Origin: a virus
Reading direction: 5' to 3' (one strand)
DNA: 64,000 nucleotides
Virus record (IMG/VR): IMGVR_UViG_3300032291_002405
Span: 2,282 to 66,281 of that record
In this document: one piece after another, positions 1-64,000 of the stretch
Layout: each line of letters opens with the position of its first letter
Position numbering within the stretch: the first letter of the stretch is position 1
The notes under the pieces: model-generated
What the model was told of the DNA's origin: nothing
The model's database searches: none
What the model saw: the letters and a program-made list of their open reading frames with translations, nothing else
Program-made: the position numbers and the translations under genes

Positions 1-133
1 CCGAGAATAATACCTTACATAACATTTATTGACGATTAAAGATTTTTATGTTGTTTAACAACTGTTGTAAAATCTAAAATGAAAGTTAATAATACTAATC
101 GAATAAACATTACCATACACATATTTATTTCAT

Positions 134-703
134 ATGGAAATATCAAAAGAAAAGGCATTAGATATTCTTGAATTTATAATAGATTCGGGAAAATTTGACT
201 TGTCTGAATTTAAATCGTTAAAAAATAAAAATCATTCTGTATCTGACTTTTCCGATAAGTTTTCAAAATTATTAAAATATATTAATATGGATGATGATAA
301 TTCAGTTGATTTTATTTATCATCTAATCGATTTTAATTTGGAAAATATTGAAAATAATAGTCTGTCGTCTGAAAATATAGTAATACCTGAATTAAAAAGA
401 TTCAAATTAAATTACACAGTTGTTGTGGATAAACAAGAGTCTGAGAATTGGGAAGACAGTAGGGATGGTTATTCGGAAAAATCAATTTATTGGGACTATA
501 TGATGGGTTATTGGCACTTTAATGATGGTGACTATATTGATTCAAGTGTTATTAATTCTGAAGTTTCAGATTATTGGTTTGATTCAATGGTTCCCGAACA
601 AGAACAATCAATTAAAGAACATGTAGAAACCAATCAACAAAAAGTTGAAAAACTTTTAAAGATGAAAAAAATAATTGAAAATAAAATAAAAGAACTATCA
701 TGA
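134..703 (+). CDS. hypothetical phage protein (acidic; possible paralog of 4525..5100)
   Basis: 189-aa ORF; TATTTAT at 122-128 just upstream. Confidence 0.7.
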   Translation: MEISKEKALDILEFIIDSGKFDLSEFKSLKNKNHSVSDFSDKFSKLLKYINMDDDNSVDFIYHLIDFNLENIENNSLSSENIVIPELKRFKLNYTVVVDKQESENWEDSRDGYSEKSIYWDYMMGYWHFNDGDYIDSSVINSEVSDYWFDSMVPEQEQSIKEHVETNQQKVEKLLKMKKIIENKIKELS

Positions 704-1332
704 ATTTAAAAAGGATAATACACGAATCATTGTTAAATGAACAAAACAAATCTTTAGTGTTAACCGAAGATGTTGATGTATCTGAAAATTTACAATACCA
801 TATTCAAGAAAATTTATCGTTAACTGAAAATGTATTTAGAGTTTATTCTAAAAAATATTTTGAATTAATTAATGAAGTTCGTCAATTACATTCTGATGGT
901 AAGATTAAATTAAATGAAGATGACTCTGAAATAATCTTAACCGATATTGGTGAATCTGTTATTTTAGAAGATGGTACCGAAGTGTATTTAGATGCACCTT
1001 TTATCGAAGAAGTTGTAACTGATGATGATATTCAAAATTTAACGGAGGCATTACATAGAGGTAAAAAAGTTAATCTTAATAAACCATTTAGAACCCCTGG
1101 CGGTCCAAAGAAGTTTGCGGTATATGTTAAAACACCGAAAGGAACTGTTAAGAAAGTAACATTTGGTTATCCCGGATTAAGAGTTAAAAATTCAAATAAA
1201 AAAGCCGCAAAATCATTCAGAGCCCGTCACAAATGTGACCAAAAGAAAGACAGAACAAAAGCCGGCTACTGGGCGTGTTCAATAGGTAGATACGCCAAAC
1301 AATTAGGTTTAAAATCATCAGCTTCTTGGTAA
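700..1332 (+). CDS. conserved large-phage protein with RTPGGPKKFAVYV...FRARHKC...AGYWAC domain
   Basis: Basic C-terminal domain recognisable from large phages; N-terminus MNLKRIIHESLLNEQ. Confidence 0.7.
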   Translation: MNLKRIIHESLLNEQNKSLVLTEDVDVSENLQYHIQENLSLTENVFRVYSKKYFELINEVRQLHSDGKIKLNEDDSEIILTDIGESVILEDGTEVYLDAPFIEEVVTDDDIQNLTEALHRGKKVNLNKPFRTPGGPKKFAVYVKTPKGTVKKVTFGYPGLRVKNSNKKAAKSFRARHKCDQKKDRTKAGYWACSIGRYAKQLGLKSSASW

Positions 1333-1394
1333 TTTTAACATTATGATAATATTGGTTTAACACATTCCATTAATTAATTTTCTATTTATAATCA

Positions 1395-2102
1395 ATGGAA
1401 ATGAAAGACCTAATAACAATTGTGATTCCATGTAAAAATGAATCTCACAACATAAGTAATTTATTGTCAAATATTAATTCACAATATTATATTAAAGATG
1501 TAAACATATATGTTGCCGATTCAAGTGATGATGTCTCAACAAATTTACACATTTTATCACAAACAGATAAAGAAACAAAAATACATATAATTGAAGGTGG
1601 GTTACCTTCTACTGCTCGTCACAATGGAGCTCTTTTATGTAAAACACCTTATATACTTTTCTTAGATTCTGACATGGTTATCGAATCGCCAGTATTTATA
1701 TCAAATATTTTAAATGAAATTATTAAACGACAGGGTTCTCTACTTACTTGTAAAGTACGAACAACCGATACGTCTTATGACAAACTTTATAAGATGTTTG
1801 ATTTAATTCAAAAACTACATAAAATCACAGGACCATTTGCCTTAGGTGGTATTATGTTGTTCGAAACTAAAACCTATTTTGAACTTGGTGGTTTTAATCC
1901 TGAAGATGTTATTGCCGAAGACTATAATCTAAGTAGAAAAGTACCATCAGACAAATTCATATTATCAAATAAAATTATTAAAACATCACCAAGAAGGTTT
2001 AACAACAAGGGTGTTTATTATATGGTAAAACTAATGGTTAAAACATTTATCAACAGAAATAATAAAAATTTTTATAAAAAATCACATTCATATTGGTCAT
2101 GA
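1395..2102 (+). CDS. glycosyltransferase family 2
   Basis: ITIVIPCKNE, ARHNGA, LFLDSD (DxD), GGF..D..AED, TSPRRF motifs. Confidence 0.9.
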   Translation: MEMKDLITIVIPCKNESHNISNLLSNINSQYYIKDVNIYVADSSDDVSTNLHILSQTDKETKIHIIEGGLPSTARHNGALLCKTPYILFLDSDMVIESPVFISNILNEIIKRQGSLLTCKVRTTDTSYDKLYKMFDLIQKLHKITGPFALGGIMLFETKTYFELGGFNPEDVIAEDYNLSRKVPSDKFILSNKIIKTSPRRFNNKGVYYMVKLMVKTFINRNNKNFYKKSHSYWS

Positions 2103-2815
2103 AATACAGAACAGTAATAATGTCTGACTTACACTTAGGTTCAAAATCTTGTAGAGCTGACGATATTTTAAAATTTTTAAACAAGTTGGAATGTAAAACA
2201 CTAATACTAAATGGTGACATAATCGATGGATGGGCATTAAAAAGAGGTTCCAAATGGATTGACAAACATACCAAAGTAGTTCGTAAACTACTAAAAATGG
2301 CCGAAAAAGGAACTCAAATTATATGGATTCGAGGTAATCATGATGATTTTTTAGATGAACATTTAGGAACAATTATCGGTAATATTAGTATAACTGATGA
2401 ATTAATATATCAAGGTCTTAATCAAAAATCATATTACATTGTCCACGGTGATAAGTTAGATGTTTTTTCATCAAAATTTAAGCTTATCGCCAAAATCGGG
2501 TCAATCGGATATGATTTAGCATTATGGTTAAACCGGTGGTATAACAAATATCGAGAGTGGAGAAATTTACCTTACTATTCAATTTCTAAAAAAATTAAAG
2601 ATAGTGTTAAATCTGCAGTATCCTTTGTTGCTGACTTTGAAAATAATGCAATCAAATTATCCAAATCAAAAAAATGTGATTTCATTATTTGTGGTCACAT
2701 ACACAAGCCAACAATAATAAATGGTTATATGAATTCAGGTGATTGGTGTGAAAATTCAAGTGCGTTGGTTGAAAATGATAAAGGTGTATGGACTATTGTC
2801 TATTGTAATGTATAA
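2093..2815 (+). CDS. calcineurin-like metallophosphoesterase (LpxH-like family)
   Basis: SDLHLG, GDIIDGW, GNHDD, HGD, CGHIH, NSGDW motifs. Confidence 0.9.
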   Translation: MVMKYRTVIMSDLHLGSKSCRADDILKFLNKLECKTLILNGDIIDGWALKRGSKWIDKHTKVVRKLLKMAEKGTQIIWIRGNHDDFLDEHLGTIIGNISITDELIYQGLNQKSYYIVHGDKLDVFSSKFKLIAKIGSIGYDLALWLNRWYNKYREWRNLPYYSISKKIKDSVKSAVSFVADFENNAIKLSKSKKCDFIICGHIHKPTIINGYMNSGDWCENSSALVENDKGVWTIVYCNV

Positions 2816-2823
2816 TTATATAT

Positions 2824-3093
2824 ATGAACAAACCATTTGAACAAGAAATATTTGACAATTACTACATTCGAGTTTTTTCCAAAGACGTTGAAGTTGATGA
2901 ATTAAAATGGCATTCAGACAATGAAAACCGTAAAGTGACTATTTTGGAAGGTGATGGATGGGAATTTCAAATTGATGATGAACTACCAATTAACTTAAAG
3001 TCAGGTGATGTTATCAGAATACCAAAAGGTATTCATCACAGAATAAAAAGAGGTGTTACCGATTTAAAAATTAAAATTGAGTTTTATGACTAA
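2824..3093 (+). CDS. cupin-domain protein
   Basis: KWHSD...ILEG...GDVIRIPKGIHHRI cupin motifs. Confidence 0.8.
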   Translation: MNKPFEQEIFDNYYIRVFSKDVEVDELKWHSDNENRKVTILEGDGWEFQIDDELPINLKSGDVIRIPKGIHHRIKRGVTDLKIKIEFYD

Positions 3094-3709
3094 TAAGTTA
3101 AACTCAAACATCCCCCACTTTAAAGCTAAAATTAAAAAATCATTCTTTACAAAAGATGATGAGCATTCTGACGAATACTACGATGTAATTTGTTTCGGTA
3201 TTCAATCGTTATCAGGTAAAATATTAACATTTCATGTTATGACAGATACAGGTATGATGAGAAGTCGTGTTCCCATATCTGAGATATACACTAAAGAATG
3301 TGAAACAGATATTCCATTTCATTACAAACAATTATGGGATTGTTTTTCGGACAATGTGTCAATTATTAAATACGATTTTTTAGAATACCATAGAGCCCAA
3401 ATACTTTTACGTGATGGGTCCAAGGTTTGGGGTGAATACATGTTTACAGTTGACTGGTTTAATAACCCATATAGTGATGAACCGACAGATTATAAATGTG
3501 GTCATGTCTTTTCATCTGACGATGGTTATTTGTTGTGCATGCCAAACAATAGAATATTTTGGAAAGATTCAAATTGGGTGACCAAAAAATTACCAATAGA
3601 CTTAAAACAATTTAAAGTCGATACTAATTTACCGTCTGTTGAAAACGTTTCGGATAGGTGGGTCAGCGAAGACACGGATAGTTTCTATTACGATATTACT
3701 GAAGAGTAA
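3086..3709 (+). CDS. conserved hypothetical phage protein
   Basis: QLWDCFS, YMFTVDW, PNNRIFW motifs; ATG at 3086 is the likely start. Confidence 0.7.
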   Translation: MTNKLNSNIPHFKAKIKKSFFTKDDEHSDEYYDVICFGIQSLSGKILTFHVMTDTGMMRSRVPISEIYTKECETDIPFHYKQLWDCFSDNVSIIKYDFLEYHRAQILLRDGSKVWGEYMFTVDWFNNPYSDEPTDYKCGHVFSSDDGYLLCMPNNRIFWKDSNWVTKKLPIDLKQFKVDTNLPSVENVSDRWVSEDTDSFYYDITEE

Positions 3710-3710
3710 T

Positions 3711-4100
3711 TTATTTATCAATTTCTTCGATAAATAAATATGGAAATTCTTCTTTAACTTCATGTAACGGTAATTGAATTGTTTTTTCATACAATGATAA
3801 ACTATCAGTTAAATACTTAAAAAAGGAAAAAGTTTGAGAATTTTTCACGGTTTTTGCAAACGTTGCTAAGGTATCGTTATCTTTTTTTTGAATATTAATA
3901 TTCGTTATTATTTCAGCCTTATCCCAAACTAAAAATATGTCATATCCAAAAACAGTTCCAATGTAATTCAACTTATTAGTTTGTTTAACTTCACAACAAT
4001 CATGGAAAATTATTGTATCGTCACCGTGTTGTCGGGTCACGGTTATGAAATAAAATTCTTTTATAAAATCCAAACAAATTTCAGTTTCGGTCATAATCAA
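3711..4100 (-). CDS. hypothetical protein
   Basis: 129-aa ORF filling the gap. Confidence 0.6.
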   Translation of the reverse strand: MIMTETEICLDFIKEFYFITVTRQHGDDTIIFHDCCEVKQTNKLNYIGTVFGYDIFLVWDKAEIITNINIQKKDNDTLATFAKTVKNSQTFSFFKYLTDSLSLYEKTIQLPLHEVKEEFPYLFIEEIDK

Positions 4101-4109
4101 AATATATTA

Positions 4110-4138
4110 AAAAAGGGTGAATTTCTCCACCCTTTTTG
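4110..4138 (-). terminator. intrinsic terminator (probably bidirectional)
   Basis: aaaaagggtg-aatttctc-caccctttt hairpin flanked by A/T tracts. Confidence 0.75.
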
Positions 4139-4198
4139 GGGTTGAACCGGTTAGGGTTTCAACGTTCCACCACTTATTTTTAAGATAAAATAAGAAAC

Positions 4199-4474
4199 TT
4201 AATGAGGTATGGTATTAACAATTTCAATCAAATGTTCTTTATCTACCCATTCAATAACATCACCATTTGCCGAAGGAATAACTTTCTTAGTTACAAAATT
4301 ATTATTCTTATCAAAAACTGATATTTGGAATGTCGTTTCAAAATCACCACATAAACCTTGATGTCCACCTGTAATCGATACAGTGTACAATCCAAGTTTC
4401 AATAAAGTTTGTTTACCACCCAAGGGAGATTGAGTAATAGCATTATTGATTATGTCTTCAAAAGTTATTTCCAT
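4199..4474 (-). CDS. hypothetical protein
   Basis: 91-aa ORF. Confidence 0.65.
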   Translation of the reverse strand: MEITFEDIINNAITQSPLGGKQTLLKLGLYTVSITGGHQGLCGDFETTFQISVFDKNNNFVTKKVIPSANGDVIEWVDKEHLIEIVNTIPH

Positions 4475-4524
4475 TATACTGAATTATACTATATTTTTTT
4501 TACAAAGTAAAATATTTATCAATA

Positions 4525-5100
4525 ATGAATCAACAAAGAAAAATTAAAAAAAATCTGTCATTATATAGACTAATTGAAAATGAAGAATCGTCGGTTCCAA
4601 ACACATTAACAGATAAGGAAGTCTTTATTGTTACTTACCTTTTGGAAGATGTTGATAGAAGTGTTCTTTATTCCGCAGAACGTTATTGGGACGAATTGAA
4701 GCCCTATGACATGAAAAAAATTATTGATACTATTTTTACACCAATATTACCATACGTTAATAAAAAAAATTTAAAAGGTGATTTGAGATTATATCAATAT
4801 ATTTTTTGTGCTTTGGAAAATGATACTTCAGTAACTACTGATACACCAATACGAAGAATGAAAAACTATAACTATAAAATATGGGAAATTAGAAGACAAA
4901 TAGAATATGTTGATTGGAGAACCGAAATACCTGGTTTTAGCCTTGATGAAGTTAGGAATAAGTCGGAGTTAATTCAGGAATCATTATGGGACTGGAACCC
5001 TGAAAGTAACGATTCTGATTATGGTGATAGTGAGTTTTTAGGTCTTGAAGATGAAGAAATTAGGGATTCGATATATGAAAAATTTTTAGTTATTGACTAA
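4525..5100 (+). CDS. hypothetical phage protein
   Basis: 191-aa ORF; TATTTAT at 4513-4519. Confidence 0.7.
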   Translation: MNQQRKIKKNLSLYRLIENEESSVPNTLTDKEVFIVTYLLEDVDRSVLYSAERYWDELKPYDMKKIIDTIFTPILPYVNKKNLKGDLRLYQYIFCALENDTSVTTDTPIRRMKNYNYKIWEIRRQIEYVDWRTEIPGFSLDEVRNKSELIQESLWDWNPESNDSDYGDSEFLGLEDEEIRDSIYEKFLVID

Positions 5101-5355
5101 CATTTCAGTTTTTGTCATCGCATATTCAGCTAATGTCATCCCGTTTATTTTAGATACAATTACACTTTCAACCAATACTGAATAAGGAATATGTATGAAC
5201 ATTTCCTGAGCATCATATGTTGTCAAATCAGTTTTTAATGCAAGTGCTCCTTGAACCATCTTACAAAAGATTCTGAATTGCGTTTGGTCATTAAAAGATG
5301 GTATTGTCAATTCACCGAACTTTGGGTGGTAGAAACTTAATTGATACTTATTCAT
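5086..5355 (-). CDS. hypothetical protein
   Basis: Likely start MNKYQL at 5355, directly after TTGTTT-N17-TATATTTG. Confidence 0.7.
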   Translation of the reverse strand: MNKYQLSFYHPKFGELTIPSFNDQTQFRIFCKMVQGALALKTDLTTYDAQEMFIHIPYSVLVESVIVSKINGMTLAEYAMTKTEMLVNN

Positions 5356-5389
5356 ACCACAAATATAAAATAAAAACTTTATAAAAACA

Positions 5390-5420
5390 AAAAACCCCAA
5401 GATTTTTTTTTCTTGAGGTT
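5390..5420 (-). terminator. intrinsic terminator closing the large ncRNA transcript
   Basis: Minus strand AACCTCAAGA-A-rich loop-TCTTGGGGTT followed by a T-rich tract. Confidence 0.7.
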
Positions 5421-5459
5421 CAGATTGAAGGTCACTACCCTTCTTGACTTTTGGCTGAA

Positions 5460-6300
5460 ACGCTGAGACTATACGTTTTATTGACCTGTCTTTTGTAGAG
5501 ATTATACCCGACTAAGGTTTCCTCTCGTGTCCACAAATGTTGCCATCTGTATCAAGTCATCACCGATTGTTTACGTCAATCACTCGTTTCGGTTAACCCT
5601 ACTCAACTATTACTTATCTCTATGGAATCTTGCGGACTCCCTAAACCCGTGCCCAGGTACTAGGACTTTCTTAGTCAAAACTGAAGGACTTGGGGTCCTG
5701 TCAATTTCCTCGTTAGCTTTGGCTCAAGGAATTAGGTGACTTTCAGTTTAACCGCTCAGAGACTTATCCTTTTATTAGTTTCTTTTCTTCAACGTAAGAA
5801 TCCAACATTGTGAGTCTATGAAGGTTGAGCTCTGAGGTGGCTAGCTTCTCTTTTGAAGAAGGAAATACCACTCAACCTTCTGTAATCCGCCAAGACTACG
5901 ATTTATCTTGATATCGTTGAGTCGCCTCTTGGATACCTATGATAAACTGGTACCTAGCCCTACATCAGATTGGCGTCTGAGTCGAACCATCACCTTTACC
6001 TATTCCTATTGGTGTCTCCACCTCAATCCTGATACTCACGTAATCAGGATGGATACCCCCTCTCAGCTGTTGCCCATGAGGATTTACCCGTAGGTAATTT
6101 GTTTAGTTGTGAGCCACTTTCGTGACACCGAAGTATTCGGTCGTTGAAACCTTTTCTCCTTATAGTCCCGTTACCGGGGTTATCTTAATCGACGCTAAAC
6201 CGCCGAATTATGTCTGTTATCAACTGATTGTAATAAGTGGAGGGGTCCATTTATTTCCCATCAGTTGGACATACCAATAATTAAAAGAACGTTTTTCAAA
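5460..6300 (-). ncRNA. large structured ncRNA, GOLLD-like
   Basis: ~0.85 kb GC-richer island with no credible ORF; many hairpins (e.g. GAAGGTTGAG...CTCAACCTTC, ATCCTGAT...ATCAGGAT); own promoter and terminator; 3' end AAAACGTATAGTCTCAGC resembles the GOLLD 3' terminus as I recall it. Confidence 0.65.
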
Positions 6301-6353
6301 AGAAGGAAACCACGATTTTACGACAACGTCAACCTTTCTCCTGAATTGTTTTA

Positions 6354-6384
6354 CAAAGTTAAGTAAGTTATTTGATTTTGTCAA
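6354..6384 (-). promoter_or_regulatory. host-type promoter TTGACA-N17-TAACTTTG driving the ncRNA
   Basis: Perfect -35 hexamer, 17-nt spacer, Bacteroidetes-type TAnnTTTG element; a TATTTAT motif also lies at ~6427-6437. Confidence 0.7.
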
Positions 6385-6463
6385 GTACTTTCTAAAACTT
6401 TTTTTTAATAAATCTTTGTGATTGTGATAAATAAATACAACTATTTTTTAAAAAAGTCAAACA

Positions 6464-6850
6464 TTATAATAAAATTTCTAAAACTTTTTTTAAATCTTTA
6501 GATATTTCAGGTAAATCGGTTAACTTAAAATACTGACATTCTGTATGCTCATTTCCATCTTTGGCGTTTTTCAAGTCAGGATATATTTCACTATCACTCT
6601 TTAATTGATATAAATGAACCTTACCACTTACCCCATATATAATGGAAATAAATGATAAATCATTTGTTGTGATTTTAATATCTGTTTCTTCAAAAAATTC
6701 TCTAACCGCAGCGTCAATTGGTTCTTCACCGTTCTCAATTTTACCCGAAGGAAATGACCACATATTAGGTAATACCCTTCTGTCGGGTGCTCGTTTACAA
6801 AGTAAACATTTATTATTTGATTTAACAATTACACCTGAATATTCTTTCAT
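6464..6850 (-). CDS. NUDIX hydrolase
   Basis: GKIENGEEPIDAAVREFFEETDI Nudix box. Confidence 0.92.
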   Translation of the reverse strand: MKEYSGVIVKSNNKCLLCKRAPDRRVLPNMWSFPSGKIENGEEPIDAAVREFFEETDIKITTNDLSFISIIYGVSGKVHLYQLKSDSEIYPDLKNAKDGNEHTECQYFKLTDLPEISKDLKKVLEILL

Positions 6851-6876
6851 ATAATATAATATATTTATTTAAGTAT

Positions 6877-7230
6877 ATGAAAGTTATTATAAATGACAAT
6901 GTTTTCAAGGTTAAAGTTTGTATGACCCCTGAAACTATTTCAAAAGGCATGATGGGCCAAAAATTTAACAATGATTTTAATGGTATGTTATTTATGATGC
7001 CAAATGATGGTTATCAATCTTTTTGGATGAAAAACTGTTTAATACCGTTAGACATTATTTTCATTGACTCAGATAAAAAAATAACGTCGATTCAAAAGAA
7101 TTGTGAACCGTGTAAAAAAATTGAATGTCCAACTTATGAAGGTACTGGTCAATATGTTTTGGAACTAGAAGGTGGAACTTGTGATATTTGTGAAATAGAG
7201 CCAGGTCAAAAAATTAAAATTACCCTTTGA
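6877..7230 (+). CDS. DUF192 family protein
   Basis: GMLF...FWMKNCLIPLDIIFI...YVLEL signature. Confidence 0.9.
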   Translation: MKVIINDNVFKVKVCMTPETISKGMMGQKFNNDFNGMLFMMPNDGYQSFWMKNCLIPLDIIFIDSDKKITSIQKNCEPCKKIECPTYEGTGQYVLELEGGTCDICEIEPGQKIKITL

Positions 7231-8617
7231 TTTCTTTTTTCAACTCATCAACAATTTTACTTTGAATGTTCTTAGTTAGTTTTACATAAGGTGTTTCATC
7301 ACCATCATCTCTTCGGTATCCACCACCTGATGGTTTTCTTTTAGCTCTACCGTAGTAATTTAATCCTGAAATATTAGTTATACATTTATGACCCCCCGAA
7401 TTTGCCTTAACAATATTCCATAAAGGTAACCCAAAGTTATCTAATATTTGTAATTCATTTTCACTTAAATTATTGTATGGTGTATCTAAAATATCTTTTA
7501 ATTTTTCCCATCCTTCCATATTTTCTAATTTAGAATAAACTTCAGGATAAAATGCTTCCAAATCAGTAGATGTGAACCCAACTGAATCATCAATAGTTGA
7601 TGTTTCACTTACCCATTTTAAAGTTGTTATTGGTATAATTTTTTCTTCAAACCAACCACGGGCAGTTTCAAGTAATTTATCGGCAATACTACCCAAATTT
7701 ACACCGGGTAATGGCCTATCTTTTTTATATGGATTACAAGATGCTTGTACTAACCCCATTGGCCACGCAATAACCAAAAAATTAGCATCAGGATAAATTT
7801 CAAATGGTGTATATCTATCATATGAACCCGGTTTGAACATACTACCTCCCCCATATTGAATAATAATCCCATCTTCATATTTTATATTAGGGCTTTTTCT
7901 TTGTGATTCAATATACTCTTCTTGATTTTTTGTCATTTGTTCAGGAGTTGCGAATCCTGATTTCTTGGCATATGTCTTAATATTATTTAGAATACTTAAC
8001 AAAGATGGTTCTGAGTTCATCACCAAATATTCTAAAAATCCTGGTTTGTTTTTATAAGCTAGTAATAATTTATTAGCGACTAATCCCATGGCCATTTTAT
8101 TTTTAGAAAGACCTGCCTCTTTATCCATTCTAAATAGATAATTCATCACGTCTTTTGGTGTTAAACCTTTTTCCTTGTATTTTGCAGCATCGACAGTTGA
8201 AATAATATCGATGTCCGTATTTGTGAATATTTCTCTTGGTGAAACTATTTGTGATATCGTTTTAACATTTGATGGAGACTCCGCAAATGATGTTGATGAT
8301 GTGTCACTAGCACCAACTTGTTTGTCGTGATGGTCTGTGTGGATTTTAAACATTGGCTTTCCATGTGCAAAATCTACAAGAACTGGCATAACATCACCTT
8401 CCGCATCCATCTTTTTAATTGCGAATTCTCTATCACCATATTGAATGACTTCAGTGTCCACAACTTGTATTCCATTACGTTCCAAATACTTTTTCATGGC
8501 CAAAGCGGTTGTAACACCATCCAAATCTTGGTGGAAATAAATTTTTGCTTTAGGATATCTTTTAGTTAGTTCCTTGATATCCCTAATACCCGATTCTCTA
8601 ATTATTGTTTTACCCAT
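7220..8617 (-). CDS. DHH-family phosphoesterase-like protein
   Basis: FHQDLDG, VLVDF, TDHHD and C-terminal SGGH motifs. Confidence 0.75.
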   Translation of the reverse strand: MGKTIIRESGIRDIKELTKRYPKAKIYFHQDLDGVTTALAMKKYLERNGIQVVDTEVIQYGDREFAIKKMDAEGDVMPVLVDFAHGKPMFKIHTDHHDKQVGASDTSSTSFAESPSNVKTISQIVSPREIFTNTDIDIISTVDAAKYKEKGLTPKDVMNYLFRMDKEAGLSKNKMAMGLVANKLLLAYKNKPGFLEYLVMNSEPSLLSILNNIKTYAKKSGFATPEQMTKNQEEYIESQRKSPNIKYEDGIIIQYGGGSMFKPGSYDRYTPFEIYPDANFLVIAWPMGLVQASCNPYKKDRPLPGVNLGSIADKLLETARGWFEEKIIPITTLKWVSETSTIDDSVGFTSTDLEAFYPEVYSKLENMEGWEKLKDILDTPYNNLSENELQILDNFGLPLWNIVKANSGGHKCITNISGLNYYGRAKRKPSGGGYRRDDGDETPYVKLTKNIQSKIVDELKKEIKG

Positions 8618-9396
8618 TAGTCGTCAAATCCAAAAAAATCTGATATTCCCATAACTATTTTATCCATGATGTCACCATGTTCTTTTTGGCAAATTTTCAA
8701 AGTTGCTTTGTCTTTTGTCGGCATTTTACTACTCGTATCATACCCCCACACACCGTCTTGTTCTACACCAATACTACCCTGATATGTATATATAGCTTGA
8801 GCTGTTTTTGAATTTGGATATCTTCCGATGCTACCATCAACAACTAAAGATTTACCTGAATCATCTTTAATACCTTTTTTATTTAAAAAACATTGTATAG
8901 CTTTTTTGGCGTTCATTTCTTCGGCCTGTTCTTTTAATATATTTCTTTCTTTGATAACTTTTTTAACAATTCTGTGTAAATCAGATTCGGTTAATTTTAT
9001 AACTTTTTTCTTTTTCATTTTATTTTCCTTTAACGTTAATAAATATTTTACTTTATTAAAAACTGCCATCATTTCATCACGGATGTTTAACAAATCAGTA
9101 TCTTTAACATCGTCAAGAATATCATCAAATGATATCAAATAATCGACAACACCTGTCGCCCACTCATTAATATCAACATCTTCATAATCAAACATTTCTA
9201 ATTTTTGATTTTTAGTTGATGGTCTTCCATATTTACCCATTGTAACTTCAACAAAATCATCAATCAAATCTTCTAAATCATCGAACGCATCTCCTAATGC
9301 CTCATGTTGAGCCAATGATTTAGTTTGCCAATGAAAATATTTTACTTGATTAAATAGTTCTTGTAATCCAGCGACTACTTCTGATACATTATTCAT
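8617..9396 (-). CDS. ferritin/Dps-like (DUF5856-type) domain fused to a peptidoglycan-binding domain
   Basis: N-terminal FHWQT..HEAL..LEDLIDDFVE; C-terminal AIQCFLN..VDGSIG..TAQAIYTYQ..DGVWG. Confidence 0.7.
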   Translation of the reverse strand: MNNVSEVVAGLQELFNQVKYFHWQTKSLAQHEALGDAFDDLEDLIDDFVEVTMGKYGRPSTKNQKLEMFDYEDVDINEWATGVVDYLISFDDILDDVKDTDLLNIRDEMMAVFNKVKYLLTLKENKMKKKKVIKLTESDLHRIVKKVIKERNILKEQAEEMNAKKAIQCFLNKKGIKDDSGKSLVVDGSIGRYPNSKTAQAIYTYQGSIGVEQDGVWGYDTSSKMPTKDKATLKICQKEHGDIMDKIVMGISDFFGFDD

Positions 9397-9428
9397 AATG
9401 ATAAATATGAGTAAGGCATAAAAAAAGG

Positions 9429-10313
9429 TTAGAATTTTCTAACCTCTTTTAATTCAAGTTCTATTTGTGATAATTTTGCCCGATAATTGGATATTCGTTG
9501 ATTTGCTGTATTAGTATAGTCTTCACTTAATTCAATACCAATCCATTTCCGACCTAAAAATTCTGCCGAAAGTGCCGTGGTCCCCGAACCCATGAATGGG
9601 TCCATTACGATATCTTCTTTGAATGATAATATTTTAATCGCCTTGGTTGGTATATCCATTGAAAATGTCGCCTTGGTTAATGGTCTTGAATCATTTAGAT
9701 ACTTCCACTGACCAAATACCAACTCCATAAATTCTTTCTTGTCATTATCATCATAAATCGTTTTATTTCTAAAAAATGCAGGATTATCCTTATCCGCAAC
9801 TTGACCCGATTCACCAACCCATTGAGGTGTACCTTTATTTATTTTTTTTGGTTGTTCTTTATAAGCAATTAAAATACACTCTTTCGGATTATAAATATAA
9901 GGTTGACTAGGACTCATCCAACTTCCCCACGCAGTTGTTTTACTCCTATGCGGACTATCTTCTTCAAGGTCAACAATCCCAAACCATTTATAACCAATTT
10001 TTTTCATAATGTTCCATATTTCTGAAACAATAAAAACTCTACCACCTCTATCTTTAAGATTAATTTCATATGGAATATTAAGTGCAATTCTACCATCAGA
10101 TTTCAGAACTCTAAAAGCAGATGTAAGCCATTCTTCACTGAATTTTAAATATTCATCAATATACATTTCATCATCATGTACGTCATATTTAATACCTACA
10201 CCGTAAGGACAACTGGTTACAATTAAATCAATACATCTTTCTTCCATCTCATTCATTACCGTCCGGCAATCACCATTAATTATTGTATTTGTAATACTCT
10301 CTAAATTTCTCAT
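9429..10313 (-). CDS. DNA methyltransferase, N4/N6 beta class
   Basis: IINGDC, TSCPY (SPPY variant), DPFMGSGTT, GIELS. Confidence 0.92.
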   Translation of the reverse strand: MRNLESITNTIINGDCRTVMNEMEERCIDLIVTSCPYGVGIKYDVHDDEMYIDEYLKFSEEWLTSAFRVLKSDGRIALNIPYEINLKDRGGRVFIVSEIWNIMKKIGYKWFGIVDLEEDSPHRSKTTAWGSWMSPSQPYIYNPKECILIAYKEQPKKINKGTPQWVGESGQVADKDNPAFFRNKTIYDDNDKKEFMELVFGQWKYLNDSRPLTKATFSMDIPTKAIKILSFKEDIVMDPFMGSGTTALSAEFLGRKWIGIELSEDYTNTANQRISNYRAKLSQIELELKEVRKF

Positions 10314-11076
10314 ATTTTTCTTTTTTTCTTTCTAAATAAATTGTTGCGTTTTTATAAATGTAATTATAAAATTTGAGATTTCCTAATTTATCTTGTATAT
10401 GTAGTGAAATATTAGAATAACACTTAATATCAATATCATTTTCTTTTAATATTTCAATTATTTGGTTTCTAAATTTTTCCGAAACACATAGTAAAGAAGT
10501 ATGAGGTCTCAATGTTTTTAAATCGAATGAAAAACATCCATCACCATCAAAAAATCCTCTAATGAAATGATTCATATATTCTTTATCAATATTAGGAAAT
10601 TCTATTGTAAATGTTTTCCTTGAGTGTATACCTTGTTGTTTGATTGAATTGACCAAACTATTAGAATATATGGCCAAATAACACATATGGGATTCTGAAA
10701 ACCCTGATTTATACTTAACTTTATTAAAAGATTCCTTGATTTTATGATTAGAACCTATAGAATTTCTGAATTTTTTCAAATGTTCTATGTCTTTTATTGA
10801 TAGTTTCATTTCTAATGAATTACCACTCTTTCTTTCTCTTATATAACCATCGGCATATAAAAATCCAAGCCAATAAGAACTTTCTTGATTATCAATTATG
10901 TTAAAATAATTATTGTTTACAACGTGTCTTCTATTTGTTAAATTAAATCCATTTGATTTAAGAACCCGTATAATGGGTGTTATTGACACATTAAAATATT
11001 TCGCAACTTTATGAATACTTTTCAATTCATTATATTGACTTATAACATCACACTCATTTAATAATAACTTCCCCAT
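10276..11076 (-). CDS. LAGLIDADG homing endonuclease (two motifs, N-terminal HTH)
   Basis: YWLGFLYADG and FIRGFFDGDG; TATTTAT at 11081-11087. Confidence 0.92.
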   Translation of the reverse strand: MGKLLLNECDVISQYNELKSIHKVAKYFNVSITPIIRVLKSNGFNLTNRRHVVNNNYFNIIDNQESSYWLGFLYADGYIRERKSGNSLEMKLSIKDIEHLKKFRNSIGSNHKIKESFNKVKYKSGFSESHMCYLAIYSNSLVNSIKQQGIHSRKTFTIEFPNIDKEYMNHFIRGFFDGDGCFSFDLKTLRPHTSLLCVSEKFRNQIIEILKENDIDIKCYSNISLHIQDKLGNLKFYNYIYKNATIYLERKKEKYEKFREYYKYNN

Positions 11077-11157
11077 ACTAATAAATATTGTTTAAATTGT
11101 GTATGTTGAGTTATTTTTCATGTTTCTACCATATTTTACTTTTCTTTTAGTTTTTCA

Positions 11158-11646
11158 TTAAAAATCAGGATTTGTGATTCGTAAATCATAGTCAGTAAAT
11201 TCCGCAAAGTCTAATTCATCAGCATTGATTCTTCTATCCATATTGTCACCCGGCATATTCCTAATTGATAATCTTTCTTTTCTTGTGTCTTTATCAATAT
11301 CGACATAAATAATAAAAGAATTTTTCCTATCTTCAGATTTAATTCGTGAAACGCCCGAAGGTGTCATTACAAATAAATCATCGGTATGAAATTGACTAAC
11401 AGATGTACCATAAACCCAACCATTAAACATAACATGTTCATAGAAAAAACCAGAATTAATTAGATTTTCCGCATCATCATTAGTGATAAAGTTATAATCT
11501 TTACCATTAATTTCCCCATCTCTTGGAGGTCTCGTCGTATATGTCACAGCATATTTGAACCCACGTGATTCAAATATCTTCCTCAGGTGGTCTTTACCTG
11601 ACGCCGCTTTCCCAACAATTATTGTTCGTTTATGATTTGACTTCAT
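11158..11646 (-). CDS. gmk: guanylate kinase-like
   Basis: GKAASGKD P-loop, TTRPPRDGEINGKDYNF, YGT. Confidence 0.88.
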   Translation of the reverse strand: MKSNHKRTIIVGKAASGKDHLRKIFESRGFKYAVTYTTRPPRDGEINGKDYNFITNDDAENLINSGFFYEHVMFNGWVYGTSVSQFHTDDLFVMTPSGVSRIKSEDRKNSFIIYVDIDKDTRKERLSIRNMPGDNMDRRINADELDFAEFTDYDLRITNPDF

Positions 11647-11650
11647 ATTT

Positions 11651-11851
11651 TTATTGATTTTTAATTACATAATAATCTTTACCGATTTGTCGGTTATACT
11701 CAATAACAATTCCATTTTTTTCCATATCTTTTAATAGATATTTCGCATCTTCAGGTGTTATTTTTAGTAAGTGTGAAACAAAATTAATATGTAATGGATT
11801 TTTTAATTGAACCATTAACTTTTTTTCCTGACTAGGTGTTAATGTAACCAT
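11651..11851 (-). CDS. small winged-helix-like hypothetical protein
   Basis: 66-aa ORF in the operon. Confidence 0.6.
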   Translation of the reverse strand: MVTLTPSQEKKLMVQLKNPLHINFVSHLLKITPEDAKYLLKDMEKNGIVIEYNRQIGKDYYVIKNQ

Positions 11852-12003
11852 TACTTTTTTACAGGTTTAATTCTTGAATCTTTTTTCCATAATTCTTTGG
11901 GTACATATTCCCAACCTAAAAAAGATTGTCTAATTAGTTTATCAGCTTCTTTATCTTGCATTCTTTTAATCTCACCTGTTTTACTATTTTTTAATGTTTT
12001 CAT
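11851..12003 (-). CDS. small hypothetical protein (50 aa; absent from the ORF track)
   Basis: Translated by hand: MKTLKNSKTGEIKRMQDKEAD...GWEYVPKELWKK...; stop overlaps the next start. Confidence 0.7.
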   Translation of the reverse strand: MKTLKNSKTGEIKRMQDKEADKLIRQSFLGWEYVPKELWKKDSRIKPVKK

Positions 12004-12021
12004 ATTATTAATTTTAATTTT

Positions 12022-12831
12022 TTATTTTTCATATGATGAAAATCGATTTACCGCAATATCAAAATCATCCTTTTCTTTCTCAATACCTAAAAATTTTCTA
12101 CCACTTTTTAAACAAGCAACACCAGTTGTTCCTGAACCCATTGTATTGTCTAACACAACATCGCCAATATCGGTATAGGTTTTAATCAACCATTCTAACA
12201 TGTCTATTGATTTTTCAGTCCTATGTAACGCTTTACTTGGGTGCGTTTTTTGAAACGATATAATACTTTTAGGGTACTTTTGGGTCGACCCGGCTCTGTT
12301 GTCGTCAGTTATTTGAAATTCACCGTAATTCTGATTCTTAGGTTTTTTATTTTTAAATGACTTTCCCTTGGAATGTAATGGTTTTCCTTCAGTGTATTGT
12401 GGATTATATTTCGGTAATTTCTTATAAAAAACCGCAATGTTTTCATGTACTCTTAATGGCATTCTATTCGCATTTAAAAACCCTGAAATTAATTGTTTGT
12501 CCCAAACTAAATCATATCTAAATATCTTTCTGTTGGAATTCACTAAGTCAATAAAAAATAAGCCCTGACCGAATAAAACTATCGCACCATTATCTTTAAT
12601 AACCCTTTCATATTCTTTCCAAAGTTTGTCAAATGGTAATGTAATATCTTTATCGTTTTGAGTTATTCCATATGGTAAGTCGCAACAAATCATATCAATA
12701 CTTTTATCAGGAATATGTGGGAATACATCAAAACAATCCGCCCAAAATAATGTACTATTTTCTACTTTGTGAATATGATTCGTAGAATTTAAATTCTCAG
12801 TCCATTCGAAATTGGTATTTTCTATTTTCAT
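12022..12831 (-). CDS. DNA methyltransferase, N4/N6 beta class
   Basis: CDLPYG, HRTEK, LDNTMGSGTTG; likely start MKIEN at 12831. Confidence 0.92.
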   Translation of the reverse strand: MKIENTNFEWTENLNSTNHIHKVENSTLFWADCFDVFPHIPDKSIDMICCDLPYGITQNDKDITLPFDKLWKEYERVIKDNGAIVLFGQGLFFIDLVNSNRKIFRYDLVWDKQLISGFLNANRMPLRVHENIAVFYKKLPKYNPQYTEGKPLHSKGKSFKNKKPKNQNYGEFQITDDNRAGSTQKYPKSIISFQKTHPSKALHRTEKSIDMLEWLIKTYTDIGDVVLDNTMGSGTTGVACLKSGRKFLGIEKEKDDFDIAVNRFSSYEK

Positions 12832-12841
12832 GTCATGAATT

Positions 12842-13042
12842 TTAAACATTTTTTGAATCTTTATCAATGTTCTTTTCCAACAATTTTATAATATCTTCCT
12901 TGTCGTAACCTTTTTTAAAATTATGAATAAAATTCCTTGACCATTTATCTTCGATTATTAGAACGTCAGCACTGAATAATTTTGAAACATCTTGACTTTG
13001 AATTATTGTCTGTTTATTGATGTATCTCTTATTAAACCCCAT
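12842..13042 (-). CDS. hypothetical protein
   Basis: MGFNKRYI 66-aa ORF. Confidence 0.65.
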   Translation of the reverse strand: MGFNKRYINKQTIIQSQDVSKLFSADVLIIEDKWSRNFIHNFKKGYDKEDIIKLLEKNIDKDSKNV

Positions 13043-13647
13043 TATTTCAAGTAACTTAAGACTTTATCTTTAATTCCTGATTGCTTAATCCCTTCTAAGG
13101 GATATTGAGTCCAAACAAAATTACTTAAACCCCAATCACTCTTTTTTGAACCGAAAAAAGAGTGGTATTCCAAACCCATATTTAAATCATCAATAGCAAC
13201 CCATTGTGTTACCGAAGGATTATCTCTTAACCAACGTGTAATCTCAAAATATCGTTCTTGTTCTCTACTTACATTTCTATACCAATTAAAATTATCGTGA
13301 TTAGGTAAAAATCCTTCTTCCAACCACTTTGTGTAATGAAACTCTTCGGTTACTCCGTATGGTTTTTTAATTATACCTTGTGATAGGTAATATTCACCAA
13401 GCTCTTCAATATTTGCATATAATCTCCAATCGGAACTAACAACAATTTCCGCATCTGTTTCTTCTAAGATTTCATTCAATATTTTAATCGCCTTTTTGTC
13501 AAAATTATCAAATCTATATTCCACAGGCATTTCAGAAACTGTCGTTGACAATTTATTATGTTCCCATTTTTTTTGTTTCTTAAGTCGAGAACCCCAATTA
13601 TTTGATAGACATATCACACCATCATTATCAAGAAAAATAACTTTCAT
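13042..13647 (-). CDS. HAD-superfamily protein (Swiss Army Knife RNA-repair-like HAD)
   Basis: VIFLDNDGV, IVVSSDWR, WVAIDD. Confidence 0.85.
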   Translation of the reverse strand: MKVIFLDNDGVICLSNNWGSRLKKQKKWEHNKLSTTVSEMPVEYRFDNFDKKAIKILNEILEETDAEIVVSSDWRLYANIEELGEYYLSQGIIKKPYGVTEEFHYTKWLEEGFLPNHDNFNWYRNVSREQERYFEITRWLRDNPSVTQWVAIDDLNMGLEYHSFFGSKKSDWGLSNFVWTQYPLEGIKQSGIKDKVLSYLK

Positions 13648-13665
13648 TTTACAAAAATACGAAAA

Positions 13666-13788
13666 TTATTTTTTATCTTCAAGTATCATTTTCCAATAAA
13701 GTTTTCGTAGTTTCTCACCAAGTTCATAATTATTATGTGTGTTTTCAACTAATTTTTTAATTTCTTCTACAATTTTTTGGTTATTCAT
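13666..13788 (-). CDS. small hypothetical protein (40 aa; absent from the ORF track)
   Basis: Translated by hand: MNNQKIVEEIKKLVENTHNNYELGEKLRKLYWKMILEDKK. Confidence 0.6.
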   Translation of the reverse strand: MNNQKIVEEIKKLVENTHNNYELGEKLRKLYWKMILEDKK

Positions 13789-14509
13789 ATATTGTATTTT
13801 GTTTTAATGTTTGTTGTACAAATGAATTTATTTTTCTTTTAACAATTGGTAATATCGTTTCTTCCAAAGGAATAAAATCACTAATACTATTTTTAACTTT
13901 TAAAACAAAAATTGGGTGATTAGGTTTTTTCTTCTCATATGGGTCATTAGATATTAGCTCAGGAATATTAATAGAATCTTTAGTTATTTTAATTTTCTTC
14001 AGTACCAATTTTTTTTCTTTTCTATTTCTTTTGAATTTTTTTAGTTCATATCGATATAAATAATTTTGATTATTATAATCAAAAAATACAAACCCTCTAC
14101 CTCTTTTCAGCTCATCCTCATTTTCAAGTAGTGCCAACCATAAAGATTCATAAATCGCAGACCATATCGATTTGGCAATTAAAAAATAGTCTCTAAATTT
14201 TTCTTCACCGTACTTTGCAATTCTCTTATATTCAGTATAATCTTGTGGTAACATTTCTGGTATGTCAAAATATTCCAAATCTGAAATTAAAACTTCATCG
14301 TCAATATCTTCTAAATCGTATTTTAGTTTAATATATTTGTCTTTTGAAGAAAGTGTTGAAAAACTTGCATAGTTTATCGAAATGTCTCTAAAGTGTGGGT
14401 ATAACTTGAATTTGTCTAAATCTTCTGCCGCCCTTTTAAAATATGCCAACATTTTATACTCATGGTATTCAAAATCCATAGGCTCATCAACCATCCAATC
14501 TGTTCTCAT
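13781..14509 (-). CDS. hypothetical protein
   Basis: 242 aa, DW...DFEYHEYKMLAY N-terminus. Confidence 0.7.
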   Translation of the reverse strand: MRTDWMVDEPMDFEYHEYKMLAYFKRAAEDLDKFKLYPHFRDISINYASFSTLSSKDKYIKLKYDLEDIDDEVLISDLEYFDIPEMLPQDYTEYKRIAKYGEEKFRDYFLIAKSIWSAIYESLWLALLENEDELKRGRGFVFFDYNNQNYLYRYELKKFKRNRKEKKLVLKKIKITKDSINIPELISNDPYEKKKPNHPIFVLKVKNSISDFIPLEETILPIVKRKINSFVQQTLKQNTIYE

Positions 14510-14545
14510 ACCATCAATATAAACATTTATTACACAACATAAATG

Positions 14546-16348
14546 TTAATTTGTTCTAACAATATAATAATCGGTTTCACCTATCTTCTCAACATCATAT
14601 GACCCATCATACGAGTTTAACGACACACCATATCCGTCAGAATCAACGACCCCATCTATAAGTTTATCTAAATTAACCATATTATTATTTTCTACCCATA
14701 CCATATAATCAATACCAACATATTCCGCAACAAAAATTTTTGAATTTTCAGTATAAAATTTAACCTTATCGTCAATTATTCTATTTATCTCAGAATCGTC
14801 ATATTCACCATCAGGATAATCTTTAATTTCTTGAATTTCAGACTCAATTTCACTCAATCTTTCTTCAAGTTCATTAATTTTTTCATCAATTTCTTCTTCC
14901 AAATCTTCAGAATCATCATCTAAATCATTCTTTTCTTCTTGTAAATTTCCTATTAGTTGGTGGATATTTCTTTCTTCTTCTTGTAATTTTAGAATTTCTT
15001 TTTCTTGATTTCGACTTAACTCTTTATCTTCATCCTTAAGATAAACTTCGGGATTTTCTCTGATATCATAATCAAAGAATTCTCTAATGTAACTTTCAAT
15101 GTCACTTTTATCAACATAATTAAGAACAAATGATTGATTAAACCCTTCCAATCCAACATCATCTAAAAGATTTCTAACCGCTTCTTTTGAAGCATCATCG
15201 GCATCAGACTCGGTACCAACCGCATATTCCGCGCCACCGTGTTGAAAAACAGTTAAACCATAATGAGTATAATCACCAGGTATTATTTCATATATGTCTT
15301 GTTTGGACTCAAGGGCTTCTATTTCTACTCCTAACTCTGAAATTCGATTAACAATATCTGTTAGTTCTTCAGGATTTTCAGCATTATTGTAAATTGTTTC
15401 CAATTCTTCCAATTCGTTTCTGAAGTTTTCCAATTGTAATTTTTCTTCTTCGGTTATAGGTTCAATTTCATTTTGACCTATTAAATATTGAAATAATGCA
15501 TTCGCCTTTTCCGCCTCATCACAATCACCACAATCTTCTAAATTCCATTCATCGGAATCTCTTCTTTCTTGTTGTTCCGCCCTAATTCTTGCCAATCTTG
15601 TTGCTTCTCTTTGTCTGTTTAATCTTTGTCTTTCAAGTTCAGCGGCATTTTTATCAGACCAAATCTTAATTTGTTCGGCATATGTTGAATTCAAATAAGA
15701 CATAACTCTTGATAATATTTTTTCAAGTTTTTCTGTCCCAAACATCCAACCTGTCTTGAAAGAATCATCTACAGCATTGAAGTATGTTCTGTCCCCATCA
15801 TATTTTTGTAACAATGCAACTTTATATGTTGGGTCAGATGTTGATTTTGTTTTGTCAATGAAATAAAATAACTTTCCATCTTCATTGTACTTGTCAAAAT
15901 AAGAACCTGATGATGTTGTACACCATTTTGTACCTGCACCAAACTGACAAGACGCTTTATATGTTTTTGGCACAACAACTATCATTTTATCATCTTCATA
16001 AACAACATCAGCATCATCTATTGTTTTAATTTCCCGTCTTACCTTATTATCATATTCTTTTAACGCATTTTTAAGCTCAGATAATGTTTTATATTGATTA
16101 ATATCTTTTTGAGGTAAATTAGAACCAATTGTTGAAAATTTGGTCAATAAATTAAATACAATACTCAAATCGTCTTCAAAATTTCTTGGATTAATAACAT
16201 TACCCATAAAATCCAAATACTTGTTATTACCAACTAGAGCTTCTGACTTGTCAACAATCTTATTAAGTTGTTCTTCTGAAAACTTTTTTGAAAATTTCTG
16301 TATAAAATTTTCTTTTCTACCTTCTAATATTAAATTTACTAATGACAT
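14546..16348 (-). CDS. phage protein with ASC.FG..TKWC domain and coiled coils
   Basis: 600 aa; KDINQY, ASCQFGAGTKWCTT; TATTTAT upstream. Confidence 0.7.
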   Translation of the reverse strand: MSLVNLILEGRKENFIQKFSKKFSEEQLNKIVDKSEALVGNNKYLDFMGNVINPRNFEDDLSIVFNLLTKFSTIGSNLPQKDINQYKTLSELKNALKEYDNKVRREIKTIDDADVVYEDDKMIVVVPKTYKASCQFGAGTKWCTTSSGSYFDKYNEDGKLFYFIDKTKSTSDPTYKVALLQKYDGDRTYFNAVDDSFKTGWMFGTEKLEKILSRVMSYLNSTYAEQIKIWSDKNAAELERQRLNRQREATRLARIRAEQQERRDSDEWNLEDCGDCDEAEKANALFQYLIGQNEIEPITEEEKLQLENFRNELEELETIYNNAENPEELTDIVNRISELGVEIEALESKQDIYEIIPGDYTHYGLTVFQHGGAEYAVGTESDADDASKEAVRNLLDDVGLEGFNQSFVLNYVDKSDIESYIREFFDYDIRENPEVYLKDEDKELSRNQEKEILKLQEEERNIHQLIGNLQEEKNDLDDDSEDLEEEIDEKINELEERLSEIESEIQEIKDYPDGEYDDSEINRIIDDKVKFYTENSKIFVAEYVGIDYMVWVENNNMVNLDKLIDGVVDSDGYGVSLNSYDGSYDVEKIGETDYYIVRTN

Positions 16349-16443
16349 TATTTTTATATTTTAATTATAAATATTCAACACATAACAATATAAAAATTAT
16401 ATTGAATATTTATAATATATAAACCATTTAATTATTTTAAATT

Positions 16444-16575
16444 ATGAGCGGATGCGGATGTAAAGGTACAAAACCAACACAACCAACACAACCAACAACA
16501 CAAACAACAAACGAAGCGGTTTCAAAGGCGGTGAAAAAAACCGTTGAGAAGTATTATCAGAATGTTAAAAAATAA
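16444..16575 (+). CDS. small GCGCK-motif protein (43 aa; absent from the ORF track)
   Basis: MSGCGCKGTKPTQPTQPTT...; TATTTAT at 16407-16413; terminator downstream. Confidence 0.75.
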   Translation: MSGCGCKGTKPTQPTQPTTQTTNEAVSKAVKKTVEKYYQNVKK

Positions 16576-16592
16576 AACTTTGTTGGTGGTAT

Positions 16593-16622
16593 CAAAAGGG
16601 AAGTAAATTCTTCCCTTTTTTT
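16593..16622 (+). terminator. intrinsic terminator
   Basis: aaaagggaag-taaatt-cttcccttttt. Confidence 0.8.
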
Positions 16623-16636
16623 ATATTTATAAAAAT

Positions 16637-17671
16637 ATGGATTTAGAACAAATTATATATGATAATGATAGTAGTGAATTATTAGACGTTATTAAAAAGT
16701 ATTTCAATAATGACGGTGAATTCTTTTTTCAACATTTGATGGATGAAAATCTAATTCCTTCAGATAAAGTCAGTCAAGCATTATTTGATGTTTTTCCAAA
16801 TGAGTACATTTATTATTTAATTAAACAAAAAAAATATGAAATTGTTAAACAGTTTTTCGCATCTAACGTTAGTGATATTGAATATAAAGATGGTCGATAT
16901 TATTTAGAGATTGTTGATGTGTCTGAATTACACAAATTATTTCACAAAGATAATAAAGATTTTGTTGAAGAAGTGTTAAAAGATGATTATTACTATGATA
17001 GTTATCATCATGATAAATACTCAATTTACGATTTATTAGGTGATTTAAACGATAAAAATAAATCAAAATTGATTGAGCTAATTAAAGAATCCTCACTTAA
17101 TCGTAACATACAATTTGACGGGATTTCAGCGTTAATTGAATCTTTTATAGATTCTGATGGTTCCGATGATTCTTCATTTATATTAACAGGAGAAAGATTA
17201 AACGAAATCATAAGTAATGATGAGTTATCAGGTTTAATTGAAAATAGTCCTGATTTAATTGATTGGTACTCCACATTAAATAGTTCGTATAATCAAGCCT
17301 ATGATTATGCAATGACTGATGAAATACATGAAAAAATATATGGAGCTCTTAAAGATTTTTTTCACATACCAAAAGGTGAAAATTTGGGTACATATACAAC
17401 CAAAAAAGTTTACAATTACAAAAATGAAGTAAGAGATGTCGAAGTTTTATTAATCGATATTACAGATTTATTAATATCGTACATTAAAGAATCAGTTATG
17501 CTTGAACTTAATAATTGGTATGATACCGAATTGATTATGGGATATCATGGTTCCTTGTCCGATTTCTTATACGATTACTTTAGTATTTCAAGGATGAATT
17601 TGGATTATGTATATCCTGATAATTCAGCAGTAGTAGAATATTACAACCAAATTTTTAGTGATAATAATTAA
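16637..17671 (+). CDS. hypothetical acidic protein
   Basis: 344 aa; TATTTAT at 16624-16630. Confidence 0.7.
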   Translation: MDLEQIIYDNDSSELLDVIKKYFNNDGEFFFQHLMDENLIPSDKVSQALFDVFPNEYIYYLIKQKKYEIVKQFFASNVSDIEYKDGRYYLEIVDVSELHKLFHKDNKDFVEEVLKDDYYYDSYHHDKYSIYDLLGDLNDKNKSKLIELIKESSLNRNIQFDGISALIESFIDSDGSDDSSFILTGERLNEIISNDELSGLIENSPDLIDWYSTLNSSYNQAYDYAMTDEIHEKIYGALKDFFHIPKGENLGTYTTKKVYNYKNEVRDVEVLLIDITDLLISYIKESVMLELNNWYDTELIMGYHGSLSDFLYDYFSISRMNLDYVYPDNSAVVEYYNQIFSDNN

Positions 17672-17708
17672 TATTTAACTATTCAAATAAGTTTATTACA
17701 TTTAGTAC

Positions 17709-18575
17709 ATGTCAAATGAAAATTTACAGTACAATGCTTATTATGGTAATAATTTATGTAATTTATTAGCAAACTCAATTGTTGAAAACATAAAATCTTC
17801 GGACCCAAAATTATATATCAATATTTCAGTAACCAACGTGAATAGTTTTTTCATGGTATGTGGTGAAACAGAATACAAGGAACAAATTAATTTCACATCA
17901 CTTTTTACTGATGTGATGGATTTAATACCGAAACCAATGCAAACTATGGTTAAAGTTTTTGATTTGGTTGTCTATGGTGTTGAAAGAAAAAAAGAAACTA
18001 TCTTATATAAAGAAACATTTTCAAAATACAGTAAGAATCTTAAAGAAAATTATAATGATATTAAACTACTTGATAGTTTATCACATAGTGGTTTGTTTTG
18101 TAATTTACAACACTTTGACAAAAAAACCTTTATTCAGATTATTTCTAATGATAATGGTGTTGATAATCCAAATGGATTTGAATCCATGGATTTAACAAAC
18201 AAGGTTTTTAAATCTGAAGACATTTATGGAAAAGACTTATATAGTGTTAAATATATTTACATGTTATTTAGGTATATCGCATACACATTATTTGAGTCCA
18301 ATCTTTGTAAAAATGTTGAATTGTTAATTAACACTAATGCCAGTATCCACGACATATCACATGAAACAATTGGTTTTTCAGTTAATTCTGATTCTTTAAT
18401 TACCAATAAGGAATGGGTTGAAAGTTTAATATTGGATATATTCACATTTGAACCTGAAAAGGTTATTCAAGAACTAAACTTGGATACTTATGATTTTTCA
18501 AAAGAAATAATATTAAAAGAAGATACATATCCTTGGATGTTACGTGATAAATTGAAAGATATTGTGTTGGTTTAA
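17709..18575 (+). CDS. degenerate S-adenosylmethionine synthetase (MetK)-like protein
   Basis: [13 protein letters not shown], YGKD...RYIA...NLCKNVELL and F..[10 protein letters not shown]..YPW echo the MetK N- and C-domains; GHPDK and GGGAFS are absent. Confidence 0.65.
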   Translation: [288 protein letters not shown]

Positions 18576-19099
18576 ACTCTTTTGGAGTACCCCACCACTT
18601 GATAAAAATCTTTCTTACCTTCGCAATAATCTCGAACCAATTCTAACAAGGTTTTAAACATGAAAGCACCTGTTGTTTGTTTCTCATTAATTGAAAACAA
18701 CTCAATAAATGCTGTTAGCGTTTCTAATGAATAGTATCCGTGTCCCTGTAATGTTTGATACTTAGTTGACATCTTAGTTGGATACTTTAAAACATACGAT
18801 AATCTTTCATCTAAGGACTTAAAAGGTGATAAGTTATCGTAGATATCAATAAGTCCATTTACGAACCGTAGAGTGTCTGTTTTGTTGACATCCGCCTTAA
18901 CCAATAAATCAACTATCCAATGAGTATGACTAGGTGTACGTAATCGTTTACCTTCCTCTTTATACTTAAGAATGAAATCAAGTTCAGGATTTTCACCACG
19001 GAAGCCCTGATAAATAGCAATTTCAGTTACAGAATCTATTTTCCAATATTTGATTGGTGTATAATTAATCCCTTTCTTGGTGTAGTTTAGATGTTTCAT
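18572..19099 (-). CDS. hypothetical protein
   Basis: 175-aa ORF co-oriented with the MTase. Confidence 0.7.
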   Translation of the reverse strand: MKHLNYTKKGINYTPIKYWKIDSVTEIAIYQGFRGENPELDFILKYKEEGKRLRTPSHTHWIVDLLVKADVNKTDTLRFVNGLIDIYDNLSPFKSLDERLSYVLKYPTKMSTKYQTLQGHGYYSLETLTAFIELFSINEKQTTGAFMFKTLLELVRDYCEGKKDFYQVVGYSKRV

Positions 19100-19104
19100 T
19101 CTAT

Positions 19105-19812
19105 TTAATTAAGTATTTTTTCTACCAAATCCATATATTTTTCATCAATTTCAATACCAATAAAATCTCTTTCCAATTTTTTTGAGACTAAAGCTGAAGT
19201 ACCTGACCCTAAAAAAGGGTCTAAAACTAAATCGTTTTTTTCCGTTGTTAGTAAGATACAATTTTCAACTAATTTTTGTGGAAATGGCGCAGGATGATTA
19301 CTATTTCTATCAGGGTTTATAGTCCAAACTTCGGATTGGTACTCTTTAGAAATATTTTCTTTAAAAACTTTTGGTTTTGATTTAGTCAACCAATAAATGT
19401 GTTCAGTACATGGTAATAAAACATCTTTCCTAATATTTGGACTAGATAATCGATTCCAAATAATTAACTGATAAACATCTAACTCAGATTTACTGATAAA
19501 ATCAGTAGGTAAATATAACTTATTTTTGTGTCTTCTAGCCTTATGATTAAAAAAAATTGACCCATCAGGTTTTATAATTCTTTTCATTTCGTTCAGAACA
19601 TCAATCATCCATTTATGATAGTCTTCCTCAGATAAATCGTCTCCGTAAGAATCGTAATCAATATTGAACTTTTTCCATACTTGGTTACCAGGTTTAACTT
19701 TACCAATTAATCCTTTTTTATTGTACGGTGGAGATGTAACAATACATGAAATAGTATCTGAAGGTATACCCCTCATCACATCCAAACAATCACCTAATCG
19801 TAAATCAATCAT
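19105..19812 (-). CDS. DNA methyltransferase, beta class (SPPY, N4C-type)
   Basis: VTSPPYN, HPAPFP, DPFLGSGTS. Confidence 0.93.
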   Translation of the reverse strand: MIDLRLGDCLDVMRGIPSDTISCIVTSPPYNKKGLIGKVKPGNQVWKKFNIDYDSYGDDLSEEDYHKWMIDVLNEMKRIIKPDGSIFFNHKARRHKNKLYLPTDFISKSELDVYQLIIWNRLSSPNIRKDVLLPCTEHIYWLTKSKPKVFKENISKEYQSEVWTINPDRNSNHPAPFPQKLVENCILLTTEKNDLVLDPFLGSGTSALVSKKLERDFIGIEIDEKYMDLVEKILN

Positions 19813-19842
19813 AATTAAAATATAATCAAGTTTATTAAAATA

Positions 19843-20586
19843 TCAATTGATGAACAGTTGATAAATTTTTTCAAAGTTGTGGTGAAATTGCAATCCACCC
19901 TGATGATATTGAAGATGTCCGAAAGGAAGTTGAATGGTTGTTCCCCCATTTTTGGTTCCCTTGATAACCTTTTGACCACAACAATTGGAGATGATTTCTT
20001 CAATTTCAAATTTTTGGTCAATGAAATTCTCACCAAGTGAATTCTTGTACCAAAGAACTGACGCCCAATCTTCAGGATTTTTAGCCCATCCTCGTTTGAA
20101 AACAATTTCCGCAATTCGGCAAATGTTATCTTCCATCCAAGAAATGAATTCATTCAAAGAATCCAAATCGTATTTCTCCAAAGTCTCAATTGTCAATGTT
20201 TTTCTCCTGAGTTCAGTTCTTCTAACTTTGGGATTTGGGTGAATATAATCATTGGAGTGAAGAATTTCATCAATAGAGTCATAACCACCAAACAAAAGAA
20301 AGAAAACTTTTTTAACATTTTCAGGAATCTCACCATAAATGGATTCGTAACCTTCAATCCATCTGTTAACTTTATTCATATGAACTTGACCACCAAGTGA
20401 TTTTTTCAAGCTAAGGTTGTATGGTCCATAAATGTCTGATTTTGGAGGAGTTTTGTCGTCAAAAACTGATTCAACTTTTTTCTTAGAAATTGAGAACCCA
20501 AAACCAAGTTCATTACAAATAAACTCCTCATTCAAGTGACCTGTTTTTTTAGCCTTTAACCAACTTTTACTTCTTTTTGATTTCAT
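19843..20586 (-). CDS. putative type II restriction endonuclease (PD-(D/E)XK)
   Basis: GHLNE...KSDI...LSLKK..GQVH pattern; immediately upstream of an MTase. Confidence 0.6.
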   Translation of the reverse strand: MKSKRSKSWLKAKKTGHLNEEFICNELGFGFSISKKKVESVFDDKTPPKSDIYGPYNLSLKKSLGGQVHMNKVNRWIEGYESIYGEIPENVKKVFFLLFGGYDSIDEILHSNDYIHPNPKVRRTELRRKTLTIETLEKYDLDSLNEFISWMEDNICRIAEIVFKRGWAKNPEDWASVLWYKNSLGENFIDQKFEIEEIISNCCGQKVIKGTKNGGTTIQLPFGHLQYHQGGLQFHHNFEKIYQLFIN

Positions 20587-20619
20587 AGTGATACTAAGAT
20601 AAGAATAAATATTTACATT

Positions 20620-20652
20620 AAAAAGAAACCCCCAACTTTTGGTTGGAGGTCG
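20620..20652 (-). terminator. intrinsic terminator
   Basis: Minus strand GACCTCCAAC-CAAAA-GTTGGGGGTT-TCTTTTT. Confidence 0.7.
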
Positions 20653-20687
20653 GACATAGGATACTACCCTATGTGGGGTACAATATT

Positions 20688-20972
20688 TTATTTCAAGAAT
20701 TCTTTAATCAAAATAATCGCTTCTTCCAAATCATTAAAGTCCCTGTCAGGGGCAATTGCAAAATGCCGGTTAACTTTATTATTATCAATGTCAACACATA
20801 AAAATGCTGGAACGAATTCGTTATCATCTACTAACTTAACAAATTCATCATATTCATCTTTATATTCATCAATATCTTTAACTTCATAATCAATATTTTC
20901 AGAATCCAACATTGATTTCATATCCTGACAATGTGGACATCCTTCCATTGAAAATAGATAAACCTTAATCAT
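20688..20972 (-). CDS. glutaredoxin-like protein
   Basis: GCPHC, VP motif. Confidence 0.85.
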   Translation of the reverse strand: MIKVYLFSMEGCPHCQDMKSMLDSENIDYEVKDIDEYKDEYDEFVKLVDDNEFVPAFLCVDIDNNKVNRHFAIAPDRDFNDLEEAIILIKEFLK

Positions 20973-21288
20973 TCATTAACATATTTGTCATTTCTTTTAT
21001 TTGACTTTCATTCAGTAACCCTGTTTTAGTCATGATTTCAACCCCCTCATTAAACACTTTAATTGTTGGTATCGATTTAATACCTAATGATAATACGAAA
21101 TCTCGATTGTTATCGATATCCATTGTATATAGTTGAATTTCAGAGTTATCATCTCTAAAATCTTTGGCGATTTTTTCAAATGTCGGTTTCATAATTCGGC
21201 ATGGTCCACACCATAATCCATGAAAGTCTACAATTAATTTTTCACCATTTTTAATTTTTTCTTTTAATTCTTCAGTTGTTATTTCCAT
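20965..21288 (-). CDS. thioredoxin
   Basis: WCGPC, SIPT. Confidence 0.92.
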   Translation of the reverse strand: MEITTEELKEKIKNGEKLIVDFHGLWCGPCRIMKPTFEKIAKDFRDDNSEIQLYTMDIDNNRDFVLSLGIKSIPTIKVFNEGVEIMTKTGLLNESQIKEMTNMLMND

Positions 21289-21618
21289 TTACTCTTCAAA
21301 TTTGATTTTATGTTTTTTTAATAGTGTTGACGCAATTAAGACCGAATCTTTAGTTTCTGAATTGTATAACAAAAACATTTCATATCCGTCAATACCTGAC
21401 TTTAAATAAATATCATATTCAGGTGTTTTATAATACGCCTCTTGGGTCTTTCCTTCTGAATTCACAATCTCAAAAAAAGGTTTGTTTTTTCCTGTTAATT
21501 CAAATACAGAATCAGTAACAAACCCAAAATCCCATACAGACGGGACCGGTTTTGATTTACCAACACACCACAGGTCGATAACATATTTTGGTAATATAAA
21601 ATTATCATTTAGTTCCAT
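21289..21618 (-). CDS. hypothetical protein
   Basis: 109-aa ORF. Confidence 0.65.
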   Translation of the reverse strand: MELNDNFILPKYVIDLWCVGKSKPVPSVWDFGFVTDSVFELTGKNKPFFEIVNSEGKTQEAYYKTPEYDIYLKSGIDGYEMFLLYNSETKDSVLIASTLLKKHKIKFEE

Positions 21619-21629
21619 GATGTTTAAAA

Positions 21630-21773
21630 TTACCTTCCTTGTCCTCTGTATTTTTTAAAATAATTTTTAGATTTTTTGTTGTTGGATGTTTTTGTTTTAG
21701 AATGAATTCCAGGTCTTATTACTTTAGAACCCGAACCATTTCTTGATGTGTTTGATGATGTTATTTTTGCCAT
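21630..21773 (-). CDS. small basic protein ending KKYRGQGR (47 aa; absent from the ORF track)
   Basis: Translated by hand: MAKITSSNTSRNGSGSKVIRPGIHSKTKTSNNKKSKNYFKKYRGQGR. Confidence 0.75.
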   Translation of the reverse strand: MAKITSSNTSRNGSGSKVIRPGIHSKTKTSNNKKSKNYFKKYRGQGR

Positions 21774-21796
21774 ATGATTAATATAATTATAATATT

Positions 21797-23419
21797 TTAA
21801 AAATCAAATAAATCCATAGATTCTGAAAATATTGATTTATCCCAAGAAACTTCTCCTTCATTTTTTTCGTTGAAAATTACAACCAATTGATTGTTATCAA
21901 TTTTACCGTTTTGGTAATTGGTTTTACAACTAATTGTAAATTCAAGTTTCATTAATTCGTCAACTCTTTTATCTAAAATTTCTAAAGGTGTGTCCCAACT
22001 TGAACATAGATTTCCATTGTATTTACCTAAACTCTGTACTCTGTTTGCAATAATTCGTTTTTGAATATTATCGTATGATAATCTATATTCAATTGTTGCC
22101 CTTATTAATGAATCTTCACTACCTTCTCTAAGTGATACAATGAAACAGTTTGATTTATCGACATACCCTCTTACACAGTTATTTTGTGTCGCACTTTCGT
22201 TTTCATAGTCATAACTATTAATTAAAAGAACCGGAAAATATAAACCACCATCAAAACTATTAATTGATTTATTAATCCCATTATAAAAATGTTGTGGATA
22301 TTGTCTTGTGACCACACCTTTCCGATATGATGATTCCATAACTGACCAAGTCGAATGCTCATTAATAAACTCATCGATATTGGTAGCCTTGAAACTAATA
22401 TTTTCACCTTTTGCCCTTAAAAATTCATAATATCTAAAGTGGTCACTAAATGTATATGGTCCGACTAAACCTTCATATAACCACGTAAAATAATTAAATA
22501 ATGTGTCAGTCTGTTTACTTGACAAATCCGTTGGTAGTACCCCCCAATAATTATTCATAGTCGATGATTCAATAATTGTTCTAATTAAATTTGACCTACG
22601 TAAGCGATTATAACCGAAAATGTCCAACATACTTTTATATCCGTGAATATTCCGTACACTATCACACAAATGTAATTGTTTTTTTACTTCATTACCCGAT
22701 ATTTTATTATGGGTCATAAATGCGTCTATAAATTTATTTTTATGTTTTCTGATAACTTTTAAAGATGGAAAAATATCCGAATACTCTGATGTGATGAAAG
22801 CATTAAAATTGTTTGGAATCTTTACACCTTTATTTGTATAATATTTTATTGATAAATCAATCACAACATCATAGAAGGAATTATGCGATTCACACCCAAT
22901 ATGATTCTTAAATACCTTAAAACATTTATATCTATCAAAATCGTTCGCAGGTATAACAGAAAGAATCGAATTAAATGAATTCATTAAATAATTAGTAGTT
23001 TTAAATGGATTCTTACTAATTCGTTTGACCGATTTGACTTTTCGTTGATATCCTTCAATTGAACCAACGTAAATATCATTAGTTTTTAAATTAAAAGTAA
23101 CATATTTTAGGTTTTTCTTTTCAGAAAAATAAAAATTTCCAGCGTTTCTGTTTTTTATAATATTAAAATATTTTAAAGATACTTTATTATCATATTTTTC
23201 AATAACAATCAAATGTCTATTAACACTAACAGTAGTTAATTTATTTGCAAAATTTTTGACGAATACTTCCTCATCACGATTTTCACCTAAATAAGTAAAT
23301 CTACCATTTTTTCTAGATTTTTTAGATGATGAATATTGTTCACTTATTTCATTTGAATCTCGGTGAAATATAGTACTGTATGTTTTTTTTTCATACCTAA
23401 ATAAAACTTCTTTTTCCAT
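21797..23419 (-). CDS. PcfJ-like domain protein
   Basis: C-terminal ENESATQNNCVRGY...FIVSLR...RATIEY...VQSLGKYN. Confidence 0.75.
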   Translation of the reverse strand: MEKEVLFRYEKKTYSTIFHRDSNEISEQYSSSKKSRKNGRFTYLGENRDEEVFVKNFANKLTTVSVNRHLIVIEKYDNKVSLKYFNIIKNRNAGNFYFSEKKNLKYVTFNLKTNDIYVGSIEGYQRKVKSVKRISKNPFKTTNYLMNSFNSILSVIPANDFDRYKCFKVFKNHIGCESHNSFYDVVIDLSIKYYTNKGVKIPNNFNAFITSEYSDIFPSLKVIRKHKNKFIDAFMTHNKISGNEVKKQLHLCDSVRNIHGYKSMLDIFGYNRLRRSNLIRTIIESSTMNNYWGVLPTDLSSKQTDTLFNYFTWLYEGLVGPYTFSDHFRYYEFLRAKGENISFKATNIDEFINEHSTWSVMESSYRKGVVTRQYPQHFYNGINKSINSFDGGLYFPVLLINSYDYENESATQNNCVRGYVDKSNCFIVSLREGSEDSLIRATIEYRLSYDNIQKRIIANRVQSLGKYNGNLCSSWDTPLEILDKRVDELMKLEFTISCKTNYQNGKIDNNQLVVIFNEKNEGEVSWDKSIFSESMDLFDF

Positions 23420-23697
23420 TAATTCAAGATTATGTCAACAAACTTACCTTTCATTATAAAATTTTCAACCTTTTTTTCTTCAACTTTATCCTTAGTTAAT
23501 ATTAAAACAATATCTATCATTTGTTTTTTAGTTAACTCTAAATCATTACCATTATCGTGATTTTCAATTACTTGTTTTTCAACCAATCCAAAAAAGGCAT
23601 CCCTGTTTATATCCCCAATCAATGACAACAAGTCATTTGGGTTATTTAAAAAGAATTGTTTAAAATTCGATAAATAGATTTGAACATCTACATTCAT
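23419..23697 (-). CDS. hypothetical protein
   Basis: 92 aa; TTGTAA-N17-TATTTTTG directly upstream. Confidence 0.7.
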   Translation of the reverse strand: MNVDVQIYLSNFKQFFLNNPNDLLSLIGDINRDAFFGLVEKQVIENHDNGNDLELTKKQMIDIVLILTKDKVEEKKVENFIMKGKFVDIILN

Positions 23698-23711
23698 AAT
23701 ACAAAAATAAT

Positions 23712-23742
23712 AAAAAAAGGATGTTATTACAACATCCTTTTA
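23712..23742 (-). terminator. intrinsic terminator
   Basis: aaaaggatgtt-attac-aacatcctttt inverted repeat. Confidence 0.7.
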
Positions 23743-23760
23743 AAAATTTTTATTTCAAAA

Positions 23761-25020
23761 TTATCCCCATGTTTTAATTTTACTTGTAATTTCTTCAGGG
23801 ATTTTTAAATTATCACATCCTTTAAAATTAATTAGTTTAAGATTTGTCATATCTTTCACACAATCCGGAAGTTTTGTTAATTTCTTATTATTTGGTAAGG
23901 ACATATATCTCAAATTTGTCAATTGACAAATAGTGTCAGGTATTTCAGATATAAGACCATCGATGTGAATACCTGTCAAACTTTTAAGTCTTCCAATTGA
24001 ATTAGGTAATTTGAAGGCCGTTGTACCAGGTCCCGATATGTCCATTCTAGTAACATCTTCAGGAATTGTTTCAAAGAATTCATCAAAACCATAAAGTGCA
24101 ATAAATTTAGCCGCCGCACTTTTTGGGAATTCAATTTCAATACTTTTACCACCACTCGACTGATTTAATAATCCTGACATAAATTCAGGTTTAAAATATT
24201 CTTTAATTTCATCACCAGCGTTATTTAAAAATTCAATTAAGTCAATCTGACGGTCATCTTTATCCATGAACTGATTAGACGGGAAGTGAAATTGATATCT
24301 TTCACTAGGTAAACCGGTTTCAGATGAAATTGATGATGATTTATCAAATACTTGATACAAAGGACCGTCTTTAATATATCTTTCAAAATATGTCAAACCT
24401 GGCGCAGATGTACACCAACGAGTTTCTTTATTATTACCACCATAGAAACATGCCGCCTCTTTACCCAATTCATCTTGCCTTTCAATTTTAGTAATGACAT
24501 ACTGTGGTGTTTCCATTACAAATTCACCGCCAGGATGGTTATATTTGGCATCTTTTCTTTCAGCCTTAGTGGTTGTCGCCTTTTCTAATGAAAAATTCTT
24601 AACCAAATCGTATAACTCATCAGATGTTAACTTGTTAATATCTCTTTTGTCTTCGGGTAATTGACCCTTAAATCTTTCAAATTTAATTAAATCTTCTTTA
24701 ACTTTATATAAATCTTCAAAAAATAAATCAACTCCTGAGTTTGGTTTTCCAACACCATCAGGACGTAATTTTTTGATTTGATTAATCATCCATTGAACAT
24801 TTCCCCCTGTTTTTTTAACGTCTTTGATGCTTTCAGCATCTTCAGGAACTCTTGATGTTGGGTCATTTTTTATCAATTCAAATAACTCATCGACTGTTAA
24901 TACAGGACTAATCGTTTTACCGGATTTTTTATCCTTAGTTGGTTGTGTAAACTTTTTTAAAAAAAGTTCTGAACGAACATCTTCACTTATAATATTTTTT
25001 AATACTTCCGTAAATTTCAT
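23761..25020 (-). CDS. phage protein with AAC.YG...TRWC domain and C-terminal leucine-rich repeats
   Basis: RDINKL, AACFYGGNNKETRWCTSA; LPNSIGRLKSL / IPDTICQLTNLRYMSL / LPDCVKDMTNLKLINF LRRs. Confidence 0.75.
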   Translation of the reverse strand: MKFTEVLKNIISEDVRSELFLKKFTQPTKDKKSGKTISPVLTVDELFELIKNDPTSRVPEDAESIKDVKKTGGNVQWMINQIKKLRPDGVGKPNSGVDLFFEDLYKVKEDLIKFERFKGQLPEDKRDINKLTSDELYDLVKNFSLEKATTTKAERKDAKYNHPGGEFVMETPQYVITKIERQDELGKEAACFYGGNNKETRWCTSAPGLTYFERYIKDGPLYQVFDKSSSISSETGLPSERYQFHFPSNQFMDKDDRQIDLIEFLNNAGDEIKEYFKPEFMSGLLNQSSGGKSIEIEFPKSAAAKFIALYGFDEFFETIPEDVTRMDISGPGTTAFKLPNSIGRLKSLTGIHIDGLISEIPDTICQLTNLRYMSLPNNKKLTKLPDCVKDMTNLKLINFKGCDNLKIPEEITSKIKTWG

Positions 25021-25063
25021 ATCAATACAAATTTAATAATAAATATCAATAAAGACAAAAAAA

Positions 25064-25915
25064 TTAGTAATTCATTATTAATAATTCTTCACCCATATTT
25101 TGAGTTTTACCTTTAGTCGCCGCAGCCGCCTTTGCAAACAACTTTCTTTCCCATCTATATTCAGTATCAGGAAACCAATCATGTAGTAATTCAAAATCAT
25201 AGTAGGACAACGAGAATTTACCTTGGACATTTTTTAATGTATTTGCCAAACGCTCATGGTCGTCTCGGTCAAAATCATGATTAGAATAATAATTTCCCTC
25301 ACCAACGATGTAGTATGGTGGGTCAACGTAATAGTATGTGTTGGGAGAATCGTATTTTTCAATTATATCACCAAAGTCTTTATTCTCAACAAAATCAATT
25401 CTTTCAAACATTTCTTGCCACTCAGGTTTCCTTAATTTGTTTTTAAATGATGTAAATTTGGAGTGATACTTACCCTTTAAATCAATAAATTTAGATTTAG
25501 AAGGATTTGCGCCCGAAAACACTTGAGTCAATACATATATGTATTTAGCAGCAACTTCATAATTACATTCATCAACTTTAAAGTTTTCAGCAAATATTTC
25601 CAACTGAAATTTGTTAAATTGTTCTTCACAAATTGGGTTTGTTGGAAAAACGTCTTTTTCTTGAACTATGAATTTCTCACATTCTTCGAGTAATCTTTGG
25701 TGATTTTTTAAACATTGGTACATGTTATAATTTAACGGATTAACGTCATTATACACAACAGTCTTTAAATTATTAAAATTTTTGAAATTCATCTTGAAAA
25801 ATGTCCAAAATTGACCACTAAATGGTTCCACATATATTTCAATATCTTTTGGAATATTCGGAACAATTAACTGTGGAGCTATCTTAGACTTTCCACCTAC
25901 ATAGGATACACACAT
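25064..25915 (-). CDS. Dam-like (D12 class) DNA adenine methyltransferase
   Basis: YVGGKS, YVEPFSG, VYNDVN, YVDPPYY. Confidence 0.92.
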   Translation of the reverse strand: MCVSYVGGKSKIAPQLIVPNIPKDIEIYVEPFSGQFWTFFKMNFKNFNNLKTVVYNDVNPLNYNMYQCLKNHQRLLEECEKFIVQEKDVFPTNPICEEQFNKFQLEIFAENFKVDECNYEVAAKYIYVLTQVFSGANPSKSKFIDLKGKYHSKFTSFKNKLRKPEWQEMFERIDFVENKDFGDIIEKYDSPNTYYYVDPPYYIVGEGNYYSNHDFDRDDHERLANTLKNVQGKFSLSYYDFELLHDWFPDTEYRWERKLFAKAAAATKGKTQNMGEELLIMNY

Positions 25916-25916
25916 A

Positions 25917-26075
25917 TTATTTAAATTTTTCTTTTTTTCTTTTTAAGAAATAGTCATCAGATGAACTATATAAAATATTTTTTATTAATTCAACATCTTG
26001 TTTTGAATTTACTTGAACTGAGTAAATGTTTTTCTTTCGACCAATTTTAGTATTTGTTTTTAAACCATTTTTTTT
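25917..26075 (-). pseudogene. start-less remnant of a LAGLIDADG endonuclease C-terminus
   Basis: Open frame without ATG: FKKNGLKTNTKIGRKKNIYSVQVNSKQDVELIKNILYSSSDDYFLKRKKEKFK*; resembles the end of 10276..11076 (IYKNATIYLERKKEKY). Confidence 0.55.
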
Positions 26076-26120
26076 AAAAATACAAAGATAAAAATATTTT
26101 ACAGATAAAAAAAATAATAA

Positions 26121-26786
26121 TCAATTCTTGTGAAAAATAACTTCTTTGGTCTTATGTTTTTGTCCTTGTATTTCAACCAAAGGTTTGAAGTCCATCCAAT
26201 TAGCCTCAGAATTTTCACAGACTATCACTTCACCTTTTCTTTCCATGACCCAATCTTTTAACTGATTGTAGTCAAAATTTTTATTACCATGTTTATAATA
26301 TTTCCCACCATTACCTTGGTATGGTGGGTCAATATACCATGTTGCTTCTTGATTTTGTATTTCTTTATAATCACCTTCAATAATTGTCCAGTGTTTTACT
26401 TTGGTTACATCAATAGATAATCTTTTACGATTTTCTTCGGTCCATGCACAGAATTTACCTGGAGATTTTTTAGGTTGGGCCGAACCAGGATTTAAGAAAA
26501 AACCAATCAAACTTTTTTGGTCCGAACTTAAATGGTTAAACATACTATCATTCAAAGATTGCCCTTTAATCAAAATTGGTAGACCAAGTATTTCATTAGG
26601 TTCAACTGAAATTAAATATCTCCATAATGACGCAATTTTAGCATCTTTTTCAACTAAAATAACATTTTTATCATAATAATTCATTGAGTATGCCGCAGAG
26701 CCTGCGAATGGTTCAATAATCGTATTAAATTGTGGTTTTGGATATTTATCAAATATCTTTTGTTTGCGACCGTAATAATAAAACAT
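26121..26786 (-). CDS. Dam-like DNA adenine methyltransferase
   Basis: YYGRK, IEPFAGSA, YIDPPY. Confidence 0.9.
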   Translation of the reverse strand: MFYYYGRKQKIFDKYPKPQFNTIIEPFAGSAAYSMNYYDKNVILVEKDAKIASLWRYLISVEPNEILGLPILIKGQSLNDSMFNHLSSDQKSLIGFFLNPGSAQPKKSPGKFCAWTEENRKRLSIDVTKVKHWTIIEGDYKEIQNQEATWYIDPPYQGNGGKYYKHGNKNFDYNQLKDWVMERKGEVIVCENSEANWMDFKPLVEIQGQKHKTKEVIFHKN

Positions 26787-26846
26787 AATATTTTTTAATA
26801 AAAAATAGTTAAAATTTTAATAAAGTCAAAAAATTACCAACCCCTA

Positions 26847-27023
26847 TCAAGATTTATGATAACAGTTTTTATAGGGTCTACATGATGCTTTTTGTGTAAA
26901 TCCCATTCTGTTACACGGAGTTGTTTTACAATATGATTTACTATATTTTCTAGGTTTTTTGAAATTTTTATTATTTTTTTCATTTACGTATTCTTTTAGT
27001 ATTTGTAAAATTAAATCAGTCAT
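26847..27023 (-). CDS. small Cys-containing phage protein
   Basis: MTDLILQILKEY...YC...C..MGFTQKASC...C; TATTTAT at 27028-27034. Confidence 0.65.
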   Translation of the reverse strand: MTDLILQILKEYVNEKNNKNFKKPRKYSKSYCKTTPCNRMGFTQKASCRPYKNCYHKS

Positions 27024-27036
27024 AATTATAAATACC

Positions 27037-27174
27037 ATGTCAGAATGTCAAAAATGTAAGAAAAAACCTTTAAATCAATACAAATCATTAGTTACTATTG
27101 TTTCAATTTATTTATTAATAACATCAATAATAGGAACTGTAACGTTATTCAATATTTTACGTAGTTTGTTCTAA
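27037..27174 (+). CDS. small membrane protein with N-terminal CxxC
   Basis: MSECQKCKKK followed by a hydrophobic segment. Confidence 0.55.
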   Translation: MSECQKCKKKPLNQYKSLVTIVSIYLLITSIIGTVTLFNILRSLF

Positions 27175-28143
27175 GATTTTATTAATTTGTTCTATTTGTG
27201 ATTCAGTTAATTTATTCTTTGTAGAATCAATATCGAATTTAATTATCATATCACCCTTACCTTCATGTGTTATATAACCCTTAGTTTTTATCCTAATTGG
27301 TTTTGATGTGTCTAAATTTTGTGGAAATTTTATCTTAATCGGACCTTCAGGATGCTCAATTTGTATATCATTTTTTCTAAAAAAATCTTCAGGTGATAAT
27401 TTTACAGATGTATGTAAATTAATTCCATTTTTTTGAAATTCTCCGTCATTTATCATCCTAACCTGTATTACTAAATCACCATATCCTAAACCATATTGAT
27501 AATCACCAGAATTAGAAACACGTAAAAAATCACCATTATCTACCGATTTTGGTATTTCAATATCGATACTATTCAGATTAATTTTAAATCCGTTTGAATT
27601 ACAGTTAAAACACGGATTAACAATCTCACTACCTTTACCCGAACAACTAGGACATGTTGTGTTCTGAATAAATGTTTGCCCACCCATTCCAAATCTTTGT
27701 TGTATAACACCATGTCCATGACATGTACTACAATTTGACCTATCACCACCGGTTCCCCGACAAATAGAACATTCTTCCTTTCTTTGATAATTAATACTTT
27801 TTTTAGAACCTAAAAATGATTCAATTGGTGTTGTATTAATATTTAATATTTTATCGGGTGCTCTTTGTTTTCTTGGTTGATTAAATGGGTTGAACCCACC
27901 GTTAAACATGTTATATAAATCATTTAAACCACCACCGAATGGATTTTTTCTTTGTGAGTCGTAATTGGATTTTTTGTTGTCATCACTTAAAGTGTCATAA
28001 GCTTCGGCAATTTCTTTAAATTTATCTTCACCGTCTGGGTTTACATCTGGATGAAATTTCTTAGATAATTGTCTATAAGCACTTTTTATTTCATCTTTTG
28101 ATGAATTTTCATTAACACCTAATATTTGATAGTAATCTTTCAT
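27157..28143 (-). CDS. dnaJ: DnaJ chaperone
   Basis: J-domain with HPD, G/F region, CxxCxGxG zinc fingers, C-terminal domain. Confidence 0.93.
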   Translation of the reverse strand: MKDYYQILGVNENSSKDEIKSAYRQLSKKFHPDVNPDGEDKFKEIAEAYDTLSDDNKKSNYDSQRKNPFGGGLNDLYNMFNGGFNPFNQPRKQRAPDKILNINTTPIESFLGSKKSINYQRKEECSICRGTGGDRSNCSTCHGHGVIQQRFGMGGQTFIQNTTCPSCSGKGSEIVNPCFNCNSNGFKINLNSIDIEIPKSVDNGDFLRVSNSGDYQYGLGYGDLVIQVRMINDGEFQKNGINLHTSVKLSPEDFFRKNDIQIEHPEGPIKIKFPQNLDTSKPIRIKTKGYITHEGKGDMIIKFDIDSTKNKLTESQIEQINKILEQTT

Positions 28144-28783
28144 GAATTATTTAATCGTTATCTTTAAGAATAAGAAAAGAAAAAAAATCATCAAATCTTT
28201 TGTTCGAAAAAATATTGCGGAAAATTTTTATAATCAAAAAATTGAAGATTCGAATAAAGTAAAGTTTAATGTTGAAGTGGAAAATTCTGAGCCTTGTAAA
28301 TACGAAATCGCACTTATAACTACAACCATAGATTTTCAAATGGACCTATTTATTCAAGATGACATTGGTCGAAATGTTAAAATTAAAACGGACGATTCAA
28401 ATTATAAAATTTTAAAAATATCTAACTATAACTTACCTGAAAAATTATTCGATTGGTCATCAAACAGTCGAATATCTTTTGATTTTTTTTATGGTAAATA
28501 TTTTAAAAGTCGTGAACTTAAGAACGTCTTTACTGTAAACAATAAATTATTAATACAACAAGAAGATAATGTGAATATTTTTTCACTTAAGAATTCGTCA
28601 GAAAGTAAACGATTACTGAATATCTTACAAGAACATATGATATCGGAAAATCGTTCAGACGCTATTTTTGTTCCTGATAATGATAATATTCAAAGAAAAT
28701 ATTTATACACAATTTTGGAAGAAAAAGGTATTAATAAATCCAAATTATATAGACAATCAACTACGTTTTCAAAACGAAAGTAA
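28142..28783 (+). CDS. hypothetical protein
   Basis: 213-aa ORF. Confidence 0.7.
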   Translation: MNYLIVIFKNKKRKKIIKSFVRKNIAENFYNQKIEDSNKVKFNVEVENSEPCKYEIALITTTIDFQMDLFIQDDIGRNVKIKTDDSNYKILKISNYNLPEKLFDWSSNSRISFDFFYGKYFKSRELKNVFTVNNKLLIQQEDNVNIFSLKNSSESKRLLNILQEHMISENRSDAIFVPDNDNIQRKYLYTILEEKGINKSKLYRQSTTFSKRK

Positions 28784-28985
28784 ATATAACGTCAGATATT
28801 TCAATAATCATTTCATTATTCTGATTATCAATCTCTCTAAAATTTTTCTGTAATTGTCTAAATTCAGATTCATTTAATTCGACAACAATTCTACAATTTT
28901 TAGAAATAAAAGTTTGTTCGACAACATCTGTTATTTTAGCTAACTCTTCTAACCAAGTCTGAACGTCTTTTTGATTCGCATCCAT
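28761..28985 (-). CDS. hypothetical protein
   Basis: 74 aa, part of an overlapping gene chain. Confidence 0.6.
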   Translation of the reverse strand: MDANQKDVQTWLEELAKITDVVEQTFISKNCRIVVELNESEFRQLQKNFREIDNQNNEMIIEISDVIFTFVLKT

Positions 28986-29179
28986 AATGAAATACCTTCA
29001 GGTTTAATTTCAAAAGTATTTTTAATATCTTCTTTATTGAAATTTTTTATTTGTTTAACAAATTCTTCTTTTTTATTCTTAACGTCATCTTCATCTTTTA
29101 TTATTGACTGATGATAATAAGTCAATAATTTATCAATGTGATTGTTCTTCTTCGTGTTCTTCGAATCTTGTTGTTTCAT
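28949..29179 (-). CDS. hypothetical protein
   Basis: 76 aa, part of an overlapping gene chain. Confidence 0.55.
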   Translation of the reverse strand: MKQQDSKNTKKNNHIDKLLTYYHQSIIKDEDDVKNKKEEFVKQIKNFNKEDIKNTFEIKPEGISLWMRIKKTFRLG

Positions 29180-29537
29180 CCTTATCTATTTTTAGATTTC
29201 TTAGACCGTCTAAACTCTCTTTTTCAAATAGAATTTTCAACTCTTTTACTTTTTGTGTAAACAGTTTTTCTTTTTCTTCTCGTTCCTTATTATATGTAAT
29301 AATACTCTCAATTGTTTCAATTGTTTTGGATATGTCATCATCCCATTTATTACTTATAAACGATACATATTTACCGTTCTCATCATTTTTAGTGAAGACA
29401 GTTTTAGATTCATCAACTTGTGTTTTTAACACAGACCACTTACTTGGGAATAAAGTGTCAAAACTGACGTATTCATCAACTTTTCTAATCGACACTATGT
29501 AGTCAAATATATTTTCAATTTCTTTATAAAAACTCAT
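29133..29537 (-). CDS. hypothetical protein
   Basis: Likely start MSFYKE at 29537. Confidence 0.65.
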   Translation of the reverse strand: MSFYKEIENIFDYIVSIRKVDEYVSFDTLFPSKWSVLKTQVDESKTVFTKNDENGKYVSFISNKWDDDISKTIETIESIITYNKEREEKEKLFTQKVKELKILFEKESLDGLRNLKIDKDETTRFEEHEEEQSH

Positions 29538-29539
29538 AA

Positions 29540-29725
29540 CTATGAAACAATATAGGTTATAAAATATGATAAACAAATACCATAAAAAATAAGTTCCCTT
29601 AAACTCATTTTTAATACTTGATAGGATGTAAGGGAACTTATTACATTAATTAGAAGTCTAACAATAGACAATCCTGTAAAAACAAATAAAAACGTTGCAA
29701 TATGACCTAACAAATTACTCACCAT
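29540..29725 (-). CDS. small two-TM membrane protein
   Basis: Two hydrophobic segments. Confidence 0.6.
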   Translation of the reverse strand: MVSNLLGHIATFLFVFTGLSIVRLLINVISSLTSYQVLKMSLRELIFYGICLSYFITYIVS

Positions 29726-29891
29726 CTTTTTTCGCTTCTAAAATTTCAGTTCTAAGTTGTTGTGCTAATGATTTAAGCTCTTGACATTGTTTTCGAGCTC
29801 TGGTTCCCGCAGATTTATTTCCCGTGAAGAATTTATTAGTATCCACTGATAAACTTTCAACCAATTCTTTGATTTTTTCCAATGTTTCCAT
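29715..29891 (-). CDS. histone H1-like/Hc1 family nucleoid protein (58 aa; absent from the ORF track)
   Basis: Translated by hand: METLEKIKELVESLSVDTNKFFTGNKSAGTRARKQCQELKSLAQQLR...; GNKxAGTRARK signature. Confidence 0.8.
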   Translation of the reverse strand: METLEKIKELVESLSVDTNKFFTGNKSAGTRARKQCQELKSLAQQLRTEILEAKKDGE

Positions 29892-29954
29892 ATTATATTA
29901 TATAAAATTAAAATTAAAATTTATGACGTAGAAGTAAATAGGTACCGATTAAAT

Positions 29955-30461
29955 TTAAATAATCAAACTTTTTTCTAAAATCTTATATATTTCAGTAAGC
30001 ATTTCAATATCAGATTTTGTGTGTTTATTATTTTTTCTGAAAATGGTTATAAAAAATTTTTCAATAGACTTTCTTACATTATTTTCTTTCTGATTATAAA
30101 AAACTTCCATAAAAAAATTTTTGAAATAATCGTAAGTTTCTTCTGAGTCGTTGAAAATAATACTTTCGTTTTTAAAATTACTGATTGTTCTATTCCAACA
30201 CCACTTGAAATGCTCTTCCTTATCTTCAACTGTCATACCAATCTTAGTTTCTTTACCATTATCATCGCTATCACCTAAATAAGTAGTATCAATTAATTTA
30301 AATAATGATAAACAAAAATCTTCAAATAAATCTCGCATTTCAGGTATAATATTATTTGCTCTATACCACGCGTCTATTTCATCGTTCGACATTGGTTTTG
30401 TTAACCAATTAAAAAATTGGTCCATGTTATACTCCTTATTCATCGTAAGAAATATAATCAT
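29955..30461 (-). CDS. hypothetical protein
   Basis: 168-aa ORF, TYLGD...HFKWCW. Confidence 0.7.
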   Translation of the reverse strand: MIIFLTMNKEYNMDQFFNWLTKPMSNDEIDAWYRANNIIPEMRDLFEDFCLSLFKLIDTTYLGDSDDNGKETKIGMTVEDKEEHFKWCWNRTISNFKNESIIFNDSEETYDYFKNFFMEVFYNQKENNVRKSIEKFFITIFRKNNKHTKSDIEMLTEIYKILEKSLII

Positions 30462-30489
30462 GGACCAACTAAAGAAAAGAATATTTTAA

Positions 30490-31506
30490 TTACTGAGTTC
30501 TTTTACTGTAATAAATTAAATTTTTCATATCCTGAATATCTTTCAAGACTTTTTTATCTTCAATAGATTCTGTGGATAAAATCTTATTAACTTCTTTATT
30601 TCTACTACCTTGCTTTGAACTTGGTATTGATTCCCCTGTTCCTGGTATAACTTCACCAGCCTCATCAGTATGTACCGGTTGTGGTGATTTATTGTATGCC
30701 TGTCTTTTTAAAACGGCCAATAGATTTTTCTTTCTTCTTTCATTAACCTTTTTATTAACATCTGTTTCAACCGCATTGGCATATTTTGGTGAATTACCAG
30801 TTCTAGAAGAACCTTCAATATTATCACTAACCCAATCTTCATTTGGTTTTATATTATCATAGTCTAAATTTTCTAAACCCGCTGCCGTGAAATTTTCAAT
30901 ATATTCTTCAATTTCTTTAGACGCTTTATACGCCTTTTTAACATCGTCATTAATCTCTTTACCGTCTTTACCCTCTCTTGACATTACACTATTTCCCTTT
31001 GGGAAACTACCTGAATTAGATTCATATGACATTCCCATGTTCTTCATATAATCTTTCATCTTTTTATTAGAATCACTAATAGCCTTGTCATTAACTTGTT
31101 TAGATGATTTAAGATTTTTTATAGTTGAACTATCTTCTTTAGTTTCAGATTCAACAATTCTTTCAATAAAATCAATTAATTGTGATTCGGTAAATACAAC
31201 CTTATCCTTTTTCAATTTACGTTCATTAAGTCTCTGTTGTCTTTTTTCTATCAATCTTGCAATCTTAGGAAAAACATCTTCATTTTGAACTTTATATGTT
31301 TTACCATCAACTTCAAATGATTCTTTACCGTCTTTTTTAGCCTTCGCTAACGCACCTGTAAAAGCGTTACCTTCTTCCATCTCATCTTCGTCTATTTCTT
31401 TATTTTCTTCAACAGCATTTACCGCGTCATTAACGTCCATATCAGTAATGTCAACAAAAGACTCTTTTAAAAAATTATTAACTAATTTTGTTATTTTCTT
31501 TTCCAT
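30490..31506 (-). CDS. putative virion/head-associated protein
   Basis: EGNAFTGAL...FEVDGKTYKV and FTESQLIDFIERIVE motifs; TATTTAT at 31521-31527. Confidence 0.6.
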   Translation of the reverse strand: MEKKITKLVNNFLKESFVDITDMDVNDAVNAVEENKEIDEDEMEEGNAFTGALAKAKKDGKESFEVDGKTYKVQNEDVFPKIARLIEKRQQRLNERKLKKDKVVFTESQLIDFIERIVESETKEDSSTIKNLKSSKQVNDKAISDSNKKMKDYMKNMGMSYESNSGSFPKGNSVMSREGKDGKEINDDVKKAYKASKEIEEYIENFTAAGLENLDYDNIKPNEDWVSDNIEGSSRTGNSPKYANAVETDVNKKVNERRKKNLLAVLKRQAYNKSPQPVHTDEAGEVIPGTGESIPSSKQGSRNKEVNKILSTESIEDKKVLKDIQDMKNLIYYSKRTQ

Positions 31507-31530
31507 GTTATTTTTTATATATAAATACTT

Positions 31531-32310
31531 TTATTCGTTAAAAAGTTGTTTTTCAATTTCATATAAAACAATTGCACGAATAACATTTTCAGATATTTTC
31601 TGATTTTTTGCAACATTTTTAATTGACTCTTTCATTAAATCGTCTTCCCAAATTTCCAATGCTTTAACATCACCTTGATTACAGTATGGGAATGTTTTGC
31701 ACTTATCTTTAACTCGAACAAATTTACCGCCTTTATATAACGGTTTTGACGCACCTCTCCAATCTTTCTTTTTCATCGATTTAGCCAAGAATGCTGGTGA
31801 TTCGTAAGAACCTGACGATGAAGATGTGGTCGCCTCTTTAAACTCACCCTTTTCAACCTTTTTTAATTTGACATAATATTCAATATCTTTCGATAAGTGG
31901 TCCATAGCGATTTCCTTAGCAATTGACATTTCATCAGTATGTTCCATTTCTTCTTTAATTCCATCAACTAATTTATTATAAACATAATCAATTGATACTT
32001 TGAATTTTTCAGATAAATCACCAACTGTTAAGTTGTCCGCCATACCCCCTTTTATTCTCTCTTCTTTAACTTCAACATACCCACCTTTAGGTTTTGTTCT
32101 CTTTGGTGCCTCATCTGAGAATAAAGATAATTTTGGTCCCGACAATGGTCCAACAAAACTACCTGAAGAACCTGAACTTGTTGATTCAGTTGCTTCAATT
32201 TCTTTAGCCCCCTGTGTTAATCTATTAATCATCAATCTATCTTCGGGTGTTTTGATATTTGAACCTAACTGGTCTATCATGTCTTTTATTTGTTTGTCAA
32301 CTTTATTCAT
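31531..32310 (-). CDS. putative virion protein with a DUF5661-like segment
   Basis: IKGGMAD...GIKEEMEHT...AKEIAMDHL; two EAT..SSSGS repeats. Confidence 0.6.
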   Translation of the reverse strand: MNKVDKQIKDMIDQLGSNIKTPEDRLMINRLTQGAKEIEATESTSSGSSGSFVGPLSGPKLSLFSDEAPKRTKPKGGYVEVKEERIKGGMADNLTVGDLSEKFKVSIDYVYNKLVDGIKEEMEHTDEMSIAKEIAMDHLSKDIEYYVKLKKVEKGEFKEATTSSSSGSYESPAFLAKSMKKKDWRGASKPLYKGGKFVRVKDKCKTFPYCNQGDVKALEIWEDDLMKESIKNVAKNQKISENVIRAIVLYEIEKQLFNE

Positions 32311-32320
32311 ATGTTTTTAA

Positions 32321-32734
32321 TTAAAAAATAATTGATATTATTACAGCTAAAATACCACCACCAATACCATACCACTTAAATCTTTTTTCGTTATTATATT
32401 TATCTTTATAGATTTTTATCTCTTTGTCTTTATTATCAACTAATTTAACATAACTATCTATATTTTGTCTTTGTAATTCAATCTGTTGTTTTTGGTTGAT
32501 AATCATTGAGTCTTGTAAATTAACGATTCCTTCCATTAATATTACGGAATCTCTAACAACTGTTAATTGTTGTCTACAATAATTTCTTTGTTCTAAAACA
32601 ATTAATGCATTTTTCAATGATTTAACAGGTACTAAAACACTGTCGGTTTTATTGGATGTCTGCGAATTTGTCTGAGAATAACTCTGTGATATCGTTATTA
32701 GACAAAGAATTAAGATGTTGAATATCTTTCTCAT
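32321..32734 (-). CDS. secreted/membrane coiled-coil protein (spanin-like candidate)
   Basis: N-terminal signal, coiled coil, C-terminal TM; overlaps the upstream gene. Confidence 0.5.
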   Translation of the reverse strand: MRKIFNILILCLITISQSYSQTNSQTSNKTDSVLVPVKSLKNALIVLEQRNYCRQQLTVVRDSVILMEGIVNLQDSMIINQKQQIELQRQNIDSYVKLVDNKDKEIKIYKDKYNNEKRFKWYGIGGGILAVIISIIF

Positions 32735-32996
32735 GTTGTTCTTTTAATTTTTTGGATATCAAATCAACTTTACCTAATCGTATTTTTAAAACATTTCGTT
32801 GACTATCTAACTCATTGTTTATCCCCACCAAACTATCAATTTTAAACTTATTATTTTCAATGATTGCATTTAAAGAATCATTTTTTTTATTTAAAATTTC
32901 TAATTGATTTGTATCCGTAGGTTTTGAAATCATATAAACCAAAACAATTAATAGTACAATAGATAATACTGATAGTATGTTCTTTGCAATATTCAT
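32649..32996 (-). CDS. N-terminal TM coiled-coil protein (spanin-like candidate)
   Basis: TM followed by coiled coil; near an amidase. Confidence 0.5.
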   Translation of the reverse strand: MNIAKNILSVLSIVLLIVLVYMISKPTDTNQLEILNKKNDSLNAIIENNKFKIDSLVGINNELDSQRNVLKIRLGKVDLISKKLKEQHEKDIQHLNSLSNNDITELFSDKFADIQ

Positions 32997-32997
32997 A

Positions 32998-33534
32998 TTA
33001 TTTTGAACTAATAGATGTTTTTTTACGGGATGCGATTACTTTGGCCCATTTGGATTTAAATTTGTCATAAAAAGCCGTTAGTTTTGAAATAACATCCATA
33101 AACTTATCATCAAGCTTTAATTGATTACCGTCGATATATACACCGTTATTTTCACCAATTGTCATAAAAAATTCAACGTCATGGTCGATTATTTTACCGC
33201 TCCACTCTACTGAATTCTTATATAAATTTAATTGTCCAAAATCTACTAAATCAGATACATCAGACACAAACTCATTCATGGTTTCCTGAAACGCAATTTT
33301 ATCATCCGTAGTTAATGCAGTTTCAGTCGCATTATTACCATAGATAGCTAAAATACCACCTGAAATTCTGTATTTTTTACTTTTTTCTTTTTCTTTCCCC
33401 ATATCCATTTGATAATCTTGCTCAATATTTTTTTCAATATCTGTCGCAATATTGATTGGGGCGATTGTTGATTGCTCTGTTAAAAGTCTAGACTTCTTCA
33501 ATAGACTTTTTATTTCATCATATTCATTACTCAT
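32998..33534 (-). CDS. hypothetical protein
   Basis: 178-aa ORF. Confidence 0.7.
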   Translation of the reverse strand: MSNEYDEIKSLLKKSRLLTEQSTIAPINIATDIEKNIEQDYQMDMGKEKEKSKKYRISGGILAIYGNNATETALTTDDKIAFQETMNEFVSDVSDLVDFGQLNLYKNSVEWSGKIIDHDVEFFMTIGENNGVYIDGNQLKLDDKFMDVISKLTAFYDKFKSKWAKVIASRKKTSISSK

Positions 33535-34090
33535 AGTTGAACTTTTCTAATAAATATACGAAGTTGAATGCTGGCGACAAATCAGTATACTCATAATAAA
33601 AATTACTACGATTTAATATACCTTCAAATGTTTCTAAATTGTCTAATTTCGTATTATGTCCGATGAATTTTTTAGGGATATTGTGGGTTTCACAAATGAT
33701 ATTACACAAATTAACCAATGTTTCCATTTGTTCATCAGTATATAAATCCCAAAAAAATTTTTGTCTCCATTTTCTTTCTTTTATTTTACCATCAACTTTT
33801 TGATTTAACCAATTTGAATACGTTGGTGATAATACGTCTTTATCAACCCATCCGAGATTTTCCAAAGAAACTATTATTGATTGGTTATTTAAGGTGTCAT
33901 CATGAAAAAAATTTGTAACTTTATTTTCATCACATATTTTTACATTGGTACCATCTTTTAAAATAACATAATGGGGTAACTTATCGTAAACCCCATTATA
34001 TCTATATTCTATGGATTTTAAATAATCCTCCCCCTTTCTTGATGTGTGGGTTAAAATTATTTGTTTTTTTTGGTGAAATTCATTCATCAT
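33527..34090 (-). CDS. N-acetylmuramoyl-L-alanine amidase (Amidase_2-like), divergent
   Basis: IILTHT, PHYVI..DG, SIIVSLEN, YTDEQMETL..L...I, IGH, DLSP. Confidence 0.7.
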   Translation of the reverse strand: MMNEFHQKKQIILTHTSRKGEDYLKSIEYRYNGVYDKLPHYVILKDGTNVKICDENKVTNFFHDDTLNNQSIIVSLENLGWVDKDVLSPTYSNWLNQKVDGKIKERKWRQKFFWDLYTDEQMETLVNLCNIICETHNIPKKFIGHNTKLDNLETFEGILNRSNFYYEYTDLSPAFNFVYLLEKFNYE

Positions 34091-35051
34091 TTTTATTGTA
34101 CACCAATCTGTTTATTTGATGATTATCCCCCAAAATAGGCTCATCATCCACAAAGTATATAGGGTCAGGTTCCGGTGTTGGTTTTGGTGTCGTCTCAGGT
34201 GTTGGTTTTGGTGTCGTCTCAGGTGTCGTCTCAGGTGTTGGTTCCGGTGTCGTCTCAGGTGTCGTCTCAGGTGTTGGTTCCGGTGTCGTCTCAGGTGTCG
34301 TCTCAGGTGTTGGTTCCGGTGTCGTCTCAGGTGTTGGTTCCGGTGTTAAATTATTTTGATTATAATTACGCTCAAATAATTCTTGAAGTTTTTTCAAATC
34401 ATCTTCTGTTGGAACATATGGTTTATATTTTTCATCCCTTTCTCTTTCCATAGCACCATATTTCTTAGATATCTCATCCAAATCAATTTCGGTAATTGTA
34501 TCATCTTCGGTCGCTGTTTGTTCGATAATTACGTCTTGATTAGATTGAGGTTCTTCAGATATTACTGTTTGTTGATTGTTTTCTTTAAGTTTATTTGAAT
34601 AAACAATTAACATGTGTGCAAATGTCAATGAGATAAAAGGTAACAGTCCACCAGTAAAGAAAGCTAATAAAGTTCTATGACTTGTCGGATTTTGAGAATC
34701 CATACCCAATGGCTCTAAAATGGGACCAATCATATCCATCCAATCTTTAAACTCTTTTGAGTTGATATTAATCCATGTATATGAGAAAAAGAAGTTACCT
34801 AATAACTGAATAAATGTCACAATCCCAAACGGGATATATATGAATTTACCGAATTTAGCCGATACTCCTGCCAATGCTGCCAATGCAGCAACTTCAACCG
34901 CAACTGATAAATAAATGGACCATGTTATTGGATTTGCCAAATTATAAAAAGTCGTAACGTGTGAAATCGATACAAAAGCGACCAATAAAATTGGTATTAG
35001 AAAACTACCAATTATAATACCATTTAAGTTCTTGGATAACCAATTTTTCAT
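34080..35051 (-). CDS. multi-TM membrane protein with a TPEP/TPET repeat tail
   Basis: Four hydrophobic segments; C-terminal tandem repeat. Confidence 0.75.
   Translation of the reverse strand: MKNWLSKNLNGIIIGSFLIPILLVAFVSISHVTTFYNLANPITWSIYLSVAVEVAALAALAGVSAKFGKFIYIPFGIVTFIQLLGNFFFSYTWININSKEFKDWMDMIGPILEPLGMDSQNPTSHRTLLAFFTGGLLPFISLTFAHMLIVYSNKLKENNQQTVISEEPQSNQDVIIEQTATEDDTITEIDLDEISKKYGAMERERDEKYKPYVPTEDDLKKLQELFERNYNQNNLTPEPTPETTPEPTPETTPETTPEPTPETTPETTPEPTPETTPETTPKPTPETTPKPTPEPDPIYFVDDEPILGDNHQINRLVYNKNDE
34166..34346. repeat. 12-bp coding tandem repeat (TPEP/TPET/TPKP)
   Basis: Units such as ggtgtcgtctca and ggtgttggttcc. Confidence 0.9.
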
Positions 35052-35052
35052 A

Positions 35053-35337
35053 TTATTTAGTCTGTAATTTAGTTAGTTCCTTTTCTATTTCATTTTGTCT
35101 TTGAACATCCAACATTTTTCTGTCGGTTGCTTGTATCATTCTTTTCTCAGATTTTAAACCTTCGATTTGCAAATCTTTTTTAGTGGGTAAAGAATTTAGA
35201 ATCTCTCTTTGAGACTGATATTCTTTTCTCAATCTACTAATTTCTGAATTCATTCCGCAAGAACGGAATAACAATAAAACAAATAAAAATAATAATATTT
35301 GTTGTTGATACTTTTTTAATGTTTCTAAAAATTTCAT
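35053..35337 (-). CDS. membrane-anchored coiled-coil protein
   Basis: ILLFLFVLLLFRSCG followed by a coiled coil; TATTTAT at 35365-35371. Confidence 0.65.
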   Translation of the reverse strand: MKFLETLKKYQQQILLFLFVLLLFRSCGMNSEISRLRKEYQSQREILNSLPTKKDLQIEGLKSEKRMIQATDRKMLDVQRQNEIEKELTKLQTK

Positions 35338-35379
35338 AATGATATATTTTTTTTAAATTTAATAATAAATACAATTTAA

Positions 35380-36201
35380 TTATAAATAATCAAAAAGTGT
35401 AGAACACTCATTTCTTAGTTTTCTAAGTGCCTTTTCTTTGATTTGTCTAACCCGTTCTTTGGTCAAATTAAAATCTTCACCAATATCTTCAAGAGTTCTC
35501 GGTGTACCTGTTATTCCAAAATAATCCTCAATGATAAGACGTTCCCTATCGTCTAAAACCTTCATGGTTGAAAATAACTTTTCTTTAAGTTGTTCTTGAC
35601 TATTAAACTGTTCGTCCGGCATAGTTGCATTGATATTTTCAATCATATCAATTAAAGTGTCACCATCTTCATTAATTTTAGATTCCAAATTAATTGTTGT
35701 GGGTAGAAGCGCCAACTTATCATCTAAATCCGATAAACCTTTTTCAACCTCTTTTTTAGCTCTATGGAGTTCTTGAACAACATTAACAGGTAGGCGAATG
35801 GTTCTCGCATTTTCGTTTAATGATTGTAAAATAGATTGTTTAACCCACCACACAGCATAAGATATAAATCTAAGTTTTTTACTCCAATCAAAATTTTGGA
35901 TTGCTTTCATTAAACCTAAATTCCCTTCAGCAATTAAATCAGGTAAGTCTAACCCTTGATTTTGGTATTGTTTGGCGACAGTGATAACAAAACGTAAATT
36001 ACCTTCAAGTAATTCACGATATATTTTGTTCTTTTCGTCTTCACCACAATTCCCATTCAATATTATATCTGAAAGTTCTCGTTCCCTTTCAATTGTCATA
36101 ACTTTGAGTTTACGAATATCCTTAAGATATGATGATATTTCTTCTTGATTAATAATACCTGTGTTCTTGGTAATTGTGTTAGATTCGTTTCGAGTAGTCA
36201 T
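35380..36201 (-). CDS. RNA polymerase sigma-70 factor (RpoD/RpoS family, Bacteroidetes-like, no region 1.1)
   Basis: NLRFVITVAKQY, DLIAEGNLGL, FISYAVWW, RTIRLP, LTKERVRQI..KALRKLR. Confidence 0.95.
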   Translation of the reverse strand: MTTRNESNTITKNTGIINQEEISSYLKDIRKLKVMTIERERELSDIILNGNCGEDEKNKIYRELLEGNLRFVITVAKQYQNQGLDLPDLIAEGNLGLMKAIQNFDWSKKLRFISYAVWWVKQSILQSLNENARTIRLPVNVVQELHRAKKEVEKGLSDLDDKLALLPTTINLESKINEDGDTLIDMIENINATMPDEQFNSQEQLKEKLFSTMKVLDDRERLIIEDYFGITGTPRTLEDIGEDFNLTKERVRQIKEKALRKLRNECSTLFDYL

Positions 36202-36742
36202 ATAGTTGTGTTTTTTCTATTTTAGTGAGTGATTTAAATCCGTTTTTTTGTACTTTATCTAATAATTCATCTAATGATGGTTCTTTCTTAACCCCGTATA
36301 ATAATTTAAAAAAATCCCCCATCATTATGTCGTCATCGTCATCCATTTGGTTAAAATCTATTGGATTAAAGTCATAATCTACATCATTAATATCTATTTT
36401 TTCAATAAATTTTGAATCATTAGTGTCTAAATCCAATAAAGATTCCAATATGTCATTAGATAACGACAAAGTTACATTTTTATTATTAGGTATCAAAATA
36501 TAATTTTTAACCGTACCATCCAAAACAAACTTACAAAGTTCTTTAATTTCATTTGAAGGTGATTCACTTTCAAAGTGAGTTATCACAAAATCTTCACCTG
36601 GTTGATATTTTAAATACTTAGAACTTAATATCCCTTCAAATTGGGATAGTAAACCATGTAAAAGTTTTTCATTTTCACCGAATTTCGCAAAAAGTATTAG
36701 AAAATATTTTGTGCCCACGACTTCTTTTTTATTTTTACCCAT
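36179..36742 (-). CDS. hypothetical protein with C-terminal LDELLDK...G..SLT..EK motif
   Basis: 187-aa ORF. Confidence 0.65.
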   Translation of the reverse strand: MGKNKKEVVGTKYFLILFAKFGENEKLLHGLLSQFEGILSSKYLKYQPGEDFVITHFESESPSNEIKELCKFVLDGTVKNYILIPNNKNVTLSLSNDILESLLDLDTNDSKFIEKIDINDVDYDFNPIDFNQMDDDDDIMMGDFFKLLYGVKKEPSLDELLDKVQKNGFKSLTKIEKTQLYDYSKRI

Positions 36743-36762
36743 ATATTTATAATAAACGTTTT

Positions 36763-37272
36763 ATGAAAAATATTATTATTACCGAATCTCAGCTTTCAAA
36801 GATAGTAAAAAAAATGAAAAAAAACAAACTATCAGAATCTGATAACATGGGTTTAGACCGATATATGTTTTTTTCAAATTTAGAGCAACTTAGAAGACAA
36901 TCCGACATGTTATTACAATTGGACCCTATGATGGTAGAACAAATACTACAAGACGGTCACGATTGGGCCGATGACCATATAACAGTTGCAAAGGAAAATA
37001 TGGACCAAGTGTTTGATTTTATGATGAACAAGACAAAGAACAACATTGGTGAATCCAACGAAGATAAGTTTTCCATAGAACCCGATGTTGAAAAAACCCC
37101 GAGAGAGTACCAACTTTCCACAGTTTTTGGTAAATATTCAGAACAAATACCAAATGATGTTTTACGCTATATGCGTAAAAATCCACAATTCATTGTCGAT
37201 ACATTGTACATTCTATACGGTAACGATTTAATTGAAAGATTAAAAAAATCAAAACAAAAATTTAAAAAATAA
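36763..37272 (+). CDS. putative virion-associated protein
   Basis: Start MKNIIITESQL at 36763 after TATTTAT at 36744-36750; HDWADDHI motif. Confidence 0.7.
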   Translation: MKNIIITESQLSKIVKKMKKNKLSESDNMGLDRYMFFSNLEQLRRQSDMLLQLDPMMVEQILQDGHDWADDHITVAKENMDQVFDFMMNKTKNNIGESNEDKFSIEPDVEKTPREYQLSTVFGKYSEQIPNDVLRYMRKNPQFIVDTLYILYGNDLIERLKKSKQKFKK

Positions 37273-37295
37273 AAAACCCCTTTCGGGGTTTTTTT
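37271..37295. terminator. bidirectional intrinsic terminator
   Basis: aaaaaacccc-tttc-ggggtttttt between convergent genes. Confidence 0.85.
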
Positions 37296-39513
37296 ATTGA
37301 ATCACTTTAGAAACATTATCGGTTTTCTCAATTCTAACAACTGAGTTGGCCCACTGACCTACTAATGGATTGTGTGTTATCACAAATATTCTTTCAAAGT
37401 AATCTTTAATCTTACTGAAGAAATCACCAACCATTTCAAGATTTTCATTTGAAATTTTACCGAATACTTCATCGAAAACAATTATATTTGGTTTTGGTAA
37501 TGAACATATCTTACTTAATACTGCTCTTAATGCCAGTGATGCAATTGTTCTTTCAAATCCTGAACCGCTAACCATAAGTTTTTCAATACCTGTTGAATTA
37601 TCAATCATTACAAATTCAACTTCATTTTTTTCACTTATTCTAACCTCGAGCTTAAATAAAGCACTATCTTGAAGTAATCTTTGTAGTTCCTCATTTATTA
37701 ACGGCATCATTGTTTTCATAATCATCTTAGAAATTCCGTTTTTACCGTAGATTTCAAGATAAGACTTATATATTTTTTCTTTTTCGAATTCCTGAGCAAT
37801 TAAAGATATTTTATCATACTTCGAATTAATGTCTCGTTCAGAATTTTGAATCATGGTATTGTTATAAGATATTTTAGAAACGTGTTCGGACTTTTCTTTC
37901 TCAATCTCATTAATTCTTAAATTAGCTTTAATTATTTTTTCTTCAATACTCTTATTTTTTTCAATCTTATCTTGAACTTCATGATATCTTTTTAAAGTAT
38001 CTTGTGCTCTTTCTAATTTTAACTTTTCAGCCTCAAGAGTTAATTCGTACTTTTCACGAACTAATTTATTTCTTTCATATTCATAAAAATCTTTCTTAAG
38101 TTGAACAAAAAATTCTTCTTTGCCGTTTAACTCATGCCTTATCGATGTTTTTTGTTCTTTTTGTATGATATATCCGTCAAGTTCGGCGATTTTTGCATTT
38201 GTAATCGCCGCGTTCATTAACTCAATTCCACAATGTTCACATTTGATTCCACCTTCAACTGAAGATTTTAAACGATTGATTGACGATATTTCCGTGTCTA
38301 TTTTAACTATTTCACGATAAACCTCATTGATTTCTTCTTTAATTTTATCATGCTGGTCTTCATGATAATATTCTTTCGGTTCAACAACAACAACTTCGTT
38401 TATTTTCTTTTTAAGGTCGGATATTTTTAAATTAATATCTGAAATTGTCGATTCAAGATTTCTTGGATTTAAAATTAATAATTCATGGTCGATATCCGTA
38501 TATTTTTGACCAATTAAATCTTCTTTAAATTTTTTACCGGTTTCAAGTTTTTCATCAGATTCTTTAATACTATTTTCTAAGTTAAAAATGGAAACCTTAT
38601 AATCATTAATCTTAGTAACCAAATCATTGATTTCATTTTTTAATGTTTCAGTATTATAAACATTTGAAATCATGGACTTACTAAATGTTGAATATAACTC
38701 TTTACCCGCCTCTTCCTTTCTCTTAAGAAATTCTAAACCTAAAAACCTTGATAATACCTGTCCACGAGCTGTTGGTTTAGAATCAATTAAATCTTCAAGA
38801 TTGGATGCTGTTGTTAAAATAGTCATCAAAAAATCATCAATGTTACCTATCGAATTTTTGATAAAGCTTTCAGTTTCTCTTCTTTGTTCACCTGTGAAAT
38901 TTTGTAATTGACCATCAGGTAACTTTTTAAAGAAATCCAATTCCGTCTTTACATTCCATTCTCCCGACTTTGATTTCTTTCTGGTTATTTGTCTAACCAA
39001 AATATAATCTTCACCGTCAATGGTAATTTCACCTCTAACAGATACTTTATCCTTATCGGTAAATCTATTAAAAATTTCCTCGGCTTTAGATGTTTTAGTC
39101 GTTGTATTAAAAAATAAAAACAGTAATAAATCTACTGTTAATACTGTGTTGTGTGAAACAATTCCATTACTATAATATTGATGTACCTCAGCAACTTGAA
39201 TATCATATAGAGTATCTTTTTCCCCTAATATCTGAATATTAGTTACTGAACTATCCCCTTCCTTTGTTTGTATTTTATCACCTGTCTTAATATCTTTAAG
39301 TACAACAAATTCATTGTCTGTTTTTTTCAATCTATGGTAATCAGCACCTTCAACAAACATACCATTATCCAATTCACACCTATAAACATCGGCATTTTTT
39401 TCAGTTATACCGCACCATTCAATATTTTTATACCCATACGGTGTGTTAACTTTAAACCCTAAATCACCGTATTTTTGGTATAATTCGTACAATTCTTCAA
39501 TTTTAATTTTCAT
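37294..39513 (-). CDS. SbcC/Rad50 (gp46-like) ATPase, C-terminal fragment preceded by the split-intein C-part
   Basis: Residues 1-122 are intein-like and end YYSNGIVSHN/T; then coiled coil, CEHC zinc hook, SGSGFER signature, IVFDE Walker B, ITH. Confidence 0.9.
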   Translation of the reverse strand: MKIKIEELYELYQKYGDLGFKVNTPYGYKNIEWCGITEKNADVYRCELDNGMFVEGADYHRLKKTDNEFVVLKDIKTGDKIQTKEGDSSVTNIQILGEKDTLYDIQVAEVHQYYSNGIVSHNTVLTVDLLLFLFFNTTTKTSKAEEIFNRFTDKDKVSVRGEITIDGEDYILVRQITRKKSKSGEWNVKTELDFFKKLPDGQLQNFTGEQRRETESFIKNSIGNIDDFLMTILTTASNLEDLIDSKPTARGQVLSRFLGLEFLKRKEEAGKELYSTFSKSMISNVYNTETLKNEINDLVTKINDYKVSIFNLENSIKESDEKLETGKKFKEDLIGQKYTDIDHELLILNPRNLESTISDINLKISDLKKKINEVVVVEPKEYYHEDQHDKIKEEINEVYREIVKIDTEISSINRLKSSVEGGIKCEHCGIELMNAAITNAKIAELDGYIIQKEQKTSIRHELNGKEEFFVQLKKDFYEYERNKLVREKYELTLEAEKLKLERAQDTLKRYHEVQDKIEKNKSIEEKIIKANLRINEIEKEKSEHVSKISYNNTMIQNSERDINSKYDKISLIAQEFEKEKIYKSYLEIYGKNGISKMIMKTMMPLINEELQRLLQDSALFKLEVRISEKNEVEFVMIDNSTGIEKLMVSGSGFERTIASLALRAVLSKICSLPKPNIIVFDEVFGKISNENLEMVGDFFSKIKDYFERIFVITHNPLVGQWANSVVRIEKTDNVSKVIQ
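39148..39513 (-). mobile_element. split intein C-fragment (122 aa)
   Basis: Block B-like VEGADYH, block F LYDIQV, block G SHN with Thr+1; no N-terminal Cys/Ser block A. Confidence 0.88.
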
Positions 39514-40513
39514 TTTTTAAAAATTTTAAACATTTTTTTATTACTTTTTCTTTATCTTTTTTGTATTCGGAATCCCATATAACTAAAACATCAAACATAT
39601 GTTTATTTGCAAGCTCAATCTTAGTATTGTCCTTTTTCCATATATCTTCGGATGTAATATTCTTACGAAAAGGGTTTGGGGTTTCACTTATTGTGTAAAT
39701 TTTTGGATTGGCGTGGTAATTATCACCATTATATTCAATAATTTTTTTATTTAATAAATCGGTAAAATCATACCGATAAAATCCATCATTATCTGTTAAC
39801 ACAAACTCACCCCCTTTTTTAGCAAACATTATATAATTCAATTCCTCAATATTTTTATAATATTTTAACAACTCAAAAAATAAGTCTTGCGACACTTTGG
39901 AATATCCAGATTTTAAATTACCATTCTTATATAGCGATTCTTGCCATTTTTTTTGTCTTTCGTTGAATATTTTTTTTCCATCTTTTTTACCATATTTTTC
40001 AATACATTTAATCAAACTAAACTTATTCTGACCTTCAGATACTTTCTTTTTTGACTCATCATTAGAGAACCCTCGACTTATCCAATATTCAACACGTCTT
40101 GGTGAATTTAATATACCTTCTTTAATTTTTTTTTCTCTAAATAATTTTATACCTTCCAATTCACCGTATTTAATAATAAAAGCCCTTTCAGTATTCATTA
40201 AATGAAGTTCAGTCTTTAATTTAGATTCCTCAATTGAAAACCCTCGACTTAACCAATATTCAACAAAATTCGGTTTCATCTCTTTAACTTTCAATTTAGC
40301 ATTTTCTTCACTCAATCCTCTTTCAACCCAATATTTAACACTAAATGCCGACCCTTTAATAATTTTAACGTCATTATCTTGTAGTCTTTTTATAACAACA
40401 GAATTATCGACGTTATATTTTTCAGAAATAAATCTAGTTGATTTCATTTCATTTACATACAAATTAATCATATCGTTAATTTGACTTTCACTAAAGTTAT
40501 AAACTTTTCCCAT
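39503..40513 (-). CDS. free-standing homing-type endonuclease (Vsr/DUF559-like C-terminal nuclease, repeated N-terminal modules)
   Basis: YRYDF...KIIEYNGDNYH...WKKD...VLVIWDSE; three (K/E)YW..RG(F/L)S repeats; TATTTAT at 40527-40533, likely start 40513. Confidence 0.8.
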   Translation of the reverse strand: MGKVYNFSESQINDMINLYVNEMKSTRFISEKYNVDNSVVIKRLQDNDVKIIKGSAFSVKYWVERGLSEENAKLKVKEMKPNFVEYWLSRGFSIEESKLKTELHLMNTERAFIIKYGELEGIKLFREKKIKEGILNSPRRVEYWISRGFSNDESKKKVSEGQNKFSLIKCIEKYGKKDGKKIFNERQKKWQESLYKNGNLKSGYSKVSQDLFFELLKYYKNIEELNYIMFAKKGGEFVLTDNDGFYRYDFTDLLNKKIIEYNGDNYHANPKIYTISETPNPFRKNITSEDIWKKDNTKIELANKHMFDVLVIWDSEYKKDKEKVIKKCLKFLKNEN

Positions 40514-40569
40514 AACCTTTTTAATTATAAATATAACCGTCAAACTAAAAAGGTAATGAGACAATGTTA

Positions 40570-41187
40570 CTATTTTAACTCATCAGGTAAAAATCCCAAC
40601 TTATTTATTATATAATCAATATCAAAATCAATTTCAATATCCGTATTACCTCTAACGCATTTTCCACCAAAATTAGGAGGATTGGATTCAACAACAGTTA
40701 TACCATTACACTTTTCAAAATCCAACACTTGATTATCACCATACGATAGAAAATTACCAAATTCAATTTTCTTTATATACCATTTTTTAAATGCTGTTAC
40801 CTCCTCATCGTTTATTTTTGCTTCAACAGCATTGTCTAAATCGATAACTTGTTCATAGATATTTTCCTGACCTTTTTGTTTTAAAAGTTCTTTTAATAAT
40901 TCTACTTGATAATTTCGGTCCATAATGTTTAACGAAACATCTACAGTTTGTTGAACATCTTTCGATGTTTTAACTTTTGTTAAAACGTTAACATTTGTTG
41001 AATTATATTTTTTTGAAAAATAATTTCGAATACTTTTAACCCTTTCTTGCGTAAAGTTTTCAGCGTTATCTTCCCATACAACTTGTATATATGGATTTTC
41101 TATTTTAGATACATCTAACTTATGTTCCATATACTTATAATTCGGTGTTGGTGGTGGGTTGAACAAGTCCATTATTTTCTGTATCAC
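40570..41187 (-). CDS. SbcC/Rad50 N-terminal fragment ending in the split-intein N-part
   Basis: IKKIEFGNFLSYG...GITVVESNPPNFGGK, then CVRGNTDIEI... and a stop. Confidence 0.88.
   Translation of the reverse strand: MIQKIMDLFNPPPTPNYKYMEHKLDVSKIENPYIQVVWEDNAENFTQERVKSIRNYFSKKYNSTNVNVLTKVKTSKDVQQTVDVSLNIMDRNYQVELLKELLKQKGQENIYEQVIDLDNAVEAKINDEEVTAFKKWYIKKIEFGNFLSYGDNQVLDFEKCNGITVVESNPPNFGGKCVRGNTDIEIDFDIDYIINKLGFLPDELK
40573..40659 (-). mobile_element. split intein N-fragment (29 aa)
   Basis: Block A CVRGNTDIEI directly after the Walker A lysine, followed by a stop codon. Confidence 0.85.
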
Positions 41188-41341
41188 CTGACGATTTCAC
41201 GTATTCTTCGTGCATATCTTTCAAGTGTTTAATTAATGTTTCATTATACAATGTTTGCATTTTCTTTGCTTCTTGTTGTCTCGTTTGATTTCTTTGAGCA
41301 ACTTTCTTCTTGTGATTTTTTCTATTTCTTGATACTGGCAT
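41135..41341 (-). CDS. small basic hypothetical protein
   Basis: MPVSRNRKNHKKKV... Confidence 0.6.
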   Translation of the reverse strand: MPVSRNRKNHKKKVAQRNQTRQQEAKKMQTLYNETLIKHLKDMHEEYVKSSGDTENNGLVQPTTNTEL

Positions 41342-41358
41342 AACCAATTATAATTAAT

Positions 41359-41694
41359 TTATTTTTTATTTTCAAACCATTCGATAATTGCATTAATTGC
41401 CCATACCGAACCTGACGCTAACATACCGTCAAAAAATGTACTTATTACAATATGAGTATCGTAAGAATATTTTGTTGGTGAAAATAAAACCAAACTCATA
41501 AAAAATCCGCACCACGCGGATGTACACATCATACAGGAAATTAATCCCGATAAAAATTTTCCAAGTCCTTGAAATGGGGCATGTTCATCCTCACCCCATT
41601 TGTGAAGTCCTCTTCTTAATGGTTCAAAAATTGAACCGTACACTAAAATTTGGCTCATTCCATAAGCCGCTAAAATCCAAATTGTTAACCACAT
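41359..41694 (-). CDS. membrane protein (DUF1360-like)
   Basis: IFEPLR...LISCMMCTSAW; three TM segments. Confidence 0.65.
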   Translation of the reverse strand: MWLTIWILAAYGMSQILVYGSIFEPLRRGLHKWGEDEHAPFQGLGKFLSGLISCMMCTSAWCGFFMSLVLFSPTKYSYDTHIVISTFFDGMLASGSVWAINAIIEWFENKK

Positions 41695-41698
41695 ATTT

Positions 41699-42325
41699 TT
41701 ATTTATATAAATTGTCCCCTAAGTTTGATGACCGTAAATAAACCGCAGATTTTTCTTGTGATTTATTCAGTTGGTCTATTTGTTCTTTTAATTGTTTTAT
41801 CTCATTATCTTTTTCACGAATCTTACCCATCAATGTCTGTACTGTTTGTTGTAGTTGTTGAGTTCTATCATCGTCTAATTTTGGTGTATTTTGGAAAATT
41901 TTTTCCATTTCTTGGTTTTTAGTGGAAAATTCTCTCTTTTCATTTTCCAACTCTTGTATTTTTAACAATAATTCACTGTTGTCAGTTTTGTCGTAAATTT
42001 TTACTATTTTTTCGACAGGTATTTCCTTAACCACTTCAACAATTTTATCAACCGGTACCTCTTTTACAACCTCAACAATCTTTTCAACAATAACTTCTTT
42101 TATTACTTCAACAGGTATTTCCACCCGTTTTTCACGAATAACCTCCTTTTCCACCCATTTTTCTTGTTCTCCACCCATTTTTCCTAAAAGTCCGTATTTT
42201 TCAATATTGTATCCCGTCTTTAAACTTTTTTTCAAAACTTTATCGAAATCAACATTATTTAACTCACAAAACTTTTTAATGTCTTGTAATTCATAATCCG
42301 TAATATTAATTTCAACTTTTCCCAT
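41699..42325 (-). CDS. coiled-coil protein with VEKIVEVVKEVP repeats
   Basis: Low-complexity V/E/K repeats. Confidence 0.7.
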   Translation of the reverse strand: MGKVEINITDYELQDIKKFCELNNVDFDKVLKKSLKTGYNIEKYGLLGKMGGEQEKWVEKEVIREKRVEIPVEVIKEVIVEKIVEVVKEVPVDKIVEVVKEIPVEKIVKIYDKTDNSELLLKIQELENEKREFSTKNQEMEKIFQNTPKLDDDRTQQLQQTVQTLMGKIREKDNEIKQLKEQIDQLNKSQEKSAVYLRSSNLGDNLYK

Positions 42326-43107
42326 TAATAATTCTTTAATTTTTCAGAACCCGATTCTATAACCGAATAATCGTCAATGTTGAACACCAAGAATGGTTTT
42401 GAATTGTGTAAATCAACAAATTCATATTTATCAGAACTCACATCATAAATTCCATATCCGTGATTCCTTACACTTTCCCCGAAGTTATGTTGAATGATTG
42501 ACCCCACCATATACGCCTTCTTCTTATTGGGGATATCAAATACTTGTCGCTTATGAATATCACCACAAAACACAACGTCACAACCCATAAAACGATGTGT
42601 ATCAAACCCTTCTTCAAATTTGTACCCAATATCCGTAGTAAGTCCAACAATTGGACCGTGGAATAACCCAATTTTAATGTTGTCGGAATTCGGGTCAATA
42701 TCCGGAGTAATGTTATGGTCCATAAGTGAATAAACCACCCAATCAATATTTTCATCTTTATATACACCTCTGTTTTTATAATAATAAATGTATTCATTCT
42801 TAAGAGAACCAATAATTGGTGTCAATGCATCCAATCTTGACATATTGTTTTCCAAAAAGTCATGATTACCAATGATAACAATTGTTTTTGCAATCTTAGA
42901 ACATTCTGTTAGTACCCATGAAACCATTTCAATAAGTTCGGGTGTCATTTGATTTTTTGAATGTACTAAATCACCAGTAAAAACAATTCGGTCAGGAGCA
43001 ATTTCACCCCACTGCTTAAACATATCTTCAAGAATTGATTTATACAATTCATGGTCTTTAAACATACGAATATGTAAGTCAGAAAAATGTACTATTTTAT
43101 TAATCAT
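42325..43107 (-). CDS. SbcD/Mre11 (gp47-like) nuclease subunit
   Basis: SDLHI, TGDLVH, GNHD, FHG, GDIH, GS..QHNFGE. Confidence 0.88.
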   Translation of the reverse strand: MINKIVHFSDLHIRMFKDHELYKSILEDMFKQWGEIAPDRIVFTGDLVHSKNQMTPELIEMVSWVLTECSKIAKTIVIIGNHDFLENNMSRLDALTPIIGSLKNEYIYYYKNRGVYKDENIDWVVYSLMDHNITPDIDPNSDNIKIGLFHGPIVGLTTDIGYKFEEGFDTHRFMGCDVVFCGDIHKRQVFDIPNKKKAYMVGSIIQHNFGESVRNHGYGIYDVSSDKYEFVDLHNSKPFLVFNIDDYSVIESGSEKLKNY

Positions 43108-43109
43108 GT

Positions 43110-43316
43110 TTATTCAAATATTTTAAAATCATCATTTATATGCCCACACTCAGCACATCTATATGTTGGGAATGGAACAATGGTATCTTGTGGTGAACCC
43201 GTAATAAGTTTAGAAACTTTTTTAATCATTGTTACTTCATTAAAAAAAACACTTTGACACTGTTCACATTTAACTGTCGGTTGTTCTTTTAAATTTATAT
43301 TAAAATCTTTATCCAT
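43110..43316 (-). CDS. zinc-ribbon protein
   Basis: CEQC...CAECGH; likely start MDKDF at 43316. Confidence 0.75.
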   Translation of the reverse strand: MDKDFNINLKEQPTVKCEQCQSVFFNEVTMIKKVSKLITGSPQDTIVPFPTYRCAECGHINDDFKIFE

Positions 43317-43322
43317 GTATGA

Positions 43323-43351
43323 ATTATACATAATTTAACACCATAAATCAA
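43323..43351 (-). promoter_or_regulatory. sigma70-type promoter TTGATT-N17-TATAAT
   Basis: Exact spacing; ATG 6 nt downstream of the -10 element. Confidence 0.65.
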
Positions 43352-43355
43352 TTTT

Positions 43356-44129
43356 TTATTTATTATTAATGTGGTGTTCAATCATTGTTTTAAGTTCTGC
43401 CGTTAAATCTTTACATTTATAGATTTTATAATTTTCATTATTTTCATTTATCCAAATCAAATAACTATTACCTAATTTTAAATTGGTATTTTTTTCGATG
43501 ATATGTTTATATAGACCTAATTGAAGGGAATATGTATTAATTTCGCAAACATCTAAATGTGATATCGGCGATTTAAACCGTTCCCCGAAATCGTTTTTTT
43601 CTTTGATAGCTTTATTCGTTTTATAATCCCATATTTCCAACATAGTTGATTTTTTGTTATAGAACAAACAGTCAATCATACCCGCAATTTCATAATCATG
43701 GTCACAAACAACCAATTCCATTTTCACAGGTATTAGATTTTCAGAAGCATCCGCCCAAAACTTTTTAAATATAAGCTCACACTTATCATAATTTTCTTTA
43801 ATTATGTCTAACCCAAAAGCATTAATAGCGACTGATGGGTCATATGGAAATGATTTATTATTCCACCAATTCTCGGCCATATTATGGACCAAAGTACCTT
43901 TTACGGTCGATATGTCCCTTTTTAAATCCCAATCCGCAATAACATCATTAACATCCAACTTTCTTCGGTTAGCATATTGTTCAGCCATTCTTTGAGTTTC
44001 AAATTTTGGTTTAAAATTACCAATAAATGTTGTTGCTGAAACATATTCCCTTCCATTCACATAATATTTGTGTGGACCATCAAAATATTTAACGTCGTTA
44101 AATTTAGCTAATTCTAAAATAGTATCCAT
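43356..44129 (-). CDS. PD-(D/E)XK exonuclease (RecB/Cas4-like fold)
   Basis: GTLVH, E..V, AGMID, IWDYKT, YSLQL..Y. Confidence 0.85.
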   Translation of the reverse strand: MDTILELAKFNDVKYFDGPHKYYVNGREYVSATTFIGNFKPKFETQRMAEQYANRRKLDVNDVIADWDLKRDISTVKGTLVHNMAENWWNNKSFPYDPSVAINAFGLDIIKENYDKCELIFKKFWADASENLIPVKMELVVCDHDYEIAGMIDCLFYNKKSTMLEIWDYKTNKAIKEKNDFGERFKSPISHLDVCEINTYSLQLGLYKHIIEKNTNLKLGNSYLIWINENNENYKIYKCKDLTAELKTMIEHHINNK

Positions 44130-45052
44130 TATCTTTCTAATTGTATAAAATATTCGGGTAATAATTCACCCCTTAAATCCGCAATGTCCTTACCATCAGG
44201 TAATTTAACCACTTTTATCCTTCCGTATAGTCTACCACCACTTAATTTAAAATATAATCGTTTAGAATCTTCCCAAGCGTCAGAATCTAAAACAATAATA
44301 ATATCTTTCTTCGCCTTGTCATATAACTTTTCAAATAAAATATCAGACATCTTCTTACCTAAAAGAGCTATTGAATTTGGTAGAAATAAAGCGTCAAATG
44401 GCCCTTCACATAAATGAATGTCTTGTTCCCAATCAATTAGACTTTCATTAAAAATGATGATTTGTTTTTCAGCCTCAGGGTTTTTATATTTTGACTTTGA
44501 ATTTGGATTCCATGAACGACCTGTATAATAATTAAGTTCACCTTCATCATCAAACGATGGGATAATAATCCTATTTGCATAATCACCTTCCAAAGAATAC
44601 CCTATTTGGTGTTTCTGAATCATTTCATCTGTAACACCTCGTCTTTTAAGGTAATTTCGCATTTCCCTAAATGGTATGTGATATTGGTTCCCATCGGTCG
44701 CCAATTTAAAATCTTTGGGTAATTTTAATTCATCATATTCTTTATTAACCCGTTTAAATTCATCAGGTCTTATAAGTTCATAAAGTTCTTTGTCTTTCTT
44801 TTTACCATATCGGTCAATCAGATAACCAAGATGTCCCTTGGTATTATGGGTTTCTCCGCAAACCCAACATTTAAAAACATGTTGAGAATAGTTGATTTCT
44901 AAATTACCTTTACCATCAAGTCTATCTAAACCCTTTAAATCATACGAACACACGGGGCAATCATAGGATATTTGACCTCTGGACTCATAATGTAACTTGG
45001 ATTTACCAAAAATACCATCAAGTAGTTCCACCATTAAGGCATTATCTTCCAT
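44129..45052 (-). CDS. DNA primase (zinc finger + TOPRIM)
   Basis: CPVC...CWVC, RIIIP, KYKNP, CEGPFDA, LDSDA. Confidence 0.9.
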   Translation of the reverse strand: MEDNALMVELLDGIFGKSKLHYESRGQISYDCPVCSYDLKGLDRLDGKGNLEINYSQHVFKCWVCGETHNTKGHLGYLIDRYGKKKDKELYELIRPDEFKRVNKEYDELKLPKDFKLATDGNQYHIPFREMRNYLKRRGVTDEMIQKHQIGYSLEGDYANRIIIPSFDDEGELNYYTGRSWNPNSKSKYKNPEAEKQIIIFNESLIDWEQDIHLCEGPFDALFLPNSIALLGKKMSDILFEKLYDKAKKDIIIVLDSDAWEDSKRLYFKLSGGRLYGRIKVVKLPDGKDIADLRGELLPEYFIQLER

Positions 45053-45058
45053 AATTGG

Positions 45059-45087
45059 AATATAATTAAAATGTAAAAGAAAATCAA
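45059..45087 (-). promoter_or_regulatory. sigma70-type promoter TTGATT-N17-TATATT
   Basis: Exact 17-nt spacer; primase ATG 6 nt downstream. Confidence 0.6.
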
Positions 45088-45088
45088 A

Positions 45089-45697
45089 TTACCAAAAAGA
45101 ATTCATTTTCATATACCCTCTAACACAGGTATAAGCATCTGATTGGTCAAAACATTCTTTTTTTAGTGTAACATTTTTAGTATATAACCAAACAATTTGA
45201 GGTTCTTGTTTTGAAACCAAATCCCAAATGACCGCCTTTTTATCAATATCTTTAGGATAACCACCAAACAATGTTTCACGATTTTTATCATTCTTACCCA
45301 TTAATTGAGGCCATGCATATTTTCTCGAATTATATGTTGATATATAATCAGGAATTACACCTAATGTATCATATATCGCCTTAGTTATCATTGCATTATA
45401 TTTCATTAAAGTACCGACAGTATTAACATTATTGGACCCTAACAATGGTTCTTCAATTATTACCTTTGTGATTCCAAGATTTTTATAATCCTTCAACTTT
45501 TCAATAAAAGCATCAACTTTTAAAATCATTTCTTCAACCTTGTTATCAGGTTTTGGTTTTATTATCGGTGAAAAGTGTGTTAATTCTAAAAGTTTCTCCG
45601 TTTTAATATCAAACAACGCCCACCCAATAGTTCGAGTTGAAACGTCTAATCCCAAAACTTTGGGGGAGTTTTTTAAATCCTGTTTTTTAACTGTCAT
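45089..45697 (-). CDS. RuvC-like Holliday junction resolvase
   Basis: VLGLDVST..IGWA, VIIEE, FDQSDA. Confidence 0.8.
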   Translation of the reverse strand: MTVKKQDLKNSPKVLGLDVSTRTIGWALFDIKTEKLLELTHFSPIIKPKPDNKVEEMILKVDAFIEKLKDYKNLGITKVIIEEPLLGSNNVNTVGTLMKYNAMITKAIYDTLGVIPDYISTYNSRKYAWPQLMGKNDKNRETLFGGYPKDIDKKAVIWDLVSKQEPQIVWLYTKNVTLKKECFDQSDAYTCVRGYMKMNSFW

Positions 45698-45757
45698 TTA
45701 TATTAAAAATATATATGTTTTTATTTAAATAAGTAAATAATATGAAATGTTTGCTAA

Positions 45758-46282
45758 TTAAACATAAAATATTAAATAATCGTCATGATTGTAATTTTCA
45801 ATAATATTCAAATGTAATGTGTTTCGATAATGGTCATATTTGTTTAATTTTTCAGTATGGCTCTTCATTAGTGTTTTGATTATTATGTCGAGCTCTCCTT
45901 GATTTCTATTAAAGTTTAACACCTTACATTTAATTTGTAATCCTGTTTCATTTTTTATAATAAAAAACTCTTGCCCGGGTCTTTTTACAATAGAGCCTCC
46001 TTTAAAATCTTTAATTATCAATTCACCATTAACCACAGGTCCTAATATTGACCTCTTGGTTGCCTGAAACGCCTTATATTCTACTTTATTTAAAGCGTCC
46101 ATTATTACACTTTGTAATTCTTCTAAAGTTATATCAGAATCATTTTCTTTTCGTGTCATTCTTTCTTCGGCATGATTACTTAGAATAAATCTAATAGTGT
46201 TCTTACCATCATTATAATTGATAATTGGGTTTTGAATCATTGATTCGATTAATAATCGATATATAACATTAAGTAATTTCAT
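45758..46282 (-). CDS. hypothetical protein (S.HA.ERM motif)
   Basis: 174 aa; N-terminus MKLLNVIYRLLIES. Confidence 0.65.
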   Translation of the reverse strand: MKLLNVIYRLLIESMIQNPIINYNDGKNTIRFILSNHAEERMTRKENDSDITLEELQSVIMDALNKVEYKAFQATKRSILGPVVNGELIIKDFKGGSIVKRPGQEFFIIKNETGLQIKCKVLNFNRNQGELDIIIKTLMKSHTEKLNKYDHYRNTLHLNIIENYNHDDYLIFYV

Positions 46283-46824
46283 TACATATAAATATTACCA
46301 TTAACCTGAACCATTTGTCTTATTTCTTCTTTGGAATGTTTTTTAGATAATGGAGTTCTATATAGATTCAAATTACCACCAACGGAGCGAAGGTTTCCAA
46401 GGGATTCGATTTCTGTGTCGGTCAAATCCAAATAACCACCAACGGATTTAAGGTTTCCAAGCGATTTGATTTTAGAAATTCGTAAATTCAACCAGTTACC
46501 AACGGATTGAAGAGCACCGAGGGAGTTGATTTCGGATTCATATAAATCCAAATAACCACCAACTGAGCGAAGGTTTCCAAGGGATTCGATTTTGGTATTA
46601 TATAAATCCAAATAACCACCAACGGATGTTAAATTTCCAAGGGATTTGATATTAGTTTCATATAGATTCAAATTACCATCAATTGTATAAGGTGGATTTC
46701 CTTCGGATTCCAGATATTCTTGCAGAAAATTCCAATCATTATTAAAATATTTTAATGATGGAATATTAATAACATTCAAGTTATCCGTTTCTTTTTTTAA
46801 TATTTTTTTAATTAGATACCTCAT
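46282..46824 (-). CDS. leucine-rich-repeat-like protein with 20-aa repeats
   Basis: Tandem SLGNLxSVGGYLDLxxTxIx units. Confidence 0.85.
   Translation of the reverse strand: MRYLIKKILKKETDNLNVINIPSLKYFNNDWNFLQEYLESEGNPPYTIDGNLNLYETNIKSLGNLTSVGGYLDLYNTKIESLGNLRSVGGYLDLYESEINSLGALQSVGNWLNLRISKIKSLGNLKSVGGYLDLTDTEIESLGNLRSVGGNLNLYRTPLSKKHSKEEIRQMVQVNGNIYM
46360..46680. repeat. 60-bp coding tandem repeat (~5 copies)
   Basis: Consecutive 60-nt lines align: aacgga...aggtttccaagggatt...aaataaccacc. Confidence 0.9.
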
Positions 46825-46845
46825 TATAATTAAATATCACAGAAA

Positions 46846-46871
46846 CAAAAAGGGAACCGTAGTTCCCTTTC
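46846..46871 (-). terminator. intrinsic terminator
   Basis: aaagggaac-cgta-gttcccttt hairpin with a T tract on the minus strand. Confidence 0.8.
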
Positions 46872-47035
46872 ATGTTTAAGGTCGTGAGACTCGGCTCCAC
46901 CTTATGTCCATACTAGTTTGGGACAGACATCCTCATAAGATTTCGTTTATCGGGTTCATTGGTAAGGTTATCTTCAACTTTTCCAATCAGGTTACTGTTT
47001 AAGTCCACATAACCATCGGACTTTTTCTTATCGAA

Positions 47036-47164
47036 TTACCAAACCTTTTCTCGCTTTCTATCGTAAACTTTTTTAGATTTTACGACACGAACCACATTTT
47101 TTCTACGTACAATCTGTGCTATATGTCCGTTTGATAATCCTTGTTTCCAATCTTTGTTTTCCAT
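47036..47164 (-). CDS. small basic protein, ArfA-like (42 aa; absent from the ORF track)
   Basis: Translated by hand: MENKDWKQGLSNGHIAQIVRRKNVVRVVKSKKVYDRKREKVW; TATATTTG at 47172-47179. Confidence 0.6.
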   Translation of the reverse strand: MENKDWKQGLSNGHIAQIVRRKNVVRVVKSKKVYDRKREKVW

Positions 47165-47203
47165 AACAATACAAATATACGATGTTTTTTTTAATCTACA
47201 AAA

Positions 47204-49405
47204 TCAAAAATCATATTTTACCGCAATTTGTTGTACACCTTGTCTTTTTTCAGGACTCTGTAATTTAGAATAAACCAACAAATTTTTGTCGGTATCATAC
47301 AACCCAACCTCAGTAAAATAAACATCATTACCTGATATCCATGTCGGATTTGATGACCTAATGTATTGTGATGTTGCCAAATTTACCAAATATTTCATTT
47401 CATATATTGTTGCCTGAACATCAGTTTCAATATTACCGTAAAAGAAATATTCATCACCAAATGTCATACCGGTATTGTAATTAATTAATGGTAAATCTAT
47501 TATTTCTTCCAAACGATAAATCGTTGCGTTATCATATAAATTCTTAGTGATTTGAAATGTCGTCCCACTTATTTCCGACGGACCGATATTAATCGAACCC
47601 GTATTTGCAGATATTACCGATGTGACATCAATTTCTTTCCATAGCATCGGGTCCGGTCTTTCACCTGTTGTAACTTTTTGGCAGATTAATTTAACATTCG
47701 TACATGTAAATCCTGATGGTTGCAATCCCATTTCTTCAATTAAAAATGGAAATTCATTTCCGAATCTTACAATAACATCATCGGTTTGTCCTGTAATATT
47801 TGAACCTGTAATTTTAGAATAATAGTTACAATGTAACCCATTTGTAGAACCGGTATTGGCAAATCTATATGTTACAAACATAGTTTCACTATCACCTGTT
47901 AATATACCGTCAGTTGCGGACACATTTTGATTAAAGGTATTTGGTACTACTAACCCTAACCTAGGTGCTGGTAATGTATAATTTCTATTAGATTTATAGG
48001 ACATTACACTTAATAATTCTTCATCATCAATCACGACCATTTTCAAATCAGGAAATACTTTACCAACCCTATTAGGATATCCATCAGAATTTTCATGTGT
48101 GTCCCATAAATGATAATATCGCAACCCAGGATTATTCATGTCGTCATTTTTAGTTGATAACATATAATATGGTTGAAATAAATTTAAATCATCAAAATTT
48201 GGTGGGTCGATATAAAATGTTTCACCTATTACACCGGTTTTAGATTTGTGCCACATAATTGTTGGCATTACTAATTTAAAATTTCTACCTTGACCTGTTT
48301 CACCTGAATTTGTTGGGTCAAATGGTTCTGTTGCAAACTTTTCACCATAAAAATTATTAATTCCTTGATTTGTGTAGTGAATTATTGAAATCGCTTTTTG
48401 TTCCGATGGTAGTAAATTTATCTTTTCACCAAAAGAATTTTGGTAAAACGTATTTGTAATATAACTATCACCACTAACATTTTGAAATGTTTGTCCTGAA
48501 TCAGATTGATAACCTAAATATTCTTTTGTACTTGTATATGCGGTTGAACCAAATTCATTATGGTCTTTATATAAAGTATATGAAAGACCGGCAGGAGTTT
48601 CAGACCAAGGTTGATTCATATTCCAAATAGGCACATCTTGTTGTTGTATTTCGCAATTTAACTCGAATGAGAAAACACCCGCATCATAATAAGATTCCGG
48701 TGTGTAACTATCGTAATATGGTGTCATTCCTGATGGATAGAAAAACGCCCGACCTGTTCCTGTGAAAGCAGAAAAATTAGGTAAATCTCTATCAACTTGA
48801 ATTGTATTACCACTAACACCAACAACTTTATATGTTAATATTGGATATGAAAAATTCACTATACCACAACTATCATCATTATTAAAATAAAGAACAACAA
48901 ATTGACCTGATTGTGGTGTGCCAGTCACAGAAGCATTACAATTATCGGATATCACTGTAAAAGTACTTGCAGTTGTAATTGCGGATAAATTAAATCTATA
49001 GTTTGACGTTACAGTTAATGCTGAGTTGGTAAATGCAGAATAATTTCCTGAAGACCCTGTAAAAAAACCTCTCGGTTCTGGTGTGTTAAAAATATCAACC
49101 ACATCTGAATCTTGAAATGGGATTCCGAATGTATTGGTATCACCCGTAGAACTAGATAAAAATATTGGATATTTAATTCCACTTTTATTACTTTGTGGTA
49201 CACCCGTATTGTTATGTGTATTGTATTCAGGAACAATAACTTGTAGTGTTGTTAAATTCGCCCCACTAATACAATTGTAACAAACTTCACTGTCACCTAG
49301 TTGAAAGTATGAAATGTTAAAATTACCTTGTGATAGTTTTCTACGTCCCACATCCGTAATTTGAGTGTTAATAAGTGCCGATGTATCTTTTAATATGTAT
49401 GCCAT
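47204..49405 (-). CDS. putative tail/baseplate structural protein
   Basis: ITDVGRRKLSQGNFNISYFQLGDSE N-terminus; C-terminal TEVGLYD..NLL...KL..P..R; TATTTAT at 49411-49417. Confidence 0.7.
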   Translation of the reverse strand: MAYILKDTSALINTQITDVGRRKLSQGNFNISYFQLGDSEVCYNCISGANLTTLQVIVPEYNTHNNTGVPQSNKSGIKYPIFLSSSTGDTNTFGIPFQDSDVVDIFNTPEPRGFFTGSSGNYSAFTNSALTVTSNYRFNLSAITTASTFTVISDNCNASVTGTPQSGQFVVLYFNNDDSCGIVNFSYPILTYKVVGVSGNTIQVDRDLPNFSAFTGTGRAFFYPSGMTPYYDSYTPESYYDAGVFSFELNCEIQQQDVPIWNMNQPWSETPAGLSYTLYKDHNEFGSTAYTSTKEYLGYQSDSGQTFQNVSGDSYITNTFYQNSFGEKINLLPSEQKAISIIHYTNQGINNFYGEKFATEPFDPTNSGETGQGRNFKLVMPTIMWHKSKTGVIGETFYIDPPNFDDLNLFQPYYMLSTKNDDMNNPGLRYYHLWDTHENSDGYPNRVGKVFPDLKMVVIDDEELLSVMSYKSNRNYTLPAPRLGLVVPNTFNQNVSATDGILTGDSETMFVTYRFANTGSTNGLHCNYYSKITGSNITGQTDDVIVRFGNEFPFLIEEMGLQPSGFTCTNVKLICQKVTTGERPDPMLWKEIDVTSVISANTGSINIGPSEISGTTFQITKNLYDNATIYRLEEIIDLPLINYNTGMTFGDEYFFYGNIETDVQATIYEMKYLVNLATSQYIRSSNPTWISGNDVYFTEVGLYDTDKNLLVYSKLQSPEKRQGVQQIAVKYDF

Positions 49406-49418
49406 TTTTTATAAATAC

Positions 49419-51203
49419 TTAACTATAACTATTTCCATAGTAAATAGGACTATATAATTGACTATATAATTGTTGTGGTTGTGGTGTTTGAACAATTAAT
49501 ACCGAACAATCATTACTAATTGATGGTCCATTAAATCCAACACTAACACTAATTTTTCCATCTGTTATCGCATCTGAACAATTAAGATTACCATCACCAA
49601 CAATTAATCCTTGCCCTAAAATTGGTAGTGGTGTTACAGAGTTCGCACAAATTTCAACAGTCTGATTTGGTGATACCGTATAACCAGTTTCAGTACCACC
49701 TGTACAATTTACCCAACTATAATATTTTACACTATTTGTAGGGTTATAAACCGATTTTGACGAACAAGACTGTGTTCCACCTGAAATTTTAGTAATTGCG
49801 GTTATAACGTTACCTGATATTGTATTATTTGATGTTAACTTAATATTACTATATTGTATTGAATATGTTTTACGCGTTGTTGGGTACGGATAATTGTATG
49901 CAAATGGTGACGGAACTATAGTCTGTGTGTTAGTTAATGCCGATACTGTCGGTGATATTAATGTGGTACCACTATATGTTGAAGGTGTATGTATAATATT
50001 TGTTAATCCGGGTTTAGATGTGTCTTCTAAAACACTAATATAAATCGGAACGTTTATTGTCACACCACTTGGTAATGATGGTGTTACTTTAACAACATAA
50101 TCTAATTTCGATTTAACTTGTGTACCGTAGTTCAACTGAGTATCAATTTGATTAGACTCAATTGATAATCTATAAGTCGTTTTTTGACTTCCAGCATTAA
50201 CAGTAAACGTCTTACTATTAATTGTATTACCACTATCTTTTACATAAATAATACCCGATTGGTCACATAAATTATTAAAAACGGGACTTGATTGATAATT
50301 AACACCGTCAATTGAATATGTATATCCACCAACACCACCATTAGCATTAATTAAAACACTACCATCACATAATCCATCACAACTTTCATTATTCACAGTT
50401 AAATTAAAATCTAAAACTGAATTTGTTGGACATGTACCTGAAGTTGCAATCCAAGTTTGTTGAGTTCCAAGTAATGACCATGAACCAAGTGGATTATATG
50501 TATCATTAGTATTAACAAGTGAGTTACCTGTTTTACCCAAAACCATCCATTGATTTATAAACCCATCAACCCACTGTATTGTATATCCGGAACTAGCACC
50601 TGTACCTGAATATGATGGTTTATCATTAACAACACCAGCATAACTAAATGGATATGCCGTAAATGTTTCAGATGTTGAATATAAACATAATGTAATTGGA
50701 TAGTACGGAGTTACTGTTTGTGGGTCACAATCTTCACAAGTTTCATAATAAACCGATAATACATCACCCGTATATGTTTGTCCTGTGTAAAGTGTTTTAC
50801 CACTATAGGTCCAACATCCTTGAGTGTTTTCAAATTTATATACACCACCAAGAATTAATTGACTTTCAGTTAATCCTGTGAAATAAGCAAATGTCGACGC
50901 ACTACAACTTTGAAAATAATCCAAATAAAATGAATCGGAACCAACTTCACAAGTTGTTGTTGCCGAATAATCACCATAATAATCGACTATCGTCACAGTA
51001 TAACTACCCGGATATAAATTATAGATGTTATTTGTTTTTAATTCATTATCCCAAGTGATATTGTATGGTGTTGACCCACCTGTAATAGTTAGGTAAATCG
51101 CACCATCATTTGACACCGGTGTTGTTGCATTGACCGAATAACAATCAACCCCTAAAGGTAAAATTGTAACGACCGAACAAGTATTTCCACTAATATTTGA
51201 CAT
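49419..51203 (-). CDS. virion protein with SprB-like repeats
   Basis: DGAIYLTITGGSTPYNITW..NLYPGSYTVTIVD and DGSV.I..NGG..GYTYSIDG..YQ. Confidence 0.75.
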   Translation of the reverse strand: MSNISGNTCSVVTILPLGVDCYSVNATTPVSNDGAIYLTITGGSTPYNITWDNELKTNNIYNLYPGSYTVTIVDYYGDYSATTTCEVGSDSFYLDYFQSCSASTFAYFTGLTESQLILGGVYKFENTQGCWTYSGKTLYTGQTYTGDVLSVYYETCEDCDPQTVTPYYPITLCLYSTSETFTAYPFSYAGVVNDKPSYSGTGASSGYTIQWVDGFINQWMVLGKTGNSLVNTNDTYNPLGSWSLLGTQQTWIATSGTCPTNSVLDFNLTVNNESCDGLCDGSVLINANGGVGGYTYSIDGVNYQSSPVFNNLCDQSGIIYVKDSGNTINSKTFTVNAGSQKTTYRLSIESNQIDTQLNYGTQVKSKLDYVVKVTPSLPSGVTINVPIYISVLEDTSKPGLTNIIHTPSTYSGTTLISPTVSALTNTQTIVPSPFAYNYPYPTTRKTYSIQYSNIKLTSNNTISGNVITAITKISGGTQSCSSKSVYNPTNSVKYYSWVNCTGGTETGYTVSPNQTVEICANSVTPLPILGQGLIVGDGNLNCSDAITDGKISVSVGFNGPSISNDCSVLIVQTPQPQQLYSQLYSPIYYGNSYS

Positions 51204-51418
51204 TAATAAGTTTTTATTATTTCACAATTATTTGAATCGACTATTTTAATTGAATAGTTAGTTATACTATCATAGGGTGATGGTACATTAACAGTTAATG
51301 GTATGTCCGAATTACTAAAAGTATCCATATAAACACAATTTATTAAGGACGTATCACAAACATATATATGATAATCCTGAGCACCTGTTATTGAATTAAT
51401 TGTTACTTGTCTACCCAT
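51203..51418 (-). CDS. small structural protein (paralog of 61473..61694)
   Basis: INSITG..Y.IYVCD...IKIVDSNNC; likely start MGRQ at 51418. Confidence 0.65.
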   Translation of the reverse strand: MGRQVTINSITGAQDYHIYVCDTSLINCVYMDTFSNSDIPLTVNVPSPYDSITNYSIKIVDSNNCEIIKTY

Positions 51419-51419
51419 A

Positions 51420-52103
51420 TTATGTCCACATTTGTACGTAACCAAAATAACTTGTCATGTTAATAGTTGTTGCCGTTCCGATTATTAATTGTAGGTTACC
51501 ACCCGTAAATCCTGATATTGTTTGTTGTGTTGTTGGGTCACTTAATGGAATTTTCTTAAAATCTCCGGTTTGGTCACAATATCCCAAAGAATAACACACA
51601 CTTACTTGTGAATTGTTGAAGATTATCTCACCGGCAATTTCAAAAGGTTTATTTTGGAAAAAATCTACAGTTTGATTACCAATTGAAGACCCTGTTAATA
51701 TTTGATTTCCTATTTTCATTGAAACATTAATGGTTTCGCTATTACTTCCTGAGCTTGTTTTACCTACAACCCTAAAATGTAATATTTTTGAACGATAGTT
51801 TGAACTATTTTGAAAAAAGGACGTTGGGAATGTTACCGACCCAACACTGTTTGCCGATGTTCCGCTTAAAAAATTAACATCTGATGCCGCTTCAGTATAC
51901 GTTATAGTATTGATTCTTGAAAAAATAGTTCTTTGTGTAAACGCATCAAAACTGTCAGTATTTCCTGTAAAGTTTGAAATATTATTTAAAAAATTATTTT
52001 TATTTATTTGTGACGTAACACCATTAACCACAATAGGTATAACTGATGTCGTCGACGCCGAAGCAATTATCGGTAATTCTGTTATTTTTTTCTGTATTGC
52101 CAT
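51420..52103 (-). CDS. putative tail-fibre-associated protein
   Basis: KKITELP...IPIV.NGVT.QI N-terminal motif. Confidence 0.65.
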   Translation of the reverse strand: MAIQKKITELPIIASASTTSVIPIVVNGVTSQINKNNFLNNISNFTGNTDSFDAFTQRTIFSRINTITYTEAASDVNFLSGTSANSVGSVTFPTSFFQNSSNYRSKILHFRVVGKTSSGSNSETINVSMKIGNQILTGSSIGNQTVDFFQNKPFEIAGEIIFNNSQVSVCYSLGYCDQTGDFKKIPLSDPTTQQTISGFTGGNLQLIIGTATTINMTSYFGYVQMWT

Positions 52104-52106
52104 AAT

Positions 52107-54158
52107 TTAATAAATTAAAAATTCTTCATCTTCTGTTGATAAATAGTCACCATCTTCGGTTAATATATAATCACCAAGACCATCATAACATTCGTTACAA
52201 TTATCAAATACATCTAAAATTGTATTTAAGGTTAATGTTGGGCTTTGGTTATTAACTCTTCCATTGTAAGTAAAACAATATGTGTTACCATTAACATTTG
52301 CGGATATCACATTTCCAATTTCCGCAATTGTCCCACCTGTACTTCTCATTGTATGTGAAACATAATATATTTGACCACTAACACATTCTGTTATTTGTCT
52401 AACAAAATTACAATTAAATTCAGTATCTATTATTGTGAATGTTGTCACACCAGAAATACCGAAGTTTCGTTGAATTGCAGGAGTTCCTGACGGTGTTGGT
52501 GTCGGTGTCGGTGTTACGGTATTAATAATAGTTAAATTAACATTAACGGTAGCACAGGGATTGATAAACACACTTGGAGTAACCGTAGGTGTTGGTGTTA
52601 CCGTTTTTGTTGGTGTAACTGTTGGTGTTACCGTTTTTGTTGGTGTTACTGTTGGTGTTACCGTTTTTGTTGGTGTTACTGTTGGTGTCGGACATGGTCC
52701 TACCGTCCAAATATTTTCATCAATATCCGGACAATTTGAAAAACAAGGTGTTTTTCCATTTAAAATACAATTACCAATTAAACTATCACTTAAACACCAC
52801 GAAACCCCATTATAAAAAACAACACCTGATACACTACCAACATAATATTCCCTACCATTATAAGTCCCAAATGATGTATAATTACCACTATAATTAGTAT
52901 ATCCGTCTAAGTTCAATGATAGACAATAATTGTCAGGACAATCCGATATTACGGGTGTCGATGTAACTGATGGTGTAACAGTATTTGTGGGTACCGGTGT
53001 TGGTGTTTCACCGTAACAAGAACCATTATTAATAATTGTGACTGTTGCCGGTGCAATTATTGAATCATTACATGCACAAATATCATAAACCTGTTGGGGT
53101 CCAAGACTTATTGATTGCTCATTACCATAACAATCTGTAAAACTCACAAAGACAAATTCATCCGTATTTGTGTTTGTTAAATTATAAGAAATACACGTAC
53201 AAAAAACAGAACTTGGTGTTACTGTATTTGTTGGTGTAACTGTTGGTGTTACCGTTTTTGTTGGTGTTACTGTTGGTGTTACTGTTGGTGTGGGTGTAGG
53301 TGTGGGTGTAGGTGTGGGTGTAGGTGTGGGACTTACAACACTAACACAGGCCGAACAACCAGTATAAGGACCATTCGTCGATATTGAACTATAAACCGTA
53401 CCGATTCCCGAATATGTAACAACTGTTGCACATCCATTGAAACCGTCAGTTTGAACATTATATGTATCACCAGTATTTAATGTGCTGCCAGTAACATCTT
53501 TTAAAACAAAAACTTCAAATGGTGATGAACACCCACTCATTTGATATACAGGAGAACAAGGTGTTTCACCTATACAGGCCGAACAACCAGTATATGATAC
53601 AATCCCATTTAATTGATATTGTGTTCCAACACCTGAAAAAGGTACAACTTGTGCACATTCACTTGAGCTATCTATAAAGATGTTTAATGTTGTTGTTCCT
53701 GCACTTAAATTAATTATATTTCCGCCACTACCACTTGTGGTTCCTGTGTAATACGCTTGGTAAACTTCATGCGGCTCACAACATCCCGAAAATTGTCGAT
53801 TTACATTTATGTCAAAAAATAAATCGTAATTAGAATTTAACAATAAAGTACCTACGGTACCTGTCGGTCCAGAAACATTAACCGAATAATATACCGTTAA
53901 TCCACTATAATTCTTATTAAAACTATTTACCGTGTATGATGTGTTAACAGCACCACCGGATATTGTCATCGTAATGGTTTCACCAGACAATAAATAATTG
54001 ATAAGTGCGTCATAACTTATTGAATTATTAACAACTGAAATCCAACTATTTTGGTTAAATGTTACTAAATTTACACCGCCTGAGTTTGCGTCATTGGTTG
54101 TAAAGTAACCATTGGTTAAATAAGCCGTCGACCCACTATATTTATAATTTCTAAACAT
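52107..54158 (-). CDS. Cys-rich virion protein with mucin-like Thr/Pro linkers
   Basis: (PT)n/TVTP tracts between Cys-rich modules; C-terminal YILTEDGDYL; TATTTAT at 54167-54173. Confidence 0.75.
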   Translation of the reverse strand: MFRNYKYSGSTAYLTNGYFTTNDANSGGVNLVTFNQNSWISVVNNSISYDALINYLLSGETITMTISGGAVNTSYTVNSFNKNYSGLTVYYSVNVSGPTGTVGTLLLNSNYDLFFDINVNRQFSGCCEPHEVYQAYYTGTTSGSGGNIINLSAGTTTLNIFIDSSSECAQVVPFSGVGTQYQLNGIVSYTGCSACIGETPCSPVYQMSGCSSPFEVFVLKDVTGSTLNTGDTYNVQTDGFNGCATVVTYSGIGTVYSSISTNGPYTGCSACVSVVSPTPTPTPTPTPTPTPTVTPTVTPTKTVTPTVTPTNTVTPSSVFCTCISYNLTNTNTDEFVFVSFTDCYGNEQSISLGPQQVYDICACNDSIIAPATVTIINNGSCYGETPTPVPTNTVTPSVTSTPVISDCPDNYCLSLNLDGYTNYSGNYTSFGTYNGREYYVGSVSGVVFYNGVSWCLSDSLIGNCILNGKTPCFSNCPDIDENIWTVGPCPTPTVTPTKTVTPTVTPTKTVTPTVTPTKTVTPTPTVTPSVFINPCATVNVNLTIINTVTPTPTPTPSGTPAIQRNFGISGVTTFTIIDTEFNCNFVRQITECVSGQIYYVSHTMRSTGGTIAEIGNVISANVNGNTYCFTYNGRVNNQSPTLTLNTILDVFDNCNECYDGLGDYILTEDGDYLSTEDEEFLIY
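52575..52690. repeat. Thr/Pro-coding repeat (TVTPTK)
   Basis: gttggtgtta(c/a) units; similar tract at 53215-53330. Confidence 0.85.
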
Positions 54159-54189
54159 CTATCCTAATAAATAATCAGTAATTTATTTT

Positions 54190-55860
54190 TTACGATTCTT
54201 TTCTTAAATTACCATCATAAAAATCAAAACGATTATGTTCGGTTGGTGTTAATAATAATATACCAGGTTTTATATTTCCCTTAATAGTCTCTTGAAACGC
54301 GTATGACATTAGTGTCTGTTCGAAAGGATGTGACCATTTTGTTTCAAGATAACAACGATAATTACCTTCTTTTGTTAGAATTATTGGCCAATTGGATAGG
54401 TAAACTTCACCACTAATATATGGTAACCCTTTATGAATACTAATGTTTTTGAACATCGTTTTAGGAGCATTAGGGTCAAATCCGATTTTTGGTAAATTAG
54501 AGTAATCGGGCCAATGTTTACTTCTAAAATCTTGTGGTACATTATACCATGAAAATTGAGTTTCATTGGAACCGTAAAATTCGGTGAACGATAGTTTCAA
54601 AAAATCAAAATTTTCTTTCTTAATGATATCCAATGATTTTTGATATAGATTAGGTGTGTATCGATTAAACCCGTTTTTACAAACTTCACCTTTTTTATTA
54701 TAAAATGCCATATCATCTTCAAACCAAAAATAAAAATCTAAATCGGTTTCATTAAAATGCTCAGCAACAAATACCCTACCACCAACAATACCAATGTTAT
54801 CTTTCTTTATGTGTTCAAATCCATATTTTTCACAAAGTTCAAGATATCTTGGTGTTGTTGACAAATCAGTCGAATTGTCCAACAAATATTTTTTAGGTTT
54901 ATTAATAAAATCTTCATCATAATCTAACATCGATTGAATCAATACTTCAAACTGTTTCGGACTATTAAAGGTTATAACATATAAACCCACTTTATCTGTG
55001 TTAAGATTTTTACTTATGTTTTTCTTTGATTTGTTTTTAACAACGACAGTATTATTTTTAACATCTTCACAGAATTTACCTATCAACCCATTCCCATCAA
55101 TTTCAACATAATCAATCAAATCAGGATGTCGATACATTAAAATACTAAATAAAGATTCTTCAGTACCCATGTAACCATCATTTATTGATGAATATAATAG
55201 GTCGTGATATAAGACATTGATTTCAGATATACTATCTTTGTTACCACCAAAAATACCACCTCTACAAACCAATTTAACATCATCACCAGCATATTCATTT
55301 ATCTTAGGATATGAAAATCCATGTATTTCTGTTTCCGCATCGTAGGGAAACGCAATAAATCCAAAATTTTTAAAAATATTTGGAAATTTGTTTTGGATTT
55401 TATCGTGTGTAAAATACCCCGAATGTACCGTATTTGTTATTCCAGCATCAACCCAAAAAAGATGTGTCGAGTTAAATTTATCTAAAATTTTGGCATCGTG
55501 TAATAAAAACACTTTGGACATTACCAAAGGGTTATACATTTCTAAAGAACCTTGTGTCGAGTCTTTTAACCATGACGATTGGTTATACCAATCAGAATTA
55601 TTTCTAATTTGTTGTATTTTATCAAAAGGGACCGTTTGTTTAAACCAATCTATGTCTCTAAGAATAAATTGAGTATTATCAGATGTTCTTCGTTCCCAAA
55701 CAAAATTTTCAAGATTTTTATCACCAAAAATTATTAAATTTGTATCTATTTTTAATAATTCCGATAATCTTTCAAGATAATGGTTAAAACTTCTATTCCA
55801 ACCTTGATTTAATTGGTCTCTTTTAATGTCCCAAAGTCCTGTAACTAACGTAATTAACAT
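54190..55860 (-). CDS. HtrL/YibB (WlaTC)-like glycosyltransferase fused to a second GT-A-like domain
   Basis: TLVTGLWDI, MSKVFLL, FWVDAG, GGIFGG, MGTEES; C-terminal LLDNS, WFEDD. Confidence 0.75.
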   Translation of the reverse strand: MLITLVTGLWDIKRDQLNQGWNRSFNHYLERLSELLKIDTNLIIFGDKNLENFVWERRTSDNTQFILRDIDWFKQTVPFDKIQQIRNNSDWYNQSSWLKDSTQGSLEMYNPLVMSKVFLLHDAKILDKFNSTHLFWVDAGITNTVHSGYFTHDKIQNKFPNIFKNFGFIAFPYDAETEIHGFSYPKINEYAGDDVKLVCRGGIFGGNKDSISEINVLYHDLLYSSINDGYMGTEESLFSILMYRHPDLIDYVEIDGNGLIGKFCEDVKNNTVVVKNKSKKNISKNLNTDKVGLYVITFNSPKQFEVLIQSMLDYDEDFINKPKKYLLDNSTDLSTTPRYLELCEKYGFEHIKKDNIGIVGGRVFVAEHFNETDLDFYFWFEDDMAFYNKKGEVCKNGFNRYTPNLYQKSLDIIKKENFDFLKLSFTEFYGSNETQFSWYNVPQDFRSKHWPDYSNLPKIGFDPNAPKTMFKNISIHKGLPYISGEVYLSNWPIILTKEGNYRCYLETKWSHPFEQTLMSYAFQETIKGNIKPGILLLTPTEHNRFDFYDGNLRKES

Positions 55861-55861
55861 A

Positions 55862-56488
55862 TTATTTATATTTACAAACCCAAACCGATTGTGAAAATAA
55901 TTCTTGATTGTACGATTTTAGGTTATGTTTATTTACCGCATCTTTAATATCATCTTCAGTAATTTCACACCAATTCCAAATTTTATTTTTAATTTCATTT
56001 TCGTAAACTTCTCGGGAAGTTGAAAAATCATGTGCCATAATAAAATCACCTGATTTAATGTAGTCAGATAATAAGTTGAATTCTCCTATTTTCCAACCTC
56101 CATCACAAAGAACAATTGTTATTCCATCTGATTGTATAAAATCAATAACTTCTTGTTTTGCGGAAGTCCAATCTGAACTAAAAATATTTTCAACTCTCAC
56201 ATCGATACCCTTATCAATCATTTCAGAATACCAAGGTCTTCCATTAATATCGTAAGATAAAATTTTAGTATCCAAATCCAATTCCTTACAAATCAAAAAT
56301 AAAAATTCGGTAAAACCACCCAATGCTGTTCCAATTTCTAAAATTTGTTTAGGTTTTACTTCTTTTATAAAATCATAAAACACTTGGTATACATTATGGC
56401 TTTGTTGTGCCGTATGACCATTATAAGCGGATAAACTGTCATCGTTCTCCAAATCCGTAAACTTGGTTATTCTATCTTTTATATTCAT
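55862..56488 (-). CDS. class I SAM-dependent methyltransferase (CmcI-like)
   Basis: ILEIGTALGG, SYDI, LCDGG, AHD. Confidence 0.8.
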   Translation of the reverse strand: MNIKDRITKFTDLENDDSLSAYNGHTAQQSHNVYQVFYDFIKEVKPKQILEIGTALGGFTEFLFLICKELDLDTKILSYDINGRPWYSEMIDKGIDVRVENIFSSDWTSAKQEVIDFIQSDGITIVLCDGGWKIGEFNLLSDYIKSGDFIMAHDFSTSREVYENEIKNKIWNWCEITEDDIKDAVNKHNLKSYNQELFSQSVWVCKYK

Positions 56489-56490
56489 GT

Positions 56491-57204
56491 TTAAAATCTT
56501 ACATGTAAATTACCCGCCTTGTCATGAAATTCAAAACAACTTGATATAAACCCTCTAAAACTATCCCAGTCCCAATTCATTTCAGCATCTAATGCTGAAA
56601 CACCAATATCAAAACCATCAGGGTAATTTCTAATATTATTATGTACTGAGTACCATAAAAACTCCTCCCATCTCCTAACAAAGTATCTAAATTTCCAATT
56701 GTTTCTAAAAACCATAAATTGTTCATTTACAACGTGAGCATTGTCCCATTTAGTATGTTCAAATACGTGATAATCATGAAGTTTTCTGTCAAAAAAACAA
56801 TTAGACATATCTTTTTTATGTCCACCAATTAACGCAGGTCTCTCAAATAAAAAATCTAAATTATTTTCTTCCATGTGATTAAATAACTTAAAAAGTTTAT
56901 CCTCACTAAAATTTTCTGTCATTCTCCAATCGGCATCATTGTATATGATATAATCATAACCTTTGTCTAAACAATACTTTAAAGACAATACTTTTAAATT
57001 TAGGAAAAAAGAAAATCCTGCACCACCATCATCATATCTATCTAACTTGAATATATCCAAGTTAACTTTTGGCCCAACCTCACAAATTTCGTTAGTTGTT
57101 ATATTAAAATCGGCAGAACATTTATCACTATACTTTGTATAACATTCGGATGCATTTTTCACATACGAATCACCAACTGCCAATGTAGTAAAAATATATT
57201 TCAT
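56491..57204 (-). CDS. putative GT-A glycosyltransferase
   Basis: TTLAVG..Y, LK, YIIYNDAD (DxD). Confidence 0.6.
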   Translation of the reverse strand: MKYIFTTLAVGDSYVKNASECYTKYSDKCSADFNITTNEICEVGPKVNLDIFKLDRYDDGGAGFSFFLNLKVLSLKYCLDKGYDYIIYNDADWRMTENFSEDKLFKLFNHMEENNLDFLFERPALIGGHKKDMSNCFFDRKLHDYHVFEHTKWDNAHVVNEQFMVFRNNWKFRYFVRRWEEFLWYSVHNNIRNYPDGFDIGVSALDAEMNWDWDSFRGFISSCFEFHDKAGNLHVRF

Positions 57205-58187
57205 TACGCTTCTACAATTTTTTCTAAGAAATTCAGGGTATAATCAAAATCGTAATACTCAGGTAATTTATTATCAACAAAAATTGGTGATTCGATATAT
57301 TTCCTGTAAAGAGTTTGATTATTATCTATTTCTTTAATTAAAGATAAAAAACTATCTAAATCAGTAAAGTCGTGTAGATTTATAAAACTGTCAGGATTAA
57401 ACCCTTCTTCTAAAATAAATTTATTACCAAAAAAGATAGGTATGGCCCCACTGAAAAGTGCATGATATAATTTTTCTTGTAAGATATAATCGGTATTGGT
57501 ATAATGTATGGAAATATTAAATTTATAATTTTGAAAAAAACCTATTTTTTCCCTATAAGTTAAACCGTCGTTCCTACCAATATAAACGGGATTCATCCAT
57601 TGATATTTGTTTAACTCTTCTTCCCTTGATATATTTTGTTTCCAAGGGCCAGATGATGTCACCTCTTTATACTCATTTAACTTATTAAACACCAACGCTC
57701 TAAAATCATTGTGAGACGCTTGTGTAATTGAACAGAATTTTTTATTTCTGTTTGAAATCTCATCATATTTTCTTTTTTCAGTTAACCAATTTAAAGGGCT
57801 ATCAACTAATCTTGATTCATCATACAACGTCCAAACATCAAATACACCCGACGGTTGTCTCAAATACCTTTCGTGTTCAAATTTGTTATACCCAATTGAC
57901 CATTGATTTTCATTATTATTTAATGGAGATAAAAAATCTGCAACCTCGCCAGAAACATATAAAAATTTTTTATTCTTATCGTCTTGACTAAAATTTGTAG
58001 GTAAATATTTAGTATAAGTATCAATTTCATTTACATTACAATTTAAATCGGAATGTATTACAATGTCGGGATTTATAGGGTCAACAATAACATTGTATTT
58101 TTTAGATAGTATGAATTTAAAATAATTCATCCAACTATGTTGTCCGTGATTTGGAAACCCTTGTCTTGTTATTCTTATAGTTTTCAT
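57204..58187 (-). CDS. glycosyltransferase family 10 (alpha-1,3/4-fucosyltransferase-like)
   Basis: YKFNIS...DYILQEKL......GAIPIFFG, FNPDSFIN. Confidence 0.85.
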   Translation of the reverse strand: MKTIRITRQGFPNHGQHSWMNYFKFILSKKYNVIVDPINPDIVIHSDLNCNVNEIDTYTKYLPTNFSQDDKNKKFLYVSGEVADFLSPLNNNENQWSIGYNKFEHERYLRQPSGVFDVWTLYDESRLVDSPLNWLTEKRKYDEISNRNKKFCSITQASHNDFRALVFNKLNEYKEVTSSGPWKQNISREEELNKYQWMNPVYIGRNDGLTYREKIGFFQNYKFNISIHYTNTDYILQEKLYHALFSGAIPIFFGNKFILEEGFNPDSFINLHDFTDLDSFLSLIKEIDNNQTLYRKYIESPIFVDNKLPEYYDFDYTLNFLEKIVEA

Positions 58188-58882
58188 TTAAAAAAATCTA
58201 ATAATTTAATCGTTTCATCGTTATATCCACCATTATCATGTACAAATATTGGTTTTGTTGTTTTAAAAGAAACAACACCATCATTTATTAATACATCTTC
58301 TTTAGCCAAATACGTGTTTAATACCAATCTATTTTTGTAATCAATTTCAATACCGTCAGTTAGTAGATATTCTATTTGCCAATTACCTTGGTCACATAAA
58401 CCAACCAATCCTCTTGACATAATTGTTTGAATGTGGTCAATAAATTGTTTTGGTTTAGCACAAAAAACACCGGCATTTAAAAACTTATATGGGGTATTAA
58501 TGTTTTTTGAATCATACAAATAACTCCAATCCGTATTTGGCCAATTATTTCTTTCACCACCAAATAATATATCACAATTATATTCCCCCATTATTTGGGG
58601 AATGGAATTAATGTTACCAACATACCCAACATCAGTAGCGTCAAGTAAAATAAAATAATCGTATTTGTTTAGTATTTCCGACTCAATAAAAGATACTAAT
58701 TTTTTAATTCTAAAATATGTGAATTTAAAATAATAACTTTCGTTCTTAATTTCATCAGATTCACTGTAGTAATTAATCACATGGTAATTCTCTTTATTGA
58801 AATCTTGTAACAATTTTTCCTGAAATGTTGGGATAAAATGAGACGGATAATCAAATAATACCGTTACTATTGCAGTATTCAT
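58184..58882 (-). CDS. PLOD-type (procollagen lysyl hydroxylase GT domain) glycosyltransferase
   Basis: LDATDV, ILFGGE.N.WP, YKFLNAG, DQ, VHDNG. Confidence 0.75.
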   Translation of the reverse strand: MNTAIVTVLFDYPSHFIPTFQEKLLQDFNKENYHVINYYSESDEIKNESYYFKFTYFRIKKLVSFIESEILNKYDYFILLDATDVGYVGNINSIPQIMGEYNCDILFGGERNNWPNTDWSYLYDSKNINTPYKFLNAGVFCAKPKQFIDHIQTIMSRGLVGLCDQGNWQIEYLLTDGIEIDYKNRLVLNTYLAKEDVLINDGVVSFKTTKPIFVHDNGGYNDETIKLLDFFK

Positions 58883-58883
58883 G

Positions 58884-59516
58884 TTATTTAGTTATTTCTA
58901 AATAAAAATTATTTATTAATTCTCCGTCAGAATTATAAGGTATACCTTCACCAAAGATTTTTATTGGGATGTCATTTTCCCAAAAAAAAGATAATTCATT
59001 ACCTTTGTTATATTTTAAAATCTCATCGCTTCTCACATCTCTCTCAATCCATGAAAATTTGGGATAAACAACCAAAGTATCATCAACAACATCAAAAAAA
59101 TGTTTGTGGTGTGCATTTCCTCGGTAGGTATTTTGATATAAAAATGAAAACTCGTCATATTTTGAAGGGATTGCAACAAACCCTGAAACAGAAATTAATT
59201 TTAATAAGTTAATTAATTCCAATGGATTAAAAACATCTTCCAATGTGTGAGAACAAATTGAAAAATTAAACTTTCCATTTTTTTCGACATATTCCAACAA
59301 TTCGTTCCATGTGTTTTTATTTTCTAAATTGATGTTAAAAAATGTTGTTCCTTCGTTAGAAATGACTAAAGAGTCTGCAACAAATTTACATTCAGGGTAC
59401 GACCAATACATTGCAGAAGCCCCAACATCAATTGTTTTATACCCTTTATCTTGAATGTAAGATTTAACAAAATCTCTTTTACCACCAATACTATTATAAT
59501 CCCAATTACTTATCAT
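58884..59516 (-). CDS. SAM-dependent methyltransferase
   Basis: IDVGA, FSICSHTLED. Confidence 0.75.
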   Translation of the reverse strand: MISNWDYNSIGGKRDFVKSYIQDKGYKTIDVGASAMYWSYPECKFVADSLVISNEGTTFFNINLENKNTWNELLEYVEKNGKFNFSICSHTLEDVFNPLELINLLKLISVSGFVAIPSKYDEFSFLYQNTYRGNAHHKHFFDVVDDTLVVYPKFSWIERDVRSDEILKYNKGNELSFFWENDIPIKIFGEGIPYNSDGELINNFYLEITK

Positions 59517-59519
59517 AAT

Positions 59520-60077
59520 TTATAAAAAAACAACACCAGTTCCTGAACCGTGACCAATGTTGGAAATATCTAATTTATCTTCACTTATATTTTCCCAAAA
59601 ACATTTCATATCATTATTTAAATGAATGTCATCTAAAATCAAAACACCTGAATAATTTATGCTTTTTAAATAGTTTAGAAACTCCAATTCAAAACATCCA
59701 TCATGAAATGTATCCAATAAAATAATTTTTGAAGACAATAATATAGTGTCGTATTGACCACTTATTACGTTATCAATTATAAATTCCGTGTTTTCAGGTA
59801 TTGTAATCAATTCTAATTGATATGATAAGTTAAATGAAAACACTTTGTTTTGTTTGTTTGTTGACAAAGCAATCGCCGATGAACCTTTTAGGGTCCCAAC
59901 ATCAACAAATGTCTCACCATTAAAGCTATTTGAAATATAGGTCAATAACCTATAATGTTCTTTTGAAGACTTATCCACATAATAATTTTGATATTCTTCA
60001 TTATCTATAATTTGGTATTGATTCATATCCAAATTATCCAGAATATCATTTGATATGTTTTTAAAAAAATCTTTCAT
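59520..60077 (-). CDS. SAM-dependent methyltransferase (Methyltransf_24-like)
   Basis: VDVGTLKGSSA, LLDTFH, LILDDI. Confidence 0.8.
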   Translation of the reverse strand: MKDFFKNISNDILDNLDMNQYQIIDNEEYQNYYVDKSSKEHYRLLTYISNSFNGETFVDVGTLKGSSAIALSTNKQNKVFSFNLSYQLELITIPENTEFIIDNVISGQYDTILLSSKIILLDTFHDGCFELEFLNYLKSINYSGVLILDDIHLNNDMKCFWENISEDKLDISNIGHGSGTGVVFL

Positions 60078-60098
60078 AATTAACTAACAACATTGTGA

Positions 60099-61364
60099 TT
60101 ATAAATTACCGGTCAATCTATCACACCATCCCTTAGATTTACTAAACGGCCATACAACCCAATATTTTGGAGATTTTACGGTTTGGAATTCTCTCCATAC
60201 TTTACAATATCCATCAGGGTCTTTTAACATTCTGTTTATTTCATTAATATCGGCATCTTGCCTATGTAACGTTTCATCGTTTTCACCATGAAATGCAACA
60301 ACCCAAAATTCATAATCGCTTTCAGGTACTTGTGAATATTGTATATCAATACAATGTTTAAATATTTGTGAAAAACTATTTAACCAATCATTTTCATTGT
60401 CATAATTAAAAGTATTGGGTGGATATTCTTTTCTAATAGTCTGCTCTTGGATAGCTCTCTTTTCAAATAAAATCCCTGAATATTTTTCATAATCCCTAAC
60501 AGTTCTAACATTCCCAAAACCATATATCTCATCATGTCCTTCCTGTTCTAACCCATCCATACCGAATAATTTTCTATAAACGAGATGTGATTGATTATTT
60601 TTATCTACCCAATCTTTATGGTCGTCCCAATGTTTGGTTCTACCTTTTCGTGTATATTCATGGTATACCAATACTTTGTGTGGGTGAAACAAGTCATAAC
60701 CATGCGTATAAGCTCTAACGGCAATTGACATTTCTTCACCGTGAAAATACATATTTGGATTGTGTTGAACTTCTTTTGAAAATTCGCCCAAAGTAAAACA
60801 GAAGTGTGCTGAATAAAATCTAGATGGTACAGGTTCGTCGAGTTCTTGCCAATTTGGTATTGTCTCAGGAATAAAGAAGATGGGCCCTTCTGGAATAAAT
60901 CGGTCAAAAGTCATTCTCCACGGTTCTTTGGTTCTACCAATTGGGTCACTATCAGGATTAAAGGCCGACACATATCCCGTTAATAATGGTTTTTTGTGTC
61001 CTTTTTTTTGTAATTTTTTAACCATCTGAATAAATTCGTAATCCCAATTTGGTTCAAATCTCATATGAGAATCTATCTGCATTGTGTACTTTTCACCATC
61101 GTATAATTGTTGAACTAAATTTCTTGCCCAGCAAACACCTTCCGCTTCTTCATGTGGGATATTTAATATTTTAAATCGACTGTCACCACTATACATTGAT
61201 AAATCATCAAAACCATCTGATGGGTCGAATTGTCGAGCAATACCAAATACTAAATTTTTAGGGTTTTTAGCGTTTTCAATAATTGAATTAACAGTAGGAA
61301 CTAATTGCGGGTCCCTATAACTAGCAATCTGTATGAATATTTTATTATTCGTCATATAATACAA
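60099..61364 (-). CDS. GT60-like polypeptide GlcNAc-transferase
   Basis: IFIQIASYRD, GVCWAR, QIDSHMRF..NWD, FHGEE..IAVRAYTHGYD, YHEY. Confidence 0.85.
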   Translation of the reverse strand: MYYMTNNKIFIQIASYRDPQLVPTVNSIIENAKNPKNLVFGIARQFDPSDGFDDLSMYSGDSRFKILNIPHEEAEGVCWARNLVQQLYDGEKYTMQIDSHMRFEPNWDYEFIQMVKKLQKKGHKKPLLTGYVSAFNPDSDPIGRTKEPWRMTFDRFIPEGPIFFIPETIPNWQELDEPVPSRFYSAHFCFTLGEFSKEVQHNPNMYFHGEEMSIAVRAYTHGYDLFHPHKVLVYHEYTRKGRTKHWDDHKDWVDKNNQSHLVYRKLFGMDGLEQEGHDEIYGFGNVRTVRDYEKYSGILFEKRAIQEQTIRKEYPPNTFNYDNENDWLNSFSQIFKHCIDIQYSQVPESDYEFWVVAFHGENDETLHRQDADINEINRMLKDPDGYCKVWREFQTVKSPKYWVVWPFSKSKGWCDRLTGNL

Positions 61365-61472
61365 TAATCTAATAATTTAATTATTTTTGTGTATATTAAT
61401 GACGACTAATATGGTAATTTTTATTGTCTTACACTATATATAAACCAATTAAAATTTATAATCAAATTATAA

Positions 61473-61694
61473 TTAGGTTATACCTGTACAAACTAAATTT
61501 GAATCATATGTACATCCACTAGCGTCAACTATTGTTATTTTAACTTCAGGTGCTAAATTAAATAAACTTGGTAATGTTACGGCAGTTACTGTTGAAATTG
61601 TATTTACGTATGTTGTATTATTACCATAAACATCACTAACATATACATTGTATGGTGGTGTACCGCTTAATGAATTAAAAATTATATCACCCAT
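61473..61694 (-). CDS. small structural protein
   Basis: SLSGTPPYNVYVSD...ITIVDASGC. Confidence 0.65.
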   Translation of the reverse strand: MGDIIFNSLSGTPPYNVYVSDVYGNNTTYVNTISTVTAVTLPSLFNLAPEVKITIVDASGCTYDSNLVCTGIT

Positions 61695-61695
61695 A

Positions 61696-64000
61696 TTATA
61701 AATAATAAGTATTCATTATACCATCAAAAGTACTTGAATTAAACGGTGCTCCGACTGCAAAATATTTAATATAATTTTGACCGTTAAATTCCGGTGTTCC
61801 ATTGTTATTAATAGCACAGTTAAATATGAATAGGTTCGGTAATTGACCAATCTGTGCCGGTGTTACCGAACGAACCAATGAACCATTTTGATATTGATAT
61901 ACGGTTCCACCACTTAATGTTACTTGTAATCTTGCGGCTTGTAATAATGTTCCGGCAGATAATGTTGGGAAATCAGAATTGTTAGATTGATGGGTCCACA
62001 TACCTGAACCTGTAATTAAGGAAACTTGATTTATTGAGCTTGAACCTGTGTACGCACCATATACAGTTCCACCTGATGATGGACCAACCAAATTATCATA
62101 ACCAACACATATTGTGTTTGCCGTAGATGTAAATCCGGTTCCATTAGTTGATAGGTTAAAGTTTGTATTAACATACCCTGTATTACCAATTTCGGACCTA
62201 ACACCATAAGTTGAATTGTATTGTATATTAACGAGTGTTACATTTGTCGTAGATGATGGGTTCTTCCAGTTTATTCTAGCGAATTTATATCCTTCAAAAG
62301 CGTCATTTGTATAAACATAGAATCGGTCAAGTGAGTTCCAAATGCCTGAAGATTTTAAACTAGCTACAATTTGATTTTGTTTAACCTGAATTGTTCTTGT
62401 TGGTATTGGCATGAATGATTTCGCAGCAAAGTTAAGAACTTCCAAATACTCAGGTTCAAAACTTGACATTGATGTTAAATATGTATTGATGATTCCATCG
62501 AATGTAACAGCATTAAACGGAGCACCGACAGCGAAATATTTAACATAATTTCGACCGTTATAGAAAACATTATTACCAAAAGTTTCTCTAAGAGCACAAT
62601 TTAATATCGATGTGTTAGCCAATGCTGGCGATGAAACATTTACCTGTCGTATAAGGTCCGAGTTCTGATATTGGTAAACAGTACCACCCGTTAATGTTGA
62701 TTGTAATCTTCCAATTTGTGATAATCTGAATTCCGGTAAATCAGGGAATGTGTTACCATCACTTTCATGTCTCCAAGTACCTAATTTCGGAATTAAAACC
62801 AATTGGTCACCAGTTCCTGACGCGGTTCTGGAACCATAAACAGTTCCACCTGATAATGGTTCCAAGACCGTATTATCATAACCAACACATATTGTATTTG
62901 CGGAAATTGTGAAATTAACACCGTTCGTTACAGGATTATAATTTGTATCGACGTAGCCTGTACTTCCATTATTCGCAAAACCAAATGTATTCGTATAAGT
63001 CGGACTATTTGTCGTACCAATTGCGGTACTTTGTGTCGGATTTTTCCAGTTAATACCAGCAAACTGAAAACCATTAGGGATGTCGTTAATGTAAACAAAC
63101 AAACGGTCCAAAGAATCCCAAATGCCAGCATTTTTTAAATCAATAATTAATTGATTCTGAATTGTCTGAGCAGAAAGACTCGGTAATGTCATACCAAAAG
63201 ATTTTGCATAATTCAAGATATCGACGTATTCAATTTCAAAATCCGTAAATGATGACAAATAATTTTTGATAATATTGTCGAAAATTACCGGATTATATGA
63301 ACCACCAATCACAAAGTATTTAATACTATTTTTACCGTTAAACTGTGGTTCACCACCATTACTTATCGCTCCAAGATATGTCTCAGATTCAGACAACGAC
63401 CCTGGTGATAGTCCTGTTACTTGACGAATTAGATTACCATTTTGATATTGTGTTACGGTTCCACCTGTTTTATTAACTTGCAAACGGCTTATTTGAAATA
63501 GCTCACCGCTCGAAAGATTTGGAAACGTAGTTTGAGTTCCAAAATGTCTCCATACACCGGCATTAGGTATCAATGTTAATTGTCTTGTATCATCAGATGA
63601 ACTTCTAGAACCGTAAGCAGCACCACCCGAAGCAGAATCACCACCAAATATATTATCATATCCAACACTAATACTGTTATTATTGAATTGAAAATTAAAA
63701 CCATCTTCTGACGGAATAAATTGGGTGTCAACCCATGAGTTAAAACCATCACTTCTCCATCCATATGTATTATCATAATCCGGACCATTCACACCAAACG
63801 AATTATCAGATGGTGATGGATTTTTCCAGTTAATATTTGCAAACTCAAAACCATTAGGAATGTCATTGACAAAGACGAACAAACGGTCCAAAGAGTTCCA
63901 TATGTTGTTTGTTTTCAAATCAATAACCAATTGATTTTGTGCAATTTTTTGTGAACGAGATGGTAATAGTGAACCTATCGATGTTGCATAATTCAAAACG
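61696..64000 (-). CDS. large virion protein with at least three tandem ~255-aa domains (LamG/ConA-like); 5' end outside the window
   Basis: Three copies of LNYA...QNQL..DLK..IW.SLDR...INWKNP...YVDT...VGYDN...YQN...KYF..G; frame open at the window edge. Confidence 0.75.
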   Translation of the reverse strand, partial: VLNYATSIGSLLPSRSQKIAQNQLVIDLKTNNIWNSLDRLFVFVNDIPNGFEFANINWKNPSPSDNSFGVNGPDYDNTYGWRSDGFNSWVDTQFIPSEDGFNFQFNNNSISVGYDNIFGGDSASGGAAYGSRSSSDDTRQLTLIPNAGVWRHFGTQTTFPNLSSGELFQISRLQVNKTGGTVTQYQNGNLIRQVTGLSPGSLSESETYLGAISNGGEPQFNGKNSIKYFVIGGSYNPVIFDNIIKNYLSSFTDFEIEYVDILNYAKSFGMTLPSLSAQTIQNQLIIDLKNAGIWDSLDRLFVYINDIPNGFQFAGINWKNPTQSTAIGTTNSPTYTNTFGFANNGSTGYVDTNYNPVTNGVNFTISANTICVGYDNTVLEPLSGGTVYGSRTASGTGDQLVLIPKLGTWRHESDGNTFPDLPEFRLSQIGRLQSTLTGGTVYQYQNSDLIRQVNVSSPALANTSILNCALRETFGNNVFYNGRNYVKYFAVGAPFNAVTFDGIINTYLTSMSSFEPEYLEVLNFAAKSFMPIPTRTIQVKQNQIVASLKSSGIWNSLDRFYVYTNDAFEGYKFARINWKNPSSTTNVTLVNIQYNSTYGVRSEIGNTGYVNTNFNLSTNGTGFTSTANTICVGYDNLVGPSSGGTVYGAYTGSSSINQVSLITGSGMWTHQSNNSDFPTLSAGTLLQAARLQVTLSGGTVYQYQNGSLVRSVTPAQIGQLPNLFIFNCAINNNGTPEFNGQNYIKYFAVGAPFNSSTFDGIMNTYYL

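Follow-up and report, generated by a model that had tools for sequence, protein, structure and literature searches.

A probable stand-alone gene for a GOLLD-family RNA in a large aquatic phage

With a probability of about 0.85, the minus-strand segment 5386-6348 of the window (the whole 64-kb stretch of DNA that was analysed) encodes a ~960-nt non-coding RNA of the GOLLD family as an independent gene in a large, ~300-kb aquatic phage. The original prediction offered two options, membership in the GOLLD family and a giant RNA of a new kind. In an Rfam covariance model search, the GOLLD model RF02032 matches 5880-5460 (minus strand) with 306.2 bits and an E-value of 1e-86. The alignment spans model positions 1-416 of 416 and is not cut off, and the score is about twice the gathering cut-off of 150 bits; of the two options, the first is correct. 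Besides GOLLD, the search of 5000-7000 at E <= 1 returned three matches only, all at chance level (E 0.5-0.9) and far under their cut-offs. The RNA is of an already described kind, and this copy brings no new one.

The predicted full transcript (5386-6348, minus strand) is ~963 nt long and contains 41.8% GC. We infer both of its ends: the promoter geometry gives the start (to within a few nucleotides), and the U-tract of the terminator gives the end. The 963 nt from start to terminator agree with the giant size of the family, many members of which exceed 800 nt. The RNA consists of a conserved 3' domain and a less conserved, structured 5' domain (6348-5881). Carriage by a phage is indicated by the virus record that holds the window (22% completeness), by PHROG matches among flanking and distant genes, and by relatives of 81-83% identity in records of 294,914 bases (98% complete) and 232,874 bases. 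As originally noted, the region is richer in GC than its flanks (0.42-0.45 across 5400-6300 vs 0.26-0.33).

Domain structure and long-range pairings

The Rfam-modelled 3' domain (5460-5880, minus strand) contains a variable, A-rich linker of ~55 nt at 5818-5764, located from the Rfam alignment and from columns 581-636 of our alignment A3. It is a low-confidence, poorly conserved stretch of the Rfam alignment and contains no tRNA. The linker is enclosed by a covarying 7-bp helix, CUCAGAG (5836-5830) with CUCUGAG (5761-5755), which pairs throughout in 17/17 distinct sequences, with compensatory changes at 4 pairs. One strand of this helix comes from the bulge in the first hairpin of the 3' domain, the other from beyond the linker, and the linker is thereby closed into a loop. 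We infer that linker and closing helix are the published J13/15 and its enclosing helix. A pseudoknot of 6 bp, GUCACC (5740-5735) with GGUGAU (5564-5559), lies within the same domain and is 100% paired, 4 pairs being compensatory.

Two hairpin loops of the 3' domain can be compared with published contact sites. At the position of cGCAA in the model, the loop reads GGGCAC, and its GC (5652-5651) is invariant in 18/18 aligned sequences. Judged by its sequence, this loop is the putative L21a equivalent, with a self-complementary GC, and a candidate for a symmetric chain-to-chain kissing contact. A hairpin is also present at the place of P21b. The loop equivalent to L21b is a GNRA-type CGCAA and not an obvious palindrome, so that one or more of the published contacts may be different in this RNA. 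The L20-J13/15 contact described in the literature was also looked for; none of the 3'-domain loops is consistently complementary to the linker (mean longest run ~4). Either this contact is different here or the helix mapping is off.

The 5' domain, for which there is no Rfam model, begins with a hairpin at 6295-6345 (minus strand), found by folding and in the alignments, whose 5' arm is AGGAGAAAGGTT (6342-6331). Its length varies; relatives have a short or a long hairpin of different sequence at this place. A second, long hairpin is predicted by folding at 6211-6283, around a conserved ACCCC stretch. It is specific to the window, all other rows of alignments A1, A2 and A3 being gapped at these positions, and one RNA-library contig (X5) joins 6210 to 6284, omitting the 73 nt. 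The conserved core follows at 5882-6205, where RNAalifold and pair counting define 17 helices, some with GNRA-type loops.

In total, 80 pairs are predicted in the 5' domain, with compensatory changes at 40 according to RNAalifold and at 41, both sides changed, by counting; the aligned relatives all come from a single lineage of phages that share their gene order, and the counts for this reason contain inherited changes. The fraction of paired cells is 97.8%, compared with 84.6% in shuffled alignments (0/500 as high as observed) and with 31-47% after sliding of the pairing partners. The 5' domain is a conserved, heavily base-paired RNA common to a subfamily of phage contigs.

The original prediction also pointed out a repeated motif, AGGAGAAA(A)GGTT. 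Both copies are present, at 6342-6331 and at 6160-6148, where the sequence AGGAGAAAAGGTT forms the 5' arms of two core helices. A functional repeat finds no support: the copies serve as 5' arms in different helices, the first of them in the variable hairpin. Relatives G005 and G004 lack this first copy, and with it the repetition of the purine-rich motif.

Covariation extends to pairings that connect distant parts of the RNA. Within the first ~17 nt of the linker, two segments pair with loops of the 5' domain. The first, ACUCAC (5815-5810), at the linker start, is complementary to the loop GUGAGU (6039-6034). A column test gives 5 aligned pairs, 100% paired and 3 of them compensatory; sequence by sequence, 6-10 bp form, as in GUGGAA/UUCCAC and UUUUGUAGAG/UUCUACAAAG. 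The second, UGUUGG (5807-5802), pairs with the loop UCAACG (6147-6142). The linker aligns poorly, and this pairing was judged per sequence rather than by columns. It co-varies, with CAAC/GUUG in the group of the window and UAGC/GCUA or UAGUA/UGCUA in others. Finally, two hairpin loops of the 5' domain form a kissing pairing of 4 pairs, CGCC (5975-5972) with GGCG (5891-5888), which is 100% paired, with 3 pairs compensatory.

Taken together, the four long-range helices tested by columns comprise 22 pairs with 100% of cells paired, 14 of them compensatory, vs 34-46% paired when slid; their shuffle statistics are flattered, because a scan over every pair of columns had served to select these helices. 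The five covarying pairings provide testable contacts for the question of what keeps the linker and both domains together. Compensatory changes, proposed at the outset as a check, are thus found both in the 5' domain and in the long-range pairings.

Assembly and possible function

GOLLD is among the few natural RNAs known to self-build a closed cage. Cage assembly has been described for two members, closed at nanomolar concentration, in the available excerpts of two papers (PMC12286853, PMC12990946). By analogy, the window RNA would probably fold into a 5' "cap" and a 3' "ring" and self-assemble into a closed dihedral cage, with its short, tRNA-free linker pointing inward. This reading is transferred from two solved GOLLDs, a 12-mer and a 14-mer, with inter-subunit contacts compared by description.

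The GOLLD could instead act as a monomer or small oligomer on ribosomes or on a host factor, as a decoy or sponge, with the closed cage not being the cellular form. The cage has been observed in vitro only, and ribosomes bind GOLLD in pull-downs according to excerpts of one study (PMC12286853). From sequence alone, the loop-linker and loop-loop pairings described above fit formation within a chain as well as between chains. We consider this alternative unlikely, given that two different GOLLDs assemble closed at nanomolar concentration in the excerpts cited above and that the self-complementary GC of the L21a equivalent, invariant in 18/18 sequences, is hard to explain by a single chain.

What a cage assembled from the window RNA would do is a more tentative matter than its assembly. 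It is at best a doubtful proposal that the cage would hold or shield a macromolecule, from host or phage, that is connected with translation in the lytic phase. The comparative set argues that tRNA cargo, attached to or beside GOLLD, is unnecessary for its function: 22/29 subfamily loci have no tRNA, and 7/29 have a single tRNA-Met, located just upstream of the GOLLD promoter. More speculatively still, the GOLLD of this lineage might have split from tRNA arrays into a NUDIX cassette with a strong host-type promoter, and two covarying kissing contacts might tether the inward linker start to the 5' cap. If these contacts form between chains, the geometry or subunit number of the cage may differ. 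The RNA could then have a job independent of a covalently attached tRNA, possibly the capture of a factor of host translation or defence, while the NUDIX protein would act on the 5' end of the RNA or on host RNA caps. The lineage provides a clean comparative set, a single group of phages with GOLLD in a conserved gene order and with conserved promoter and terminator.

Transcription unit and gene neighborhood

The promoter upstream of the GOLLD gene, as originally predicted, consists of TTGACA (6384-6379, minus strand), a 17-nt spacer and TAACTTTG (6361-6354). It fits two patterns, the sigma-70-type TTGACA-N17-TAnnnT and TTG-N20-TAnnTTTG. TTGAC and TAnnnT are aligned in 19/19 relatives of one alignment at a spacing of N16/17, and the TAnnTTTG form is found in 15 of these 19 as well as in the window. 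In the window, TTG-N20-TAnnTTTG is found 8 times where 2.9 are expected (0/100 shuffles reach 8). The element TAACTTTG alone is not enriched (6 in the window vs 5.3 expected), and promoter-like sites within 4800-7200 are at chance level (13 vs 9.3 +/- 2.9 in shuffles). What is significant for the RNA gene is the Rfam match, the covariation, and the fact that all relatives conserve promoter and terminator. Read against what we take to be the Bacteroidota promoter consensus, the pattern is a hint as to which group the hosts of the "lake-derived" GOLLDs belong to. Host RNA polymerase with its primary sigma factor would quite likely transcribe the gene from this conserved promoter, so that no phage factor would be needed.

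Downstream, an intrinsic terminator with an 11-pair stem (5421-5392, minus strand) and a U-run extends to 5386. A GC-rich stem followed by a U-run closes 18/18 aligned sequences at this place, with differing stem sequences. Between the terminator and the end of the Rfam model, folding predicts an extra small hairpin at 5427-5443; in relatives G005, G004 and G002 the aligned place is also occupied by a hairpin, with another sequence. The positions of promoter and terminator match in all 17 aligned relatives.

The original prediction spoke of several promoters and of expression both early and late. The TATTTAT motif that it listed is present upstream, near 6436-6426, as part of a TTGACT-N17-TATTTA arrangement at about 6459-6431; nearby, 21 nt are directly repeated (6389-6409 and 6475-6495, 95% identical). 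Neither the TATTTAT stretch nor the repeat is conserved in G005, G004 and G002, and a second promoter is for this reason not claimed. With the proximal promoter as the only conserved one, expression at two stages finds no support, and one promoter with one terminator is what stands.

Contigs from four metatranscriptome libraries of 3 studies fall on 5461-6363, some of them ~98-99% identical to the window. Record 25 of library X7 covers 5499-5964 with 468 nt and 5 other letters, and record 17 of X5 has 397 nt with 6 other letters. Such contigs are no proof of transcription and cannot show the strand, start or end of a transcript, and an RNA library may contain DNA. Within 3500-8500, contig cover is essentially confined to ~5340-6500; the uncovered flanks carry no evidential weight, and the flanking protein genes of relatives would also fall below the 85% likeness limit of the comparison. 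The habitat labels are freshwater for X17 and aquatic for X18. Runs with only a third of the words are labeled freshwater, lake water, aquatic or marine, and were not counted as habitat evidence.

The GOLLD gene lies in a gene order conserved in the subfamily: 465-aa protein, DUF192, NUDIX, GOLLD and 89-aa ORF. The NUDIX hydrolase gene directly upstream (6464-6850, minus strand; Pfam PF00293, E 1.4e-16) has a tblastn match beside GOLLD in 26/34 subfamily loci. The 89-aa ORF directly downstream (5086-5355, minus strand) is found in 16/34 and matches no PHROG or Pfam family. Both neighbors are outside the RNA, on the same strand and a short distance from it, with the NUDIX stop at 6464 and the ATG of the 89-aa ORF at 5355. 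This conserved adjacency could mean that the structured region is not independent and serves as the 3' UTR of the NUDIX mRNA or as a regulatory 5' leader of the 89-aa ORF. One low-depth RNA-library contig that extends beyond 6363, into the promoter region of a relative, would fit such a transcript. Several observations make it very improbable. A promoter between NUDIX and GOLLD and a terminator behind GOLLD are conserved across relatives, a tRNA-Met stands between NUDIX and the GOLLD promoter in 7/29 loci, and the 89-aa ORF has a promoter-like motif of its own, TTG-N20-TATATTTG, 4 nt upstream of its ATG. In addition, G002 keeps GOLLD with no NUDIX match in ~1 kb upstream of it.

That the region codes for one or more small proteins can be practically dismissed, as the seven ORFs of 27-70 aa that overlap it (the longest inside 5390-6440 has 70 aa) and two AGGAG-like strings are set against 0/7 ORFs remaining open and in frame across relatives, nearly all of which interrupt the aligned place of each ORF by stops or by length changes that break the frame, and against helix substitutions that are compensatory. 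The view of a ~1 kb stretch with no credible ORF is thereby upheld.

The absence of a tRNA in or beside the RNA, noted originally, extends to the whole 64-kb window (ARAGORN). In relatives G005, G004 and G001, tRNA islands sit 60-68 kb from GOLLD, which accounts for a window free of tRNAs; G002 has 3 weak tRNA matches ~50 kb away. The available excerpts of the GOLLD papers place the family "often" near tRNA arrays (PMC12286853, PMC12990946), and the lack of such proximity does not, because of this wording, bar membership.

Searches with the RNA (blastn) and with positions 1-20000 of the window (megablast) gave no match among 50,697 phage records; the phage is without a close named relative in this set. 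A scan of ~600 billion bases for a 20-base motif of the 5' domain gave no sign of the subfamily in species genomes. In bacterial genomes the motif occurs at one locus (L116), in a metagenome-assembled contig. This locus was rejected as a GOLLD, neither the subfamily profile nor Rfam detecting one there; with 20 fixed bases over ~600 billion bases, a few chance matches are expected, and L116 thus gives no host clue. Among the literature matches listed, no paper combines GOLLD with jumbo, huge or mega phages, and none of the titles or abstracts on GOLLD concerns jumbo phages.

Relation to known GOLLD and ROOL RNAs

A new giant RNA, or a ROOL, OLE or group I/II intron RNA merely resembling GOLLD, is practically refuted: the 5' half has no Rfam match and a covariance model of its core finds 26/100 loci, all of this subfamily, and 0/7 other GOLLD loci even with filters off, yet the 3' domain matches GOLLD at full length and twice the gathering score, the ROOL, OLE and group I/II intron models suggested for comparison have no match at E <= 1 in 5000-7000, and a variable 5' domain is a stated GOLLD trait in the excerpts available (PMC12286853, PMC12990946).

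Among GOLLDs, the closest described likeness is the env-38 RNA, which according to excerpts of its report has 833 nt, lies downstream of a Met-tRNA and was solved as a 14-mer cage (PMC12286853). Features in common are the 3' domain matched at full length, a 5' domain of ~400-460 nt, a variable internal linker and phage origin. Four distinct relatives of the window's subfamily measure 817 nt by the boundaries drawn here and lie just downstream of a tRNA-Met. Compared by description (length and tRNA-Met), env-38 may belong to the same 5'-domain subfamily. The window RNA differs in being longer (~963 nt), owing to its large first hairpin and the window-specific 73-nt hairpin, and in having no tRNA within 64 kb.

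GOLLD RNAs are also contained in tRNA arrays, as described for Mycobacterium (PMC12990946, in excerpt). In our set, seven loci of this other kind, from other phage contigs, share the 3' domain and score 180-241 bits on RF02032. Six of the seven have tRNAs, five of these with six or more, and in L038 a tRNA lies inside the GOLLD match. No relationship is detectable between their 5' domains and that of the window, in whose lineage the tRNA islands are distant.

The Streptococcus agalactiae GOLLD is described, in excerpts of the same review, as a 700-nt RNA of a bacterial chromosome that forms a 12-mer and is without several helices, including P21b; in its 5' cap domain, loop L10 of one chain contacts loop L12' of another (PMC12990946). 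The pairing of 5975-5972 with 5891-5888 in the window resembles this contact, the match of helix numbers being a guess. The window RNA is longer, has a hairpin at the place of P21b and is phage-borne. ROOL, another large phage-borne RNA, also forms cages as far as the excerpts go (PMC12286853), whereas its sequence and fold are unrelated to those of the window RNA, in keeping with the Rfam result above.

A GOLLD RNA gene with two structured domains

The window contains a GOLLD RNA gene of a single phage lineage, with two structured domains, a short tRNA-free linker, and its own promoter and terminator. GOLLD (RF02032) is the sole Rfam match in the whole window at curated thresholds. The match lies on the minus strand at 5880-5460; its score is 306.2 bits (E 1e-86), with a gathering cut-off of 150. 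It spans model positions 1-416 of 416, the Rfam model covering only the 3′ domain. In a permissive Rfam scan of 5000-7000 (E ≤ 1), no ROOL, OLE or group I/II introns were detected, and the only hits besides GOLLD were three at chance level. The original prediction had noted a stretch without a credible ORF and richer in GC than its flanks. This observation is confirmed, with a GC fraction of 0.42-0.45 compared to 0.26-0.33 on both sides and no ORF longer than 70 aa, and its interpretation as a GOLLD family member is supported by the full-length match. Seven window ORFs (27-70 aa) overlap the RNA; at the aligned place, nearly all relatives carry stops or frame-breaking length changes. Judged from the sequence, the region is not coding.

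A pattern derived from conserved 3′-domain positions retrieved 109 stretches from a viral contig collection. Using nhmmer with the window RNA, we found a match along both halves in 29 of the 109 loci, and a profile built from these recovers the same 29 as well as 22 more that match within the 3′ domain only. The 5′ domain was aligned between the window and 17 relatives (16 distinct sequences, leaving out exact duplicates and end-cut copies). The structure predicted by RNAalifold has 17 helices with 80 pairs, of which 40 show compensatory changes. The predicted partners pair in 97.8% of cells, compared to 84.6% in column shuffles (0/500 reach the observed value), and sliding them by 1-3 columns lowers the fraction to 31-47%. 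Both-side changes occur in 41 pairs, against 5-12 when slid. Covariation among homologues, a check suggested with the original prediction, is seen in both the RNAalifold fold and the pair counts.

Alignment and fold place the conserved 5′-domain core at 6205-5882 (minus strand). Upstream of it are a variable first hairpin (6345-6295, minus) and a 73-nt hairpin (6283-6211, minus) present only in the window among the aligned sequences; in one contig from an RNA library it is skipped, with 6210 joined directly to 6284. A covariance model made from part of the core matched 26 of 100 searched loci, all of the same subfamily. With filters off, its best score in seven loci of other subfamilies, which Rfam identifies as GOLLD at 180-241 bits, was 9.7 bits (E 0.74).

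The purine-rich motif reported to occur twice is present at both places on the minus strand: copy 1, AGGAGAAAGGUU, in the 5′ arm of the variable first hairpin (6342-6331), and copy 2, AGGAGAAAAGGUU, in the 5′ arms of two conserved-core helices (6160-6148). A functional repeat does not hold up, copy 1 being missing from two related records, G005 and G004. We read the motif as two purine-rich helix arms.

Promoter, terminator and transcript

The promoter pattern on the minus strand consists of TTGACA (6384-6379), a 17-nt spacer and TAACTTTG (6361-6354). The predicted terminator, an 11-pair stem with a U-run, is located at 5421-5392 (minus). Taken without comparison, these elements carry little weight: the AT-rich surroundings contain 13 promoter-like sites, compared to 9.3 ± 2.9 in shuffles, and TAACTTTG is not enriched across the window (6 vs 5.3). 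In every aligned sequence, from close relatives to the wider subfamily, a TTGAC + TAnnnT element occurs at the same position, and a stem of differing sequence with a U-run closes the RNA at the same place. The proposal of an own promoter and terminator is therefore borne out, and we take the transcript to run from about 6348 (± a few nt) to 5386, with predicted ends, a length of ~963 nt and 41.8% GC. Nothing was found in support of separate early and late promoters. An A/T-rich 21-nt direct repeat (6389-6409 and 6475-6495, 95% identical, 86 nt apart) has one copy immediately ahead of the GOLLD -35 box. The second is located within the 3′-terminal part of the NUDIX gene and is followed by a weaker TTGACT-N17-TATTTA. 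The repeat is not kept in the closest relatives.

The GOLLD promoter fits both the classical TTGACA-N17-TAnnnT and TTG-N20-TAnnTTTG, the latter matching what we take to be the Bacteroidota promoter consensus. TAnnTTTG is present in the window and in 15 of 19 relatives of the subfamily alignment, while the other four have TATACT. The full TTG-N20-TAnnTTTG pattern occurs 8 times in the window (2.9 ± 1.6 expected; 0/100 shuffles reach 8). Five ORFs of at least 60 aa have TAnnTTTG 0-7 nt ahead of their ATG (minus strand: 5360-5367, 13652-13659, 23702-23709 and 25028-25035; plus strand: 41720-41727), with TTG 20 nt upstream in four of them. Such spacing is suggestive of mRNAs with very short leaders or none, made from a Bacteroidota-like promoter. 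GOLLD is quite likely transcribed by the main RNA polymerase of the host; that this host belongs to the Bacteroidota has about even odds.

Among the public runs listed, 20 of 21 contain at least part of the stretch, and six of these 20 are RNA libraries. Contigs of four RNA libraries from three studies were compared with 3500-8500 at 85% likeness. Contigs of all four fall on 5461-6363, some of them nearly identical to the window: a 468-nt contig (X7 record 25) has 5 other letters and 2 gaps, and a 397-nt contig (X5 record 17) has 6 other letters. These contigs, which carry neither strand nor ends and may include DNA carry-over, agree with an expressed RNA.

Phage lineage, gene neighbourhood and tRNAs

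The window comprises bases 2282-66281 of a 66,281-base virus record rated 22% complete. GOLLD is found at 81-83% identity in five records, one of 294,914 bases (98% complete) and another of 232,874 bases (78% complete). Given these sizes, the window probably comes from a jumbo phage with a genome of about 300 kb. A blastn comparison with 50,697 named phage records gave no match, and PHROG families match few of the phage's large proteins. Unlike most of these large proteins, a glycosyltransferase (60099-61364, minus) matches phrog_24687 with E 1.5e-157.

The gene order 465-aa protein, DUF192, NUDIX, GOLLD, 89-aa ORF is repeated among subfamily members, at protein identities of 33-62%. Of 34 loci, 26 have a NUDIX hit and 16 a hit to the 89-aa ORF; the loci that lack one are mostly cut at the locus end. 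Within this one phage lineage, GOLLD has thus been passed on at a constant position. Its best conserved neighbour is the 465-aa protein (7220-8617, minus), which has no PHROG or Pfam match and lies always two genes upstream of the RNA, at 56-62% identity in 17 subfamily loci. The NUDIX hydrolase (6464-6850, minus) and DUF192 (6877-7230, plus) form a divergent pair kept beside GOLLD throughout the subfamily. NUDIX enzymes could act on the 5′ ends of RNA, any link to GOLLD being hypothetical. The protein at 8617-9396 (minus) combines a DUF5856 domain (PHROG label: starvation-inducible regulator) with a weak peptidoglycan-binding/endolysin-like C-terminal part.

ARAGORN detected no tRNA across the 64-kb window, in line with the original prediction, which saw none in the RNA or next to it. 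Published excerpts describe GOLLD as "often near tRNA islands", with a linker that sometimes holds a tRNA (PMC12286853, PMC12990946). In the window lineage, GOLLD is mostly not near such islands. G005 and G004 have 29 tRNA matches each, 67-68 kb from GOLLD; in these near-complete records they are concentrated in a 25-kb island (G005 130,615-155,989; G004 67,483-92,857). Of two further related records, G001 has 11 matches at a distance of about 60 kb and G002 has 3 weak ones at about 50 kb. The window's own record has none; with GOLLD and island oriented as in G001, the island would lie beyond this record.

In the subfamily, 22 of 29 loci are without a tRNA. The remaining seven, which comprise 4 distinct sequences, each have one tRNA-Met directly before the GOLLD promoter. 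These seven, L064 (1858-1985), L075, L025, L003, L109, L073 and L076, carry a second promoter-plus-leader copy about 110-830 nt further upstream, so the promoters of tRNA-Met and GOLLD seem duplicated. Other GOLLD subfamilies have tRNAs in 6 of 7 loci, six or more in five of them, and in one case a tRNA inside the GOLLD match. In this locus (L038; GOLLD 6954-7394, 226 bits) the tRNA at 7252-7324 is presumably located in the linker. In L026, L056, L021, L072 and L074, GOLLD is embedded in dense tRNA arrays. The window lineage speaks against a need for a tRNA covalently linked to GOLLD or lying next to it.

Long-range pairings and comparison with solved GOLLDs

Every pair of columns in the full-length alignment was scanned for stacked complementarity that covaries and lies outside the nested fold. 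Four long-range helices were found, with 22 pairs, 100% of cells paired and 14 compensatory pairs; pairing drops to 34-46% when slid, and the shuffle figures are flattered because the helices were chosen by the scan. On the minus strand, CUCAGAG (5836-5830) with CUCUGAG (5761-5755) turns the variable linker into a closed loop, and GUCACC (5740-5735) with GGUGAU (5564-5559) forms a pseudoknot inside the 3′ domain. CGCC (5975-5972) with GGCG (5891-5888) links two 5′-domain hairpin loops, and GUGAGU (6039-6034) with ACUCAC (5815-5810) links a 5′-domain loop to the linker start. A per-sequence search confirms the last pairing, with 6-10 bp in relatives, and adds a fifth, UCAACG (6147-6142) with UGUUGG (5807-5802), also on the minus strand, which is replaced by UAGC/GCUA or UAGUA/UGCUA in other members. 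The five predicted contacts may be intramolecular or may connect separate chains. Both kinds occur in solved GOLLDs, including a loop-loop contact between 5′ domains, according to excerpts of the review PMC12990946; the correspondence of their helix numbers to the window RNA is uncertain.

The RNA is another GOLLD of an already known type, from a poorly known jumbo-phage lineage. By analogy, its copies would assemble into a closed cage, in which the 5′ domains would form caps and the 3′ domains rings, with the linker pointing inward. This layout is seen in the 14-mer and 12-mer structures as excerpted (PMC12286853, PMC12990946). The L21a-equivalent loop of the window RNA contains an invariant self-complementary GC (5652-5651), which fits one chain-to-chain contact described in these excerpts. 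The L21b-equivalent loop is CGCAA and may differ from the GOLLDs described there. The excerpted account of env-38, the GOLLD solved as a 14-mer, gives 833 nt and a position downstream of a Met-tRNA (PMC12286853); our tRNA-Met relatives share this setting and measure 817 nt by our own boundaries. Based on the shared setting and similar length, env-38 may belong to the window's GOLLD subfamily.
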